Below are positions 1 through 64,000 of a stretch of DNA of 64,000 nt, one piece after another. The number at the start of each line of letters is the position of its first letter. Position 1 is the stretch's first letter. Location: NCBI GenBank assembly GCA_963696385.1, contig CAVOKF010000003.1, positions 512,001-576,000 on the forward strand. The letters are read 5' to 3'. The notes below the pieces were generated by a model. That model worked only from the letters and a program-made list of their open reading frames with translations, searched no databases and was not told where the DNA came from. The translations under genes were made by a program, and so were the position numbers. This DNA is from an uncultured delta proteobacterium. GTDB lineage: Bacteria; Myxococcota_A; Polyangia; Polyangiales; Polyangiaceae.

Positions 1-3000
1 GCGCGACGCGCTGCGGGCGATCTGAGGGGCGCGTCCCTGGCCATCGCAAACGCGCGTGAAAGCGACTCCCTGGATGCTGCGCTTCAGCAAGAATACGCTT
101 CGACGATCATCGAGCGCATCGCGGGAGGCGAGGCCGTATCTGCTCCGGAGCGGACCGTTGGCGCCGAGCTCCTCGTCGGCCTGGCGGAGGCCTACGACGG
201 CGAGCACGGGCTCGCGTATTCGAGCGGCGCTCTCGACATCGACCCCGGCCACGATCGGGCGATGCAGCTTTACGCGTACTACGCGCGTGCCCTGCAGCGC
301 GAGGGCGACGTTTCATCGCGCTATCTCGCCTACATTCAAACGAATCCGGACGGCGCTCTTGCCCCCGACGCGCGATGGTCGCTCGCCGCCAGCTACGAGG
401 CGGCCGGGCAACCGAACGAAGCCATCCGCGTTCTCGAGCCGCTGGGCGTTGCAGGCGACCCGCAAGCGACTGCGCACCTGCGGGAGCTCTACGCGCTCCT
501 GGGGGAGAGCGCTTCGCCGATGGTCACCCCGCCTGCGCCGGCGTCTCCCGCGCCGAGCGAAACGGCCGCGACGCACCCACCGCCCCCCCCGCGACCGTTG
601 AGCGCCATCGAGAAGGCGCAATCGCTGGCTACGGCGGGGAAGCGCGACGAGGCGTACGCGGCGTACCTTGGCGTCCTCGACCGCGATCCGGCTCAGGCCG
701 AAGCCCTGTCCTGGGTCGAGGATTACCTGCGGACGACTCGGGAGTACCGCGCACTGCGCGATGTTCTGGTGGCCGCGGCGGGCGCGCCGGGCAGCCCCGT
801 CGACTGGCGGCAACAGAAACTGCGCGAAGTGGCTGCGCTGAGCGAAGGCAACCTGCGCGACCCGGGGGGCGCGATAGAAGCTTGGAAGCAGCTTCTTCTC
901 TTGGATCGCGGCGACGAGGTGGCCCGCCAGTCACTGACGCGCGCGCTCGAGAAGTCTCAACGCTGGGACGACCTCGCCGCTCTTCTCGAGCGCGAGGCGA
1001 CTCAGGAAAGCGATCTCGAGAAAAAAATTGCGCTCGAAAAGCGGCTCGCCGCACTGCACGAGCACAAGACGCTCGATTTCGGCAAAGCGGGAGAGGCGTG
1101 GGAGCACATCGCCCATCTCACGCCCGAAGACGACGATGCCATCCTGACGGCGTCTCTGCTCTACGAGAGAGCGGGCACGTTCGAACGTGCCGCACAAATC
1201 ATTGCGGCCGGCGCCTCTGGGGTCGACGACGTCGCAGCCCGCGCCACACTGCTCGAGCGTTTGGGCCTGCTCCGCGAGCGACTCCAGGACGCCGCCGGCG
1301 CCGGCGAAGCTTACTCGGAGGCCGCGACCGCTCAGCCGAGCGCAAGGCTCTGGGACGCAGCCGAGCGCTGCTTGGTCACTGCGGGCCAATGGGAGCGCGC
1401 GGGCCTGGCAACGAATCACCGCTCGGAGCTCGAGCCGACACCGAATGCCAAGGGACGCCATCTCGCGCGCGCGGCCAATCACTTTGCCCGTGCCGGGGAC
1501 GAGAACGCGGTCATCGAAAACCTCGAGAAGGCCACCGACCTCGACCCTTCGAGCGACGAGTTCGCGACGCGTCTTGCAGAGCGCTACACGGTCGCCGCCC
1601 GTTGGCCCGAACTGGTCGCCCTTTTCTCGAAGCGCGGGGATCGGATCGCGGACCGTGAAAAGCGCGTGGCCGCGCGACGCGAAGCCGCGCGTCTTCTCAC
1701 GAGCCGACTCGCTGACCCGCGAGCCGCCAGCGAGACCTGGCGCAAAGTGCTCGAAGACGGCGACGACAAGGAGGCCCTTGAGCGGCTCGTCGACGACGCG
1801 GTCGAGCGCGAAGACTACGAAGAAGCGACACAGCTGCTGCGTCGGTTGGAAAAAGTCGCTGCCGACGGGCCCGAGCGCGCTCGCATCGCGTTGCGTGAAG
1901 CCGAGCTCGTTGCCGACGGTCTGGGCGACGTCGACACGGCGGTCGCACGCTACGAGCGAATCCTCGCCGAGTTGGACTCGCGCTGTCGGCCCGCGCTCCA
2001 GGCCATCGCCGACCTCCAGGAGGCGCGCGACAGGCCGGCGGCGGCCGCCGATGCACTCGAGCGCGAAATCACGCTCGTCGAGGGTGGGGCCGAGCGTGGA
2101 CCGATCGCAAGCCGACTCGCACGCCTGTACGAGCAACTCGATGACTTGCCCAATGCCATTCGCGCGCTCGAGATCGTTCGCATTTCTGATCCGGACGACT
2201 TCGACGCATTGGGCCGCTTGTGCGAACTGTGCGAGAAAACGAAGGAGTGGGCCAAGCTCGCAGAGCTTTTGGCTCAGCGCATCGACGTCGAAGCCGATGA
2301 TGGCGAGATCAGCCAGTTGACCAACAAGCTCGCTCGGATCCTCGCAGACGAACTCGATCGTGGGGACGAGGCGCTCGCCGTTTTGACCGAACTCGCCGAC
2401 GGCGGCGACGAGGGCATTCGCAAGACCTACGTCGAATTGGGCGATCGACTCGGATGGCGCGGGATCGTCGCGGGCAAACTGGTCGAATGGTGGTTCGGTG
2501 CCAAGCCGAGTGCCGAGCGCACGCCGTTCCTGCGTGGAGCGTTCGAGCGATTCGCAGAAGTCGGGCGCGACGAGGAAGCCGTGCGCGTCGGCTGCGAAAT
2601 CGTACGAAGCAGAGGCGGGGATCTCGACCTGGGCCGGCACCTCGAAGCGCTCGCCGTGAAGATGCGCGATCTGGACGCGATCTCGACCGCACACGATCTG
2701 CTGGAGCGCGACCTCAGCGGCGCCGCAAGGGCCGAGGAGCTCGTGCGGCAAGCGGAAGTGAGGCACAAGAACGGAGCGCCGCGGCTCGAGGCGTTGCACC
2801 ACGGGGAACTGGGTCTGACCAGCATCGCCCCGGCGAAGGCCGAAGAGCTGCTTCAACGTCTTGCCGCGATTGCCGAAGAGGCGACGGACGTGATCGACCT
2901 GTATGAGCGGCAGATCGGACGTTGCAAGACGCCGTCTGACCGCGTGGCGGCACTTGCGCGCGCCGCTCAGGTAGCCGGAGCGTTCGAACAGATGGATCGA

Positions 3001-4482
3001 GCGAGGGCGCTGTTCGATCTCGCGCTCAGCGGAACGCCGACGGATGACGCCGTGAAGACGCTCGAGGAGGCGGCGCGAGAGGCGGATGCACACATCGACG
3101 GCAACCGGATGCGCCATGCGCTGAGCATGTCGATGTCGAGCGGCGGCCAGGGAGCCCGCGACGGTGGACGAACGCGTGGCGCACTGCTGCGTCGAGCCGC
3201 TTCCATCGCGCACAGCGAGCTGGGCGACGACGAGCAGGCATTCGCATGGCTGGGAGACGCCCTGGTCGCCCATGTCGAAGCACCGACTCTCGACATGCTG
3301 GACGGGCTCGCCAAGGAGCTTCGGGATCCGCAGCGAGCGGAGGCCACGTTGTCGCGGGCGCTCCTGGACGTCTTTGACGGACCGCTCGTCCGCCAACTTC
3401 TTGCACGGCGGGCCAGACTTCGGCGAGACGATTTGAAAGACAAAGCTGGCGCGGCCAGCGATCTCAAGAAGTTGTACGAACTCGGTCCGGGCGAGCCGTC
3501 GGTCGTCGACGAACTCTCAGCGCTGCTCACGGAAATCGGAGACCACCGATCCAGGGTGCAGCTTTACGAAGATCAGATTCTGCGCGGAAAAGAAGTGCAC
3601 GATCGCGCCGATCTGGCCCGCCGCGTGGCCGGCATGTGGGAAAACGAGCTAGCCGATCCTCGCGAGGCCGCGGACGCGTGGCGACGGGTCCTGCGGATGA
3701 AGCCCGGAGACGCCGAGGCCGTTGCTGGGCTCGAGCGCGCCAAGGCGAACATGCTCCGCCGACCTGCACCAGCGGTTTCCGGCGACGACGTCGATACGAC
3801 CGCGCCGGCGGAGGCTTCTCGGGACGTATCGTCCATGACACCGGAAGCCACTGCTGGCGGATCCGAACTCGCGGGGTCCGAGGAGAGCCCGGGCCGATCT
3901 GGCGTGACGCGAGACGCAAACATGAGCGGGTCCGAAACCGCGCAGACTCGAGATGAGCCCGCGGATTCTGCTGGCGTTCTGCACCAGGGGCAGGACGCCG
4001 AGGGCGCACGATCCACGTACGACGACCGCGCTCGGACGATGGGCATCACCGCCTGCGCGGACGAAACCGGCGACCGCGGCATCGAGGGCGAACCGATCGG
4101 TGCGTCACCCGCCATCACCCCTTCCTTGGTCGACGACCGTCACGACCCGGCCAAGGCCATCCCGATCGCGGTGGAGGAAGCTCTGGCCCCGGACGTGTTG
4201 CCTGTTGTAGACGCCCAGGCATTGCCCGATTCATCGAACTCTGCGCACGACGCGTCCGCGGCGCTCACCCACCCGATCGAAGCCGCGAATGAAGGTGCGC
4301 AAGCCATCGACGGCGAAGAGCTGGCAGCCGACGCCGAAGAAGACGTGGTCATCGCCGACGACTTTGCCGAGATCATCGACGATGAAGACGAAGTCGTCCC
4401 AGTAGAAGCCGAGGCGGCCGCGAACAAGGAGCCATCCGGACCCACCAAGCGAAGCGTTCCGCCCCCGCTGCCGCGTACATAG
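1..4482 (+). CDS. Very large TPR/alpha-solenoid repeat protein (AgmK-like myxobacterial type), 5'-truncated by the window edge
   Basis: Frame 1 is open from base 1 into the 262..4482 ORF. It has many helical TPR-like repeats (e.g. AIEAWKQLLLLD, AADAWRRVLRMKP) and an acidic low-complexity tail ending SVPPPLPRT. Confidence 0.8.
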   Translation, partial: ARRAAGDLRGASLAIANARESDSLDAALQQEYASTIIERIAGGEAVSAPERTVGAELLVGLAEAYDGEHGLAYSSGALDIDPGHDRAMQLYAYYARALQREGDVSSRYLAYIQTNPDGALAPDARWSLAASYEAAGQPNEAIRVLEPLGVAGDPQATAHLRELYALLGESASPMVTPPAPASPAPSETAATHPPPPPRPLSAIEKAQSLATAGKRDEAYAAYLGVLDRDPAQAEALSWVEDYLRTTREYRALRDVLVAAAGAPGSPVDWRQQKLREVAALSEGNLRDPGGAIEAWKQLLLLDRGDEVARQSLTRALEKSQRWDDLAALLEREATQESDLEKKIALEKRLAALHEHKTLDFGKAGEAWEHIAHLTPEDDDAILTASLLYERAGTFERAAQIIAAGASGVDDVAARATLLERLGLLRERLQDAAGAGEAYSEAATAQPSARLWDAAERCLVTAGQWERAGLATNHRSELEPTPNAKGRHLARAANHFARAGDENAVIENLEKATDLDPSSDEFATRLAERYTVAARWPELVALFSKRGDRIADREKRVAARREAARLLTSRLADPRAASETWRKVLEDGDDKEALERLVDDAVEREDYEEATQLLRRLEKVAADGPERARIALREAELVADGLGDVDTAVARYERILAELDSRCRPALQAIADLQEARDRPAAAADALEREITLVEGGAERGPIASRLARLYEQLDDLPNAIRALEIVRISDPDDFDALGRLCELCEKTKEWAKLAELLAQRIDVEADDGEISQLTNKLARILADELDRGDEALAVLTELADGGDEGIRKTYVELGDRLGWRGIVAGKLVEWWFGAKPSAERTPFLRGAFERFAEVGRDEEAVRVGCEIVRSRGGDLDLGRHLEALAVKMRDLDAISTAHDLLERDLSGAARAEELVRQAEVRHKNGAPRLEALHHGELGLTSIAPAKAEELLQRLAAIAEEATDVIDLYERQIGRCKTPSDRVAALARAAQVAGAFEQMDRARALFDLALSGTPTDDAVKTLEEAAREADAHIDGNRMRHALSMSMSSGGQGARDGGRTRGALLRRAASIAHSELGDDEQAFAWLGDALVAHVEAPTLDMLDGLAKELRDPQRAEATLSRALLDVFDGPLVRQLLARRARLRRDDLKDKAGAASDLKKLYELGPGEPSVVDELSALLTEIGDHRSRVQLYEDQILRGKEVHDRADLARRVAGMWENELADPREAADAWRRVLRMKPGDAEAVAGLERAKANMLRRPAPAVSGDDVDTTAPAEASRDVSSMTPEATAGGSELAGSEESPGRSGVTRDANMSGSETAQTRDEPADSAGVLHQGQDAEGARSTYDDRARTMGITACADETGDRGIEGEPIGASPAITPSLVDDRHDPAKAIPIAVEEALAPDVLPVVDAQALPDSSNSAHDASAALTHPIEAANEGAQAIDGEELAADAEEDVVIADDFAEIIDDEDEVVPVEAEAAANKEPSGPTKRSVPPPLPRT

Positions 4483-4487
4483 CGCGT

Positions 4488-5405
4488 TCAATTCACTGGG
4501 GGTGCGCTTTCGGCAGGTACCCCCAACCGAATGTCGCCATCCCCCACTGCGGCTGGCTGGCCCAAGACGAAGGCGTCGTTAACGTCGCCGTGCCCAAAGG
4601 GCGCGCCGAACAGCACGGGGATACCGAGCGATCGCGTCCGCTCTTCGAGAACCTCCCCGATGGTGGGCCCATCTGCACCCTCGACGCGGCAGCGGTCGAA
4701 CGCTCCGAAGACGAGCGCGGACACATTCGCGAGATGGCCGCCCAGTACGAGAGAGGTCAGCATGCGATCGATTCTGTATGGCAGCTCGGCAACATCCTCG
4801 AGCGCGAGAACGCTTCCGCGGGGCACCGAGAGGCGACCGCCGGCGGCCAGGGCATGAAGGACTGCGAGGTTGCCACCGATCAGGGGACCTTGCGCGAACC
4901 CTCCGTGCAACACCCGTAGCCCCCGCCACTGCCGTCGAGCGGTCGGCCTCTCGAGGGCCCCAATCCAAGCCGCTCGCAGACGTGGCGTCGCCCGACTTCC
5001 CAGGCCAACCACGTTCGGACCGTGAATGGATGCCACCCCCGCTCGCCACGCCGCGGCATGGAGTACCGTGATATCGCTGAAGCCCACGAGCCACTTCGGC
5101 CGCAGGGCGAACTTGCCCCAAGGCAGATCGTCGATCATGCGTATTGCACCGTAGCCTCCACGAGTCGCGACAATCGCGCCGACCTCCGGGTCGAGCATCG
5201 CGCGCGAAAGCTCACTTCTCCGCCTGGCGTCGTCGCCCGCCAGATACCCGTCGCGGGAGAGTGCCCCTACGGACATCCGAAGTCGATAGCGGGCCCGAAG
5301 CCACCCCAGACCTCGCCAGAGCTCCTCTCGAGAACACGGACCCGACGGAGCGACCACGGCAGCCATGTCGCCCGGCGCGAGCGGTGCCGGAAATGCCAGC
5401 TGCAC
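4488..5405 (-). CDS. LD-carboxypeptidase (peptidase S66 family)
   Basis: Motifs VVAPSGP, RGGYG, LVGFSDIT (catalytic Ser), GGNL, LEDV (Glu) and FGHG (His). Confidence 0.93.
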   Translation of the reverse strand: MQLAFPAPLAPGDMAAVVAPSGPCSREELWRGLGWLRARYRLRMSVGALSRDGYLAGDDARRRSELSRAMLDPEVGAIVATRGGYGAIRMIDDLPWGKFALRPKWLVGFSDITVLHAAAWRAGVASIHGPNVVGLGSRATPRLRAAWIGALERPTARRQWRGLRVLHGGFAQGPLIGGNLAVLHALAAGGRLSVPRGSVLALEDVAELPYRIDRMLTSLVLGGHLANVSALVFGAFDRCRVEGADGPTIGEVLEERTRSLGIPVLFGAPFGHGDVNDAFVLGQPAAVGDGDIRLGVPAESAPPVN

Positions 5406-5745
5406 CTGCGAAGCATAACGCCGTTGAGCGCGGGCGGTTCGGCCTTTCCGGCCCTGCTCGTGGACCAGTTCGCGCGCTGTCGCGATACCGCGACGAACGT
5501 TCTACGCACTCCATCGAGACGTCGGTCGCGCCGCGCAAAGGACTCGCCAGATGGCACAATGTGACACACTGCCGCGGCGCGAGCGCTGCGGAAACTTCGC
5601 ACATGGGCAGGCACGAGCCGTGTTGCGGCAACGATCGATGAACCAGCCTCGAACCGACAAAAGCGCGAGCGACTCGGCACATCGCCCGGATCGGAGCGTG
5701 TTGGCGCCCGCTGGAGTTCGCGGGGCAGTAGACTGCGTGCCCATC

Positions 5746-7227
5746 ATGCGCCTTCGCGCCGTTCTAGGTTTCCGAACTTTGTTCACGCTGCGCCGCTCCT
5801 GGATATGGCTTCTCTTGGTCGTTGGCCTCATCTACGGGTGTCGGTTGAATCGACCCGAAACAGGCCGCCTGGAAGACGGCAAATGGCTCTATGCGTACGA
5901 CGAGAACTATACCGTTTTGACAGCGCGTCGCATCGCAGTCGGCGACAAGAACGTATGGGACGCGTGGCGGCATCCGGACGACGGGGCGGACCGGCGATTT
6001 ACGTCGATTTTCAGCACAGCCGATCTGGGTAACGACGACAGTCGCTATGAGTGGGTGCATCCGCCAACGCCCCGGGTCATCATGGCCGCGATCATTCGGA
6101 TCGCCGGGATGAATCCGGCCCTTTATCGCATTCCGAGCGTGCTGCTCGGGCTGCTCATCGTCGGGATGGTGTGGGTCGTCGGCAACCGGATGCGCGGGCC
6201 TGGTTTCGGCCTGTTCGCGGCGACACTCACTGCGGCCGATGGGTGGCTTTTCTGTCTGTCGCGCGTCGGAATGACCGACATCTATTACATCTCCATGACC
6301 GTCGCGGCGTACGCCGCTTTTTACATCTACTGGACAACCCCAACACGACGCATTCGCTGGATCGCCATCGTCGGCGCCGTGTGCGGCGCAGCACTCGCCA
6401 TGAAATGGAGTGCGCTCGCCCCCATCATGGGTCTGGTCGGGCTCACCGTCGCGCGCATCGCGCTGGATTGGCGAAACTCACCCGCGACTCGCGCCCAGAC
6501 GGTCCGAGAGGCGGGCGCCGCACTCGCGTCGTTCGCAGTCCTGCCCCCGCTCATTTACTTTGCGTCGTTCTGGCCATTCTTTGCGGCCGGCCATTCCCTC
6601 GACGAGTGGGTCAAGCTTCACAAAGCGATCGTCGACTACAATATGGGCGCGCCCGCGTCGTCGCCGGGATCTTCACGCTGGTATCAATGGCCGCTCGACC
6701 GCGGGTCTACCTGGTTTCTCACACGGGCCAAGAACGGATCCTGCCAGTACACGTACGCCTCGGGCAACTGGTTCGCGTGGTGGCCATTCGTCCCCGCAAT
6801 GTGTTACGCGGCCGAGCAGTTCACGAGCGAACCCAAGTTCGAGCGCGCGTTCGTCATCGTGGGTGGCTGCGCCACCTGGCTTCCCTACGCGATGGTGCAT
6901 CGGTTCGTCTACACTCGCTACTTCGCCGCCACCGTACCGTTCAGCGCTCTCGCCATTTCGATGGCCATCTTCGATCTCGACTCCTATTGTCGCGCGTGGA
7001 TCGAAGAGATGAGAGCTGCCCGGTCGGGCGAGGCCGCGGGGCACAACGACACGATGGCGCGGCTGAGGGCGCTCGCGTCCCGGATCGGGCAGGCTCTGCG
7101 TCCGATGTATATCGGCGCGGCCGTCGTGTTCTTCGCCCTTCGCTACCCGCTGTGGGCCGGAGTGCCGCTGCCATGCAATTCCGTCCAAGGAAGGTCGTTC
7201 ACCGAATGGGTTCATGCCTTCCGCTGA
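5746..7227 (+). CDS. Lipid-carrier-dependent glycosyltransferase, protein O-mannosyltransferase (PMT/GT39)-like
   Basis: YDE motif after the first TM helix, HPP motif, MKWS, SSRWYQWP and GN motifs, multiple TM helices. Start chosen at ATG 5746; the ORF is open from 5551. Confidence 0.82.
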   Translation: MRLRAVLGFRTLFTLRRSWIWLLLVVGLIYGCRLNRPETGRLEDGKWLYAYDENYTVLTARRIAVGDKNVWDAWRHPDDGADRRFTSIFSTADLGNDDSRYEWVHPPTPRVIMAAIIRIAGMNPALYRIPSVLLGLLIVGMVWVVGNRMRGPGFGLFAATLTAADGWLFCLSRVGMTDIYYISMTVAAYAAFYIYWTTPTRRIRWIAIVGAVCGAALAMKWSALAPIMGLVGLTVARIALDWRNSPATRAQTVREAGAALASFAVLPPLIYFASFWPFFAAGHSLDEWVKLHKAIVDYNMGAPASSPGSSRWYQWPLDRGSTWFLTRAKNGSCQYTYASGNWFAWWPFVPAMCYAAEQFTSEPKFERAFVIVGGCATWLPYAMVHRFVYTRYFAATVPFSALAISMAIFDLDSYCRAWIEEMRAARSGEAAGHNDTMARLRALASRIGQALRPMYIGAAVVFFALRYPLWAGVPLPCNSVQGRSFTEWVHAFR

Positions 7228-7269
7228 AGGCGACCCGTCGGTAGCGTCTGCCAAAGCGCCCGATCGTTT

Positions 7270-7369
7270 GGGGCGAAGCCCCAAGAAGTCATTTTAGTAC
7301 AGCGCCAGCCTGCAACGCAGACGTACCCAGCGCAGCAGGGTACCGCTCCCACGGGGCGCAGTACCGAAG
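7270..7369 (+). repeat. Dispersed structured intergenic repeat, copy 1
   Basis: GGGGCGAAGCCCCAAGAAGTCATTTTAGTACAGCGCCAGCCTGCAACGCAG... aligns with the reverse complement of 26795-26896. Confidence 0.85.
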
Positions 7370-7462
7370 AGCGCCTTGACCCCCCGTTTCCCCCGAAACC
7401 TCACAGCATCGCGCTACCGACGGAGGCGAAACGATTTCGGCGCACGCGCTCGGACGGCCCTT

Positions 7463-7687
7463 TCACCGCAGCCGGCCATCGAGCGCGATTGCCGCGTTGG
7501 CCGTCATGGTCGCTTCTCGAAGCAGGCGCAGCGCCGCGGTTTGATCCGCCGACGGAGGCGTGTTGGCAAGGATGACCGCCGCGAAGTGCTTCGCGGCGGC
7601 GTGGATCGCTTCATAGTGATGGAGCTTTTCGGGCGTCGGATGGTGGTGGGTGAAAACGTAGTCGGGATCGAAATCGGCGGGGCTCAT
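7463..7687 (-). CDS. Small helical-hairpin protein resembling the Acb2/Tad1-hairpin family
   Basis: Strong SD (AAGAGGAG) just upstream of the ATG. Pattern FTHH-P...YEAI..AAK.FA..I....P.S.....A...L.EA.M.ANAAIA matches my recollection of that family. Confidence 0.7.
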   Translation of the reverse strand: MSPADFDPDYVFTHHHPTPEKLHHYEAIHAAAKHFAAVILANTPPSADQTAALRLLREATMTANAAIALDGRLR

Positions 7688-7745
7688 CGAGATCTCCTCT
7701 TGCTCGATGAATACCCCCGACCCGACCGTTGTCGCACGGCTTAAG

Positions 7746-8240
7746 CTAAGGGGAGGTCGCTGAAGTCGCTAGGGCGGCCGTTCCCTCGTACCCGCAGCTC
7801 GCGGGCCCGAGAGCGGCCGTGGCGTTCGTCGTGGAGGCGTCGACGCTCGTCGGAAGGATGAACGAGACCGTCTGGACGTAGTTGCTTGGCGGGTTGGTGA
7901 CGGCCGTCGATGTGCCGCCGCACGAGACCGTTTGTCCGCAGATGAGGTCGATTTGACAGCTGCCCGCCGGACACCCCACGCAGGTTTCCCCGTTCAACGA
8001 CACGGACGCCCCCGACAGAGAAATCTGGATCGACTGCGGAGTGGTCGACGAGCAGTCGCCGCTGAGATTCTCGCTCTGCCCGGTCGGCGACAGCGTCAGC
8101 GAATACGTTCCGTCCGGCTTCGCGCACTCCGGTGCGGTGGTCGCCCCCGACGAGGACGAACAGCCGATGGATGCCGCAGTCGCCGCCGTTGCGACCACCC
8201 AAAAGGAGATCCGGCGCGAGAAAGCGCGTTCGTGAGACAT
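7746..8240 (-). CDS. Hypothetical Cys-rich lipoprotein
   Basis: Signal peptide with lipobox-like ASIGC, Ser/Thr linker and paired cysteines. Confidence 0.7.
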   Translation of the reverse strand: MSHERAFSRRISFWVVATAATAASIGCSSSSGATTAPECAKPDGTYSLTLSPTGQSENLSGDCSSTTPQSIQISLSGASVSLNGETCVGCPAGSCQIDLICGQTVSCGGTSTAVTNPPSNYVQTVSFILPTSVDASTTNATAALGPASCGYEGTAALATSATSP

Positions 8241-8280
8241 CGTGGCCACTTCCCCTCCCCCCCACGGGTCGCGCGACACT

Positions 8281-9618
8281 TCAGGGCACGCTACCCGATG
8301 TCGCCATCACGGATTTCACATCACCGCCTTCGTCCTCGTCACCGTCCTTCGGATTCGGAAACGGAGCCTTCCAAGCGGCGATAACGCTCGGAATAGACGC
8401 GATGAGAACGAAGATGAAGAATGTACGATACCCCATGCGATCGGCCAGCCACCCGCTGGCGCCCTGTGTGGGGATGAGAACCAGGTTCATGAGCGACGTG
8501 GCGAATGCGTAATGCGTCATCTTGTACTTGCCGGGCGCAATCTGCTGCATCATGTACAGCATGTTTCCGGTAAATCCGAAACTATAACCGAACTTCTCGA
8601 TGCTCACGAGAAGCAAGATGAGCGTGAAGGGCAACTGCCGGTCGGGTGTCGCCGCGTGGCTCAAGAAAATGTAGCAGAGATGCGGGATATTCATGCAGAG
8701 CGCGAGAACGAACAGCGTTCGCTTCAGCGTGTATTTTGCAATGAATACGCCGGCGAGCAACCCGGCTACCGAGCCCATGACCGTGCTCACCGTTCCGTCG
8801 ACCCAGGCCTTCTGGGTCAGCGTGAGACCGAGTCCCCCGCTCGCCAACGGAGCCTGGATGAAAAGGGGCGCTTCTTGCAACAAGAAGCCTTCGCCGCTTC
8901 GATACAAGAAGACGAACAGAAGCATTCCCCAAATCGATTTTTTTCGGAAGAACGCTTTGACCTCGTCCCAGAACGTCTCGAAAATCTCCGCGGCTCCCTC
9001 GGGCCTATGGGAGATAGACCCCGTCGGAAGCATGAAATAATGATAGACGCCGAGCGCCCCCATCGATGCCGACGCGAGTCCGACGGCCTCGGTCCAGGCG
9101 GTCTTGGCGTCGTGACCCGCGCGCTCCAACGCGCCGGCGGTGGCGACGATCGCCGCCGTGGCGAAGATGCGGCCGACGTTCCAGCAAACCCCTTGGACCC
9201 CGATCCACGCCGCTTGCTGTTCTTTTGTGAGGGCGCTGATGTAGATGCCGTCTACGCAAATGTCCTGAGTGGCCGACGCAAACGCGAGAATCCACAACGT
9301 CCCGATGACTAGCGTGAAATAGTTCGGCAAGTGGAGAGACACGCCGACAGCGGCAAGGAGTGCGCAGAGAACGAATTCCATCGAGAGGACCCAGAACTTT
9401 TTGGTCCGGGACATATCGAGGAAGCCGGCCCAAAACGGCTTGAGTGACCATGCGATACCAATGGAAGCCGTGCTGAGGGTAATTTGACCGTCCGTGTAGC
9501 CCAAATCCTTGAACATCGTGCCCACGACCCAGGTCACCATCGCAAAAGGGATCCCCTCGGCGAGGTACGAGGTCGGCACCCATGCTCCGGGATGGCGCAC
9601 GCGATTGCTCCCGTTCAT
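8281..9618 (-). CDS. MFS transporter, AmpG-like
   Basis: EGIPF, WSLKPFW and SATQDICVDG motifs, about 12 TM helices, THYAFATSLM. Start approximate. Confidence 0.88.
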   Translation of the reverse strand: MNGSNRVRHPGAWVPTSYLAEGIPFAMVTWVVGTMFKDLGYTDGQITLSTASIGIAWSLKPFWAGFLDMSRTKKFWVLSMEFVLCALLAAVGVSLHLPNYFTLVIGTLWILAFASATQDICVDGIYISALTKEQQAAWIGVQGVCWNVGRIFATAAIVATAGALERAGHDAKTAWTEAVGLASASMGALGVYHYFMLPTGSISHRPEGAAEIFETFWDEVKAFFRKKSIWGMLLFVFLYRSGEGFLLQEAPLFIQAPLASGGLGLTLTQKAWVDGTVSTVMGSVAGLLAGVFIAKYTLKRTLFVLALCMNIPHLCYIFLSHAATPDRQLPFTLILLLVSIEKFGYSFGFTGNMLYMMQQIAPGKYKMTHYAFATSLMNLVLIPTQGASGWLADRMGYRTFFIFVLIASIPSVIAAWKAPFPNPKDGDEDEGGDVKSVMATSGSVP

Positions 9619-9842
9619 GGCCGGGGTCGTAAACGAGCGGGCGCCGATTGTAAACGCCGAGTTTGCCTCGCATCGGGCCCCTGCCGCGCGGGCTTCGGAG
9701 CCTTGACTCTCGCCCAGGCACGCCGAAGCCTCGGGCATCCCGAACCCGCGTGACTCACGGGCTGTGGGCGAGCAGCGACGCTTCGTACGTCCTGAGCGGC
9801 CCTTAACCGGTGCGTCGAACGTCCCGTCGCTCATGTGGGGAG

Positions 9843-10103
9843 ATGCCGAAGCGCTCACCTGGCCCGAGCCCCACGCGACGGCGGGCTCGGCCCTTCCATC
9901 AGCTGTCCCGGACGCTAGGAAAGCGGGTGCGCGAGCTGCGCGTCGAACGCGGCTGGAGCCAGCGCTCCGCGGCCATCCACATCGGAATCGGGGCCGCGGT
10001 GGTGCGACGGCTCGAGACCGGTTCGGCGAACCCTTCGCTCGCTGTCCTCGTCAGCGTCGCGCGCGCTTTTGGCGTACCGCTCAAGCGATTGCTCGGACCG
10101 TAG
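9843..10103 (+). CDS. XRE-family helix-turn-helix regulator
   Basis: LGKRVRELRVERGWSQ...RLETGSANPSL...VARAFGV is a typical HTH_3 pattern. Confidence 0.85.
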   Translation: MPKRSPGPSPTRRRARPFHQLSRTLGKRVRELRVERGWSQRSAAIHIGIGAAVVRRLETGSANPSLAVLVSVARAFGVPLKRLLGP

Positions 10104-10220
10104 CGCGGCAAAGTCACAGTGTGTCGGCTCTGCTCCTGCCGCTTCGCGATGATGGGCCGCCCAATCTACACACCCCCGTCACGTCAATCCGCCGCCCCCC
10201 TCGATGCCCGAGTGGGCGCA

Positions 10221-12125
10221 TCAATGCGGAATCGACGGCGGCGGCGGCGGGATTTGAAAGTAATCCCATGCCGGGGTGTGGTTGTGCTCCGTCTCCGGTT
10301 GATTCCAGAAGTAGAGGGCGCCAAATTGCTGCCAATTGCCGGCCGCATCAATCACCAGCGCCGTCAGGTAAAGCTGCGGACCGTCGGCGCTGTAGGGATC
10401 GCGCGTCGAACTGAAGACCAGCCAATAAAACTTTCGCCCGTCGGCGACCGTGCCGACGGCGGGGGCCCACTTCGGCCAACTGTTCGTCACGCCAGGGCTC
10501 ACCCTGCCGGTGCAAGCAGGCGGATCGTTCACGGCGAGGCGACCCACCGGAGCGACGGTCGCGGCATCCGAATTATTGGGCGCACCGACAACGTAGAGCT
10601 CGGCCAGTGGGTTACTGTACATCGTCGTTCCGCTCGCCACTTTGTCGAACGCGATCAGCTGATCGTCAGGCGACCAGGTCGGGTAGTACTCGCTCGCCGC
10701 CGGGTCGCTCGCGCCCGCCAGAGGCGCCGCGGTACCCCCTGCCTTGTCCGCATACGGGATCACGTAAACGTCCGCCGGACCGACCGACAAACGACCATCC
10801 ATATTGGCGTTCGTGGAGACGTACGCGATCTGCGTGCCGTCGTGGCTCCAACTCGGCGCACCCGCGTGGAGCGGATCGCCGGTCCGCTGGAGGATGCCCA
10901 TGGCGGGAGCGGTGGTCGCCTCGACGTCGATCCAAGCGAGCTCGGAATCTGCGTTATCCATGGGGTTATAGGCCGTAATTTCGATCCGATCGCCCGCGGT
11001 CCAATGAGCGGGCGAAAACGTGTGTATGCCGAGCGTTCCCGTCTCGATCACCGCACGCCCCGCGGCTCCGAGCCAGGGCGGAAGACCGCCGGTCTGGTTC
11101 GGCTGAATATCCGCGAATCCGTTGGCCCATTGGTCGTAGCTCGATGAAAACGACGCATAGTCACCATCGGGCGTCGCGTTGTGACATCCGATGCAGGTCG
11201 TCGCGTACTCGGTGACCTGCCCCGGCTGCAGAACCGGAGTTACGGTTTCGTCTCCCACGGCGAAGCCCTTGAGCGCAGTCCCACTCGTGGGAGTCCAGTA
11301 AACGATCGTGCCGGGGGCGATGACGGGAGCGATGCCGATCGTGCCGGCAGACCCGAGCGCCTCGCCGGTCAACGCGTCCCCCGCGAGAGCTCCGCCGCGA
11401 ATCGTCACGTTGATGGGCTCATCGTAGGAGTCAGCCCGGAGCGCATCCCACATCGCGTCCGGCATCGTCCACTCGTTCGACGTCGTGTAGACGACGAGAG
11501 GATTCGTTTGATTGGCAATCTGAAGCCGAAGCTCAAAAATATTTTCATCTTGCGGAACGACCCAGCGGAAGCGGGGCCGCAGCCAATTGTCGGGATAGAG
11601 TGCGCCAAGCTCCGGCTCGATCAGGCACGGACCGCCCGTCTGGGCACCTTGCGACGAGGCGCCGAAGAGCTCCGGCGCGTTGCTCGGGAGTGTCGTGACA
11701 ACGGACCCGTCCGAGTCCGCTCCGTCGACTGCCTCGGACGCGTCGGCGTCCGATCCGTCGAGAACCCCGGCATCCGTGTCCACTCCGTCGAGAACCGGAG
11801 TCGATGGAAAATCCGCATACATCATCCCGGCCACTTTGGTATCGGGTTCGCCGCTGGTGCCCGACGCGGAACCGTCGCGAGCGAGGGTGATGCCGCACAC
11901 CAGACACGGTCCCCCGTCGTTGAACGCCGCCAGGCCACTCGAAAGACTCGCGTCGACTGCCCCATTCGACGCGCTCGATGAACTGTGGAACGTGGAATTC
12001 CCGTTCGAACCCGCCCCGAGCGGCGTCGCGCCTCCCGCACACCCCGCAGCGACTGCGATGAGCAGCCCGACGGCGACGGAAATTGGGTGCCTGATAGACG
12101 CTACGAGACGGTACTGTAGCCTCAT
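10221..12125 (-). CDS. Lipoprotein with TolB/PD40-like beta-propeller repeats
   Basis: Lipobox AVAAGC, DAG-rich linker, repeats PSWSHDG and PTWSPDD, NSWPKWAP, WLVFSSTR. Start approximate. Confidence 0.8.
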   Translation of the reverse strand: MRLQYRLVASIRHPISVAVGLLIAVAAGCAGGATPLGAGSNGNSTFHSSSSASNGAVDASLSSGLAAFNDGGPCLVCGITLARDGSASGTSGEPDTKVAGMMYADFPSTPVLDGVDTDAGVLDGSDADASEAVDGADSDGSVVTTLPSNAPELFGASSQGAQTGGPCLIEPELGALYPDNWLRPRFRWVVPQDENIFELRLQIANQTNPLVVYTTSNEWTMPDAMWDALRADSYDEPINVTIRGGALAGDALTGEALGSAGTIGIAPVIAPGTIVYWTPTSGTALKGFAVGDETVTPVLQPGQVTEYATTCIGCHNATPDGDYASFSSSYDQWANGFADIQPNQTGGLPPWLGAAGRAVIETGTLGIHTFSPAHWTAGDRIEITAYNPMDNADSELAWIDVEATTAPAMGILQRTGDPLHAGAPSWSHDGTQIAYVSTNANMDGRLSVGPADVYVIPYADKAGGTAAPLAGASDPAASEYYPTWSPDDQLIAFDKVASGTTMYSNPLAELYVVGAPNNSDAATVAPVGRLAVNDPPACTGRVSPGVTNSWPKWAPAVGTVADGRKFYWLVFSSTRDPYSADGPQLYLTALVIDAAGNWQQFGALYFWNQPETEHNHTPAWDYFQIPPPPPSIPH

Positions 12126-12282
12126 TGCCCGTAGCTGTGACCTAAGCGGGAAGCGCTGTAAAGGGCGCCCAGCCGACTCGTTTGTGGCGCCGTGCGATTC
12201 TTGCGAGGGGTGCGTGCTACACGAACACACCTATTTGCCCTAACGCTGGCGCTTTTCGCGCAGATCAGGCACCGTCAGAGTT

Positions 12283-13808
12283 ATGAGCCAAGCGGGCGCC
12301 CGGGGACCTGGAAACCCCGCCAAGACGCACCCTACGAGCCCGGCCGCTGCTGAGTCCCCCAAGGCACCCCCGGTCGCCCCCAAGGTCGGTGCGGCCGAGC
12401 CGCTGCCGGAGGACGCGACAATCGCCTCAGCGACGCCCGCAAAGCCAGCCGCAGCTCGTTCCACTGCGGCTGGGGGAGCACCGCCACAGGCGGCTATGGC
12501 TGCGACAACGAGCCAGACGAAGGGAGCACCCTCGCCGGCCGCATCGGCACCGGCCGGGCAGAGGCCGCGAGCGCCGTCGGCCCCGCAGATCGCCGACCGT
12601 CCGTCCCCCAACGCCCCACCTACGGGCTCCTCGAGAGTGACCGGAGCCTCGACCCAGCCGAATCTCGGCGATCGGCCTGGCGTCACGGGAGCGACGCCTG
12701 CTGCCGCGCCGAGAGCGCCCGCTCCATCCTCGCAGCCAAATCTCGGCGATCGATCGGCGGCCCCAGCAGGCGCAACGGCCTCCACGGCGCGAACCGCCGC
12801 TCCGTCGCAGCCGAATCTCGGCGATCGATCGGCCGCTGCAGCGACCCCTGCCGCGCGGACCGCCGCTCCGTCGCAGCCGAATCTCGGCGATCGATCGGCG
12901 GCTGCAGCGACCCCTGCTGCGCGGGCCGCCGCTCCATCGCAGCCGAATCTCAGCGATCGACCTGCCGCCAGGACCGCGACGACTTCCGCCGCGCGACCCA
13001 CCGTTCCATCGCAGCCGAATCTCGGTGATGGCTCCCCCCCGCCCGCGACGGCCCCGCGAGCGGCTGCGGCTTCGCAGCCCCTGATCGGCGATCGACCGAA
13101 CGCGCCAGCAGCCGCCGCCGCCGCTGCGCGAGCCGCGGCCACGACGACCTCCACGAAAGGAGGCACCCCCCCCCCGTGCCGGGCGCACCGGCCACGCCCC
13201 CATCCCGCGGCCCCAGCGCGACGTTGCCGCTCATCCTGGAGCGAGGTCCGGAACAGGCCGCGGCCTCTATGCCACCGCCGCTTCCGGCCCTCGGATCCGA
13301 TCGCGACGCCGACGAGGACGCCACCGTCGTGGTGAGCCGGCATGCGACCGCTATGGCGATGCAGGGCGCCGTGCCCCCACCTCTTCCGGCACCGGTGGTT
13401 GGCGAAGCCGGACCCGACTTGCGTGCCCAGGTCCGCGCCGCGGTGGACGAAGCGGTGGCCCCGTTGCAGCGCGCATTTCAAAATCACGAGCGCGCCCTCG
13501 TCGAATTCAAACAGCGCCTCGATGAACTGGAGCGACGACCTGCTGCAGCAGGCCCCTCCGCGAGGCCGCCGCCGAGTGCGTACCCTGTGCCCATCGCTGC
13601 CGTTTCGGTCGCTCCGGGCGCGCCGCCGGTCGCCGGCGCTCTGCCTTCACCCACCGATCTGTCGGCGCTCGATCGCGATGTCTTGGCTGCGCTCGAAGGC
13701 CGGTCACGACGACGACACCTGGTGATCACGACGGTGCTTGTCTTCGTGTTGCTCTTCGGCGGGTTGTCGATCGCGCTGGCACTCAGCTACTTGCCGCATC
13801 CATCCTGA
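12283..13808 (+). CDS. Pro/Ala-rich repeat protein with a coiled coil and C-terminal TM anchor; frameshifted at a C10 tract
   Basis: ORFs 12283..13335 and 13176..13808 join (TPPPVPGAP) if the C run at 13166-13175 has one more C. C-terminal hydrophobic helix. Confidence 0.65.
12654..13098 (+). repeat. Seven intragenic SQPNLGDR-type repeats
   Basis: A CAGCCGAATCTCGGCGATCG-like core recurs with spacings of 78, 75, 66, 66, 72 and 63 nt, all multiples of 3. Confidence 0.9.
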
Positions 13809-14003
13809 ACCGTCCACCTCGGGCGGCGTGCCCCCGATGGTCGAGCGTTCCTTCCGCCGGATGCCAACGTATCGGAGACCGCCGCGCGACCTACCGGTCC
13901 GGCGGGGGCGCGCCGCGCACGTGCCGATCGGACGCGGCGTCCAGCACTCGAAACAAGAGCGCGGACGGCCATCGAAGACGACGACGGCAGCGTGCATCAT
14001 AGA

Positions 14004-15818
14004 CTACGCAAGCACGCGAAGCGCACGGGCCCCCTTGCCTCCACCGCTCGGGCCGGCGGGGGCTTGGGGCGGCGGATGCCAGACCGCAAAATCCTTCGCC
14101 AGAGGGCCGGGAAGCGTAGGCTGCGAACGCCGCTCCAGCAGTTGAAAGTCGTGCGTCGCGAGGAGATCGAGCGACGCGACATCCGACGACGGCTGCGCCG
14201 CCCAGCGCTCGATCACATCCGCATTGCGCGCGATGACCCCATGTTGAGGATCGCGGCTCATCGCCTCCGAGAAGCGCTGTTGCATGCCTACGGCGTCGCC
14301 TCGCAGCGCGGCGATGCAAGCCAGATAGTTGAGCGCGAGCCCCGGCGCCGGATACTGCAGCTCGAGAGCCCGGCTCGCGTGGCGCTCGGCCTCGTCGAGC
14401 CGGCCCTCTCGGAAGTACGCGCCGGCCAAATCGAGATGCGCCGCGTGGTGGTCGCCCAAACGGCCCAGGATGGCCTCGTACTCCACGATGCCTTCGCGGA
14501 ACCCGTCGCGGAGGCCCTTGTTTCGCCGGAACCAATCGCGAAGGAACGCCGTGTCCTCGTCCGAAGCGTCGAACGTGGTTTTGAGTTCCTGAAAGTCGCG
14601 CTCGAAATAAAACTCGGCGTCGAGCCAGCCGGCCGCCACGGCCAAGTCGTAATCGCGCGTTCCCGGATAAACGGACAGGCAAGCAAAAATGGATTGATGC
14701 GGTTTGGCCCGTTCGAGAAACCTCAAGGTCTCCGCAAAAGTTTCCTGCGTCTCCCCGCGGTTGCCGATCATCATGTAATACCGGATCTTGATGCCGTACT
14801 TCTTCGCGAGTTCGCTCGAAGCGATGATCTCGTCAGGCGTAATCTTCTTGTCGATGGCGTCGAGAATTTTCTGCGAACCGGACTCGACCCCAAGGCTCAG
14901 CCGCTCGCATCCAGCGAGGCGCATCTCTCGCAAGAGCTCGTCACCGAGAACGTCAACGCGGGTGTCGCAGCTCCAGAGGAAGCGGATGTTGCGCTCCCGA
15001 ATTCCCCGGCAGAGAGCAAGCACACGCTTGCGGTTCGTCGTGAACGTGTCGTCCTTGATCTGAAGCATCTTGACCGGCGCCCGCGCGACCGCCTTCTCGA
15101 GGGCATCGAGCACGTACGGAACGGACTGACCGCGGTAGCCCCGCCCCCAGCTCGCCTCCGCACCGCAGAACGTGCAACGCCACGCGCAGCCGCGCGACGT
15201 CATCACAATGTGCGTGTCGAAGTAGTCGTGCACGGAAGCGAGCGCGTCGAGATCTTCGATCGCTGCCCGCTTTGGCGCAACGGCGAGCCGATGCCCATCC
15301 CGATAGACCGTTCCGGCGATGCCGGCCGGGCTCTCGCGCCGCTGCAATCGGTCGAGGATCTCGAGAAAGGTCTGCTCGCTCTCGCCGACGGCGATCGTGT
15401 CGATGTCTTCGTGGTGCGCGAGCATCTCTCGCGCGAGTGGCGTCGCGTGAGGACCGCCAACGACGACGTGCGATCTCGGGTGGATGCGCTTGATCTCGCG
15501 CGCAACCAGGGCCACCCCGCGCCGATTGGCCGTCCAACACGACAGGCCGTACACGTCGGCCTCCAAGACACCGATCGCGTGCTCAACGTGCCGCCAGGGA
15601 TAAGCGGATAGGTTGATGACCTTTACCGAATGTCCGGCGCGAAGCGCCTGCGCCCCGAGTGCGAAGAGACCGTACGGAGTCTGGAAGAAATCGCCGTCGA
15701 GGTCGCCCTGCGCGTACTCGGTCGGAGGCCCGTCGCCGAGAGGGTCGGGGGCTTCACCCGGCAAGGGGATTTTCCACGGGGGTGGGTACAACAACGCAAC
15801 GCGCATCCGGAGAAGCAT
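14004..15818 (-). CDS. B12-binding radical SAM protein with C-terminal TPR
   Basis: VVGGPHAT and AVGESE cobalamin-domain motifs, SRGCAWRCTFC (CxxxCxxC), DDTFT, GVESGS. Start 15818 or 15806. Confidence 0.92.
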   Translation of the reverse strand: MLLRMRVALLYPPPWKIPLPGEAPDPLGDGPPTEYAQGDLDGDFFQTPYGLFALGAQALRAGHSVKVINLSAYPWRHVEHAIGVLEADVYGLSCWTANRRGVALVAREIKRIHPRSHVVVGGPHATPLAREMLAHHEDIDTIAVGESEQTFLEILDRLQRRESPAGIAGTVYRDGHRLAVAPKRAAIEDLDALASVHDYFDTHIVMTSRGCAWRCTFCGAEASWGRGYRGQSVPYVLDALEKAVARAPVKMLQIKDDTFTTNRKRVLALCRGIRERNIRFLWSCDTRVDVLGDELLREMRLAGCERLSLGVESGSQKILDAIDKKITPDEIIASSELAKKYGIKIRYYMMIGNRGETQETFAETLRFLERAKPHQSIFACLSVYPGTRDYDLAVAAGWLDAEFYFERDFQELKTTFDASDEDTAFLRDWFRRNKGLRDGFREGIVEYEAILGRLGDHHAAHLDLAGAYFREGRLDEAERHASRALELQYPAPGLALNYLACIAALRGDAVGMQQRFSEAMSRDPQHGVIARNADVIERWAAQPSSDVASLDLLATHDFQLLERRSQPTLPGPLAKDFAVWHPPPQAPAGPSGGGKGARALRVLA

Positions 15819-16047
15819 TGTAGCTCCGGGCCGACGCGTTATGTGCAGGGCTTCACTTGGACGGAACCTCTTGCCCTCTCCGGCCCGGCGCGCGCCCCCA
15901 CGTCGGCCTCGGCGTGAACGACACGCAACGGCTGCCCCGCGGCGGGCGAAGGGGAAAAAGACCGATGGCCATTCCGCTCGGCAGACTCGCCTCGCTCCGC
16001 GCCGTTCCGAACCGCCGCCCCGGCTGGAGCCGCTCGACACGCTCCCG

Positions 16048-16063
16048 GATGTTCGCAAACATC
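16048..16063. promoter_or_regulatory. Palindrome GATGTT-CGCA-AACATC, possible operator
   Basis: Perfect 6-bp AT-rich inverted repeat ending about 27 nt upstream of the topB-recQ ATG. Confidence 0.3.
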
Positions 16064-16089
16064 TGCCACGCGAGGTCACCACCCCCCCG

Positions 16090-19000
16090 ATGACCATCCT
16101 CGTCGTTGCCGAAAAGCCAAGCGTCGCGCGCGACATTGCGCATGTGCTGGGGGCCCGCACCCGGTCCGAAGGCTACTTTCACGGCCCCGGTCACATCGTG
16201 ACATGGGCCCTGGGTCACCTCGTCACGCTGGCCGAGCCGCACGAGATCCATCCCGCGTGGAGAACTTGGCGGCTTGCCAATCTCCCGCTTCTTCCCCCGG
16301 CGTGGCCCTTGGTGGTCGCCGAAGGCACGCGCGCCCAGTTCGAAGTGGTTCGCAATTTGCTGCTGTCAAGCGAAATTCGCACCGTCATTTGCGCTACCGA
16401 TGCGGGTCGCGAGGGAGAGCTCATCTTCCGGTACATCTACGAGGCGGCCGGCGCGACCAAGCCCGTTCGCCGTTTGTGGATCTCGTCGTTGACGCCGGAG
16501 GCCATCGCCGCTGGCTTGCGTACGCTCAAGGATGGGAGCGCGTTCGACCGCCTCGCCGATGCAGCTCGTGGTCGCAGCCGCGCAGACTGGCTGGTCGGGA
16601 TGAACCTGTCGCGAGCGTATAGCGTCCTCCACGACGACAACCTGTCGGTCGGACGCGTGCAGACGCCGACGTTGGCCATGGTCGTGGAACGCGAGATCGG
16701 GATCCGAACCTTCGTGCCCGAGGATTATCTCGAGGTCGTCGCGACCTTCGGCCCGCAGACGCGCGATTTCGATCCCGACGATCCGAAGAGGGAGCGCCAG
16801 ACGTACGAGGGGACGTATCTGCGGGGTGGGACCCGTGAGCGAGACGCGCAGCGCCTGCCGCCGGACGGCAAAGACGCGGCCGCGATCGTCGAGCGCGCCC
16901 AACGCGGCTTCGCACGCATCGAGTCGATCGATCGTCGTTCGCGACACGTGCCGGCACCGGCACTTTACGATCTGACGGAACTCCAGCGTCATGCAAATCG
17001 GATCTACGGGTTTACCGCGCAGCACACGCTCGAGGTCGCGCAGACTCTCTATGAGAAATGGAAGCTTCTGAGTTATCCGCGGACGGACAGCCGACACCTC
17101 TCGAGCGCCGTCGCCGAAACCCTCGCGGCGGTCGTCGGAGCGATCGCCGCTCCCTACCAGGGGCTTGTCGCCGAGGGGACTGGGACACGACCGCTCGGTC
17201 CCCGCTTCGTAGACGACGCACGCGTCACCGACCACCACGCGATCCTTCCGACCGCCACCGTGGCCCCCGCCAGCCTGCCCGCAGACGAGCAAGCGATTTA
17301 CGATCTGGTATGCCGGCGCCTCCTCGCGGCGTGGCACAACAATCACGTCTACGCCGTGACGACGGTGCTCACGACCGTACAGTGGAACGCCGACCGGGAC
17401 CGCTACACGAGCGCGGGAACGAGCATCGAGAACGTGGGGTGGCGCGCGTTGGACCCCCAACCGGCGGGGGCCTCCGAGACTCGTCCGAAGGAAGGCCCAC
17501 GCGCCCCGGACCCATCGTTGCCGGGCGGCCTTGAAGCCGGTCTGCCTCGGCGCGTGGTCAACGCCAGGTCGGTCGCCAAGAGGACCCGACCGCCGCCGCG
17601 CTTCACCGACGGCACGCTGCTGACGGCGATGGAGACAGCGGGACGAACCCTCGACGAAGCCGAGGTCTCTCGTGCCATGCGCGAATGCGGCCTCGGCACA
17701 CCCGCGACACGGGCCGCGATCCTCGAGACTCTGGTTCGACGCGAATACGTCGTGCGCGAGGGAAAGACGCTCCAAGCGACGGACAAGGGAGTGGCGCTCG
17801 TCGAGATCGTGCATGAGCGCGTGAAGAGCCCCGCGATGACGGGCGAATGGGAATCCAAGCTTGCGCGGATCGAGCGCGGCGAGGAAAACCTCGCAAACTT
17901 CATGCGCGAGATCGAGATCTACGTCCGAGACGTCGTGGCAAGTGTGGCGTCGGGCACAGCGACGAGCGCCGGTCCCGATCGCGCGCCCGCCGGAACCCCA
18001 GCATCCCGCTACGTCCGAGACGTCGTGGCGAGTGGGGCGTCGGGCGCGGCGACCAGCACCGATCCGGATCGCCCGCCCGCCGGAACGCCGACACACCGCA
18101 CGGCGCGGTCGAACGACCTCGGCGTTCTGCTACGGACGTCGTTCGGCTTTCCCTCGTTTCGCCCGTACCAGGAAAACGTCTGCGTCGCGGCAGCGACGGG
18201 CAAGGACGTCCTTCTCGTCATGCCGACCGGCGCCGGCAAGTCGCTTTGCTATCAGCTTCCGGGCATCGCCCGCGGAGGAACGACACTCGTCGTGAGCCCG
18301 CTCATTGCGCTGATGGAGGACCAGGTCGCGCAGCTCTCCCGACGCGGCTTCGCCGCCGAGCGGATTCATTCCGGCCGCAATCGCGCAGACTCGCGCGCCG
18401 TATGCCGGGCTTATCTGGACGGCGCACTCGACTTTCTTTTCATCGCACCCGAGCGCCTCAAGGTACCCGGGTTTCCGGAGATGCTGGCGCGCCGCAAGCC
18501 CACGCTGGTGGCGATCGACGAAGCGCACTGCATTTCGCAATGGGGCCACGATTTCCGGCCCGACTACCGGATGCTGGGAGCACGCCTGCCCCTTCTGCGT
18601 CCCGCACCGGTCATCGCCCTCACAGCGACGGCAACCCCGATGGTTCAAGGCGACATCGTCGACGAGCTCCGACTCGAATCGCCGATGCGCTTCATTCACG
18701 GATTCCGTCGAACCAATATCGGCGTCGAAGTGATCGAACGAAGCCCGGGCGTCCGCGCGGACATCGTCCAGCGCCTGCTCGATAAAGCCGAGCGGCGACC
18801 GGCCATCGTCTACGCGCCGACTCGCAAGGAGGCCGAACAGCTTGCTCAAGAGCTGTCTCCGCGATTGCGCGCCGCTGCCTACCACGCGGGGCTTCGCGCC
18901 AGCGCGCGAGACGACGTCCAATCGGCGTTTCTCGGGGGCAAGCTCGACGCGATCGTCGCGACGACCGCGTTTGGAATGGGCATCGACAAGGCCGACGTTC

Positions 19001-20181
19001 GCCTGGTGGTGCACACCGCCCTACCCGCCTCCATCGAAGGGTACTATCAGGAGATTGGCCGCGCCGGACGCGACGGGAGGCCTTCGCGCGCCGTACTGAT
19101 CCATTCGTTCGTCGACACGAAAACACACGAGTTCTTTCTCGAGCGCGACTACCCTGACGCGAGCGTACTCGAGCGAGTGCAGGATGCCCTTTCGGCCGAC
19201 GCGAAATCCATCGCCGACGTCGCCGTGCGTTCTGGGGTGCCGGCCCCGGTCTTCGAGAAAGCGCTCGAGAAGCTCTGGGTCCACGGCGGTGCCCTCGTGG
19301 ACCCCGACGATACCATTCGGCGCGGTGGCGCGGACTGGCGCAGTGCCTACGAACGGCAGCGCGTTCACAAGAGCGAGCAACTCGCCAAGATGCGTCGCTA
19401 CGCGGAAACTCCCTCGTGTCGCATGCTTGCTCTCGTGGCGCACTTTGGCGATCTCAACGACCACGGATCTCCGTGCGGACTTTGCGACGTCTGCGCCCCT
19501 TCCGCGTGCGTCGGGCAGGCCTTTCGGAACCCGAATGCCGCCGAGCAACGCGCGGCGGCGCGCATCCTCGCCGCGCTTCGCGAGCGTGACGGACGGCCCG
19601 CGGGTCAACTGCACCGAGACCTCTTCGGCAACGGCGAGCTCGACCGGCGCTCGCTCGATCATGTGCTGGGAGGCCTTGCTCGATCGTCGCAGGTCACGAT
19701 CACCGGAGACGAGTTCGTGAAGGACGGCGCGACCATCGCCTTCCAGCGCATTTACCTGGGGCCGGCCGGGCGAAAGGCCGACACCCTTGCCGCGACCGAG
19801 ATCCGCATCGCCGTGGTTCCCGACGGCGCGCCTCGCGGAAGCCGGGGCAAGCCGGCCAAGCGAGGCGCCCGCCGACACGGGGCGCCTCCAGCCGCGAAGA
19901 GACGCGACAAGGATTCCGCGCAGCTCAACCATGTCAACCCGTCGAAATCAAGGGACGAAGCCTCGTCGCTCGAAGGAGCGCTGCGCGCGTGGCGCACCAA
20001 GGAAGCGAAGAGACGCGGCGTGCCTGCGTTCCGCATCCTCACGGACCGTACCTTGCTCGGAGTCGTGCGCGCGCGCCCAGCCGACGAAAATGAGCTCCTC
20101 GACGTCACGGGAATAGGGCCTACGCTCCTCGACAAGTACGGCCGTGAGCTCTTGGCGATCGTCGCCCAATCGGAGGCGTGA
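16090..20181 (+). CDS. topB: DNA topoisomerase III (type IA) fused to a RecQ-family helicase with Zn-binding and HRDC domains
   Basis: Topoisomerase part: AEKPSVA, ATDAGREGELI, GRVQTPT, SYPRTDS (catalytic Tyr), GLGTPATRA. RecQ part: MPTGAGKSLCYQ, DEAHCISQWGHDFRPDY, TATA, AFGMGIDK, QEIGRAGRDG, CR..CGLCDVC, C-terminal HRDC. One uninterrupted frame. Confidence 0.95.
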   Translation: MTILVVAEKPSVARDIAHVLGARTRSEGYFHGPGHIVTWALGHLVTLAEPHEIHPAWRTWRLANLPLLPPAWPLVVAEGTRAQFEVVRNLLLSSEIRTVICATDAGREGELIFRYIYEAAGATKPVRRLWISSLTPEAIAAGLRTLKDGSAFDRLADAARGRSRADWLVGMNLSRAYSVLHDDNLSVGRVQTPTLAMVVEREIGIRTFVPEDYLEVVATFGPQTRDFDPDDPKRERQTYEGTYLRGGTRERDAQRLPPDGKDAAAIVERAQRGFARIESIDRRSRHVPAPALYDLTELQRHANRIYGFTAQHTLEVAQTLYEKWKLLSYPRTDSRHLSSAVAETLAAVVGAIAAPYQGLVAEGTGTRPLGPRFVDDARVTDHHAILPTATVAPASLPADEQAIYDLVCRRLLAAWHNNHVYAVTTVLTTVQWNADRDRYTSAGTSIENVGWRALDPQPAGASETRPKEGPRAPDPSLPGGLEAGLPRRVVNARSVAKRTRPPPRFTDGTLLTAMETAGRTLDEAEVSRAMRECGLGTPATRAAILETLVRREYVVREGKTLQATDKGVALVEIVHERVKSPAMTGEWESKLARIERGEENLANFMREIEIYVRDVVASVASGTATSAGPDRAPAGTPASRYVRDVVASGASGAATSTDPDRPPAGTPTHRTARSNDLGVLLRTSFGFPSFRPYQENVCVAAATGKDVLLVMPTGAGKSLCYQLPGIARGGTTLVVSPLIALMEDQVAQLSRRGFAAERIHSGRNRADSRAVCRAYLDGALDFLFIAPERLKVPGFPEMLARRKPTLVAIDEAHCISQWGHDFRPDYRMLGARLPLLRPAPVIALTATATPMVQGDIVDELRLESPMRFIHGFRRTNIGVEVIERSPGVRADIVQRLLDKAERRPAIVYAPTRKEAEQLAQELSPRLRAAAYHAGLRASARDDVQSAFLGGKLDAIVATTAFGMGIDKADVRLVVHTALPASIEGYYQEIGRAGRDGRPSRAVLIHSFVDTKTHEFFLERDYPDASVLERVQDALSADAKSIADVAVRSGVPAPVFEKALEKLWVHGGALVDPDDTIRRGGADWRSAYERQRVHKSEQLAKMRRYAETPSCRMLALVAHFGDLNDHGSPCGLCDVCAPSACVGQAFRNPNAAEQRAAARILAALRERDGRPAGQLHRDLFGNGELDRRSLDHVLGGLARSSQVTITGDEFVKDGATIAFQRIYLGPAGRKADTLAATEIRIAVVPDGAPRGSRGKPAKRGARRHGAPPAAKRRDKDSAQLNHVNPSKSRDEASSLEGALRAWRTKEAKRRGVPAFRILTDRTLLGVVRARPADENELLDVTGIGPTLLDKYGRELLAIVAQSEA
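17919..18090 (+). repeat. 90-bp imperfect tandem duplication at the TopB/RecQ junction
   Basis: CTACGTCCGAGACGTCGTGGC... starts at 17919 and again at 18009, giving YVRDVVAS..SG.ATS..PDR.PAGTP twice. Confidence 0.9.
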
Positions 20182-20209
20182 GTGAGGAGAAGCCGATGGC
20201 CTGCCCGAC

Positions 20210-21070
20210 TCAGGGCGCCGTCCCCCACGCAATAGTGGCGCCGATGTCGACCACGATATGCATGTTGGCGGTGAGCTTCGTGTCGTCCATGGCATTGTAC
20301 GAATAGTCGTTCGTCTGCGCGAACTCCATCGAGTAGCTCGGGTCGTGCAGCTCGCCCTTGAAGTAGAAGAAATCTCCAACCGGCACCGAGCCTGCTGCAC
20401 CCGTAAACCTGATCGTCAGTACGCTGTCGGCAGTCGCGGTAGATGGCGTGAAAGCGCTGACCGCGCCCGACACGGCTGCGACCCCAACCGCAGCGTAGGC
20501 ACTGCTGGCGGCGTTGTTGATATACGACGTGTAGACGTCGAAAATGAATCCAGAAAGACCGTCCGCTACAAAATAGTATTTCACGCTGACGGTGCTCAGA
20601 TCCAGCGCGGTCGTCCCCGTATTGACGATTTCAATCTCGAACGCTGCGCCACCGGTTTTCGTGGCATTGTCGGACTCGTACGTCAGCTCGACTGCACACG
20701 TCGTGCACGGGGCAGCCGCCTCCAGCGTCGATGCATCGTCGAGCGCCGACCCATCCTCCAGCGTCGATGCCTCCTCCGTCGTCGACGCATCCTCGGGCGC
20801 CGACGCGTCCGTGGCACTGCTGCTCTCGGAGCTTGTCTGCCCACCGCCACCCGAAGTGCCGGCGTCGTCGCTACTGCTCGATGGGGCATACACCGCGCTG
20901 TTGCCGGTCGACGAGGCACTCGAGCTTGGAACGGGTGCGGACGAAGCGGTCGATGCTTGCGTGACGGGTTGGGCGGTCTTGGCTACGTCGCCCGTGTCGG
21001 CAGCGCATGCGAAGAAGATGGCCGCGGGGACGAAGAACGCAGCGTGCTTAGCGTGACAGGCGTTGCGCAT
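20210..21070 (-). CDS. Probable lipoprotein with a C-terminal CBM3 cellulose-binding module
   Basis: IVNTGTTALDLSTVSVKYYF, QTNDYSY and terminal WGTAP are CBM3 hallmarks. Ser/Ala linker; FFAC lipobox-like motif. Confidence 0.8.
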   Translation of the reverse strand: MRNACHAKHAAFFVPAAIFFACAADTGDVAKTAQPVTQASTASSAPVPSSSASSTGNSAVYAPSSSSDDAGTSGGGGQTSSESSSATDASAPEDASTTEEASTLEDGSALDDASTLEAAAPCTTCAVELTYESDNATKTGGAAFEIEIVNTGTTALDLSTVSVKYYFVADGLSGFIFDVYTSYINNAASSAYAAVGVAAVSGAVSAFTPSTATADSVLTIRFTGAAGSVPVGDFFYFKGELHDPSYSMEFAQTNDYSYNAMDDTKLTANMHIVVDIGATIAWGTAP

Positions 21071-21293
21071 GGCGGGAAGCTGCGGGTCGAACGGAGCGCT
21101 CAGCCCAATCGCCGCGCGCCCCAACTCCGACTTTAATGTGGTAGCAAAAGTACGAATCACGTTCCACGACTCCCGCTATGATTCTCGACTCGGTGGTTTC
21201 GCGGTGGGTGTTTGTGTCAGCCCCTTGCGGCCACCACGATGCCGAACATGAGCCGCCCGAGTGCAGAAGAACGGGAAAGGAACCGGAGGATCC

Positions 21294-22652
21294 GTGATTC
21301 GATCTTGGCCTCGCTTTGGGTCGCTCGTCCCGATCCTGTCCGCAGTCTTTTTCGCGTCGCATGCCGCGCTGGGGGCCGCCCACGACGCGGACGCCGCGAA
21401 GCTTCGAGAAGCAGCGATCTATTCGGATTATCTGGCGACGGATTTTGCATCGGCTGAGAAGAAGCTTACGCAGGCTCTCGCGCTTTGCGAGAAGCCGGGC
21501 GACTGTTCATCGGCCGTGCGCGCGCGCCTGCGTTGCGACCTCGGAGTCGTTGAATTCGCGTCTCAGAAGATCGCAGACGGACGTGCACAATTCGCTCTGG
21601 CCGTCAAAGAAGACCCGAACATCGAACTCGACAAGGACCTCACCACGCCCGACCTTCAGAAAGAGCTGGGGGCCGCGAAGGCAAACGGCGCATCCACGCT
21701 TCCGGTTCGAGACGCCGGCCCCCCCGCCGAAGAGACCCAAGAGATCGGCCCCGCGAAGCCCAGCGGGGCATCCAAACCTCCGGCCGGAGACGGCGGTCCC
21801 TCCGCAGAAGTGAATGGATCGGCGGGTGGCGAACCGGCGACGGGGGACGCCAAGGCATCCACGGCGCCGGTGAAGTCCAGCCCTTCCGAGGGCGATTGCC
21901 CCCCCGGCTTCCCGGGTTGCAAGTCCTCCGAATCCAGCGAGTCGTGCAGCAACGACGACGACTGCGGCCCCGGCGAGAAGTGCGACGGCGGAACCTGCAA
22001 GGATACGCACATCACCGGGACGCCGGGCCGGGCCAACTGGCTCAGCCTATCGTTTCAGCTCGATGCGCCTATCTTGCCGGCCAAAAGCAACGTGTGCGCC
22101 GGCAATCAAGGCTACTCGTGCTTCAACACCAACGGCTCTTGGTATTCGCAAACACCGGCCCAGGGCGGCGGGGGCGAAGTCCAGTCCGCGGGACTCCAGC
22201 CCGGCACCATGCGTGTTTTTCTCGGATACGATCGCGCCCTGTTCAACAATGTCACGTTGGGCGGAGCCGTCGGGTTCGCCTTCCACGGGGGCCCGACTCG
22301 CCCCGGCGGAACGGCGTTCCTTCCGGTGAGCGCCGATGTCCGTGCCAAATTCTGGCTCGGTCATTTCCCCCTCGGACGCGCAGGTTTCCGCTTCTATGGC
22401 ATGATCGACGGAGGCTTTGCCGAGGTCGCCGCATCGCTGACGACCTTCGTGTATGCGACGCCGAGCTCACAGCCAGTCGCCAAGGATGCTTGGTACCACA
22501 TGGGCCGCGGATACGCGGGAATCGGCCTCGGCAGCATGTTGGCAATCAATCCGAACATGGGAATTTTCCTCGAATTGCGCGCCATGGAGTTGTTTCCGAC
22601 CGCAGGCACGGCGATTGCCGCCCAGCTCGGCTATGCGCTGAGCCTCTTCTGA
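21294..22652 (+). CDS. Secreted hypothetical protein (TPR-like N-terminus, Cys-rich linker, probable beta-barrel C-terminus)
   Basis: GGAGGA SD before GTG 21294, signal peptide, CPPGFPGC motif, alternating beta-strand pattern ending LGYALSLF. Confidence 0.7.
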   Translation: MIRSWPRFGSLVPILSAVFFASHAALGAAHDADAAKLREAAIYSDYLATDFASAEKKLTQALALCEKPGDCSSAVRARLRCDLGVVEFASQKIADGRAQFALAVKEDPNIELDKDLTTPDLQKELGAAKANGASTLPVRDAGPPAEETQEIGPAKPSGASKPPAGDGGPSAEVNGSAGGEPATGDAKASTAPVKSSPSEGDCPPGFPGCKSSESSESCSNDDDCGPGEKCDGGTCKDTHITGTPGRANWLSLSFQLDAPILPAKSNVCAGNQGYSCFNTNGSWYSQTPAQGGGGEVQSAGLQPGTMRVFLGYDRALFNNVTLGGAVGFAFHGGPTRPGGTAFLPVSADVRAKFWLGHFPLGRAGFRFYGMIDGGFAEVAASLTTFVYATPSSQPVAKDAWYHMGRGYAGIGLGSMLAINPNMGIFLELRAMELFPTAGTAIAAQLGYALSLF

Positions 22653-22737
22653 ACGAACCATTCCCTTCGCCCGATCGCGGGCCGAGGCGTCTTGGACGGC
22701 TGTCCGCTCCGTATTGGCACCATCGGATCACCGTCGG

Positions 22738-23220
22738 TCAGGCATCCTCAGTCAAATGACGCCGGTTACGCCATGCGAACGCGATGACGGCAATGCTCCC
22801 GCCGAGGCAAGCCAGGTTAATCAAGACTTCCACGGCGACGTTGGCCGCGTTGCCATGCCAGTAGATTCCGTTCTCGACATCGAAAAGGATGTCCATGCTC
22901 GCAAGGTACAACGTGGCGCTCCCGGTCAACAGCATCCACAAAAGCGCGCTGGCCCGACGCCGCTGGAGTGCGAGGGCCGCCAACGCACCAGTCCCCGCCA
23001 TCCAGGCATCCGCGAGCGGAAACGCGTTCTCGTACGCGTAGTACTCGCGGGTATCGGTCGTCGCGAGCCAGCTGCGGTCAATCCCGAACCAGATTACCCA
23101 ATAGGCGGTGGTGGCCCCAGCCCCGAACCATAAGAGCCCCGTCATGAACCGGCGGCTCGAGACCGACGGCGCCTCGGGGGGCGCCTGCGCCGGCCCGGCC
23201 TCTTGCGATGCTGATGTCAT
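22738..23220 (-). CDS. Hypothetical 4-TM membrane protein
   Basis: Four hydrophobic helices and a YENAFPLADAW motif. Confidence 0.75.
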   Translation of the reverse strand: MTSASQEAGPAQAPPEAPSVSSRRFMTGLLWFGAGATTAYWVIWFGIDRSWLATTDTREYYAYENAFPLADAWMAGTGALAALALQRRRASALLWMLLTGSATLYLASMDILFDVENGIYWHGNAANVAVEVLINLACLGGSIAVIAFAWRNRRHLTEDA

Positions 23221-23312
23221 GTTGGTGCCGCCGCTACCCTACGCGATGGCTCCTCGGCCGGAAACGTTGTTTGGCAGACGACGCGGTGACGGCCGCGCAC
23301 ACGCTCGATTCG

Positions 23313-24080
23313 CTACGGCATGATGAACTCGGCGTGCCGGCGAACGTGATGGCACGCCGGATGAGGGCACCCGGTACCTTGCGCAGAAAGCGTGAGCCAC
23401 GTGACAACCCCCATCGCGACCGAGACCGCGACCAGCGCGCCGACGTTCCACCGGAGCGCGGCGGCCGCTGCAACCGGGGATCCGGACGCGACTACCTCGA
23501 ACTGCTCGGTCGAGCGGTACGGCGCTTCCGACGGCACGGCGCACACCCAGTCGTCTCCGAGCCCGAAGTCAATCCCGGGTTGAGACGGCGGCTGACCGCG
23601 GCGCCAGCGCCGTGCCTCCCGCGCCGCGCAAGCCCAGGCAAGCGAGACGAGGGCCAGCGTCACGAGCAGAGCCGCGAACGCGGCGAGAGTGAGCGCCTCG
23701 AGGATGCGGTCAAAGTCCGGCGACTCGGCACGGGGCGAGGCGAGGCACCACAAGAATGCGGTAGGCAACAGCACCCACGCCGCGATGGCGCTTTGAACGT
23801 CCGATCGGTGGACCCTCGAGCCTCGCCGGGCACGGGCCAGCCGATGCATCGTTGCGCACATGAAGACGAGCGCGGGCAGGAACATGATGGTGATCCCTCG
23901 GTCGGCCAAGACAAGCATGACATTCAGGCGGCGCGGCGCACGCCACTCCGAGCACGTCTCGAACCGCCGCTCGCGTACGCCGGAGACGACCACGGGTCGC
24001 CCGGGCGACCCGTGACACCGCGCGGCAAACCGACCCGATGGACAGGGTGGGCGAAAAAATCCAGCCACAGAGTCCACCAT
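23313..24080 (-). CDS. Hypothetical membrane protein; start uncertain
   Basis: The distal part of ORF 23313..24413 has about 4 hydrophobic segments and fills the gap downstream of glgP. Confidence 0.45.
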   Translation of the reverse strand: MVDSVAGFFRPPCPSGRFAARCHGSPGRPVVVSGVRERRFETCSEWRAPRRLNVMLVLADRGITIMFLPALVFMCATMHRLARARRGSRVHRSDVQSAIAAWVLLPTAFLWCLASPRAESPDFDRILEALTLAAFAALLVTLALVSLAWACAAREARRWRRGQPPSQPGIDFGLGDDWVCAVPSEAPYRSTEQFEVVASGSPVAAAAALRWNVGALVAVSVAMGVVTWLTLSAQGTGCPHPACHHVRRHAEFIMP

Positions 24081-24171
24081 CGCTGAGATCCGGATCGTGC
24101 CGCAATCGACGCGAATCTCGGACAGGAGCGCCCCGCCCCGACAGCGCGCCGTCCACCTCTGCCGCCTCCGA

Positions 24172-26724
24172 TCAGCGCGGTGCCCGCGCGCCATCCCCCG
24201 GTGGCGCGACGTCCACCTTGATCGGAGCGATTCCCCAAATCTCGCGCGCATAGGCACGTATCGTGGCATCGCTCGAGAACGCGCTGCCTCCGACGATGTT
24301 GAAGAGCGATCTCCTGGCCCAGTCTCTGGGCGACCGGTACGCGGCCGCGGCTTCCCGCAGCGCAGAGGCATAGGAATCGAAGTCCGCGCAGACCATGTAG
24401 GGGTCGGTTTCACGGAGCGTCCGAACGACGCCTGCGTACCGGGAGGGATCGCTCAGCGCGAAAAACGAGGATTCGAGTAGATCGAGAGATCGAGCGAGCT
24501 CAGGGCTCCGGGCGATGAAGCGACTCGGGGCGTAGCCGCTGCGCCAAAGCGCCTGGACTTGCTCAATCGTGTGCCCGCATAGAAAGAAATTCTCGGGACC
24601 CACAGCCTCGCGCAGCTCGATGTTCGCGCCGTCGAGAGTACCGACGGTGAGGGCGCCATTCATTGCGAGCTTCATATTGCTCGTGCCGGAAGCCTCCTTT
24701 CCTGCTTGCGAAATCTGTAACGATACGTCGATCGCGGGGATGATCGCCTGCGCCAGCGACACGCCGTAGTTCGGCACGAACACCACCTTCAATCGATCCC
24801 GGGTGGCTGGATCCCCGTTGACGACGTCTGCGACATCGTTGATGAGGCGGATGTGCGCCTTGGCCGTCGCGTACCCGGCCGCCGCCTTCCCCGCGAAAAT
24901 ATACACGCGTGGCGTAAGCCCCAGTTCGGTCGGCGCACCTTTGAGAAACGCATAGTGTGCGATGACTTCCAAGCACGCAAGCAGCTGCCGCTTGTATTCG
25001 TGAATGCGCTTGATTTGCGCAATGAACATCGCATTCGGGTCGACCGCGACCCCGGTGCGCTCTGCGAGCCGCGTCGCAAGCGCTCGCTTGTTCTCGAGTT
25101 TGGTAGCCCACAAGGCGTCGAGCAGCTCCGGTTGGGCGGCGCGCGTCGCCAGGCTCGAAAGCTGGGCAAAGTCGCCGCCGATCCAGTCGGCGCCGAGATT
25201 TTCGGACAGCAATCGAGCGAGCGACGGATTGGAATAAAGGAGCCAGCGGCGCGGTGTAACCCCGTTCGTCTTGTTGTTGAAGCGGCCCGGGAACATTTCA
25301 TAAAAATCGGGGAGCAAGTCGCTCTTTATGAGTTCGGTGTGCAGCTTTGCCACCCCGTTGACGCTGTGAGAGCCGAGGACGGCCAGGTGCGCCATTCGAA
25401 CTTGCGGAACCGGGCCCTCCTCGATGATCGACATTCGGCTCATGCGCGAGGAATCCATGGGCCAATGAATACTCACGTCGCGCATGAACCGATGATTGAT
25501 TTCGAAAATGATCTTCAGATGCCGAGGAAGGACACGCCCCAGCATCGGTACGGCCCACTTTTCGAGCGCTTCCGGCATCAGAGTATGGTTGGTGTATCCA
25601 ATGGATCGCTGAGTGAGATCCCACGCGAGATCCCAGCCGAGTCCCTCCTGATCGACCAGAACACGCATCAATTCGGCGACGGCGATGGAGGGGTGCGTGT
25701 CGTTCAAGTGGATGGCTGCGCGATCGGGAAACAGACGAAAATCGTCGTGCGCGCGCTTGAACTCCGCGACGATATCGGCAATCGAGCACGCCACGAAAAA
25801 ATATTGCTGCTTGAGACGCAGCTCCTTGCCGTGCTCGGTTTGGTCGTTCGGGTAGAGCACCTTCGAGATGTTCTCCACCTCCACCTTCTCTTCCACCGCG
25901 CGCAGGTAGTCGCCTTCATTGAAGAGGCGCAAATCGAAATCGCGCGACGCTCGGGCCGACCAGAGCCGGAGCGTATTGACGGTATCGGTCTCGTGGCCGA
26001 CGATGAACGAGTCGTAGGGAAGCCCGAGCACCAGCTGCCCGCCAACCCAGGCGACCACCAAACGCCCCCCGTCGTCGTGGCGCATCTCGGTCGTCCCATA
26101 AAAGCGCACGCGCTGCATTCGGTCGTGCCGCGGGAGTTCCCAGGGGTTGCCGTATTGAAGCCAATTGTCCGTGTGTTCGACTTGGTTGCCGCGCTCAATC
26201 CGTTGTTCGAAAATCCCATGCTCGTATCGGATGCCGTACCCGACGGCCGGCAACTCAAGCGTCGCCAGCGAATCCATGAAGCACGCCGCGAGTCGACCGA
26301 GCCCCCCGTTGCCCAACCCCGGATCGCCCTCCGCTTCGAGAACCTCGGCCAGGTCGTATCCGAGGGAGGATGCGACTTGATCAGCGGCGCCGTAAAGGCC
26401 GAGATTGAGCAGGCAGAGCCCTAAGCTCCGTCCGGTCAGAAATTCGGCGGACAGGTAATGCACCCTCTTGACGTCGTGCTCGACGTATGTGCGCTGAGTG
26501 GCGAGCCAGCGCTGAACCAACCGGTCGCGGACGCTATGCGCCATAGCCCGGTAGATGTCGACGGGGCCCGCCTCGTGTGCGTCTTTCACGCACGTGTAAA
26601 GTAGATGCTTCAGCAGGTCGCGTCGGAATTCCTCCGGGTCTCGCGAAGGCAGAGGCGACGAAGGGCCAAGGACCTTGCCATGGGGGCCGGAATCCACGTT
26701 CTTGTTCAGTCTGTTCGTCGTCAC
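24172..26724 (-). CDS. glgP: Glycogen/starch phosphorylase
   Basis: GLGNGGLGRLAACF, LRLKQQYFF, HLNDTHP, NKTNGVTPRRW, KRIHEYKRQ, EASGTSNMK (PLP lysine). Confidence 0.97.
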   Translation of the reverse strand: MTTNRLNKNVDSGPHGKVLGPSSPLPSRDPEEFRRDLLKHLLYTCVKDAHEAGPVDIYRAMAHSVRDRLVQRWLATQRTYVEHDVKRVHYLSAEFLTGRSLGLCLLNLGLYGAADQVASSLGYDLAEVLEAEGDPGLGNGGLGRLAACFMDSLATLELPAVGYGIRYEHGIFEQRIERGNQVEHTDNWLQYGNPWELPRHDRMQRVRFYGTTEMRHDDGGRLVVAWVGGQLVLGLPYDSFIVGHETDTVNTLRLWSARASRDFDLRLFNEGDYLRAVEEKVEVENISKVLYPNDQTEHGKELRLKQQYFFVACSIADIVAEFKRAHDDFRLFPDRAAIHLNDTHPSIAVAELMRVLVDQEGLGWDLAWDLTQRSIGYTNHTLMPEALEKWAVPMLGRVLPRHLKIIFEINHRFMRDVSIHWPMDSSRMSRMSIIEEGPVPQVRMAHLAVLGSHSVNGVAKLHTELIKSDLLPDFYEMFPGRFNNKTNGVTPRRWLLYSNPSLARLLSENLGADWIGGDFAQLSSLATRAAQPELLDALWATKLENKRALATRLAERTGVAVDPNAMFIAQIKRIHEYKRQLLACLEVIAHYAFLKGAPTELGLTPRVYIFAGKAAAGYATAKAHIRLINDVADVVNGDPATRDRLKVVFVPNYGVSLAQAIIPAIDVSLQISQAGKEASGTSNMKLAMNGALTVGTLDGANIELREAVGPENFFLCGHTIEQVQALWRSGYAPSRFIARSPELARSLDLLESSFFALSDPSRYAGVVRTLRETDPYMVCADFDSYASALREAAAAYRSPRDWARRSLFNIVGGSAFSSDATIRAYAREIWGIAPIKVDVAPPGDGARAPR

Positions 26725-26794
26725 GCTAGCATCATGACGTCCACCCGGAAGACCGGGTCGCGTCCGCTTGTTTTCGTCTACGTTTCCTGCATGA

Positions 26795-26896
26795 CTTCGT
26801 GCGGCGCGCCCCGTCGAACTGCACCCCGCTGTCCGGGGTGAGCCTGCGTTGCAGGCTGGCACTGTACTAAGGTGATTTCCTTGGGGCTTCGTCCCC
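26795..26896 (-). repeat. Dispersed structured intergenic repeat, copy 2
   Basis: Minus strand reads GGGGACGAAGCCCCAAGGAAATCACCTTAGTACAGTGCCAGCCTGCAACGCAGGCTCACCCCGGACAGCGGGGTG..., homologous to 7270-7369. Confidence 0.85.
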
Positions 26897-27002
26897 CCCC
26901 CACTCGCCGCCCGGCGATCGAAGTACGCCGCCCGACTGACCCTTTTTGATCCGGGGCGGTGTACTTAGCCTGGACGGTCGAACGACCGCGCGAGACTCCA
27001 CC

Positions 27003-27761
27003 ATGACCTATTGCGTCGGCGTTCTTCTCCATGAGGGTATCATCTTCGCGTCCGACTCCCGCACCCACGCGGGCGTGGATAATTTCGCCTCGTTTTGCAA
27101 GATGACCGTCTTCGAAAAGGCCGGCGATCGCGTCCTGGTCCTGCTGAGCTCGGGCAATCTTGCGGGTACGCAGGCGGTCATCAGCGTGCTGCGACAGCGA
27201 AGCAACGCGACGGACGGTATGCCGAATCTTTGGACTGCGCGCACGATGTTCGACGTGGTCGTTCTCGTCTCCGACGCGATGCGCGACATCGAGCGCCGGG
27301 ACCGCCCCCACCTCGAGCGCAGCGAACTCAGCTTCAACGCGTCGTTCATCGTCGGCGGGCAGATCAAGGGCGAACCATTGCGCCTCTTTCGAATCTATGC
27401 CGAAGGAAACTTCATCGAGGCGGGCCCCGACACCCCATTCTTTCAGACGGGCGAAGCGAAGTACGGCAAGCCTATCCTCGATCGGGTGATCACACCTTCG
27501 ACGAGCCTTACGGCTGCGGCGAAATGCGTCCTCGTCTCGTTCGATTCGACCATGCGAAGCAACTTGTCGGTCGCGATGCCGATCGATCTGCTCTGCTACG
27601 AGCGCGACAGTCTGGCCGTTCGAATGCGGCGACGCTTCGATCAAAACGACGCGTATTTCACGACATTGAGCCGCCAATGGAGCGAAGGGGTTCGCACCGT
27701 CTTTGGGCAACTCCCAGAGCTCCCGTGGGTAAGCCCGACTCGCGGCGCGACCCCGTCCTAG
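27003..27761 (+). CDS. Proteasome-type protease (Anbu family)
   Basis: N-terminal MTYCVG (Thr1 nucleophile), SDSRTHAGVD, GNLAGTQ, GNFIEA, KYGKPILDR, STMRSNLSV. Confidence 0.93.
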   Translation: MTYCVGVLLHEGIIFASDSRTHAGVDNFASFCKMTVFEKAGDRVLVLLSSGNLAGTQAVISVLRQRSNATDGMPNLWTARTMFDVVVLVSDAMRDIERRDRPHLERSELSFNASFIVGGQIKGEPLRLFRIYAEGNFIEAGPDTPFFQTGEAKYGKPILDRVITPSTSLTAAAKCVLVSFDSTMRSNLSVAMPIDLLCYERDSLAVRMRRRFDQNDAYFTTLSRQWSEGVRTVFGQLPELPWVSPTRGATPS

Positions 27762-28033
27762 AGCACCGAACCCCTTGCCGGAGCGAGGATTTCAAGAATT
27801 CCCGGCCTCTCGCCAGACGCGGGTGACGAGCCATGCTTGCCGCATGGTGGGGAGCAGCAACTCCGCTAGAGGCGGGAAAGCCGCGGAAAAGCCGACGGGG
27901 CCAACATGTGCGGTGCTCTCGTCGATACCGGCAGCAAACCATGGCGGCGGGGCTTTTCGAGCCTACGGAGCCGGGGCTGGGCCGCCGGCCACTCCGAGGC
28001 GCGTGTGCACGCAAGTGTCTTGTTCGCGTGGCC

Positions 28034-28737
28034 CTAACCCATCGCGATTCCGAGGATGCGCCCGATCGCCGCCGTTGCGGCCATGGCCAGGCCGCCGCCG
28101 ACGATGACACGAAACGCCGCCCGCCCCATCGGCGCCCCCCGAGGTGCCCCCCGAGCGCGCCCAGCGCGGCAAGACTGGCCAACGACAGTCCGGCGATCGC
28201 AGGAACCCGAAAGAGGTTCGGCGTAACGATCAGGGCAACGAGTGGAACGGTGGCGAACGACGCGAAGCTGACTGCCGAGATCCACGCCGCCTGCAATGGG
28301 CGCGAAAGCGACCCAGGCTCGATTCCAAGCTCGTCGCGCATGTGAGCGGCCAGACGGTCGTGCGCGCTAAGCTCTATCGCAACCTTCATCGCAAGGTCCC
28401 GGTCGAGACCCCGTCTCGCATAAATCATCGCAAGCTCGTTGAGCTCGGCCTGCGGGTCCGCCGCGAGCTCGCGCTGTTCGCGGTCGATGTCCGCCTGTTG
28501 CGCATCGCGCTGCGAACTGACCGAGATGTACTCGCCCACCGCCATCGACATCGACCCGGCCACCAGCCCAGCGACACCCGCCACAAGAACCGCGGCTTTC
28601 GACGCGGCAGAAGCCGCCACGCCGACCATCAAGCTCGCCGTGGACACGATCGCGTCATCGGAACCCAGGACGGCAGCCCGTAGCCACGCCGCCCGCCCGC
28701 TCTGATGGCGCTCGAGATGGGTGCCAACTTTTCGCAT
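28034..28737 (-). CDS. VIT1/CCC1 family Fe/Mn transporter; frameshift near 28135
   Basis: WLRAAVLGSDD, SMAVGEYISVSSQRD, HMRDELG. The C-terminal GAPMGRAAFRV...IG continues in ORF 28034..28285 if one base is added to the C6 run at 28135-28140. Confidence 0.88.
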
Positions 28738-29080
28738 TCGAGCGGGCTTTAGCACGGGGTCCCGAAGGCCGGAAAAGCTCGACGATTTCTGCGGCGCGGG
28801 CGCGGCCCCTGCCGCAAACCTCTGACCTCCACGGGCCGGATCGCGGCCGGATCGCGGTGTTCCCCGGCAGATCGCCGGGTCAACGCCCCGCGCGAGCGAA
28901 ATCTTGCGCGAAGCTTGCACGACGCATCCCAGCCGGTGCCGGAGGGTGCTGGCCGAGCGCTTCCGCGACCCCGATGTTTGCAGAGAGCGACAGCTGTGGT
29001 CCCGGACGCCGTCGGTCGTTTTTTCAGTTTCGCACACGATAACTGGCAAACCGTCGCGGCTCGCTGGATCATGACCCTGG

Positions 29081-30127
29081 ATGGCGCCTAGCTCCTTGCA
29101 CTGCGCGCGCGGAGGCCGCGCCTTGTCCTTCTTCGCACTCTTTTGGGTGCTCGCGGCTTGCTTGACGGCCCATTCACCAGCAAGCTCGATGGGATCCCCG
29201 GCGGCGCGCGCTGCCCCGGATGCCGGCGATTCGCGCTCGCGCGACGATGGCGCCGCCCCGACCGCTAGCCCCTCGGCATCCATGGACCCGCAAGTCGTGC
29301 GGAATGAGGACCCGCCAGCCCCGGTGACCAAGGAGCTGCCTCGGGGCGGTCGAACCATCTTTCCGATTCACCGGCTCGTCGGCTTCTGCGGCACGCCAGG
29401 CGCACCTGCGCTCGGCGAACTGCAGGGCAATCTGCCGGTAAAGGTCAAGGCGCTCGAGGCCCAAGCCGCGCACTACGCCGACGGATCGCGCACGCTGCTT
29501 CCGGTGTTCGAGCTCATCGCGGTGGTCGTGCAGTCCGGGCCCGGACCCGACGGCAAATACCGTCGACGCGTGGATGACTCCGTGGTCGACGAATACTTGC
29601 GCTTGGCCCGGAAGGCGAAGGGGCTGATGCTCCTCAACATTCAGCCTGGGCAATCGGATTTCATGACAGAAGTCAAGTCGTTCGATGCGTACTTGCGGGA
29701 GCCCGACGTCGGTGTTGCGCTCGACCCCGAGTGGGCCATGAAGCCGAAGCAACGGCCTGGCGTCTTCTTCGGACAGACGACCGGGCAGATCGTCAACGAA
29801 GTCGCGGAATATCTATCGGGCCTCGTCGCGACAGGCGGACTCCCGGAAAAGGCCCTCGTATTCCACGAGGTCAATCGGGAGGTGTTGAAGGACGAATTCG
29901 TCGTCAGACCCTATCCGGGCGTCGCCGTCATCAAGAGCGTGGACGGGCTGGGGCCCGTGCATGCCAAGATGGCCACGTACCGGAACCTTATGGAGGTCAT
30001 GGCTCCCGGGGTACACCCCGGCTTCAAACTCTTTTTCGATGAGGACAGCCGGAACGGACACCGCCTGATGACCCCGAAGGAGGTCTTGTCGCTGTCGCCC
30101 CAGCCTGAATATGTGATGTACGAGTAG
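29081..30127 (+). CDS. Conserved hypothetical lipoprotein, possibly a TIM-barrel/glycoside-hydrolase-like fold
   Basis: Lipobox LAAC; motifs LLNIQPG, GVALDPEW, DGLG, GFKLFF. Confidence 0.7.
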   Translation: MAPSSLHCARGGRALSFFALFWVLAACLTAHSPASSMGSPAARAAPDAGDSRSRDDGAAPTASPSASMDPQVVRNEDPPAPVTKELPRGGRTIFPIHRLVGFCGTPGAPALGELQGNLPVKVKALEAQAAHYADGSRTLLPVFELIAVVVQSGPGPDGKYRRRVDDSVVDEYLRLARKAKGLMLLNIQPGQSDFMTEVKSFDAYLREPDVGVALDPEWAMKPKQRPGVFFGQTTGQIVNEVAEYLSGLVATGGLPEKALVFHEVNREVLKDEFVVRPYPGVAVIKSVDGLGPVHAKMATYRNLMEVMAPGVHPGFKLFFDEDSRNGHRLMTPKEVLSLSPQPEYVMYE

Positions 30128-30219
30128 CCAAATGTAGGACGGACCAGCCGGTCGGTCTGTCTGCGAGGCATTTCTGAGCCGAAATCGACGCGGCGCGCTA
30201 CTGCTACGACAAAGGCAGC

Positions 30220-30855
30220 ATGCCCCTCTCGCCTCGGCCCCCGCTCCGCGTAGTCAGAAGCCACGGGCAAGCACTTACCGCCGATCCCGAGTTGGCGGAC
30301 GCGCTCATTTCGGGCGAGGCGTGGGCCGCGGCGGCTACCTGGAACAAGCACGCACCGATGGTTTTTCGTTTCTTGCACCGAGCGCTTGGCCCGAACGCCG
30401 ACGTTGAGGATCTCACGCAGGAGGCGTTCGTCGGCGTGTTCTCCAGCGTACGCGCTCTTCGGAATCGCGAGGCGCTCCGCAGCTTCATCTTCTCCGTCGC
30501 CGTCCGCACGCTCCGAGGGGAGCTGCGTCGCCGCCGTGCGCGCCGGCTCTTTCAGCTCTCGGCAATCGGACAGCTTCCGGACGTGGCCGTTCCGGCGCTC
30601 GACGCCGAGTCTCGTCAGGCGCTCCGGCGTTTCTACGGAATCCTCGACCTCTTGAGTGCAGACGAGCGGTCGGCATTCGTTCTTCGCCACCTGGAGGGTC
30701 TGCAGCTCGAGGAGGTGGCAGAAGCGCTCGACATTTCGCTAGCGACGGCCAAACGTCGCCTTCGGCGGGCTTCAGAGCTCGTCGCGCGCCATGCGCATCG
30801 CGATGCGGCCCTCGCGCCGTACGCCAAGACGAGCGGGGCCAGCGATGAGATCTGA
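30220..30855 (+). CDS. ECF RNA polymerase sigma-70 factor
   Basis: Region 2 VEDLTQEAF; region 4 FVLRHLEGLQLEEVAEALDISLATAKRRLRRA. Confidence 0.93.
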   Translation: MPLSPRPPLRVVRSHGQALTADPELADALISGEAWAAAATWNKHAPMVFRFLHRALGPNADVEDLTQEAFVGVFSSVRALRNREALRSFIFSVAVRTLRGELRRRRARRLFQLSAIGQLPDVAVPALDAESRQALRRFYGILDLLSADERSAFVLRHLEGLQLEEVAEALDISLATAKRRLRRASELVARHAHRDAALAPYAKTSGASDEI

Positions 30856-32137
30856 CGACAACAGCGCACGGCTGAGTGACCGCGTGGCGGGCCTCACGGA
30901 GCTCGCACGAGACTCGCTCGGCGAGATGACGGAGCGACAGCGAATACGCGGCCTGGAGGCGCTCCGGACTCGCCTATCCGAGCAGGGCCGCAGCATTTGG
31001 AACGTGCGGCGGTCCGCACTGGCGCTCACCGGGGGATTGGTGCTGGTCGGCTGCGTCGCGCTCGGCGTATCGATCGCCGACCATCGGCGCGAGCACGCGC
31101 CCGCGCTGGCCCTGCGTGTCCAAGGCGGCGAGCTTCTCGATGGGGGCGCCATTCAAGCGTCTGGAAAGGCTCGCCCGCTTCTTCGATTCTCCGACGGAAG
31201 CGAGGTCGCGCTCGGCGAGGGGGCGCACGTGCGTGTGCGTTCGATGGACGCGCATGGCGCGAGGGTGACGCTGCAGGACGGCGACGCGCATGTCTACGTG
31301 GTGCACGCCTCGGGGACTCGCTGGGCTTTCGATGCCGGGCCATTCGTCGTCAACGTCACGGGAACCGCGTTCGGCTTGTCGTGGCATGAGGACACGCAAC
31401 AGCTCGATTTGCAGCTCGAGAATGGAACGGTCACCGTGAGCGGACCTGCGTCCGACGCCCCGCTTGCGATCCGTGCAGGTCAGTGGCTGACGGTGCGGGG
31501 TGGCGACGTGCTGATTCGCAGCTTGACCGCCGAGCAAGCAGACGTTTCCAGCACCGAAAACGCGGGCGTGAAGCCGCCTTCCGAGGAGCTCGCCGCGAGT
31601 GCGCCGTCGGTAGCGGGTCACGATGTTGGCGAACCTGCTGGAGCGCGCCGTGCGGCGCCGCGACGTGCCAGTGCCCATCACTGGGTGGAGGACCTGGCGA
31701 ATGGTCGCTTCGAGGCCATCGTGTCTCAGGCGGTCGCCCTGGGTACCGAAACGGCGATCGCCGAAAGCTCGGCCGATGAACTCGCAGCCTTGGCCGACGC
31801 CGCCCGGTACACTCGGCGCCAGGACATCGCCCACAGCGCTCTCATAGGCCTGCGGCGTCGTTTCCCGGCATCGGAGCACGCCAATGTGGCGGCCTTTCAC
31901 CTCGGACGAATGTCCGAGGCGGACGGAGATACGCGCACGGCATTTTCGTGGTTTGACACGTATCTGGGAGAGGATCCGAACGGCGCTTACGCTTCGGAGG
32001 CCCTAGGACGTAAGATGACGCTGGTGCAGCTTCTCGAGGGAAAGCAGGCCGCACGAGCCGTGGCGGAGGCGTACTTGCGCCGTTTCCCGGGCGGAACGTA
32101 CGCGGCAACCGCCCGGGCGCTGACCAACGCGCCGTGA
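30845..32137 (+). CDS. FecR-domain anti-sigma-like membrane protein with C-terminal TPR
   Basis: Overlaps the sigma gene stop. TM helix, FSDGSEV, VTGTAF, GTVTV, then TPR (YLRRFPGG). Confidence 0.85.
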   Translation: MRSDDNSARLSDRVAGLTELARDSLGEMTERQRIRGLEALRTRLSEQGRSIWNVRRSALALTGGLVLVGCVALGVSIADHRREHAPALALRVQGGELLDGGAIQASGKARPLLRFSDGSEVALGEGAHVRVRSMDAHGARVTLQDGDAHVYVVHASGTRWAFDAGPFVVNVTGTAFGLSWHEDTQQLDLQLENGTVTVSGPASDAPLAIRAGQWLTVRGGDVLIRSLTAEQADVSSTENAGVKPPSEELAASAPSVAGHDVGEPAGARRAAPRRASAHHWVEDLANGRFEAIVSQAVALGTETAIAESSADELAALADAARYTRRQDIAHSALIGLRRRFPASEHANVAAFHLGRMSEADGDTRTAFSWFDTYLGEDPNGAYASEALGRKMTLVQLLEGKQAARAVAEAYLRRFPGGTYAATARALTNAP

Positions 32138-33200
32138 GCGGTCGCTGGCGTCGTACGCTGGCAGTACGGCTGGTCGCATGGCTGAGCTCAACGCTCGGAC
32201 TGATCGGAGCGCCCGCATGGGCCGGCTCCGGCCGCGTCATACTGATTCGACCGACGGCCGCCGACGAAACGATTGGCGAGGCACTCAACCGGGTGCGGGG
32301 CGAGCTTGTGGCTGAGGGGTTCGACGTGGCCGAGGTGGATGTGTTGCCGGACTTGGCCCCGCCGGCCCCAGGCCGTGTCGCCCCCCAAGACGCCGCGTTG
32401 GCCACGATCAATCTCTCCGTCGAGGAGGGGGCGCACGTCGTCGATCTGCGGGTGATCGACCGGATCAACAACAAAACGGTCATCCGGCGAACGCCCGTCG
32501 AGGGCGGAACAACGTCCAGCACCGCGGAGATCCTCGCGGTCCGCGCCGTGGAGCTGCTGCGCGCCAGCCTGCTCGAGTTGTTGCTGGAGTCCCGCCCCCC
32601 AACCCCGGCCCCAAACGCAACGGCCGTCGCCGAGGTGCGCCACGCGTCGAAGTGGGCCGCTCAAGGCCTGCCGCACGAGCGGGAACCGGTGTGGGCCGTC
32701 GAGGTGGGGGCGGTCGTCGTCACGGACCTCGGGGGATCCCTCCGGCCGTGCTGGCGCTCGCGCGGATCCGCCGCGCGCTTTTCGGTCCGCTATCGCTGCG
32801 CGCAACGGTCGCGGGTCTCGGAACCGAGATGCGTGCTGCGTCAGCCGTGGGAGAGGCAACGGTCACGCAGAACATCGGCCTGATCGAGTGCGTCGCATCG
32901 CTCTGGGCAACAGCCGTGATTCATCCCGTCGTCTCGATCGGCGCGGGCGTCATTTATACCTCTGTGGAAGGTCACGCGGTATTTCCGTATCAGGCTCAGT
33001 CCAATCCCCCCCAGTGGTCCGCGGCAGCCGATGCGAGTCTCGGCGCCGAGATGAAACTCGACCGCCGTTTCGCCCTTTCGATCGAAGGCCACGCGTTGCT
33101 CGCGCAACCGTATCCCGTCGTCCAGTTGCTCGGCGCCGACGTCGCGCGGACCGGACATCCGGCGATTCTCGGGTCGGTGTCCGTCGTGGGGTGGCTGTGA
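32134..33200 (+). CDS. Secreted/outer-membrane hypothetical protein; frameshift at G5 32731-32735
   Basis: ORFs 32134..32883 and 32652..33200 join as DLGGIPPAV with one extra G. GTGA overlaps with both neighbours. Confidence 0.7.
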
Positions 33201-34141
33201 TCCAAAGGCGCCCGCAGCGGCGGACGGCGCTGGCCGCAATCGCGTCCTTGTGCGCGACCGCATTTGCGTGCAATCCCGCCCCCATCAACGCGGTCGAGCT
33301 GGATCTGAGCTCTCAGCTCATCGCCTACTACCCGTTCGATGACGGAAGCGGAAATATCGTACACGATCACTCCGGTCACAACCTCGATGGGACACTCCTC
33401 GGCGGTACGTGGAACTGGATCCCCGATGGGAAGTTCGGCGGCGCGCTTCATCTCGACGCTTACAGCTACGTGACCGTCGGGAGTCCGCCGAACGCCAGCT
33501 CGCCCGACGCCACCTTGCCCGACGCAGGCTCGCCCGACGCAGGCTCGCCCGACGCAGGCTCGCCCGACGCCAGCTCGCCCGACGCGGGCTTGCTCGACAC
33601 AAGCTCGCCCGACGCGGGCTTCCCGAACCAAATCTGGTCCAGTTTCACGGTATCCACTTGGGTCCGGACGAGCGGTTGGTACGACGCGGCGCAATTTGAG
33701 ACGGTGGCCAGCACCGAAGAGGTGTTCGACGGCGGCTGGGAGATCAACATCGAGAACGACCCGGGCGGCGCAGTCGAGTTGCAGGCGGCGTTCTACGACC
33801 ATCTCCAGCCCCCCATGATGAACCACGGGTACAGGGAGTACGACTGCTTATGCTTGCCACCGGACGTCTGGACACACTTTGCGTTCGTGGTCGACGGAGT
33901 GGCTCATACGATGACGACCTACGTCAACGGCCAGCTCGCGCCCAGCACCTCGATGTTTTCCAACCCGGTTACGGCTCCAGACCCCATATTTCCGGGCGCC
34001 CCCGTGCTATCGATCGGGACCTGGTCGGGACCTGGTCCGCGCTTTCTGATTGGGGACATCGATGACCTGGCCATTTATGGTCGAGCGCTCCAACCGGCCG
34101 AGATTCTCGCGCTGCAACAAAACCCTCCGATCCCGCCCTGA
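33197..34141 (+). CDS. LamG-like (concanavalin A-like) jelly-roll lipoprotein
   Basis: AFAC lipobox, LIAYYPFDDGSG, GKFGGAL, FTVSTWV, WTHFAFV, YVNG, GDIDDLAIYGRAL. Confidence 0.88.
   Translation: MIQRRPQRRTALAAIASLCATAFACNPAPINAVELDLSSQLIAYYPFDDGSGNIVHDHSGHNLDGTLLGGTWNWIPDGKFGGALHLDAYSYVTVGSPPNASSPDATLPDAGSPDAGSPDAGSPDASSPDAGLLDTSSPDAGFPNQIWSSFTVSTWVRTSGWYDAAQFETVASTEEVFDGGWEINIENDPGGAVELQAAFYDHLQPPMMNHGYREYDCLCLPPDVWTHFAFVVDGVAHTMTTYVNGQLAPSTSMFSNPVTAPDPIFPGAPVLSIGTWSGPGPRFLIGDIDDLAIYGRALQPAEILALQQNPPIPP
33497..33620 (+). repeat. 15-nt tandem repeat encoding SPDAG (about 8 units)
   Basis: GCTCGCCCGACGCAG units repeated in frame. Confidence 0.92.
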
Positions 34142-34147
34142 CTCGCG

Positions 34148-34402
34148 GTGGCGTGGTCTGGGGCTGGCCTGTCGGGCGAAGCCGCCGCGCAGCCGTCGCC
34201 GCCGGAGCCGCCTCCACCGCCCCCCGCGTTCGTGGCGACCGTGGAGCCCGTGTACTACGAAGGCCACGCGGCCTATGGGTGTGGGGCCTGGTACTGGCGC
34301 GATCCGCATGGGTGGCATGGGTACCCGAGCGAGCCCGTATTCCTTCGGGATCGGCGGGGGCCCTCGCCGCCGCCGCGCCACCACTACGAGCGACGACGCT
34401 GA
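34148..34402 (+). CDS. Small Pro/Tyr/Trp-rich protein, possibly 5'-truncated
   Basis: PPPPPAFVATVEPVYYEGH..YWRD..GW looks like a real myxobacterial small secreted protein, but there is no clear SD or full signal peptide. Confidence 0.45.
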   Translation: MAWSGAGLSGEAAAQPSPPEPPPPPPAFVATVEPVYYEGHAAYGCGAWYWRDPHGWHGYPSEPVFLRDRRGPSPPPRHHYERRR

Positions 34403-34499
34403 CGGCGTGTTCCGCGGCGGCGGAGGTCCTCGACGCCCGAGTCACTCCCGGTCGGAGGCGGCACGGCGCGTCGGACGCTTTTCGGCTGGAGGCCTCGTC

Positions 34500-34724
34500 C
34501 TCGCTACGCCGGGGCTGTCCGCGGGCGCGTTGCCGGCGGCTCGAATCCAAACCTTTGGCAAGCGGACGTCCGAGCAAAGCCCTCGAACCGGCACGGGGCA
34601 CGACGCCTGCCGAACGGCAACGCGGGCACTCGTAGCTCTCCACGTCCCACGCCAATCCGGGGGGCCCGAAGGGGCCTCCGCCGGAACCTCCGCAAGCGGG
34701 ACAAGTCATGGGGTTTTCCATCAT
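34500..34724 (-). CDS. Small zinc-finger protein (CPACGGSG...CPRC); 3' end uncertain
   Basis: Two CxxC motifs of DnaJ-like type at the N-terminus. The ORF reads on to 33969 across opposite-strand genes, so the true stop is doubtful. Confidence 0.5.
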
Positions 34725-34835
34725 CGGGTATCCCTCTTATGCCGCAGACCGCATGCGCCGGGCTGTTGTCCATGCCATCGGCTGAACGGACCGTCATGCG
34801 AGCGGGCTGTCACCCTAAAGTCCGTATGAGTTCCG

Positions 34836-34907
34836 TGGGCGCAGAGGGATTCGGACCCCCGACTTCGTCCGTGTGAAGGACGCACTCTACCGCTGAGTTA
34901 TGCGCCC
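34836..34907 (-). tRNA. tRNA-Val (anticodon CAC)
   Basis: GGGCGCATAACTCAGCGGTAGAGTGCGTCCTTCACACGGACGAAGTCGGGGGTCCGAATCCCTCTGCGCCCA folds as a cloverleaf; CCA not encoded. Confidence 0.93.
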
Positions 34908-34989
34908 AAAGCCGATCAGCGTCCGACCGTACCGCGCAAGAACGGCAACGGCAAGAGTGACTTCGCGTTCGACCGGTGCCTTGCCCGAA

Positions 34990-35640
34990 TCACGGCACCC
35001 CCACGACGCCGAGCGTGGCCGCGCGAATTTTTCGCCAAAGATCCTCGCGACCCTCGCCGGTCGTCGCGCTGAAGCCCAGCACGGGAAAGGGGCGCGCGCC
35101 CAGACGCACTTTTTCGAGAGCGGGTTTCCGCGCAGCCAAGCTCAGCTTGTCGATCTTGGTTGCGACCCAAATGACTTCCAGCGGCTTTGGCCCCGTAACC
35201 GTCCGAGGTCGACGCAAGAAATCCATCAGTTGCCGCTCTTCTTCTTCGATGCCGCGACGCACGTCTACGAGAAGCACGACGGCACGCAGACCGGTGCGCT
35301 GGGTCAGGTAACCCTCAATCATCGTCTGCCACTGCGACCGCTCGTCCTTCGACCGACGCGCCCAGCCGTAGCCGGGTAAGTCGACGAAGCGCAGGTTTAG
35401 GCCATCTGCGCAACGCACTTCGAACACATTCAATTGCCGCGTGCACCCGGGCGTGTTGCTCGTCCGTGCCAATCCCCGACGCTGCATCGTGGCATTGAGG
35501 AGGCTCGACTTGCCGACGTTCGAACGGCCGGCAAAAGCCACTTCGATGAGCGTCGGGGGCGGAAGCGATGCATCGTCGACGGCTCCCGCGACGAAGGACG
35601 CGTCGATCACTCTCGTCTCGGTCGGTCCTATCTCTTTCAT
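34990..35640 (-). CDS. engB: Ribosome biogenesis GTP-binding protein YihA/YsxC
   Basis: AFAGRSNVGKSSLLN, TPGCT, DLPGYG, TKIDK. Confidence 0.95.
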   Translation of the reverse strand: MKEIGPTETRVIDASFVAGAVDDASLPPPTLIEVAFAGRSNVGKSSLLNATMQRRGLARTSNTPGCTRQLNVFEVRCADGLNLRFVDLPGYGWARRSKDERSQWQTMIEGYLTQRTGLRAVVLLVDVRRGIEEEERQLMDFLRRPRTVTGPKPLEVIWVATKIDKLSLAARKPALEKVRLGARPFPVLGFSATTGEGREDLWRKIRAATLGVVGVP

Positions 35641-37282
35641 CGCAACCCCTCCTTGGCTCTGCGCTGACCCCGCCCGATCCGGCGACGGGCCGCGTTTCGA
35701 ATTTCGTCCAATTCCGGCGCCCCAAGGCCCCACGCGACGGCCAGAAATGCGATGGCAAACGCAACCGACCCACCCGTGCCCGGAAGCATGCGCGCGATCG
35801 CGGGCGGGATGGCGCCCGATCCGCGCGCAGCGAGACTCCGAGCCGTCCCCCACGCCGCCATCGACGCCACCACCGACGCAAACAGCGTCCGGATGGTCGA
35901 CCTCAATAGGCTTGCGCCGCAGAGCGTCCCGATCCGCCGTTTGAGACCCGCAAGAAGCAACACCATTTGAATCGCGCTCGAGCCCGCGACCGCGACGCTG
36001 ACCCCGACATGCCCAAGCGGTGCGCGCAGGGTCGTCGCAAGCCCGATGAAGACGACGAGGTCCATCGCGCTGACAACGACTGGCGTGCCGGTGTCCCCGA
36101 GCGCATACAGCGCCGCCACCGTTTGTCTGACGACGGCCACCGTCCAGATTGCGCCGCCCTGCCACACGAGAGCTCTCGCGGTCTCGTGCGCGGCGCGAGC
36201 GTCGAACGCACCGCGTTCGAAGAGGGCGACAACGATCGGCTCGCCGACGACGACGAAGAGAGCGCTCGCAGGCACAGCCACGAACATGGCCAGGTTCACG
36301 CCGTGTGCCCATGCGCTGGCGAGTTCGCGTGTGGCCCCTTTCGCGGCGAGCATCGACAACGAGGGCAGCGCCGCCGTCGACAGCGCCATGACGAAAATGC
36401 CTTGAGGAAAGTCGCAGAGACGCATCGCCCATGAGAAGTAGCTCTGTGCCCCGCTGCCGAGACCGGCCAAGAAGCGACGCGAGATGATCAGATCGATCGA
36501 ATAAATGCCGATCCCCAGTGTGAGCGGTGCGATTCTCCGCAGGACTCTCCGCACGTCATCGTCGAAGACGAAGCGGGGGCGCCCTGCGAACCCGATCGCC
36601 CGAAGCGCGGGCCACTGAGCGACCACTTGCAAGAGCCCGCCGACAAGAGCGCCCAGGGCGAGCGCGATCACGGGGTCCTTTCCCTGCGAGGCGAGAACGT
36701 GCGGCAGCCAAAGCGCGGCCGCCAAGAGCGCCACGTTGAGCAAACCTGGAGCGAATGCCGCCACCGCAAAGCGCCGCTTCGCGTTCAACGCCGCCATGCC
36801 GAGCGCGGCATTGCCCATGAAGAACAGGTACGGGAAGATCCAGCGCGTCAGCGTCACGGTCCGGTCGAACTCTCCCGGTCGACCCCCATACGTCCCGACG
36901 AAGATCTCCGTCACGGGGCGAGCGAAAATCATGCCGAGCGCAGTCACGACCACCAGCGCGACCAACGAGGCGCCGCGCACGCGCGCAAAAAACAAGCGCG
37001 CCGCGTCGTCGCCCTCACGAGACATTTTTCCGCCAGCAACGGGACGACCGCGCTGGTAACGGCGCCCTCCCCGAGAAGCTGACGAAGGGCGTTGGGTATG
37101 GTGAACGCGATCCACCACGCATCGGTAGCGTCGCGATCGAAGATCGCCGCAAGGCCCATGTCACGAAATAGGCCGAGGATGCGCGACACGAGCGTGCCGG
37201 CTCCAACGATGGTGGCTCGCGCGATGAGCCGGCGCCGCTCGTGCTCCGTCTCGCGATCGAGCGTCGCTTCCGGGCTCGTCAC
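35637..37282 (-). CDS. murJ: Lipid II flippase MurJ; apparent frameshift at 37025-37029
   Basis: SRILGLFRD and FTIPNALRQLLGEGA lie in one frame, the rest (RLCDFPQG, ERGAF) in another. One extra A restores AEKMSREG. Confidence 0.92.
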
Positions 37283-37287
37283 CGCCT

Positions 37288-37635
37288 TCACAGCCGGGGA
37301 ATGGGGCCGCGCTCGATCACGCCGCACGACTCACACTGACAAAGTGTTCGAAGGTACTTGAACGAATAAATGCCGGTCGAATGCCCGTCGAACCATTTGA
37401 GCGCGAGCGCATATCCGCCCACGCGCTCAATGTCTTCGAGCTCGCGCTGTGTGTCGGTCGATTCGATGAATCGAATGTCGCCCGAGTGACCCTGGCAACC
37501 GGCGCAAGGACAGAACCCGCGCAGAACCTCGTGCGGATACAAGCCCTTATGCCCGTCCGCCCAATCGATCTCGGTCGTGCGCCCGCCTCGCGGAGAGCGA
37601 ATCCTCACGGGCTTGAAGCGCAGATCCTGGGTCAT
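37288..37635 (-). CDS. DUF971 / gamma-butyrobetaine hydroxylase-like N-terminal domain protein
   Basis: IDWADGH, LRGFCPCAGC, VGGYAL..WFDGHSTGIYSFKYL. Confidence 0.9.
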   Translation of the reverse strand: MTQDLRFKPVRIRSPRGGRTTEIDWADGHKGLYPHEVLRGFCPCAGCQGHSGDIRFIESTDTQRELEDIERVGGYALALKWFDGHSTGIYSFKYLRTLCQCESCGVIERGPIPRL

Positions 37636-38606
37636 GCGAGGCCCCTTCGAACGGACTCGATCGCGGCGCGGGCTTTCCCAAGCCCCAAAAGACCCGCCAC
37701 GGCGCCGGGGCGGGCGATCGCCTTTTTGCCCATGATGTGCCCGATGCGCAACGCAGAACGCCAGAGGCCCGGATTCGTCCACTCGGCCGAGCGCGGTGTG
37801 ATGTGCGCGGCGGCAAGCGTCGCGAGCGTCCCCGCGATGAACGCATCGCCTGCACCCGTCGCGTCGACACAGCGCGCACGCATGGCAGGGACGTCGACTT
37901 CGCCATGCGGCCCGATGGCGCTCGCGCGATCGGCGCCACGTGTGATGAGCCAAGTGGCGCCGGGGGCATTGCGCTCCAGCCAACGCAAACCGGTGCCTCG
38001 CTCGCCAAGGGCGCGCAGATCCGCGTTGCTCGCCTTAACGATCGCGGCGCGCCCGGCCAGCCCGGCAATCGCGTTGCGCATCGATTCGCGATCGGCCCAA
38101 AGATGCGGGCGCACGTTGAGATCGACGAAGAGTTGCGCACCCGCCGATCGAGCGACATCGAGGAACCGGTCGGTAGCCCTGGCGAGCTCGGGCGTCATCG
38201 AGGTACTCGTTCCCACGAGCGCCCAGCGCGCGCGCCCCATTGGCGAGGTCACGTGTTCTGCGACCATCGCCAGGTCGGCGGACTGATGGCGATAGAATAG
38301 AAAATCCGGCTCCCCGCGAGAATCCCGAAGCACGAATGCCAGCCCGGTCCGGTTGGGCAATCGTTGGACGAAACGCACATCGACGCCATCGCCGCGCAGA
38401 TGCGCGATGAGCGCGTCGCCGAAGCGATCGCGCCCGACGCCCCCGACGACGGCGGCCTTGGCGCCCAACCTGGCAAGCCCTGTGGCGACGTTGGCCGGCG
38501 CGCCCCCGAGTTCGCGCCGAAACGTGCGCGCGATCGGTTCGCGCTCCCGCCCGCCGATCTCGAACAGGTCCCATAGGATCTCACCGAAGCAGACGACGTC
38601 GAGCAT
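37632..38606 (-). CDS. PfkB-family carbohydrate kinase (fructokinase-like)
   Basis: GEILWD, GGAPANVA, DLNVR, DATGAGDAF. Confidence 0.93.
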   Translation of the reverse strand: MLDVVCFGEILWDLFEIGGREREPIARTFRRELGGAPANVATGLARLGAKAAVVGGVGRDRFGDALIAHLRGDGVDVRFVQRLPNRTGLAFVLRDSRGEPDFLFYRHQSADLAMVAEHVTSPMGRARWALVGTSTSMTPELARATDRFLDVARSAGAQLFVDLNVRPHLWADRESMRNAIAGLAGRAAIVKASNADLRALGERGTGLRWLERNAPGATWLITRGADRASAIGPHGEVDVPAMRARCVDATGAGDAFIAGTLATLAAAHITPRSAEWTNPGLWRSALRIGHIMGKKAIARPGAVAGLLGLGKARAAIESVRRGLA

Positions 38607-38612
38607 GCCGGC

Positions 38613-39311
38613 TCAGCGCTCAAACCCAGCATGCGCAGCCATTGCCCGATCGACAACGCCAAGCACGGCCCGAGCTTCGCCGTCGCTCACGGCGCCGCAC
38701 CGACCCGCAACGAGGGCGCGCGCCGCATCACGAACGCCGGCCGTGAGCACGGTCGATGCGCCGCCGCAGGCGCGGCAGATCAAACCTCCCCGCGCCGGAT
38801 CGAGGCACGCGGCCCTGCCGGCAGGGCACGTTCGACCGCAAACGATGCATTCTTCGAGCTCGAGCCCATAGCCGACGGCGACGAGCATCGCGAGACCCGC
38901 ACGCGCCAAGTCCGTTCGCGGCGAAAGACTTCCGCGCTCAAGCGCATCCAAAAGCTCGATCAGCACTTGCCAGCCCCGTGGCTCGGGGGTGCGTGGCGGG
39001 AAGAGGTGTCGCGCCCACCGCAGCGCCACCCCGGCGACGTCGAGGGCTTCGAGGTCGGCCGCCACGCCCGGGCGGAGACGTACGATGCGTGCTTCCTTGA
39101 GCGTCGCGAGCTCGCCTCCCTTATCCTCGAGCAACACGGACACGGTATGGATGGGCTCCAGAGCTCCGCCGACGCGCCGAGATCCTTTTCGGGCACCGCG
39201 GACTACCGCAGCGACCTTGCCTGCCTGCTCCGTCACGAGTGTCGCGACGACATCGCTTTCTCGCAGCTCCACCGTCCGGACGACGAGCGCCTCGCTCTCG
39301 AGCAGCGTCAC
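38613..39311 (-). CDS. recO: DNA repair protein RecO
   Basis: N-terminal OB fold (ESD..ATL.T...GK...VRGARK), Zn motif CIVCG...CRAC. Confidence 0.92.
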   Translation of the reverse strand: MTLLESEALVVRTVELRESDVVATLVTEQAGKVAAVVRGARKGSRRVGGALEPIHTVSVLLEDKGGELATLKEARIVRLRPGVAADLEALDVAGVALRWARHLFPPRTPEPRGWQVLIELLDALERGSLSPRTDLARAGLAMLVAVGYGLELEECIVCGRTCPAGRAACLDPARGGLICRACGGASTVLTAGVRDAARALVAGRCGAVSDGEARAVLGVVDRAMAAHAGFER

Positions 39312-39865
39312 ACGACCCGTTCAAGGCCACCGAGCTCGGATCGCCGCTGCGACAGCTCCGTCGGCATGTCGTGGCCGCGCGGCTTGAGCACGATAGAAAG
39401 CGCCAACGAGAGCAAAATGAGCAGCAATACGAAGGCGATCGCCACACCAAATCGCCGTCCGTGCCCCTCGCGAGCCGCTTGCAGCGGCGTCTGCATCGGG
39501 AGCGGGGTGACGTACGCCACGCGCCGACTCGAGGTGTACCGAGCCAGGACCTCCGCGGGCAGCACGCCCACGGCTTGGGCGTACGCACGAAGAAAGCCAC
39601 GCACGAACACCTCGCCGGGCAGCTCGTCGAATCGATCCGCTTCCATGGCTTGGAGCGACGAGACCGGAATGCGCGTCACCCGCGCGAGCTCGACGAGGCT
39701 CATGCTCCGACCCATGCGATACCGCTTCAAATGGCTGCCAAGGGACTCGAGGCTCGTGGGCGCGCCGTGCCCACTCGCGGCATCCGCGGCGGCGGACGTC
39801 GGGCGCGCGATCGCCTGGGAATTCCTCGTTCCGGTGAGACCGTCGGCCGGTTGCGTCGGGGTCAT
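39308..39865 (-). CDS. RodZ-like HTH protein with TM helix
   Basis: LGSHLKRYR..TRI..LQAME...LPGEVFVRGFLRAYA followed by a TM segment. Confidence 0.88.
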   Translation of the reverse strand: MTPTQPADGLTGTRNSQAIARPTSAAADAASGHGAPTSLESLGSHLKRYRMGRSMSLVELARVTRIPVSSLQAMEADRFDELPGEVFVRGFLRAYAQAVGVLPAEVLARYTSSRRVAYVTPLPMQTPLQAAREGHGRRFGVAIAFVLLLILLSLALSIVLKPRGHDMPTELSQRRSELGGLERVV

Positions 39866-40683
39866 TGGATCCTCGCCAGCCCCTCGACGCATCCCTTGCC
39901 GGTCAGCGTGTCGGCGGACAGTTCACGGCACTTCTCCAGATCCGCTCGCGCGTCATCGAGCTTTCCAAGCCGCAGACGAACGCGAGCGCGCTCGCTCCAA
40001 GCATCCTGAAGCCGTTGGCATTCGGGTGCTTCGACGGAGAGCGCGTTCGTGAGACTCTGCTCTGCGGCGACGAAATCGCCCTTTTTTTCGTAGGCCACCC
40101 CTAACCGGTAGTGGCCCACGCAAAAGCGCGGCTCGGTGATTGAGTTCTTCAACGATTCGATTCCTTCGTCGAGATGCCCCGCACCTACTTGAGCCCACCC
40201 AAGGTTTCCCCAGGCAAGAAAGCTCGATTCGAACGCGGAGTCCTTGGTGAGGGGCGCGAGAACGGCAATGGCGTCTTGGTAGCGTTCTTCCAAGATCAAA
40301 ATTTGACCCAATGTATTTTTGGCCTCACGAAACGTTTCATCGGCTTTCAGAGCGCCGCGAGCATACGTTTCAGCTTCTTTCAGGTGGCAGTCCGGGTCTC
40401 GGAGCTCCAGCTTGCGGGAGCAAAAAAAAAGCTGAATCAACGAAGCAAAGTACAAGGCGTGGGCGTTGTGGTCGTCGACTTCAATGGCCTTACGGCAGTG
40501 ATCGAGGGCAACTCGCTGCTGACCCCGGTAGAAGTAGTCACGCGCTAAGTCGTACTCGGCCTCGCTTTGGCGCTGAGGATCGGCTCCTGGTGATGCGGCG
40601 CCCTTTGGGGTGCATCCTGCTCCGGTGGTCAGCAAAGCGACCCCGAACCGCGTGGTTACGACCGCTCGTTGCAAAAATGCCAC
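39862..40683 (-). CDS. TPR lipoprotein, Tgl/PilF-like type IV pilus pilotin
   Basis: Lipobox GAGC, tandem TPRs (AKNTLG, AWGNLGW, GHYRLG), several Cys; located upstream of HTH-recO. Confidence 0.75.
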   Translation of the reverse strand: MAFLQRAVVTTRFGVALLTTGAGCTPKGAASPGADPQRQSEAEYDLARDYFYRGQQRVALDHCRKAIEVDDHNAHALYFASLIQLFFCSRKLELRDPDCHLKEAETYARGALKADETFREAKNTLGQILILEERYQDAIAVLAPLTKDSAFESSFLAWGNLGWAQVGAGHLDEGIESLKNSITEPRFCVGHYRLGVAYEKKGDFVAAEQSLTNALSVEAPECQRLQDAWSERARVRLRLGKLDDARADLEKCRELSADTLTGKGCVEGLARIQ

Positions 40684-40852
40684 ACGCTTCAGGGCCCACC
40701 GGGCTTACCTTACAAGGGACCGGCAAGTCAACCGCGCCAACGCCGGCCAGCCATGCCATGCTCATGCGCTCAGCCTAGGTGGTTCGGCTGAGTCCGTCGG
40801 GCTGCTCCCGTCGGTAATGGCCCCCGCTGGGGCCGGGAGACTCCATCGAGTC

Positions 40853-41449
40853 ATGGGTCGAGTGGCAAGTGTGTCGCGCGAGACGAAGGAAACCAAGGTC
40901 GAGGTGACAGCCAATGTCGATGGCTCGGGGCGATCCGATATCGAGACGCCCCTTCCCTTCCTCAGTCACATGGTCGATCAGCTCGCCCGCCACGGACTCA
41001 TCGACTTGACAGTGCGGGCACGCGGCGACATCGAGATCGATGGCCATCACACGACCGAGGACGTCGGACTGGTCATCGGCCAATGTGTGGCCAAGGCCAT
41101 TGGCGATAAGGCCGGTCTCGTCCGCTACGGCTGGGCCACGCTACCCATGGATGAAGCGCGGGCGACGTGCGCCGTCGACCTCTCCGGGCGGACGCACTTC
41201 GTTTGGGAGGTGCCCCTTCCCGCGGGCGCAAAGCTCGGGACGTGGGACGTCGAACTCGCCCCGGTCTTTTTCGAAGCGTTCGCACGCGGCGCCCAGTGCA
41301 ACTTGCACGTCGTGCTGCACCGAGGAGAAATCCTCCATCACATCGTCGAGGTCAGTTTCAAGGCGCTTGCGCGTGCCTTGCGAGAGGCGCTGCGAGTCGA
41401 TCCGCGGGCGACGGGCGTGCCGTCCACCAAGGGAGATCTCACCGACTGA
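40853..41449 (+). CDS. hisB: Imidazoleglycerol-phosphate dehydratase
   Basis: RETKET, DGHHTTEDVG, PMDEA, HHIVE, PSTKG. Confidence 0.97.
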   Translation: MGRVASVSRETKETKVEVTANVDGSGRSDIETPLPFLSHMVDQLARHGLIDLTVRARGDIEIDGHHTTEDVGLVIGQCVAKAIGDKAGLVRYGWATLPMDEARATCAVDLSGRTHFVWEVPLPAGAKLGTWDVELAPVFFEAFARGAQCNLHVVLHRGEILHHIVEVSFKALARALREALRVDPRATGVPSTKGDLTD

Positions 41450-41675
41450 GGCTGTGTCGGCGCTGGGCGATGGGGCAGGGCGAAAAGGTCGGGAACGCGG
41501 TCGCGCCGGTACGGCTCCAGTGCGGGCGTCGGCTCCGCGGCGATCGGGGTCAGGTCGAAGAGTCGCTCACGATCTACAACCTCGGGCGGGCCGCGTGGCA
41601 GCCCGACCGCCGACCTGAGTCGCAGGGACACCGGAAATTGGGCCGCGTTTGCTCAAGCGTTCGAACATTCGGTCC

Positions 41676-42041
41676 ATGGACGAACGCCGAATCAAGCGAA
41701 GCACGGAGCAGGTGGAAGCCCTCCAATTTTTGGTCGAAACCGTCGCGGACCGCAGCCACCTGCGGGCCCTCGTACTCGTCGACGACGCGGGACGGATTGT
41801 AGCGGGCATGGGCATCCCAGACGACGTGGCTGGGCTCGTCCACACCGCACGGGACGTAGCCTCGGGACGCGCCTCGGTCACCCAAGTGGACGCGGCCACG
41901 CGCGGTCGAGACGTCACCGCCCGCAGCATTGCGACGCGCGACGGAATGCTCTACTTCGGAGCGATCGGGGACCGGGTCGCGCGGGTCGGAGACGCGGTCC
42001 GGGCCGTGCAGCGGATCCTGTGCGAGAGCCGACCCTCCTGA
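41676..42041 (+). CDS. Hypothetical protein, roadblock/profilin-like
   Basis: ERRIKRS N-terminus, LVLVDDAGRIVAG, ends VQRIL. Confidence 0.65.
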   Translation: MDERRIKRSTEQVEALQFLVETVADRSHLRALVLVDDAGRIVAGMGIPDDVAGLVHTARDVASGRASVTQVDAATRGRDVTARSIATRDGMLYFGAIGDRVARVGDAVRAVQRILCESRPS

Positions 42042-42130
42042 AGATCTGACCCGAACGCCGCAACGTTTCCGCGGAGGCATTCGATGGGGTGGCGACGCCC
42101 GATCCATCGTGAGCGTCCCGGGAGACAGAG

Positions 42131-42331
42131 ATGACGCCCATCGACCCCGCCAGGCGGGACGCCGCCGCGATCGCCCTTGCTCGGGCGAGCGCTCACCTCG
42201 ACCTGCTGACACGAATCGCAGCCGCCCACGCGCGACACGAGGCAGCCGCGCGCCGAATGCTCGCCGTCCTCGAGGTCCTGAGGCCGCTCGTCGCGGCCGT
42301 TGGGCACCTGATTCCAGAGCCAAGACAGTAA
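42131..42331 (+). CDS. Small hypothetical helical protein
   Basis: 66-aa ORF with upstream GGAG; no recognisable motif. Confidence 0.35.
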   Translation: MTPIDPARRDAAAIALARASAHLDLLTRIAAAHARHEAAARRMLAVLEVLRPLVAAVGHLIPEPRQ

Positions 42332-42499
42332 CCAGGCGCGAGCGAGGCAGATGGCCAGAAACGCTCGAGTAGGCGCATTCATCGCCAGACTACCCGCGCG
42401 TGCGGCGCCCAGTCCGGAGCGAGTTGGCCACTCCTGCCTCCCTCAGCGACTGACCCTGCACCCCAACAGTCTGACCCTAAGTATCCTGAATCATTGGGG

Positions 42500-42583
42500 T
42501 GCGAAGGAGGGGACTTGAACCCCTATGCCAGTTACGGCGCTAGCACCTCAAGCTAGTGCGTCTGCCAATTCCGCCACCTTCGC
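42500..42583 (-). tRNA. tRNA-Leu (anticodon GAG)
   Basis: GCGAAGGTGGCGGAATTGGCAGACGCACTAGCTTGAGGTGCTAGCGCCGTAACTGGCATAGGGGTTCAAGTCCCCTCCTTCGCA, with a long variable arm. Confidence 0.96.
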
Positions 42584-42870
42584 GAGGGAACGACCGTGTA
42601 ACCGGGGGGTTGGCCGATCGTCAAGCAAACTCGCCCTGCGATCCGGTCCTATAGCATGGGCAGCACGGCCCGTAGCGATGCGCAGTAGGAAACGCCGCCA
42701 GGACGCCGCGGTGATCCGTCCGTGACGGCGACCTTCTCCATGGGCAGGCAGCACGGCCCCAGCATGCGCCGATTCATCGTTCGAGTCCCCGAACGCCGAT
42801 TCTGCGCGCCCGACTCGACGGCCCCATGCTCGGCACCGCTCCGATCGTGCACGACGGTTCTCGGATTGCG

Positions 42871-43938
42871 TCAACTCCCGTTGCGGGATGCGTTGACCAG
42901 AACGCTCACAATCTCGCCCACCTCGAACGGCTTGCGGACCCACCGAATCGCCTCGCCCTGCAAATCGTCGGGCAAACCGGCAGCGCTGCCGCTGATGAAG
43001 ACGAGCACGGCGTCGGGCGAGCCGCGGCGAAGGGCATCGAAGGCGCCGCGCACGTCGTGCGCGATCGGAGACAGATCGACGAGCGCCGCGTCGTGCTCTT
43101 CGCCGGCGTGCTCGACGAGTTCGGCCGCAGTGCGTGCCACAACGACTTGCGCGCCCCGCGCCCCGAGTGCCGACTCGAGCAGCGTTGCCACGTCGACGTC
43201 GTCTTCCACGACCAGTATGCGAGTACCAGCCAGGACGGCCGCACGCGGCGCCGACATCGGCGGAGGGGGAGGCTCCGCACGTGGCCAACGCAGCCTGAAG
43301 CTTGCTCCCTTGGACAATCCATCGGAGGCCAGTTCGAGCTCGCCGCCCGCGGCGCGTGCAATCGCGCGGGCATGCGGGAGTCCTACACCCGCTCCGCCTT
43401 CGCGCGTCGACGCCCCCTCGAAGATACGGCTTGCGTGTCCCGACGCGACGCCGGGACCCTGGTCCTTCACGACAATCGAGGTGCCCGATGCATCGGCTAG
43501 CGCTTCGATCGTGACGCTGCTCTGCGGAGGCGCCCAGGAGAGCGCATTCAGCAGGAGATTGGTGAGCACCTGCGCCACGTCCGCAGCGAGCAACACTCGC
43601 ACGCCCGGACATCGACGCGCGATGAGGACCGTAACGCCCGCGCGTTGCGCCTCCACCGATAGCGTCTCGACGACGTCGGCAATCACGACGTCGAGCATCT
43701 CCTCGCGGTTGTCCACGTCGGTCTCGGCTCCGATAGCGCGGCGCGCAAGGTCTCGCGCCGCCCGAGCACGATGCTCGACGATCGCCAGGGCGCGATTGAG
43801 CTGCTCGTCGGAGGTGCGTCCGGTCCGGGCCTCCGCCACCCAGCCTAGGAGCACGGTCAGGGCGTTGGAAACATCGTGCAGCGCGCCGGTAACGTCACGA
43901 TGCGGGTCTCCCGGAGGAATGTTGCTCCATTGGCTCAA
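42871..43938 (-). CDS. Hybrid histidine kinase / receiver protein
   Basis: H-box LHDVSNAL, NLLLNA, DQGPG, GAGVGL, C-terminal REC (VVEDD, LVD, RKPF). Start approximate. Confidence 0.88.
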   Translation of the reverse strand: MSQWSNIPPGDPHRDVTGALHDVSNALTVLLGWVAEARTGRTSDEQLNRALAIVEHRARAARDLARRAIGAETDVDNREEMLDVVIADVVETLSVEAQRAGVTVLIARRCPGVRVLLAADVAQVLTNLLLNALSWAPPQSSVTIEALADASGTSIVVKDQGPGVASGHASRIFEGASTREGGAGVGLPHARAIARAAGGELELASDGLSKGASFRLRWPRAEPPPPPMSAPRAAVLAGTRILVVEDDVDVATLLESALGARGAQVVVARTAAELVEHAGEEHDAALVDLSPIAHDVRGAFDALRRGSPDAVLVFISGSAAGLPDDLQGEAIRWVRKPFEVGEIVSVLVNASRNGS

Positions 43939-44031
43939 TCGGCCCGAACCGCCCTGCTGCACACTGAGAACGCTACGACATCTGCCTGTTCGGGTCACGC
44001 TCTCGAAATATTTCTGCGCCGGGGCCGGAAA

Positions 44032-45330
44032 TCACTCCACGGCCCTCGCGTCATCGCCCGCCTGGGCGACGATAACCGACAACGCCTTACGTGCCGCTTC
44101 GATGGTTACGTCGCGGGCTTCGACGATGAGAGCGGCGACCCTCTCCACCTGATGAGCCGCGGCACCCGCCGCGAGCGCGACCGACCGCGCGTGCAGCCCC
44201 ATGTGTCCGCGCTGGATCCCATCGGTCGCAAGCGCTCGGAGGGCGGCCAGATTCGAGGCCAGACCCACGGACGCCGCGATAGCCGCAAGCTGTTGAGCAT
44301 CGGTTACGCCCAGCATTCGAAGCGACAGGCGCGCCGCGGGGTGGACACGCAGGGTACCCCCGACGGTCCCCAAGGCCAGCGGCATCTCGAGCCGTCCCTC
44401 GAGATGGGCGCCGTCGCGCCGCCAGGTCGCGAGAGGCCGATAGTGACCCGTTCGCGTGGCGTAGGCGTGTGCGCCCGCTTCGACGGCGCGCCAGTCGTTG
44501 CCGGTGGCGATGACAACGGCATCCACACCGTTCATGATGCCCTTGTTGTGGGTCGCTGCGCGATACGGATCGAGCTCGGCAAATCGCGACGCATTGACGA
44601 TGCCGTCGACGACGTCGCTCCCGTTCATTTCGTCGGTCGCGAGGACTTCGGGCGCTACGCGGCATCGCACACGTACGCAGCGCCTATCGCACAGGTTGGA
44701 TAGAATTCGCAGTCCGACCCGTCCGCCCCCGATCTCGGCGATCCGATGGGCAACCGCCTCCGCTGCCCCGTTGACGAGGTTGGCGCCCATTGCGTCTTGG
44801 CAGTCGATGATGATGTGCGCGACGACCATGTCGGGCGCCAGTACCCGCGCCTCGATCTCGCGCGCGCCGCCGCCTCGTGCGACCAAACCGCTCAGCGAGC
44901 GATTGGCCAAGTCGATGATGGACGGCTCGTGATCGCGGATGCGCTGTGCGCATCCCGGCGCGTCTCGAACGTCGACCAGCTGAACCTGAGCAATCATCAG
45001 CGGCGGATCGGCCTCGGCATGGAATCCCCCCCCGCTGCGGACCATTTTGGCCGCGTTCGATGCAGCGGCGACGACGCTCGGTTCCTCGATGACCATAGGC
45101 ACGACGTAGTCGTGCCCGTTGACGCGCACGTTCAACGTTACTCCGTAGGGAAGCGCGTAGGTGCCCAGCACGTTCTCGACAAACTTGTCGGCCGTCTCGG
45201 CATCCAAGCCACCTCCTTCGAGCGCGCATTCGATGTCGCTTGGTTCGGCACCTGTGGCCTCGCCGACGAGTGCGCGGCGCTCTTGGACAGTGATTTTGTA
45301 AAATCCAGGAAGTCGAGAAGTTCGGGCCAT
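44032..45330 (-). CDS. mvaA: HMG-CoA reductase, class II
   Basis: ENVLG, EEPSVVAAAS, DAMGAN, RAATHNKG, GNDWRA, GHMGLH. Confidence 0.95.
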   Translation of the reverse strand: MARTSRLPGFYKITVQERRALVGEATGAEPSDIECALEGGGLDAETADKFVENVLGTYALPYGVTLNVRVNGHDYVVPMVIEEPSVVAAASNAAKMVRSGGGFHAEADPPLMIAQVQLVDVRDAPGCAQRIRDHEPSIIDLANRSLSGLVARGGGAREIEARVLAPDMVVAHIIIDCQDAMGANLVNGAAEAVAHRIAEIGGGRVGLRILSNLCDRRCVRVRCRVAPEVLATDEMNGSDVVDGIVNASRFAELDPYRAATHNKGIMNGVDAVVIATGNDWRAVEAGAHAYATRTGHYRPLATWRRDGAHLEGRLEMPLALGTVGGTLRVHPAARLSLRMLGVTDAQQLAAIAASVGLASNLAALRALATDGIQRGHMGLHARSVALAAGAAAHQVERVAALIVEARDVTIEAARKALSVIVAQAGDDARAVE

Positions 45331-45334
45331 TGTT

Positions 45335-46249
45335 CTAGTTTCCCTCCTGTCGGAGACAGAGCCGGACCCCGCCGTGGTCGATGCGAAGTTCCAGCGGCAC
45401 AAGTCCGAGCGCCGACGCGCGCACTTCGAACCGCGCAGACGGCGAGGTCAGTCCCAGCCACACTGCGACGTCTCCTCCGCCGGCGCCCGACGGCAGGAAT
45501 GCGGCGTTTTCGCTCGCGGCGAACGTTGCCAGCTCGGCGCACGAAGCCGGCACGATCGGGGCGCCGGCGACGCCGCCGAGCTCCGACAGGAGGCTCCCGT
45601 ATTGCCGCACCGACTGGATGAAGAGCGCGCCGTCCGAACGCACCGACTCCGCTGCCACGACGGCGGCTGCGAACATGGCCGCATCCAGGGCACTCGCCTC
45701 TCGAGGCCGCAGGCGACGTGCGTCGCGAACACGCGCCAATAGGTCGCTCGTGCGCGCGCTCTCGCCGGCAAAGTATGCCTTTAGGACGAGCTCGCGCGGA
45801 AAATCGATGGATTCGACTGAGGCACGCGTCCCGTCGATCGCGTACCGTTGCACGCCACCGTACACAGCCGCGGCCACATCGATTCCGCTGCCCCCGCCCT
45901 GCGCCTGGGCATGGGCGTGGCGCGCGGCGCGAAAGATCGTGTCGCGAACGGACGCATCGGACAGGTCTTGCCCGCGGTCGAGCGCCCGCGCGGCGAGCGA
46001 TGCGACGAGCGCTGCGGCGCTCGAACCGAGCCCGAGTTTCGTGCCGGATTCGTCCTGCAGCATTCGAACGTCGACCTCGGGAGCCGGGTCGACGCCGAAC
46101 GCGGCCCGAACTTCGGCCGTCGGCTCCGACGCCCGACGCGATGCATCCGCGATTGCATAGCGATCTACAGCCATGACAATCGCGGGCGCGCCGTCGAGGA
46201 CAGCGTACGCGCCCGTGAGCACGAGTTTGCCCGGGGCGATCGCTCTCAT
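45335..46249 (-). CDS. Phosphomevalonate kinase (GHMP family)
   Basis: APGKLVLTGAYAVL, KLGLGSSAA, GSGIDVAAA, SGAGGGD; operon context. Confidence 0.88.
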   Translation of the reverse strand: MRAIAPGKLVLTGAYAVLDGAPAIVMAVDRYAIADASRRASEPTAEVRAAFGVDPAPEVDVRMLQDESGTKLGLGSSAAALVASLAARALDRGQDLSDASVRDTIFRAARHAHAQAQGGGSGIDVAAAVYGGVQRYAIDGTRASVESIDFPRELVLKAYFAGESARTSDLLARVRDARRLRPREASALDAAMFAAAVVAAESVRSDGALFIQSVRQYGSLLSELGGVAGAPIVPASCAELATFAASENAAFLPSGAGGGDVAVWLGLTSPSARFEVRASALGLVPLELRIDHGGVRLCLRQEGN

Positions 46250-47244
46250 GCCTGGCGACCGTCGGAGGTGAGCCGAGCGCCCTCACCCAGAGGTGACTCG
46301 ATGACGCGGTGCACGCCGGGCAGGGCGCGCACAGCGTCGCCCACACGATCGGCGTCGCCGGGACGAACGAGGACCTTGACATGCGGGCCCGCATCCATCG
46401 TCGCGAATGCCGCTGTGCCGGCGTCACGCAGTCCGCGCACGGCAGCGAGGATCTCGAGCGTCGCGCCGCTCCAGTAGATGACGCCCGCAGCGATCGCGCT
46501 CGCGTGCATGGCGAGAGCACTCGCTTCGGCCAGCCCACCCATCGCGGCGAAGTCCCGCTTGAGCACGGCTTCGCGCAACTGCGCGTGCATCCGGGCCGCC
46601 GCTTGGAACCACGCCTCGGCATACGGACTGCGCGCCATCGTCGCGCGCATTCCGTCCGTCGACCCGACCGGCTTGGTGCCCTCGGTCGTCACGCAGACCA
46701 GAACGACGATGGGCAAGTGTTCGGCGGGCACAACGGGGTGTGCGGCGAGCATTTCGTCCTCTCGCAGGGGCAAGAGAGAGCCCGCAGCGAGTTCGACGTA
46801 GCCACCGAAGAGGCTTCTTGCCGCGCTCGCGGAGCTTTTTCGCGCGAGATTGCTCACACGCGCGGCATCCCAATCCAGGCCCGCCGCGCGGGCGGCCGCC
46901 AAGGCGAGAGCGGCGAAGCCGGACGCACTCGAAGCCAGTCCGCTAGCCGTCGGAAAATCGTTGCGGGATTCCACAAGAGCGCGCCGCGACTCGCCCGCAG
47001 CGGACCGAACGCGGTCCATCAACTGGACGACCCGCGCGCGCGCCCGATCGTCCGCGGTGGCCCCGTTGAGCACCACGCGATCTTCGGACAGCCCGGCATC
47101 GAACCGAACCCACGTACGGGTCGCAAGGCCCCCCAGTGTGACGGACAGACTCGGCACCGCCGGGAAGTTCCCAGGACCCTCGCGCTTGCCCCAATACTTC
47201 GACAAGGCGACGTTCGGATGCGCCAAAGCGGCTGCCTCGCTCAT
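46246..47244 (-). CDS. mvaD: Diphosphomevalonate decarboxylase
   Basis: NVALSKYWGK, PTASGLASSASG, SASAARS, TMDAGPHVK. Confidence 0.95.
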   Translation of the reverse strand: MSEAAALAHPNVALSKYWGKREGPGNFPAVPSLSVTLGGLATRTWVRFDAGLSEDRVVLNGATADDRARARVVQLMDRVRSAAGESRRALVESRNDFPTASGLASSASGFAALALAAARAAGLDWDAARVSNLARKSSASAARSLFGGYVELAAGSLLPLREDEMLAAHPVVPAEHLPIVVLVCVTTEGTKPVGSTDGMRATMARSPYAEAWFQAAARMHAQLREAVLKRDFAAMGGLAEASALAMHASAIAAGVIYWSGATLEILAAVRGLRDAGTAAFATMDAGPHVKVLVRPGDADRVGDAVRALPGVHRVIESPLGEGARLTSDGRQA

Positions 47245-48203
47245 GGCATGCTCTCGGTCTTTAGCCCATCGATCTCGTGAATGCGCGCCTCGGGCGCCAC
47301 CTGGGTGGAGAATCCCGGGAATCCGGCCAGCCTCCAAGCCGCCAGGACGGCATCGGCCACCGACTGAGTCGGCACAAGCGCCACCACACTTCCTCCGCCA
47401 CCCGCCCCCGTGAGCTTTGCGCCTAGAGCGCCGCAGTCGCGAGCCAAACCACAGAGTCGTTCAATCTCGGGCGTCGACACGAACAGACCGCCCAGCAGCA
47501 TTTGATTGAGGTCCATCAAGCGGCCGAGCGCCACTCGATCGCCGGCTTCAATCGCGAGCCGCGCGTTGTTCACGAGAACGCGAATGGCCTCGAACGACTT
47601 CTCGATGACCTCCGGTCGACGAGTCCGAAGGCGAGCGACGGCCTCGACCATGGACTTCGTGCTGGACGCCATTCCCGTGTTTCCGATGCACAGGTGAATC
47701 GCGCCACGCGCCCGCACCGGCTCAAGCTTGGATCCTTTGCGAAAAAGCACGCACCCCCCACGCGCGGCGACGGCGGCGTCAACTCCGCTCGGATTGCCGT
47801 GAAATACCTGCTCCCAGACCATCGCCCGGTCTTGTATGGCGGCTGGGCCGAGCCACGGCTCGATGGCGCGCGCGATGGCGACCCCCATCGCGGCGGAGCA
47901 CCCCAAGCCTCCGCCCGGCGGGAGGTTCGCTTCCACTTCCACCGAGTGGGGTCCGAACGAGGGATGCGCGGCACGAGCCGCCTCGATCAACGCGCGAAAT
48001 GCGCGGGCCAGGTCGTGGGTGTCCTCCTCCAAGACGCTGATGTTCCATCCGCGCACCAGCAACCGGCTCGGACCGGTCTCGAGCGGAATGGCCTGCGCGC
48101 GGGCACCCCGATCGATCCCAACCGCCAGGGCGGGCACGCCGTAGACGACCGCGTGCTCGCCGAGGAGGATCACCTTGCCGCAAGCAAGTCCGCAACCACT
48201 CAT
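47241..48203 (-). CDS. mvk: Mevalonate kinase
   Basis: GKVILLGEHAVVYG, PGGGLGCSAA, HGNPSGVD, KLTGAGGGG. Confidence 0.94.
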   Translation of the reverse strand: MSGCGLACGKVILLGEHAVVYGVPALAVGIDRGARAQAIPLETGPSRLLVRGWNISVLEEDTHDLARAFRALIEAARAAHPSFGPHSVEVEANLPPGGGLGCSAAMGVAIARAIEPWLGPAAIQDRAMVWEQVFHGNPSGVDAAVAARGGCVLFRKGSKLEPVRARGAIHLCIGNTGMASSTKSMVEAVARLRTRRPEVIEKSFEAIRVLVNNARLAIEAGDRVALGRLMDLNQMLLGGLFVSTPEIERLCGLARDCGALGAKLTGAGGGGSVVALVPTQSVADAVLAAWRLAGFPGFSTQVAPEARIHEIDGLKTESMP

Positions 48204-49300
48204 CAGGTCTGCCTGTCCGTTAGTGCGAGGACCGCGGTCTCAAGAAGCGCGCGCCCCGCGGACGTCAGCTTGGTCCTATCGAGCGCGGCCCGTGCCTCGC
48301 GGACGAGGACGCCGATGCGGCTTTCGATGCGCGCGCGAATGCCGCATGCCTCGAGGCGGTGGATCGCGGCACGCAAGTCCCACTCGCTCGCATCGGGACG
48401 ACCCAGGACGTGAGCGAGATCGTCGCCGAGACCCTGATTCAGAGCCTCCACGACGACGGCGCTCCGTTTCCCCGCGCGCAGGTCGTTGCCCGCTGGCTTT
48501 CCCATGATTGCGGCATCACCGAACACGCCAAGCACGTCATCGCGCATCTGAAATGCAACGCCTAGTGGGTCTGAAAACGCCGCGAGCGCAGCGACCTCGG
48601 CGTCCTTCGCCCCGGCGAGGCGCGCGCCGATCGCGACGGGGCCTCGCACAGTGTAGCTCGACGTCTTGAGCGCGTGCATGGCCTCCACCGCGGCCAAATC
48701 GCACGCGCCGTTGCCGACGTCGAGCACTTGTCCTTCCACAACGTCCTCCTCGACGCGTGCGAGCTCTGCGGCCGCTTGGACAACGCGCTCCGAAGGCAAC
48801 GCGACGTCGAAGAGCGCGCCGCGAGCCCAGGCGGCCGCGAGATCCCCGGCTAGGATGCTCATGGCGTCCGCGCGGGCGCCCGAAAAACGCAGACGCATCA
48901 CCGCGGGGACGCTCGGACCGCCACGCCGCACGTCATCCCCATCCATCCAGTCGTCGTGCGACAGCAAATAGGTTTGCAAGAGCTCGAGCGCGACGCAGGC
49001 AGGCGCCACGACATCGATTCCCCCCTCTCCCCCGTGCGCTTCGTACGCAGCGGCGAGTAGCACGCAGCGCATCCGCTTGCCTCCGCGCAACGCCAGATCG
49101 GACAAGGCACCTGCGACCGCTTCGACGTCCGGCCCGCGCTTGCGGGCCGTGGTGATTCGACGCTCGAGGGTGGCGGCGAGCCGTTCCTCCACGCTCGATC
49201 GAACTCGAGCGGCAAAAAGGGCGAAGTCATTGGGCATCGTCGCCGCCGCGTTGCCTTGCGTCGAGCGCGTCCCGTTCAAGTCAGAACCCGGCCGCGTCAT
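48203..49300 (-). CDS. Polyprenyl (GGPP/FPP) diphosphate synthase
   Basis: GGKRMR, HDDWMD...RRG, GQVLD, KT, FQMRDDVLG, DLRAGK. Confidence 0.93.
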   Translation of the reverse strand: MTRPGSDLNGTRSTQGNAAATMPNDFALFAARVRSSVEERLAATLERRITTARKRGPDVEAVAGALSDLALRGGKRMRCVLLAAAYEAHGGEGGIDVVAPACVALELLQTYLLSHDDWMDGDDVRRGGPSVPAVMRLRFSGARADAMSILAGDLAAAWARGALFDVALPSERVVQAAAELARVEEDVVEGQVLDVGNGACDLAAVEAMHALKTSSYTVRGPVAIGARLAGAKDAEVAALAAFSDPLGVAFQMRDDVLGVFGDAAIMGKPAGNDLRAGKRSAVVVEALNQGLGDDLAHVLGRPDASEWDLRAAIHRLEACGIRARIESRIGVLVREARAALDRTKLTSAGRALLETAVLALTDRQT

Positions 49301-49312
49301 CGCGCGCGCCGC

Positions 49313-49341
49313 AGACTAGGGGCGTCCGACTCTGCCGTCAA
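49313..49341 (-). promoter_or_regulatory. Sigma70-type promoter of the mevalonate operon
   Basis: Minus strand TTGACG-N17-TAGTCT, ending about 13 nt before the ATG at 49300. Confidence 0.6.
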
Positions 49342-49435
49342 CTTTCCAACGGGGAAATTTTGACGCATCTACGCGGACTTTCATGTCTTGCTGAACGTCT
49401 AGCAGCCCCCTCGAAGGGGCCCTAAGCTCGGGCGG

Positions 49436-50527
49436 ATGATCTCCATTGGGCAACGCAAGGCGGACCACTTGGCGATCTGCGCCGAGCAAGACGTTGGTTT
49501 TCGCCGCGCGTCGACGCTGCTCGAATGCGTGCACTTGGTGCACGACGCGTTGCCCGACCTCCGAACGGACGAGATCGACGCCCGTGTCGTGCTGTTCGGC
49601 AAGCGGTTGCGCGCGCCGATCGTCATCGCGTCGATGACCGGCGGGACCGAAGAAGCGGGTCGGATCAACCGAGACCTCGCGAGCATTGCCGAGGAGCGAG
49701 GCTACGGATTCGGCCTCGGCAGTCAGCGCGCGATGCACTTGCGCCCTGGCGCGAGCGCCACCTTTCGCGTGCGCGAAGTCGCGCCCACGGCGCTCGTACT
49801 GGGCAACGTCGGCGTCGTTCAGGCTCGCGCGATGAAAACGAGGGAGATCCGCTCGCTGGTGGAAGACGTGGGCGCAGACGCCCTCTGCGTGCATCTGAAT
49901 CCGGCGATGGAGCTCGTCCAGCCTGGAGGCGATCGTGATTTTTCAGGAGGCCTCGAAACCATCGCGCGGCTGGTGGCCGATCTGGACGTACCGCTGATCG
50001 TCAAGGAGACGGGATGCGGCATCTCGCCGAGCGTTGGGAAGCGGCTGCGGTCCGTCGGGGTCGCACATGTCGACGTGTCGGGGGCCGGCGGTACTTCATG
50101 GGTCGGAGTCGAGACGAAGCGCGCCGCTCTGAGCGGTGACGAAGCGGCACGAAGCCTCGGAGAAGCTCTGTGGGACTGGGGGATTCCGACGGCGGCGTCG
50201 GTCGCGCTGCTCTCGCCCCTCGGGTTCGAGACGATCATCGCCACGGGCGGCATCGGCGCCGGCCTCGATGTCGCCCGCGCCATCGCCCTGGGGGCTACCG
50301 CCGCCGGCTTGGCCCGCCCGGTGCTTCGCGAGATCGCAGCGCGCGGTCGCGCGGGGGCCACGGCTTTTCTCGAAGGTGTGGAGACCGAGTTGCGGGCCAC
50401 GATGTTGCTGACGCGCAGCCCGGACGTCTCCGCGCTGCGCCGGGCGCAGAGGGTGGTGACGGGCGAGCTCGCGACCTGGGTCAACCAACTCAGCCGACCT
50501 GGAAACGATGATATCCTTGCCCCATGA
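49436..50527 (+). CDS. fni: Type 2 isopentenyl-diphosphate delta-isomerase
   Basis: RKADHL, MTGG, GSQR, HLNPAME, VKETGCG, GAGGTSW, WGIPTA. Confidence 0.96.
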   Translation: MISIGQRKADHLAICAEQDVGFRRASTLLECVHLVHDALPDLRTDEIDARVVLFGKRLRAPIVIASMTGGTEEAGRINRDLASIAEERGYGFGLGSQRAMHLRPGASATFRVREVAPTALVLGNVGVVQARAMKTREIRSLVEDVGADALCVHLNPAMELVQPGGDRDFSGGLETIARLVADLDVPLIVKETGCGISPSVGKRLRSVGVAHVDVSGAGGTSWVGVETKRAALSGDEAARSLGEALWDWGIPTAASVALLSPLGFETIIATGGIGAGLDVARAIALGATAAGLARPVLREIAARGRAGATAFLEGVETELRATMLLTRSPDVSALRRAQRVVTGELATWVNQLSRPGNDDILAP

Positions 50528-51387
50528 CGGAGTCGAAGGGTCGCGGACCGCGCGAGAGCGACCGGCCCGCTTCGGAGGTCGCGGGAGAGCTGAAGGAGAA
50601 GCGCGACGCATTCTTGCACACGTTTTTTCGGCGGGGAGCTGAGCTCACCGAAGAGCTCGTGGGCGAGAACCGCCTGCTGCGCGATCAGATCGCGTCTCTC
50701 GAAAACGAAAACGCAGGCCTAAAGACTCAGCTTGCAAGCGACAGGGCCATCCGCGACTTGCTGGCGAAGATCGAAGACCTCGAACGTGAGAAGGCAAGGC
50801 TTCTTTCGCGAGTCAACGACCAGGCCACGATCACCCATCGCGTTGCCGAAATCGAATTGGAGCTCGAGAGCTTCGCCAATCTCTACGTTGCGAGCTTCCA
50901 GCTCCACTCGACGCTGAACGTCAGAACCACGGTCCGCCATGTGCGGGAGCTGCTCGCGCAACTGGTGGGAGCCCGCTCCGTCGCGATCTATCTCATCGAC
51001 GACGTTGAGCGAACTCTCGTGCCGATTGCGACCGACGGCGTCGACATCGGCACACTGGCCACGATAGCGGTTCGCGACGGGTCGACCGCCTCGCCTCTTG
51101 AGGCCATCGTCGAGCGGACGTACCTGACCGGCGTTGCGCACGTGGACGAAGCCGACCCCGTGGGTCACCCGGCAGCATGCATTCCTTTGCAGATCGAAGA
51201 CCGAACGGTCGGGGTCATCGCCGTCATCGCTCTGCTGGACCACAAGAAGGGCTTCGTGACCGTCGATCGAGAGCTGTTCAAGCTGCTCGGAGCGCATGCC
51301 GGCAGTGCCGTCGTCGCGGCCTATCTTTGGAGCCAGGCGGGAGGACGCCTCCCGAGTCCTGACTCGCTCCGAGAACTCTGTGCTTAG
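50524..51387 (+). CDS. Coiled-coil plus GAF domain protein
   Basis: Heptad N-terminus, ANLYVASFQLHSTL, ACIPL..VGVI..ELFKLLG; ATGA overlap with fni. Confidence 0.85.
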   Translation: MTESKGRGPRESDRPASEVAGELKEKRDAFLHTFFRRGAELTEELVGENRLLRDQIASLENENAGLKTQLASDRAIRDLLAKIEDLEREKARLLSRVNDQATITHRVAEIELELESFANLYVASFQLHSTLNVRTTVRHVRELLAQLVGARSVAIYLIDDVERTLVPIATDGVDIGTLATIAVRDGSTASPLEAIVERTYLTGVAHVDEADPVGHPAACIPLQIEDRTVGVIAVIALLDHKKGFVTVDRELFKLLGAHAGSAVVAAYLWSQAGGRLPSPDSLRELCA

Positions 51388-51438
51388 GATGGACATGTCC
51401 GCCGACCGACCCACCGCTGACCGAGGAAGCCTTCCGCG

Positions 51439-51825
51439 ATGACCGTTCAATATTCGTGCCTCGTGGTCGAAGACTCACCGATGATGCGACAGTTGCTCGT
51501 CCTGGCCCTCTCGCGCCTGAAGAGTCTCCGCGTCACCGAGGCCGATGATGGCGTCGACGGCCTTCGAAAGTTGGCGACGGGCAAGTTCGACATCATTCTC
51601 ACCGATATCAACATGCCGATCATGGACGGCCTGAAGCTGGTCAAACGAGTTCGGAGCGACCCGACCCACAAGGACGTGCCGATTGTCGTCATTACGACCG
51701 AGGGATCCAGCGAAGATCGGCAAAGGGCCCTCCAGCTTGGGGCGAACGCCTACATCACCAAGCCCATCCAGGCCCCGCAAGTGATTGCCAAGGTCCGAGA
51801 ACTGCTGAAGATAGAAACCCCGTGA
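51439..51825 (+). CDS. Single-domain CheY-like response regulator
   Basis: VVEDS, TDINMPIMDG, TTE, KP. Confidence 0.94.
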   Translation: MTVQYSCLVVEDSPMMRQLLVLALSRLKSLRVTEADDGVDGLRKLATGKFDIILTDINMPIMDGLKLVKRVRSDPTHKDVPIVVITTEGSSEDRQRALQLGANAYITKPIQAPQVIAKVRELLKIETP

Positions 51826-52436
51826 CGCGCATCAAGATCTGCGGCGTGACGTCTGTCGAGCAGGCTTTGGCCTGTGTGGAACTCGGCGCGGACGCCATCG
51901 GCATCAATTTCGTTGCCTCGAGCCCTCGCCGCATCGACCTCGCGACTGGGCGCGCCATCGCTCAATGCGTCGGCTCCCGAGCGCTCGTCGTGGCCGTGGT
52001 GGCCGACATGGCGGTCGACGCGATGCTCACTCTGCGCGACGAAACCGGCGCCGGCTGCTTGCAGCTTCATGGCGACGAGCCGCCCGACGCCGTCGCCGCT
52101 CTGCTTCCGCATGCCTACAAAGCTATCCGCATCGCCGGCCCGGACGACGTCACGCGCGCCGAGGCCATGCCCGGCGATTGCATCCTCGTCGACGCGATGG
52201 TTGCCGGGACAATCGGCGGAACCGGACACGCGTTCGATTGGTCGCTCGTGAGCCAGCTAGCGCGCCGCCGCCGATTGGCTCTGGGGGGCGGGCTGCGGGC
52301 CAACAACGTGGTCGCAGCCATCGACCAAGTGAAGCCATGGTGCGTCGATGTGGCGAGCGGCGTCGAGACCTCCCCCGGCATCAAGGACTTGACTAAGGTC
52401 GAGCAGTTCGTCGGGGCCGTCCGAGCGACCCGCTAG
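51822..52436 (+). CDS. trpF: Phosphoribosylanthranilate isomerase
   Basis: IKICGVT, SPR, QLHGDE, GGTGHAFDW, VDVASGVE. Confidence 0.96.
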   Translation: MTRIKICGVTSVEQALACVELGADAIGINFVASSPRRIDLATGRAIAQCVGSRALVVAVVADMAVDAMLTLRDETGAGCLQLHGDEPPDAVAALLPHAYKAIRIAGPDDVTRAEAMPGDCILVDAMVAGTIGGTGHAFDWSLVSQLARRRRLALGGGLRANNVVAAIDQVKPWCVDVASGVETSPGIKDLTKVEQFVGAVRATR

Positions 52437-52486
52437 CGATCTCGACTCACTCCGCGGTCCGGACTCTGCGGCATGGTGCGGAGCCG

Positions 52487-53860
52487 TCACCGCGACCATT
52501 TGAGTGCGGTCCTTTCGACCATCGCGGCCCGGGGGTCGGCCTCTCGTTCCATCCCGTCGAGCAAGGCGTCCGCCGGCGTACGGCCCGCGCCAACGAGCCG
52601 TTTCAATCGCGCGAGATGTTTGCGCTCGTCCTGACCTGATCCATCGACGAGTCCCCGTCGTTCGAGGCCGCCTTCCGCGATCGAGACCAGACGCTCGGCG
52701 ATCTCCGCCAAGGGGCGACCGCGAAAAGGCTCCCGCAAACCGCCGCGCCAGGCTCGCGTGCGAAGCTCCGCGACTTCTTCGTAGGACCAGCCATCGATCA
52801 ACGCTTCGGCTTCCGACATTGCGCGCTCGTCGTAGAACACGCCCGTCCAGACCGCCGGCAATGCACAAGCCATGTCGGTGGACTGCATGTCCGCGCCGCG
52901 GATCTCGATCGTCTTCTTGAGTCGGACCTCGGGGAACAGGGTGTTCAGGTGCACCGTCCAGTCGTCGACGAGCGCGGTGCGTCCTTCGAAGCCGTTCTGC
53001 CAAAAGTTGCGAAACGTCTGCCCCGTGTTCGCGATCGCGTGACCGTTGCGCATGATGACGAACATCGGGGCATCGAGCGCCCACTCGACGTAGTCGTCGA
53101 AGCGCGCTTGCGCCCTCCATAGAGTCGGAAGCAAACCGGTCCGGTCGGGATCGACATCGAGCCAGACTCGGCCACGGTACGTGAGGCCTCCGTGGGGTTT
53201 TCCTTCCTTCCACGGACTGTTGGCGAACATCGCCGTCGTCAACGGAGCCAGCGCGAGCGCCACACGCATTTTACGCATGGCATCGGCCTCGCTCGCGTAG
53301 TCGAGGTTCACCTGCACGGTACAGGTGCGAAGCATCATGTCGAGCGCGTGCGCTCCGCGCGTCGGTAAGTACTCGCGCATGATGCCGTAGCGCTGCTTGG
53401 GGACCCAGTCGAAGTCTTCGCGCCGTGCAAAAGGATGGAAGCCGACGCCCAGCCAGCGCACCCCCATGGCACGAGAGAGGGGGCCGAGCTCTCGCATGTG
53501 CGTTCGGAATTCGGCGCACACTTCGTGGATGTTCGTCGCCTGCGCCCCGGACAGCTCGAGCTGCGCGCCCGGCTCGAGCGTCACCGCACCGCCGCCTCGC
53601 TGGAGCGCAATCACAGGCCCCCCTTCGTGCTCGCGCTGAGGAATCCATGCGTGTTTTTCGGCGAGATCCATGAGCACCCGAGTGATGCTCGGATCCCCGC
53701 GGTAGGGCAGCGGCATGCACGCGCGCTCGACCAGACCGAACTTTTCCATCTCCGGGCCGATATGCCATTGCTCGCGCGGTTTGCACGCACGCAAAAACGG
53801 GATCAAAAGATCCTCCCGCCCACGGATCGGCTCAAGGTCGAGTGTCTCGGTCGTCGTCAC
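52487..53860 (-). CDS. Glutamate--cysteine ligase (GCS2, plant/alphaproteobacterial type)
   Basis: IGPEMEKF, TLEPGAQLELSG, PKQRY, MMLRTCTVQVNLD, FPEVRLK..EIRGAD. Start approximate. Confidence 0.92.
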   Translation of the reverse strand: MTTTETLDLEPIRGREDLLIPFLRACKPREQWHIGPEMEKFGLVERACMPLPYRGDPSITRVLMDLAEKHAWIPQREHEGGPVIALQRGGGAVTLEPGAQLELSGAQATNIHEVCAEFRTHMRELGPLSRAMGVRWLGVGFHPFARREDFDWVPKQRYGIMREYLPTRGAHALDMMLRTCTVQVNLDYASEADAMRKMRVALALAPLTTAMFANSPWKEGKPHGGLTYRGRVWLDVDPDRTGLLPTLWRAQARFDDYVEWALDAPMFVIMRNGHAIANTGQTFRNFWQNGFEGRTALVDDWTVHLNTLFPEVRLKKTIEIRGADMQSTDMACALPAVWTGVFYDERAMSEAEALIDGWSYEEVAELRTRAWRGGLREPFRGRPLAEIAERLVSIAEGGLERRGLVDGSGQDERKHLARLKRLVGAGRTPADALLDGMEREADPRAAMVERTALKWSR

Positions 53861-54008
53861 GGCAGCTCGCTGGGGCAGCGCATCGTCACGTTCGATGCAA
53901 CAAGCGACGCGCGGTGTCGCCATAGCTCAGCGCGTGACGCGTGCGAACGGAAATCGGCCTGTACCCTCGATGATGTTGCTCCGCGAGCGTCGAGCCACCC
54001 TCGATCGG

Positions 54009-56786
54009 TCACGGGTTCGTCACGCCTGCCACGGGAAGACGATCCCGCGGACTCGAGCGGCTGTCCGTGCGCCTGCGATCGACGATGCGAACGCGGCGGA
54101 CGAGAAGATCCAGCAGAAATAACACGATCGCCGCGCCCACGAACCTGGGCCAGAGGTCTTCGTGGTAGCGAATCGACTCGCCGTCCGGATCGAAGACACG
54201 CACGGGCGACGGATCCAGGCTGCCCCCAGTCACCTCCGCGGCGCGCCCGAGAGTCGCCGTATCGGCAGCGAGCGCCAGGTACTCTCGTGGATACGGGTTG
54301 GTCACGTGCCCAAAGCTTTCCGCGACAGTGGCGGTCTTCGTCCTGCCTTGCGCGTCTTCGATCGCCTCGTCGAGCGAGGCGTGCAACAGATACGACCCGT
54401 AGCGCTCGAGCGGAAAGTCGGCCTCGTAACGTCCGGGAGCGGTCTGGCGCATCGGCACTCGACGAGTCTCTCCCGCCGGCTGCGGGCCGGTGACGCTCAA
54501 CGTGGAGTCCAGACCATTTTGAAAGCGGTCGTCCGCTCCGATCGCGTCCAGAACGGCTCGCACGTTCCCTGTCGTAGGATCGACCTCCGCGCGCATGTCG
54601 AAGACTTGCCGCTTCCGCTGCCGCATGTGTTCGCGCACGAGCTGGCCCCAGAACGGTGACCACTGCGGCCAGCGCAACCACTCCACGGCCCACATGTTCT
54701 TGACGTCACTCGTCCAGGCGAGCGTCCACCCGAGTCCGACGTGCCAGCGAGCCAGGATGGGCTCTCCGAGCTCGCTTTCGAGAATCTCTTGAGCGGGGGA
54801 TGCTTTGAGCCTGGTGGCCACGTAGCCGTGCAGAAACGGAGCGCCGGCTACATCGATGCCGCGCAAGAAGTCTGCCGGAGACGCTACGCGCGGTTGGAAA
54901 TACTCCTCGACCACAGCCGCGCGACTGACCATCTCCGTTTCGCGCGTGAAGATCCGCGGCAATGACTGTGGATCGGAAACTCGATAGAAGCGGCCTCCTC
55001 CCAATTCTGCGATGGTGCGTAAGAGCGTCTCGTCCACGCCCCCGCCGAGGCCTACTGTCGTCACGGTGATGTCCTCGGCGGCCATCGCTTGCACGAGGTC
55101 GCGAATTCCGGCCTGTGGCGCTTGTCCATCGGTCAGAAGGACGACATGCTTTCGTTTGGCGCGCGTCGTCGACATCGCCTGATACGCCGTGTCGAGCGCA
55201 GGAAAAATCTCCGTTCCACCGCCGGCCTGTATCCGGGCAATGTCGTTTTGAGTTCGCGCGCTATGCTTGGCGGCGGTCATGCGCACGATCCGGGTTGGTT
55301 GGGAGTCGAATGCGATGACCTCGAGAAGGTCGTCCGCCGCCAAGGTGTCGGCCGTCGCCTTCGCGGCTTGCTTCGCCATTTCGAGTGGCAGCCCCGTCAT
55401 CGACCCGGACCGGTCGATGACCAGTGCCATGGCGACTTCCGGTTCGTCTCGACGCTTCTCGGCATCCATGCGCACCGGAAGGATTCGCTCGATCGTCGTA
55501 TGGCTCCAGCCGCCGAGCCCGAAACCGTTCTCGCCTCCCGCGAACAGAAACCCACCACCCAGATCGCGAACGTACTGCTCGATCGTGTCTTGTTGCGCGA
55601 GCGATACCCGGTCTGCCGGCACATCGCTCAGGACGATGAAGTCGTAGCGCTCCGCCTCTCGAAGGGAGGTAGGCAGCGGATCGAACGTGTCGACGTTCAG
55701 CTGCTGCGCGCTCATTGCCGATGCGAGGTACGAGGCGCGGGCCGGGTTCCCGTCGACGTAAAGAACAACCGGCATGCCGAGCACGGCCGCGACCGCGGTC
55801 GCGCGATTGTTCTCGGTGAAATGGTCCTGCGCCGACTCTGTCACGTCGAGCGAATACGTCACCTCGCCGGGAAAGACCGCCCGACTCTTGAACGTGACGT
55901 CGTTGTCGCCCGCACCGAGTTCGACGACTCGGACTCCCTCGAGCCCGTTGATGACGTCGCCCTGTTTCAGGGTCAACTTCACTTTCTGCGGCACGCTCGA
56001 AAATACCTCGGCGTGAAGATCAAACGTCTCGGCTTCGTGAACTTTATCGGGCACTCGGAGGTCCCGGACCGCCACTTCACCGGGGACCGGACGCTTGGAA
56101 GGCACGGCGAAAACCCGCACTCCAAAGCGCTTGGCGCGATTCGCTTCGGCCAGCAGATCCCCGTCGGTCTGCACGCCGTCGGATAGAACAACCGCACGGC
56201 GCAGGTACCCCTCGGGGTACAAAGCGTAGGCGAGTTGCATCGCGCTCGCGATGTCCGTTGCGGAACCGAGCCCCGCGCCGTGGCGAACGATGCCCCCGAC
56301 GCCACTGTCGATCGACACCGCTTCCGGCCGCTTCGCGAACGTGACGACGCGCACCAAATCCTCTTTCGGTTTTGCCTCGATGGCGCGCCGCACCTCCGCT
56401 CGCGCGTCGTCCAGCGAGCCGTCCGAAATGCTGTCGCTGACGTCGACGAGGTACACCGAGCAAACCTTTTGACTCGTTCCGGTTCTGGCAAATCGGGCCA
56501 GGCCGACGGCGAGAACGGCCACGAAACCGATGCGCAAGAGAACGGACATCACGCGCTGGGCAAGCGGCAAGTCGGCCAGGCTGCGACCGATCATCCAGAG
56601 GAAGTAGGGTACGAGAAGCGCCACACCGAGCATCCTCGGCGCAAGCAGCTCATAGTCCGTTCCGTGGTAGACCCACGCCAGCGTCGGCCCCGCGTACCAG
56701 ACGTACCTCAAATAAGCCCAGAGCCCGAGGGCACCTGCGCCGGCCGCAACCGCGCCGATCGCGATTCCATTCAGCCGCCGGCTCAT
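54009..56786 (-). CDS. Membrane protein with two vWA domains and a glutamine-amidotransferase-like domain
   Basis: MIDAS motifs DVSDS and DRSGS, LSDG/LTDG, GGGFLFAGGENGFG, C-terminal TM. Confidence 0.88.
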   Translation of the reverse strand: MSRRLNGIAIGAVAAGAGALGLWAYLRYVWYAGPTLAWVYHGTDYELLAPRMLGVALLVPYFLWMIGRSLADLPLAQRVMSVLLRIGFVAVLAVGLARFARTGTSQKVCSVYLVDVSDSISDGSLDDARAEVRRAIEAKPKEDLVRVVTFAKRPEAVSIDSGVGGIVRHGAGLGSATDIASAMQLAYALYPEGYLRRAVVLSDGVQTDGDLLAEANRAKRFGVRVFAVPSKRPVPGEVAVRDLRVPDKVHEAETFDLHAEVFSSVPQKVKLTLKQGDVINGLEGVRVVELGAGDNDVTFKSRAVFPGEVTYSLDVTESAQDHFTENNRATAVAAVLGMPVVLYVDGNPARASYLASAMSAQQLNVDTFDPLPTSLREAERYDFIVLSDVPADRVSLAQQDTIEQYVRDLGGGFLFAGGENGFGLGGWSHTTIERILPVRMDAEKRRDEPEVAMALVIDRSGSMTGLPLEMAKQAAKATADTLAADDLLEVIAFDSQPTRIVRMTAAKHSARTQNDIARIQAGGGTEIFPALDTAYQAMSTTRAKRKHVVLLTDGQAPQAGIRDLVQAMAAEDITVTTVGLGGGVDETLLRTIAELGGGRFYRVSDPQSLPRIFTRETEMVSRAAVVEEYFQPRVASPADFLRGIDVAGAPFLHGYVATRLKASPAQEILESELGEPILARWHVGLGWTLAWTSDVKNMWAVEWLRWPQWSPFWGQLVREHMRQRKRQVFDMRAEVDPTTGNVRAVLDAIGADDRFQNGLDSTLSVTGPQPAGETRRVPMRQTAPGRYEADFPLERYGSYLLHASLDEAIEDAQGRTKTATVAESFGHVTNPYPREYLALAADTATLGRAAEVTGGSLDPSPVRVFDPDGESIRYHEDLWPRFVGAAIVLFLLDLLVRRVRIVDRRRTDSRSSPRDRLPVAGVTNP

Positions 56787-58706
56787 ACGGTCACTCGCCG
56801 GTGGTAGGTCGCCCACTCGAGCGTTGTCAACACGGCGGCGATGAGGAGAAGAACCACCCAAATGTCGCGCCGCACTCCCACGCGATATCCGAGGACCGAG
56901 CCGGCGATCCTGCCGTCGACGATCAATTGATCGCGAGGTTCTATGGCACTCTCGTCGGCGTTGACCAGGTTCGCCGCAAACGAAGTCGTTTCCGAGGTCG
57001 GAGCGGCCGTGTCCGTGGATGAATCGGAACGCCGCGCCATCAGATCGTAGAATCCTGCGCGCTCGCCCAGCAAGACCGCCCGCCCGTCGTGCACCGCAAC
57101 GGCTTGCGTCGTACCGTCCGGAAGCTTCACCGTCACGGCTTCCGTCCCGTTGGCCACGGGGACTCGCCAAACCTCGCCCGTGCGATAGCTCGAGAGATAC
57201 CGCGCGTCTTCGTCGGTGAACCAGTCGATGCAGTTCAGAACGAAGAGGGGCCAGGCCGGCCGAAGCGGTAGGTCGCTATCGCGCACGTCGAATCCGAGTG
57301 CGACGAATTTGGCTCCGCTGCGCTCCCCGGCCACGAGAATCGGCGAGGCGCCGCCATCCGCCGCCCCCAATATCTTGTCCCCCGCTTGCGGGACGAGCCG
57401 GTGGCCTCTCGACACGTTGACGGCGTCGAGAGCCAGGAAGCGAACCACGGGATGCTTGCGGTCGAGCTTGTCGAAGCCCGGCGTCTTGAGGTCCCCTTGC
57501 GACGCAACCGGCCCGCCGAGACCTCGCGGATCCAGGTAAAGAGCATTGGTTCCGGGGGCTTGGGCAGGCGTCACGCGATCGAAAATGACCGCGTCCCACT
57601 TCGCCTTGCCCACAGCGCCGGCGTACCCGTCGGGAACGACGTCGGTCACGTCGAGGTATTCGTCGAGCAAAAGCGCCGCCTCGAGATACGTGTTGCCCTC
57701 GGTCACGACCAGAACCTTCGAATCGGCGTCGCTCCGGCAGCAACGCGAACGCGTGGTCGTCGGCGGGCAGATCGTCGTGCGTCCCGTCGGCCCGCGCAAT
57801 CTTGGCCTCGAGCGTTCGACTCGCTCCCGACAGCTGCGGGTAAAAGCGCGGCAAGCGCTCTCCGGGCTTCAATCGAATCGTCGTCAGGTCGACGGGCGTG
57901 CCATCTCCAAGGAGCTGTAGCTCAACGTCCTCGGCCTCCGAACCGGTGTTGGTCAGCTCGAGCATCACTTCGTAACGACTCTTCTCCAGCGGGTAACGAC
58001 GAACGGAAAACTGCGTGATTCCGACGTTTCGGCTCTCGCGGCCCACGCGGACATAGCTCAACTTCACGGCGCCGAGGCGAACGGGGCCCGAAGCGTCGGC
58101 CGCCGTCCCGAGGGCGCCATCGGAGACGACGATGATCTCCGGGCTGTCCGTGCCGCGAAGCGCGTCGATCGCAAAGCGAAGCGCTCGTGGGAAGTCGGCC
58201 CGGGTGTCGGTCCCGCGGATCATGTCTACGGAGCGCTCGAGCGCGGCTGCGTCGCCGGTCATCGGCCCGAGGGGCGTGACGAGCGCGTCCATCTGGGCGA
58301 TGAGGACGCGGTCCGCGCCGTGGAGCCCGCCGACGATTTTCTTGACTTCATTTTGAGCGACGACCAGGCGGTTCGGGCGAACGTCGGTCGCTTGCATCGA
58401 GGCGCTTGCGTCGACCAAGACGACGACCGTCCGCCCGCGAACCAGACTCTCGACAGGTCGGGGGTTGCCCAGGGCCAGCACGAGAATCGCCAAGAGACCC
58501 AGCTGAAGCAGAAGAGACAGAAGCCGCCTGAGCTTTGCGAACAACGTCGTCGCGTCCCGGTCCCGCAGAATCCGTTCCCAAAGAGGCGCGAAGGGCACGG
58601 ACACGACGCGTCGGCGCAGTTTGAGCAAATAGAGGACGACGACGCCCAGACCGGAAGCGCCGAAGATCGCGACCAGCTCGGCCAGCGACAACCCCGTGAG
58701 GATCAC
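56783..58706 (-). CDS. BatA/vWA domain membrane protein; frameshift near 57721
   Basis: YLLKLRRR BatA-type N-terminus, DASASM MIDAS. Removing one base at 57721-57722 joins ERRRSKVLVV to ORF 56783..57799, ending LEW. Confidence 0.85.
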
Positions 58707-59677
58707 TTCAGAAATCCTCCCCGCCGGAAAACGTGCAGGATGAGTTCGTCAAACGGCGTTCCGACGTCGGCCACTGCATACGGCACTTGATGGGTCGCGC
58801 AAAAGCGCTCGATTTCCGACAAATATTGTCCGTACGCTCGAGCAAACCGGTCGAGAACCTTGGCGGTTACCGTGACCTCGCGCTCGTCACCCGTTTCGCA
58901 GTCGCGCAAGAGCACATCGCCGTGCAAGTGCGGCCTCGATTCGGCGCGGTCAATTACGTGGACGACGAAGGGATCGAAGTGATTGTAGCGGAGGACGTTT
59001 ATCCCCCTTTCGAACCCGCCCGGATCGTACAGATCGCTCACGAGCACAGCCAGGCCTCGGCGCTTGTTCCGAGCGACGAACATCTTCATCGCGTCGCCGA
59101 GATCCGTCGCTCCCTCCGACCGAATCTCTCGCAAAAAGCGAAGTACCTTGAAGATGCGCGTTTTCCCACGCGTCTCCGGCATGCGCTTCAGCACCCGATC
59201 GCCGGTGGTGACGATGCTGACTCGATCGAGATTGGCCAAGCCGACGTACGCGAGTGCGGCCACTACCTTCATGCCATACGCGAGTTTTTTCCCGATCGCG
59301 GCGGTCGCGCCGCGCGACTGATTCGTGGCCGTGGTGCCGCCGAACCCCATGGACGCGCTCGTATCGAGGATGAAGTAAATGGCAAGATCTTCCTCTTCTT
59401 CGTATAGACGAACCAGCAGTTTTTCGAATCGCTGATAGACATTCCAGTCGAGCGATCGAAAGTCGTCACCCGGCTGGTAGTCGCGGTGATCCGCGAATTC
59501 GACGCCACTGCCGCTCTTCTTGGTCCGGCGCTCCGCGCGCATGCGTCCCGAGAACACGCGACGGCTGACGAGAGCCAGATAGTCGAGCTTGCGCTGAAAC
59601 TCGTCGTCGAACAGATCGGCCTCCGGAGAGGGGCCGACCCTGGGACGACGTCGGGGCAGAGCATGCAGCAAGCCCAT
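58703..59677 (-). CDS. DUF58 domain protein
   Basis: GSGVEFADHRDYQPGDD.R.LDWN, DTSASM, VSD. Confidence 0.93.
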   Translation of the reverse strand: MGLLHALPRRRPRVGPSPEADLFDDEFQRKLDYLALVSRRVFSGRMRAERRTKKSGSGVEFADHRDYQPGDDFRSLDWNVYQRFEKLLVRLYEEEEDLAIYFILDTSASMGFGGTTATNQSRGATAAIGKKLAYGMKVVAALAYVGLANLDRVSIVTTGDRVLKRMPETRGKTRIFKVLRFLREIRSEGATDLGDAMKMFVARNKRRGLAVLVSDLYDPGGFERGINVLRYNHFDPFVVHVIDRAESRPHLHGDVLLRDCETGDEREVTVTAKVLDRFARAYGQYLSEIERFCATHQVPYAVADVGTPFDELILHVFRRGGFLK

Positions 59678-59698
59678 GAAGCGAGGTTCCCGGGCCGA

Positions 59699-60724
59699 TC
59701 AGTTCGCCGACGCGCGAGCTCCCTGATCGACCTTTCCTTCCGGCACATCCTTGAGGACGGCGTCGATGACTTGGTCGGTCTGAATCCCTTCGGCCTCGCC
59801 CTCGAAGTTGAGCAACACGCGATGGCGAAGCGCCGCGTGAACGACCGCTCTCATGTCGTCGACGCTCGCGGCAAATCGGCCGTCAAACAACGCTCGAATC
59901 TTCGCCGCGAGCAGCACCGACTGCGCGCCGCGCGGCGAGCTGCCGTAGCGCACGAAACGCTTGGCGATATCGGGCGCATCGGGGCCGTCCGGATGGGTCG
60001 CCTGCACGACGCGGATCGCGTAGTCCTGGACGTACCGCGCGACCGGTACCCTGCGGGCGAGACGTTGCATATCCAGAATGGTCGCCCGATCGAGTACGGC
60101 TCGCCGCGGCTCGAGGCCGGAACCGGTCGTCAAGTCGAGAATCCGATGGAGCTCCTCACGATCCGGAAAACGCACGAATAGTTTGAAGAAGAACCGGTCG
60201 AGCTGTGCCTCGGGCAGTGGATACGTGCCTTCCATTTCGAGTGGATTTTGGGTCGCCAGAACCACGAACGGCTCGTCGAGCGAGTGCGTTCGCTTGCCGA
60301 CCGTGACCCGGTGCTCTTGCATCGCCTCCAGCAGGGCGCTTTGGGTCTTGGGCGTCGCACGGTTCACCTCGTCGGCGAGAACGATGTTCGCGAACACGGG
60401 GCCCTTCCGAAACTCAAATGTCTTCGCACCGCCCTGGGTCTCGTCGATCACGGTCGTCCCTAAGATGTCGGCTGGCATGAGGTCGGGCGTGAACTGGATG
60501 CGCGAAAATGTGAGCGACAGCGTCTCGGCCAAGGTGCGAACGAGCATCGTCTTGCCGAGCCCGGGTACGCCTTCGAGCAGGGCGTGCCCGCCGGCGAGCA
60601 TGCAGGTGATCACGCCGTCGATGACTTCGCGATTGCCGACGATTGATTTTGCAATCTCGTCCCGGAGATCGTCGATCTGCTTTCGAAAAATAGAAACTTG
60701 ATCTCGAACGGCTGACGTGTCCAT
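59699..60724 (-). CDS. MoxR-family AAA+ ATPase
   Basis: GVPGLGKT, RIQFTPDLMP, DEVNRA.PKTQSALLE, ATQNP.E.EGTYPLPEAQLDRF. Confidence 0.96.
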   Translation of the reverse strand: MDTSAVRDQVSIFRKQIDDLRDEIAKSIVGNREVIDGVITCMLAGGHALLEGVPGLGKTMLVRTLAETLSLTFSRIQFTPDLMPADILGTTVIDETQGGAKTFEFRKGPVFANIVLADEVNRATPKTQSALLEAMQEHRVTVGKRTHSLDEPFVVLATQNPLEMEGTYPLPEAQLDRFFFKLFVRFPDREELHRILDLTTGSGLEPRRAVLDRATILDMQRLARRVPVARYVQDYAIRVVQATHPDGPDAPDIAKRFVRYGSSPRGAQSVLLAAKIRALFDGRFAASVDDMRAVVHAALRHRVLLNFEGEAEGIQTDQVIDAVLKDVPEGKVDQGARASAN

Positions 60725-60732
60725 CGGTGCGC

Positions 60733-62706
60733 TCAAGGGGCCTCCCGCGGGCGGATGAGATCGAAGTAACGCTTCACGTAAAAGCGATAGCCGCCCGGAA
60801 TTTCGTCCTTGGCGAGCGACTCTTCCGCGACCTGGTGATACTCGGTGAAGACTTTCTGGTAATTGCGCGAAGCGAACCCGCGTTCGGCAGCCCCGAGGAT
60901 CACCTGACTTCGGGTCCCTCCCTGGGCCGAATCGGCCCCTTGCACCTGCGTGTCTTCGGTGCCCATGTTCGGCTGCGTCGGTTGGCCTTGCACGTGGGGA
61001 TCGTGACCCTCTCCCCAACGTCCCGGCGCGCCCGCCTTCGAAGGATTCGCGGCATCGTCGCCCTGCGCCCCTTCCGAGCGGGAACGTGCCTCGGAGAACA
61101 TGAGGATCTTCTCTCCATTGGGGCCGACGATCCACGCTTCGCCGCCCTGCGCGTTTCCCGGCGGGTTGCCACCCGATCCGGGGCCTTGTGCTTGTGCGCC
61201 CGAGCCGCCCGCTTGCCCCCGCGGTCCTTGCGCCTGTCCGCCCTCGCCATCCCGGCTGTCTCCGCTTTGGCCCGCTCCGCCCTGAGACGATCCCCGCTGA
61301 CCCGATTGGCCCCGGGCCATTCGACCGAAGCGCTTCAGGCGAACGACCTGTGAGCCGCCAGCCTGCCCTTGTTGCCGCAACAGCTCGCGCATCTCCTCGA
61401 GCTTCTGCCGCAAGTCGTCCTTTTGCTGCTGCGACATCTCTTGCTGTTCCAACCGGTTCAGGTCCTCCGCGCCTTGATCGAGTTCCTGCGCGCTCAGTCC
61501 GAGGTCTTTCATCAAGTCCTCGGCGGCCTTTTGAAGCTCGCGGTCGAGACGGTCGAGCTGCTGGCCGGCGCTGCGCTGCTCGCTCAAATCGCGATCCAAA
61601 CGGTCGAGCTCCGCCTGCTTCTTGTCGAGAAGGCTGGGCTCTTCGTCGGTGCCGGCGTCGCCGTGGTTCTGCTTCGTCTTGAGGATTTCGTCGGCGAGCT
61701 GCTGACGACGTCGCTCGAGCTGATTCTGCCTTTCCTGCGCCCTTTGGACGGTCTTCTGGATCGCCTCGCGCATCTGATCGAGCTTCGACCTGTCGACCGA
61801 CGCGGATGAGCCGCGCACCTTCTTGGCGAGTTGGTGCAGAGCGTCGCGAGCCTTCGGAAGCTCGTCGTTCGACAGCGCCACGCCCACCGAACGCGTCAGC
61901 TCGGCCTTGCGCATTTCATTGCCCATCGCCTCGAGCCGCTGATCGAGCACCGCCCTGTCGGTCGCACTGGCCAGCCCTAGCTTCTGGTCGAGTGCCTCCA
62001 GGCGCCGGAACACCTCGGTGCGATCGAGACGTTCGCTCGCGATGTCGTCGACGAGCTTGTTAAACTCCTCAATCGTCACTTTGACGTCATCACCGGGGTT
62101 CCGATCGCGGATTTGCTTCAAGAAGTCTTTGACGCCTTCGAGATCGTCCGGGGCCATTTCGATGGGATCGATCGTACGGGCGTGCGCGACGACAGCGTGA
62201 TGGCGAACCTCGAAGAGCATCAAGCCCATCCAGACGCCCGCCAGGCCAGCCGCGACGGCCAGGGCGCGGGGCAGGACGATCGGCACCGCGCGGGCCGGGC
62301 GGGCGCCGCTTGCGAGCGCGACCGCATCGTCGATCGCGGCGTCTGTGAACGGGGTCCGATCGTCGGGCGGCCGCGCCCCAAAGACCAACGCGCTGCCGAG
62401 GCGATCGTGCCATCCGTGAAATCGATCCAGCGCCCGAGCGCCAGCCCTCTCGGGCAGACGCCGGGCGTACGCGACCGCTCCGGTGATGGCGGCCGATGCA
62501 AGCGCAAGCCCCAAGACAATCCGAGCCGCCAGCTCGTCGACGACGCCCACCTTGCGAAGAGCGACATCGAGGATCGCGACGCCAAGCGCAACGCACAGCG
62601 CGTTCGACGTGGAGCGAAGGCCACGAAGGCCACGGATGCGGCGCTCGGCCTGACGCGCCACTCGGTCGATGCGTTGGATACCGGGTCCTTGCCGCTCGCG
62701 GCTCAT
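60733..62706 (-). CDS. Membrane-anchored coiled-coil protein with Gly/Gln-rich tail; first gene of the MoxR operon
   Basis: N-terminal TMs, DRLGSAL, long coiled coil, C-terminal IP.GYR..VKRYF. Confidence 0.8.
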   Translation of the reverse strand: MSRERQGPGIQRIDRVARQAERRIRGLRGLRSTSNALCVALGVAILDVALRKVGVVDELAARIVLGLALASAAITGAVAYARRLPERAGARALDRFHGWHDRLGSALVFGARPPDDRTPFTDAAIDDAVALASGARPARAVPIVLPRALAVAAGLAGVWMGLMLFEVRHHAVVAHARTIDPIEMAPDDLEGVKDFLKQIRDRNPGDDVKVTIEEFNKLVDDIASERLDRTEVFRRLEALDQKLGLASATDRAVLDQRLEAMGNEMRKAELTRSVGVALSNDELPKARDALHQLAKKVRGSSASVDRSKLDQMREAIQKTVQRAQERQNQLERRRQQLADEILKTKQNHGDAGTDEEPSLLDKKQAELDRLDRDLSEQRSAGQQLDRLDRELQKAAEDLMKDLGLSAQELDQGAEDLNRLEQQEMSQQQKDDLRQKLEEMRELLRQQGQAGGSQVVRLKRFGRMARGQSGQRGSSQGGAGQSGDSRDGEGGQAQGPRGQAGGSGAQAQGPGSGGNPPGNAQGGEAWIVGPNGEKILMFSEARSRSEGAQGDDAANPSKAGAPGRWGEGHDPHVQGQPTQPNMGTEDTQVQGADSAQGGTRSQVILGAAERGFASRNYQKVFTEYHQVAEESLAKDEIPGGYRFYVKRYFDLIRPREAP

Positions 62707-63082
62707 GCGTCTAACCCCTGCGGCGAGCCAGGCACGCTCGCCGCAGCTGCTTCCAGGAGTAAACGTTCTGAAGGGCGCAAAGGTTTCCGGTATTTCCGCT
62801 TTCGACGCGCCGTTGCCGCGCGCACGTCCGCTGCACCGTAGTCTAGCAAAGCGTCGGCGGTGTACCCGCCGAGGCTTTGAGGTCGGCATCGTTCGTTCGC
62901 GAGCGCGAAGTCCGATCCGCGTGCACAGGCGCCCACACGCGGGCGATCGGTCGACCACGACGTCGCCGAGCGCTTCCGCCATGAGCGGCCGAGAACGGTG
63001 AAGCGCGTGCCCTGCGCTCCGCTGGGACTGGCTGCACGATTGCGCGTACGCTGTCGCGACAGCACCCGTGCAATCGTCACCG

Positions 63083-64000
63083 ATGACTGGCTGGCCCGAC
63101 CCCGTAGCCGGATCGACGAGCGCTCCGGCGCGAATTCTTCTGGTCGACGACGAAGAGGCGCTCGTGCGCGCGATTGCCCGCGTTTTGATGAGCAGAGGCT
63201 ACGAGGTAGCCACGGCCGGGGACGGACGCCGGGCCGCAGAGCTTTTGGCGCATACGTCGTTCGACGCCGTGGTCAGCGACATCGATATGCCCAAGATGAA
63301 CGGCGTTCAGCTTCTCCAAACGGTCCGTCAGCTCGATTTGGACGTGCCCGTCATCCTCATGACCGGTGATCCCGGCCTTACGACGGCGATGCAGGCGGTC
63401 GCGCTCGGCGCGTTCCGGTACCTGACCAAGCCCATCGACACGGACGACCTCGAGAGGGTCGTGTTGCACGCGGTCCGGCTCAACCATATGGCGCGCATGA
63501 AACGAGAGGCTCTTGCGCTCGTCGGCCATGGAGGATTGGGCCTGAGCGATCGCACCGGGCTCGAAACGAGCTTCGAGCGCGCTCTTTCGACCATGTGGAT
63601 GGCTTACCAGCCCATCGTGCGCGCGGCCGATCGATCGCTCTTCGGGTACGAGGCTCTGCTCCGCAGTGACGACACGGCGCTCCCCCACCCCGGTGCAATC
63701 ATCGACGCCGCCGAACGCCTCTCGCGGCTGCCCGACTTGGGCCGCAAGGCTCGTGCAGCCGCGTGCGTGCCGTTGCCCAAGGCGCCGACCGATGCTCTGC
63801 TCTTCGTCAACCTGCATGCACTCGATCTCATGGACGAGGCGTTGCTGTCGCCCACGTCGCCACTGTCCGCGGTCGCGGATCGCGTCGTGCTCGAAGTCAC
63901 CGAGCGCACCTCACTCGACGAGGTTACGGACCCGCGGCCGAGAATTGCCGAGTTGCGCCGTATGGGCTTTCGAATCGCCATCGACGACTTGGGCGCCGGC
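63083..64000 (+). CDS. REC-EAL response regulator / c-di-GMP phosphodiesterase, 3'-truncated by the window edge
   Basis: Not in the ORF track because it has no stop in the window. My translation from ATG 63083 gives ILLVDDE, SDIDMP, YLTKP, then AYQPIV, GYEALLR, LFVNL, LEVTE, IAIDDLGAG. Confidence 0.92.
   Translation, partial: MTGWPDPVAGSTSAPARILLVDDEEALVRAIARVLMSRGYEVATAGDGRRAAELLAHTSFDAVVSDIDMPKMNGVQLLQTVRQLDLDVPVILMTGDPGLTTAMQAVALGAFRYLTKPIDTDDLERVVLHAVRLNHMARMKREALALVGHGGLGLSDRTGLETSFERALSTMWMAYQPIVRAADRSLFGYEALLRSDDTALPHPGAIIDAAERLSRLPDLGRKARAAACVPLPKAPTDALLFVNLHALDLMDEALLSPTSPLSAVADRVVLEVTERTSLDEVTDPRPRIAELRRMGFRIAIDDLGAG

What the first reader, a model, noticed from the sequence alone, without database searches (positions are those of the whole stretch)
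16090..20181. Topoisomerase III and RecQ helicase fused in one polypeptide
Seen: one 1363-aa frame with an intact type IA topoisomerase III core (TOPRIM acidic motif, catalytic SYPRTDS) followed directly by a full RecQ (motifs I-VI, Zn-binding Cys cluster, HRDC). Established: RecQ and Topo III cooperate as separate proteins in E. coli and as Sgs1-Top3 / BLM-TopoIIIa in eukaryotes to decatenate DNA and dissolve double Holliday junctions. Reverse gyrase is the classic helicase-topoIA fusion but has the opposite domain order and a different helicase. Inference: this is a single-chain dissolvasome-like enzyme. Similar fusions may already sit in databases under a plain topoisomerase label; I know of no biochemical characterisation.
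Basis: partly seen in the sequence, partly recalled or inferred. Interest (0 to 1): 0.8.

Follow-up and report, generated by a model that had tools for sequence, protein, structure and literature searches.

The report
Natural topoisomerase III-RecQ fusion protein
This myxobacterium makes its DNA-untangling enzyme (topoisomerase III) and the DNA-unwinding motor that normally partners it (RecQ) as one long protein joined by a floppy linker; the fusion is real, widespread in soil bacteria and apparently unstudied.

Summary
Window 16090-20181 (+) is one intact 1363-aa gene. It encodes a complete Topo III core (Toprim, Topoisom_bac, catalytic Tyr329), a 61-residue low-complexity linker, and a complete RecQ with Walker A, DEAH, a four-Cys zinc site and HRDC.

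It is not a misassembly. Contigs from three studies cross the junction without indels. All 120 best database relatives have the same architecture.

The fusion occurs in about 40 of 401 sampled genomes of the window's phylum (Myxococcota) and in 5 of 201 Acidobacteriota. It is also found in an Oligoflexus MAG.

Fused topo cores form one branch apart from 20 stand-alone Topo IIIs. RecQ sits where those relatives carry C-terminal Toprim_Crpt repeats.

In all six fusion-bearing Myxococcota genomes checked, the fusion is the only Topo III.

The linker is disordered and hypervariable, and AlphaFold2 fixes no docking (pTM 0.54). A tethered RecQ-Topo III decatenase/dissolvase is therefore the best reading. 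A rigid machine like reverse gyrase is less likely. Function is inferred only.

Six literature searches found no description. This scan flagged the same fusion in two other genomes.

The parts
16090..20181 (+). Whole fusion gene: 1363 codons plus stop, Topo III core - linker - RecQ.
   Evidence: The 120 best relatives share the architecture.
16099..16488 (+). TOPRIM domain (residues 4-133). Holds Glu8 (16111-16113) and the D104-A-G-R-E108 motif (16399-16413).
   Evidence: Pfam Toprim, 39.4 bits. It aligns to E. coli Topo III, where the motif reads D-P-D-R-E. 'DAG' occurs in 121 of 121 fusions and in 20 of 20 stand-alone relatives.
16546..17904 (+). Type IA topoisomerase core (Topoisom_bac, residues 153-605).
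   Evidence: Pfam, 347 bits. E. coli Topo III chains match at E 2.5e-82. The model matches 2o19_A with TM 0.82 normalised to the target.
17071..17091 (+). Active-site motif SYPRTDS. The catalytic Tyr329 lies at 17074-17076.
   Evidence: It aligns to E. coli 'TYPRSDC'. The Y-P-R core is kept in 121 of 121 fusions.
17635..17688 (+). Residues 516-533, the segment aligned to E. coli Topo III residues about 502-519. That stretch is the 'decatenation loop' as I recall it from the literature.
   Evidence: The alignment shows the same length, with one gap just after the segment. The loop's E. coli coordinates are recalled and come from no call.
17935..18117 (+). Variable linker (residues 616-676). It is rich in Pro, Ser, Ala, Gly, Thr and Arg.
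   Evidence: Across 64 fusions the length runs from 28 to 173 residues, median 50. P+S+A+G+T+R make up 75%, and mean column identity is 0.29 against 0.76 to 0.85 in the modules. pLDDT is below 50 for residues 623-668.
17919..18086 (+). In-frame 90-bp tandem duplication, giving two 30-residue copies that start 'YVRDVVAS'. It repeats the end of the last topo helix and part of the linker.
   Evidence: 1.9 copies, 88% matches. P0003, at 93% identity, shares it. Contigs cover it with no indel.
18160..18636 (+). RecQ helicase lobe 1 (DEAD, residues 691-849). Motif 0 lies at 18142-18171, Walker A PTGAGKS at 18223-18243 and DEAH at 18517-18528.
   Evidence: PTGAGKS is kept in 121 of 121 fusions and DEAHC in 119 of 121.
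18760..19077 (+). RecQ helicase lobe 2 (Helicase_C, residues 891-996), with motif VI QEIGRAGRDG at residue 987.
   Evidence: motif VI kept in 120 of 121. E. coli RecQ 1oyw matches at E 5.8e-90.
19150..19344 (+). Insertion of about 65 residues (1021-1085) between helicase lobe 2 and the zinc domain. It is predicted as three helices plus a beta hairpin, which looks like a winged helix. It carries the conserved K1061-L-W-x-H-G-G1067 motif.
   Evidence: The E. coli RecQ alignment breaks here. Secondary structure is H1024-1032, H1041-1048, H1052-1064, E1068-1070 and E1075-1078, with block pLDDT of 83-93. No Pfam hit reaches its cut-off.
19345..19494 (+). RecQ zinc-binding domain (residues 1086-1135) with Cys1110, Cys1129, Cys1132 and Cys1135.
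   Evidence: Pfam RecQ_Zn_bind, 34.9 bits. It aligns to the E. coli Cys cluster. All four Cys are invariant in 64 sequences.
19510..19779 (+). Presumed RecQ C-terminal winged-helix region (residues 1141-1230).
   Evidence: Assigned by position and conservation only (mean column identity 0.66). Helices are predicted up to residue 1199, where the model ends. There is no Pfam hit.
19780..19977 (+). Basic, poorly conserved tail (residues 1231-1296).
   Evidence: Sequence. Mean column identity 0.30.
19978..20163 (+). HRDC domain (residues 1297-1358).
   Evidence: Pfam HRDC, 67.2 bits. By my count of the table, 30 of the 120 listed fusions lack this hit.

Best explanation
The gene encodes a bifunctional enzyme. 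A catalytically competent Topo III core is covalently tethered to a catalytically competent RecQ helicase by a disordered linker of 28 to 173 residues.

Proposed mechanism (inferred). RecQ uses ATP to bind and unwind duplex or branched DNA such as gaps, converging forks, hemicatenanes and migrating Holliday junctions. This produces the single strands that a type IA topoisomerase needs as its cleavage substrate. The tether keeps one Topo III core at that site, so strand passage (decatenation, unlinking, dissolution) is coupled to unwinding at 1:1 stoichiometry, without SSB or an RMI1-like adaptor as matchmaker.

RecQ occupies the position where stand-alone relatives carry C-terminal DNA-binding repeats. 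In these organisms Topo III therefore probably reaches DNA mainly through its own helicase.

Shown: the anatomy, residue conservation, distribution, sole-Topo III status and the disordered linker. Inferred: both activities and their coupling.
For: - Both modules pass their family models. They align to E. coli Topo III (E 2.5e-82) and E. coli RecQ (E 5.8e-90).
- The model's topo module matches 2o19_A (TM 0.82 on the target) and its RecQ module matches 6crm_A (0.73).
- Catalytic residues are kept across 121 fusions: Y-P-R 121 of 121, PTGAGKS 121 of 121, DEAHC 119 of 121, motif VI 120 of 121, zinc Cys cluster 121 of 121.
- The fusion is old and maintained. It is found in about 40 of 401 Myxococcota genomes in 10 families, in 5 of 201 Acidobacteriota and in Oligoflexus.
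- The 23 fused topo cores sit on one side of a branch with SH-aLRT 99.
- The linker is unconserved, low in complexity and predicted disordered.
- The fusion has no Toprim_Crpt domain, while 7 of 9 stand-alone relatives carry it.
- In G000 and 5 of 5 other fusion-bearing Myxococcota genomes, the only Topoisom_bac hits are the fusion and one other frame. That other frame is TopA in G000.
- There is no conserved neighbour that could be a separate adaptor.
- The known cooperation of E. coli RecQ and Topo III in catenation and decatenation is described in passages I read in PMC13760219.
Against: - There is no biochemical or genetic datum for any member.
- Transcription of this gene is not shown. 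The RNA-library contigs laid were only 90-95% alike and none bridges the junction.
- AlphaFold2 gives no confident relative placement of the modules (pTM 0.54), so a direct interface is unsupported.
- Coupling is not indispensable in the clade. Six same-family genomes carry a stand-alone RecQ of this subfamily with no topo gene upstream. Four of the five searched show only one Topoisom_bac hit.
- Three of five fusion-bearing genomes keep a second RecQ.
- The fused topo core shows no fusion-specific insertion and only one group-specific residue. Nothing in it signals adaptation to the helicase.
Confidence: 0.7

Rival explanations
1. The fusion exists only for co-expression or stoichiometry. The two modules act independently on DNA, and the fusion merely ensures equal dosage, with no mechanistic coupling between unwinding and strand passage.
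For: - The linker is hypervariable and disordered, and tandem repeats expand and contract in different lineages.
- No docking is predicted (pTM 0.54).
- The topo core is not remodelled.
- RecQ of this subfamily also functions alone in relatives.
Against: - Fused topo cores form one long-maintained branch across phyla.
- Topo III was never found free in the six fusion-bearing Myxococcota genomes checked.
- Topo III has lost the C-terminal repeats that its stand-alone relatives carry. That suggests dependence on the helicase for DNA engagement.
- Even a flexible tether enforces a high local concentration.
Confidence: 0.15
2. The protein is a reverse-gyrase-like ATP-driven supercoiling enzyme. 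The helicase module gates the topoisomerase so that ATP hydrolysis gives directional (positive) supercoiling in a mesophile.
For: It is a covalent SF2 helicase plus type IA topoisomerase, as in reverse gyrase. The ESM Atlas lists a reverse gyrase cluster as a feature neighbour at 0.86.
Against: - The domain order is opposite.
- The rgy model scores 103 bits against a cut-off of 471.7, and only on the topo part.
- The helicase is a full RecQ with Zn and HRDC domains, not the reverse gyrase helicase-like module.
- The modules are separated by a disordered linker of 28-173 residues.
- In the fold search, no listed solved chain aligned over more than 679 columns, so none spans both modules.
Confidence: 0.07
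3. The fusion serves a mobile element or anti-phage defence rather than chromosome maintenance.
For: Near the fusion, one Acidobacteriota locus holds TrbC/VirB2- and VirB3-like frames (L029) and another holds an rve integrase frame (L028). The fusion's cross-phylum distribution suggests some horizontal transfer.
Against: - In the window the neighbours are a B12-radical SAM protein, a CBM_3 protein and glycogen phosphorylase.
- No neighbour is shared among the 10 loci examined.
- It is the sole Topo III and sole RecQ of this 6.9-Mb genome.
Confidence: 0.04
4. The fusion is an assembly artefact, or one module is a dead remnant.
For: The junction contains a tandem repeat, a classic place for misassembly.
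Against: - Contigs from three studies cross the junction with 0 to 7 differences and no indel.
- All 120 best relatives are fused, including those from complete genomes.
- All catalytic motifs of both modules are conserved.
Confidence: 0.01

Closest known systems
E. coli RecQ plus topoisomerase III (TopB), with SSB: separate proteins that together catenate and decatenate duplex DNA and resolve converging forks
   Same: The same two enzyme families. The topo half aligns to E. coli Topo III over residues 4-607 (E 2.5e-82). The helicase half aligns to E. coli RecQ (E 5.8e-90), with the zinc cluster also aligned. The expected chemistry is identical.
   Different: - Here they form one polypeptide in the order Topo III then RecQ.
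- Topo III lacks a C-terminal DNA-binding region of its own.
- TOPRIM reads D-A-G instead of D-P-D.
- RecQ carries an insertion of about 65 residues that looks like a winged helix, and scores below the RecQ equivalog cut-off (TIGR01389, 479 against 640).
[quoted passage not shown]
   Same: It is the only well-studied covalent helicase-type IA topoisomerase fusion. The abstract of PMC7245102, seen in the listing, calls this fusion unique to hyperthermophiles.
   Different: - The domain order is opposite.
- Reverse gyrase has a non-RecQ helicase packed directly onto the topo. Here a complete RecQ sits behind a disordered tether.
- The rgy model is far below its cut-off.
- These hosts are found in soil, peat and wetland metagenomes, not in hot environments.
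Eukaryotic dissolvasome: BLM-TOP3A-RMI1/2 and Sgs1-Top3-Rmi1
   Same: A RecQ-family helicase with an HRDC domain working with a Topo III-type enzyme. The function proposed here is the same: dissolution and decatenation.
   Different: The eukaryotic complex is non-covalent and needs the RMI1 adaptor. No adaptor gene is conserved next to the fusion. I did not search the genome for RMI1-like OB-fold proteins.
Stand-alone Topo III of Myxococcota (720-930 aa, with Toprim_Crpt C-terminal repeats)
   Same: The same core subfamily: 43-49% identity, the same D-A-G TOPRIM motif, no indel differences longer than one residue and only one group-specific residue.
   Different: Seven of the nine scanned carry Toprim_Crpt repeats after the core. 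The fusion has RecQ in that position. On the tree they form the other side of the branch.
Stand-alone RecQ of the same subfamily (Acidobacteriaceae, some Polyangiaceae and others)
   Same: They align over the whole RecQ half, insertion and C-terminus included, at 49-67% identity. They share a 40-row clade with all 25 fused RecQ modules, with SH-aLRT 99.
   Different: They have no topo module and no Topo III gene in the 1.9-3.6 kb held upstream.

Membership tests
Bacterial DNA topoisomerase III (type IA, TopB) | TOPRIM domain with the conserved Glu and acidic cluster | tested here: met
   Toprim scores 39.4 bits. Glu8 and D104-A-G-R-E108 are present. The second Asp of E. coli's D-x-D is Gly, as in 20 of 20 stand-alone Topo IIIs of the phylum.
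Bacterial DNA topoisomerase III (type IA, TopB) | Type IA core fold with the catalytic tyrosine | tested here: met
   Topoisom_bac scores 347 bits. Tyr329 lies in SYPRTDS and aligns to E. coli TYPRSDC. The model matches 2o19_A with TM 0.82 on the target.
Bacterial DNA topoisomerase III (type IA, TopB) | Scores above curated Topo III models and better than Topo I models | tested here: met
   PRK07726 scores 619.5 against a cut-off of 597, and TIGR01056 scores 523.9 against 515.75. topA_bact scores only 162.6 against 456.4.
Bacterial DNA topoisomerase III (type IA, TopB) | Decatenation loop | tested here: inconclusive
   Residues 516-533 align over the full length of E. coli residues about 502-519. 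The loop's coordinates are recalled, and its function here is untested.
Bacterial DNA topoisomerase III (type IA, TopB) | Own C-terminal DNA-binding region after the core | tested here: not met
   There is no Toprim_Crpt or zinc-ribbon hit. The linker and RecQ follow the core directly. Seven of nine stand-alone relatives carry Toprim_Crpt.
RecQ family helicase | SF2 motor with motif 0, Walker A, DEAH and motif VI | tested here: met
   DEAD scores 96 bits, Helicase_C 77 bits and TIGR00614 386 bits against a cut-off of 219.8. The motifs lie at residues 685, 712, 810 and 987.
RecQ family helicase | Zinc-binding domain with four Cys | tested here: met
   RecQ_Zn_bind scores 34.9 against a cut-off of 25. 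Cys1110, Cys1129, Cys1132 and Cys1135 are invariant in 64 sequences and align to E. coli.
RecQ family helicase | HRDC domain | tested here: met
   HRDC scores 67.2 against a cut-off of 23.8. It is optional in the fusion family: 30 of 120 listed members lack the hit.
RecQ family helicase | Winged-helix domain after the zinc domain | tested here: inconclusive
   There is no Pfam hit. The model stops at residue 1200, inside this region.
RecQ family helicase | Equivalog of E. coli RecQ (TIGR01389) | tested here: not met
   It scores 479.4 bits against a cut-off of 640.2, in three stretches. It belongs to a separate RecQ clade that carries an insertion.
Reverse gyrase | N-terminal helicase-like module followed by a C-terminal type IA topoisomerase | tested here: not met
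   The order here is topo first, then helicase.
Reverse gyrase | Scores above the rgy model | tested here: not met
   TIGR01054 scores 103.2 against a cut-off of 471.7, and only the topo part matches.
Reverse gyrase | ATP-dependent positive supercoiling | not testable with these tools
   This needs biochemistry.
RecQ-Topo III dissolvasome (functional class) | ATP-dependent dissolution of double Holliday junctions, or decatenation that requires both activities | not testable with these tools
   This needs biochemistry. Only the presence of both intact modules is shown.

The most novel reading that the evidence does not exclude
The fused Topo III may have handed DNA engagement over to its helicase. 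RecQ stands where stand-alone relatives carry C-terminal DNA-binding repeats, and no free Topo III was found in the six fusion-bearing Myxococcota genomes checked. Strand passage would then be obligatorily ATP-gated. That would make the protein a mesophilic, motor-driven unlinking enzyme, convergent with reverse gyrase in logic. It could perhaps change linking number directionally or track branch points processively, which separate RecQ and Topo III cannot do.
Probability: 0.2. Interest if true: 0.8.

Novelty: new variant of a known kind. Interest (0 to 1): 0.6.

Why it matters
In bacteria, the RecQ-Topo III partnership rests mainly on in vitro work with E. coli proteins, which do not form a stable complex. 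A gene fusion kept for a long time in at least three phyla is independent, 'Rosetta-stone'-type evidence that the two enzymes work together in vivo.

The asymmetry adds to this. In the fusion-bearing genomes checked, Topo III is never free, while RecQ sometimes is. That suggests all Topo III function in those organisms runs through RecQ.

Practically, the protein is a ready-made 1:1 single-chain complex. It suits cryo-EM and single-molecule study of how unwinding feeds strand passage. The naturally variable tether (28-173 residues) can be used to test how much physical coupling matters.

It also corrects a statement in print that only hyperthermophiles have fused a helicase to a type IA topoisomerase. 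That statement appears in the abstract of PMC7245102, seen.

Tried and rejected
- **Complex prediction.** Complex prediction for the topo core and the RecQ motor as two chains was not available.
- **AlphaFold2 model.** The model covers residues 1-1200 (mean pLDDT 82.5, pTM 0.54). It gives confident modules but no confident mutual placement. I treat this as no evidence either way on a direct interface.
- **D-A-G TOPRIM motif as a sign of an inactive topoisomerase.** Rejected. 20 of 20 stand-alone Topo IIIs of the phylum read the same.
- **Fusion-specific features of the topo core.** There is no indel longer than one residue and only one group-specific position, R164 against E.
- **Conserved neighbour or adaptor gene.** None was found in the window. 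None was found among 89 flanking frames of 10 fusion loci.
- **Pfam on the insertion, the winged-helix region and the linker.** Nothing reached a cut-off.
- **G559's 1272-aa open frame as a RecQ with a different N-terminal module.** Rejected. The N-terminal 680 residues have no Pfam hit and no likeness to the topo half. It looks like an open frame of high-GC DNA.
- **RNA evidence.** Contigs of RNA run X18 lie on both halves but are only 90-95% alike, so they come from a relative. None bridges the junction, and DNA carry-over is not excluded. Transcription of this gene is therefore not shown.
- **Earlier findings by sequence.** The search of earlier findings by sequence gave nothing.
- **Literature.** Six searches found no description of a natural Topo III-RecQ fusion. 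PMC2459239 is not held. Subscription journals are mostly outside the library.

Full report
**Observation.** Window 16090-20181 (+) is a single open frame of 1363 codons. Pfam finds Toprim (residues 4-133), Topoisom_bac (153-605), DEAD (691-849), Helicase_C (891-996), RecQ_Zn_bind (1086-1135) and HRDC (1297-1358). All six are above their cut-offs. NCBIfam places residues 3-623 in 'DNA topoisomerase 3' (PRK07726, 619.5 bits, cut-off 597). It places residues 681-1017 in the RecQ family (TIGR00614, 386 bits, cut-off 219.8). The frame is open upstream to 15613, but relatives start at the equivalent of ATG 16090.

**Is the junction real?** The junction carries a 90-bp in-frame tandem duplication (17919-18086, 1.9 copies, 88% matches), so a check was warranted. 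Contigs of public metagenome runs from three studies cover it:
- X1 record 1 spans 16000-18568 with 7 differences and no gap.
- X4 record 19 spans 17374-18653 with none.
- X9 records 29 and 30 tile 17707-18550.

No insertion or deletion was listed. One of these studies may be the source of the window itself. Independently, all 120 best relatives in the protein database (1147-1441 aa) carry both the topoisomerase and the RecQ domains. Some come from genomes of 12 Mb named Labilithrix luteola and Pendulispora albinea. Their sources call them 'DNA topoisomerase 3' or 'ATP-dependent DNA helicase RecQ'. The closest relative (93% identity, labelled Polyangiaceae) shares the linker duplication.

**Topoisomerase module.**
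- It aligns to E. coli Topo III over residues 4-607 (E 2.5e-82).
- The predicted structure matches E. coli Topo III chains (2o19_A, TM 0.82 on the target).
- Glu8, Tyr329 (in SYPRTDS) and the TOPRIM cluster are present. Y-P-R is kept in 121 of 121 fusion proteins.
- The TOPRIM motif reads D-A-G-R-E where E. coli has D-P-D-R-E. I considered this a possible sign of inactivity and rejected it, because 20 of 20 stand-alone Topo IIIs of the phylum read the same.
- The segment aligned to what I recall as the E. coli decatenation loop has the same length.
- Compared with 20 stand-alone relatives, the fused cores have no indel longer than one residue and a single group-specific position.
- What differs is the C-terminus. 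Seven of nine stand-alone relatives carry Toprim_Crpt repeats after the core. The fusion has none and continues into the linker and RecQ.

**Linker.** After a conserved last helix ('FM..IE.YVR.VVG.V') comes a stretch that is 28-173 residues long in 64 fusions (median 50, 61 in the window). It is 75% Pro, Ser, Ala, Gly, Thr and Arg. Its mean column identity is 0.29, against 0.76 for the topo core and 0.85 for the helicase. Several lineages have expanded their own tandem repeats in it. AlphaFold2 gives pLDDT below 50 for residues 623-668.

**RecQ module.**
- It aligns to E. coli RecQ (1oyw, E 5.8e-90), including the zinc cluster.
- Walker A is kept in 121 of 121 fusions, DEAHC in 119 of 121, motif VI in 120 of 121 and the four Cys in 121 of 121.
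- It differs from E. coli RecQ by an insertion of about 65 residues between helicase lobe 2 and the zinc domain. The insertion is predicted with good confidence as three helices and a hairpin. It carries a conserved K-L-W-x-H-G-G motif.
- It scores below the RecQ equivalog cut-off (479 against 640).
- On a tree of 90 helicase cores, all 25 fused modules fall in one 40-row clade (SH-aLRT 99), apart from 48 canonical RecQs. That clade also holds 15 stand-alone RecQs, one of which (L023) starts at a contig end and so may be a truncated fusion.
- HRDC is optional in the family: 30 of 120 listed members lack the hit.

**Whole-chain model.** The first 1200 residues were folded with a 64-sequence alignment. 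Mean pLDDT was 82.5 but pTM only 0.54. In the fold search, no listed solved chain aligned over more than 679 columns, so none spans both modules. Whether the modules dock is therefore open, and the evidence in hand fits a flexible tether.

**Distribution.**
- In 401 genomes sampled from the window's phylum I count about 40 with the fused form. Of these, 29 show one match spanning both halves, 9 show both halves in one open frame, and 2 are probable. They lie in 10 families. This is a floor, because a stricter filter was used and 616 matches were not listed.
- In 201 Acidobacteriota genomes, 5 are fused.
- Named records with the full fusion include Solibacteraceae, Bryobacterales, Terriglobia, Acidobacteriaceae, Thermoanaerobaculia and an Oligoflexus MAG.
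- The ESM Atlas holds six clusters with this domain set at score 0.99. The three shown have 322, 96 and 70 members.
- On a tree of 43 topo cores, the 23 fused rows are one side of a branch (SH-aLRT 99) against 20 stand-alone Myxococcota Topo IIIs. This is compatible with one origin. However, the tree is unrooted and the stand-alone rows come from one phylum only.
- The RecQ tree needs at least 3 changes between fused and stand-alone states, so later losses of the topo module, or transfers, are likely.
- Stand-alone RecQs of this subfamily had no Topo III gene in the upstream sequence held, in 14 of 14 loci with 1.9-3 kb and 6 of 6 same-family loci with about 3.5 kb. Split adjacent genes were therefore not seen.

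**Genomic setting.**
- In the window the neighbours are unrelated: a divergent B12-binding radical SAM protein, a CBM_3 protein and glycogen phosphorylase.
- Ten fusion loci from other genomes share no neighbour.
- The window's genome (6.94 Mb, 96% complete) has only two Topoisom_bac genes, TopA (TIGR01051, 635 bits) and the fusion. It has one RecQ-family gene above cut-off, the fusion.
- Five other fusion-bearing Myxococcota genomes likewise have just one other Topoisom_bac frame besides the fusion. Three of the five have a second RecQ.
- Of five same-family genomes with a stand-alone RecQ, four show a single Topoisom_bac hit.
- In the genomes I checked, Topo III thus appears either fused to RecQ or not at all, while RecQ can stand alone.

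**Mechanism.** The best-supported reading is a tethered RecQ-Topo III enzyme. The helicase creates and holds the single-stranded or branched substrate. The attached type IA core passes strands through it, giving ATP-dependent decatenation, unlinking of converging forks and dissolution of recombination intermediates. This is what E. coli RecQ and Topo III do together, according to passages of PMC13760219 that I read. That both modules are active, and that they are coupled, is inferred from conservation and anatomy and is not shown. The rivals are:
- pure co-expression without coupling;
- a reverse-gyrase-like supercoiling machine, disfavoured by domain order, helicase type and the disordered tether;
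- a mobile-element or defence role, for which only two Acidobacteriota loci show nearby conjugation or integrase frames;
- an artefact, which is contradicted.

**Novelty.** Six full-text searches found no description of a natural Topo III-RecQ fusion. A November 2026 paper on Topo III and RecA discusses RecQ-Topo III cooperation without using the word 'fused'. The abstract of a 2020 paper calls reverse gyrase a fusion made uniquely by hyperthermophiles (PMC7245102, listing). The library lacks most subscription journals, so absence from print is not proven. This scan has flagged the same fusion in two other genomes (e1-7193247 and e1-6721993), and my results agree with those notes. I class it as a new variant of a known kind. 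The partnership and the idea of helicase-topoisomerase fusion are known. This architecture, its spread and its apparent replacement of free Topo III are not described.

Noticed in passing
window 19150-19344, and loci L027, L031, L033, L037-L046 and L048: The RecQ module belongs to a distinct RecQ clade. Its members carry an insertion of about 65 residues that looks like a winged helix, with a conserved K-L-W-x-H-G-G motif, between helicase lobe 2 and the zinc domain. The clade also exists as stand-alone proteins in Acidobacteriaceae, a Ktedonobacteraceae MAG and some Myxococcota. The insertion's role is unknown.
   Followed up: partly
Genomes G075, G080, G230 and G070 (same family as the window): These relatives have a stand-alone RecQ of the fusion's subfamily and only one Topoisom_bac hit, whose frame length resembles TopA. 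They seem to have no Topo III at all. G002 has two full hits plus a fragment.
   Followed up: partly
Linkers of P0019, P0032, P0034, P0047 and P0093, and window 17919-18086: The inter-module linker is a hot spot for lineage-specific tandem repeat expansion. Examples are GGGSA repeated five times and a unit of about 9 residues repeated many times in the Pendulispora protein.
   Followed up: partly
L029:7848-8767 and L028:8502-9023: Downstream of the fusion, one Acidobacteriaceae locus has TrbC/VirB2- and VirB3-like frames. A Terriglobia locus has an rve integrase frame. Some copies may sit on or near conjugative or integrative elements.
   Followed up: no
window 14004-16160 (-): A divergently oriented B12-binding radical SAM protein with a TPR repeat lies directly upstream. 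Its longest open frame overlaps the start of the fusion gene, so its true start is probably further in.
   Followed up: no
window 15613-16089 (+): The fusion's frame stays open for 477 bases upstream of the likely start. It reads as an Arg/Pro/Ala-rich sequence with no counterpart in relatives. This is probably non-coding open frame in high-GC DNA.
   Followed up: partly
window 20210-21160 (-), 24172-26862 (-) and 27658-29358 (-): Downstream genes are a CBM_3 cellulose-binding-domain protein, a glycogen/carbohydrate phosphorylase (996 bits) and a VIT-family protein.
   Followed up: no
window 34835-34907 (-) and 42498-42583 (-): tRNA-Val (CAC) and tRNA-Leu (GAG) genes. No other Rfam family reached its gathering score in the window.
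   Followed up: no
L129 (G559:C33), frame 1242-4850: A 1202-codon open frame has a RecQ core (70% identical to the window's) starting at about residue 690. The N-terminal 680 residues match nothing and look like non-coding open frame.
   Followed up: yes
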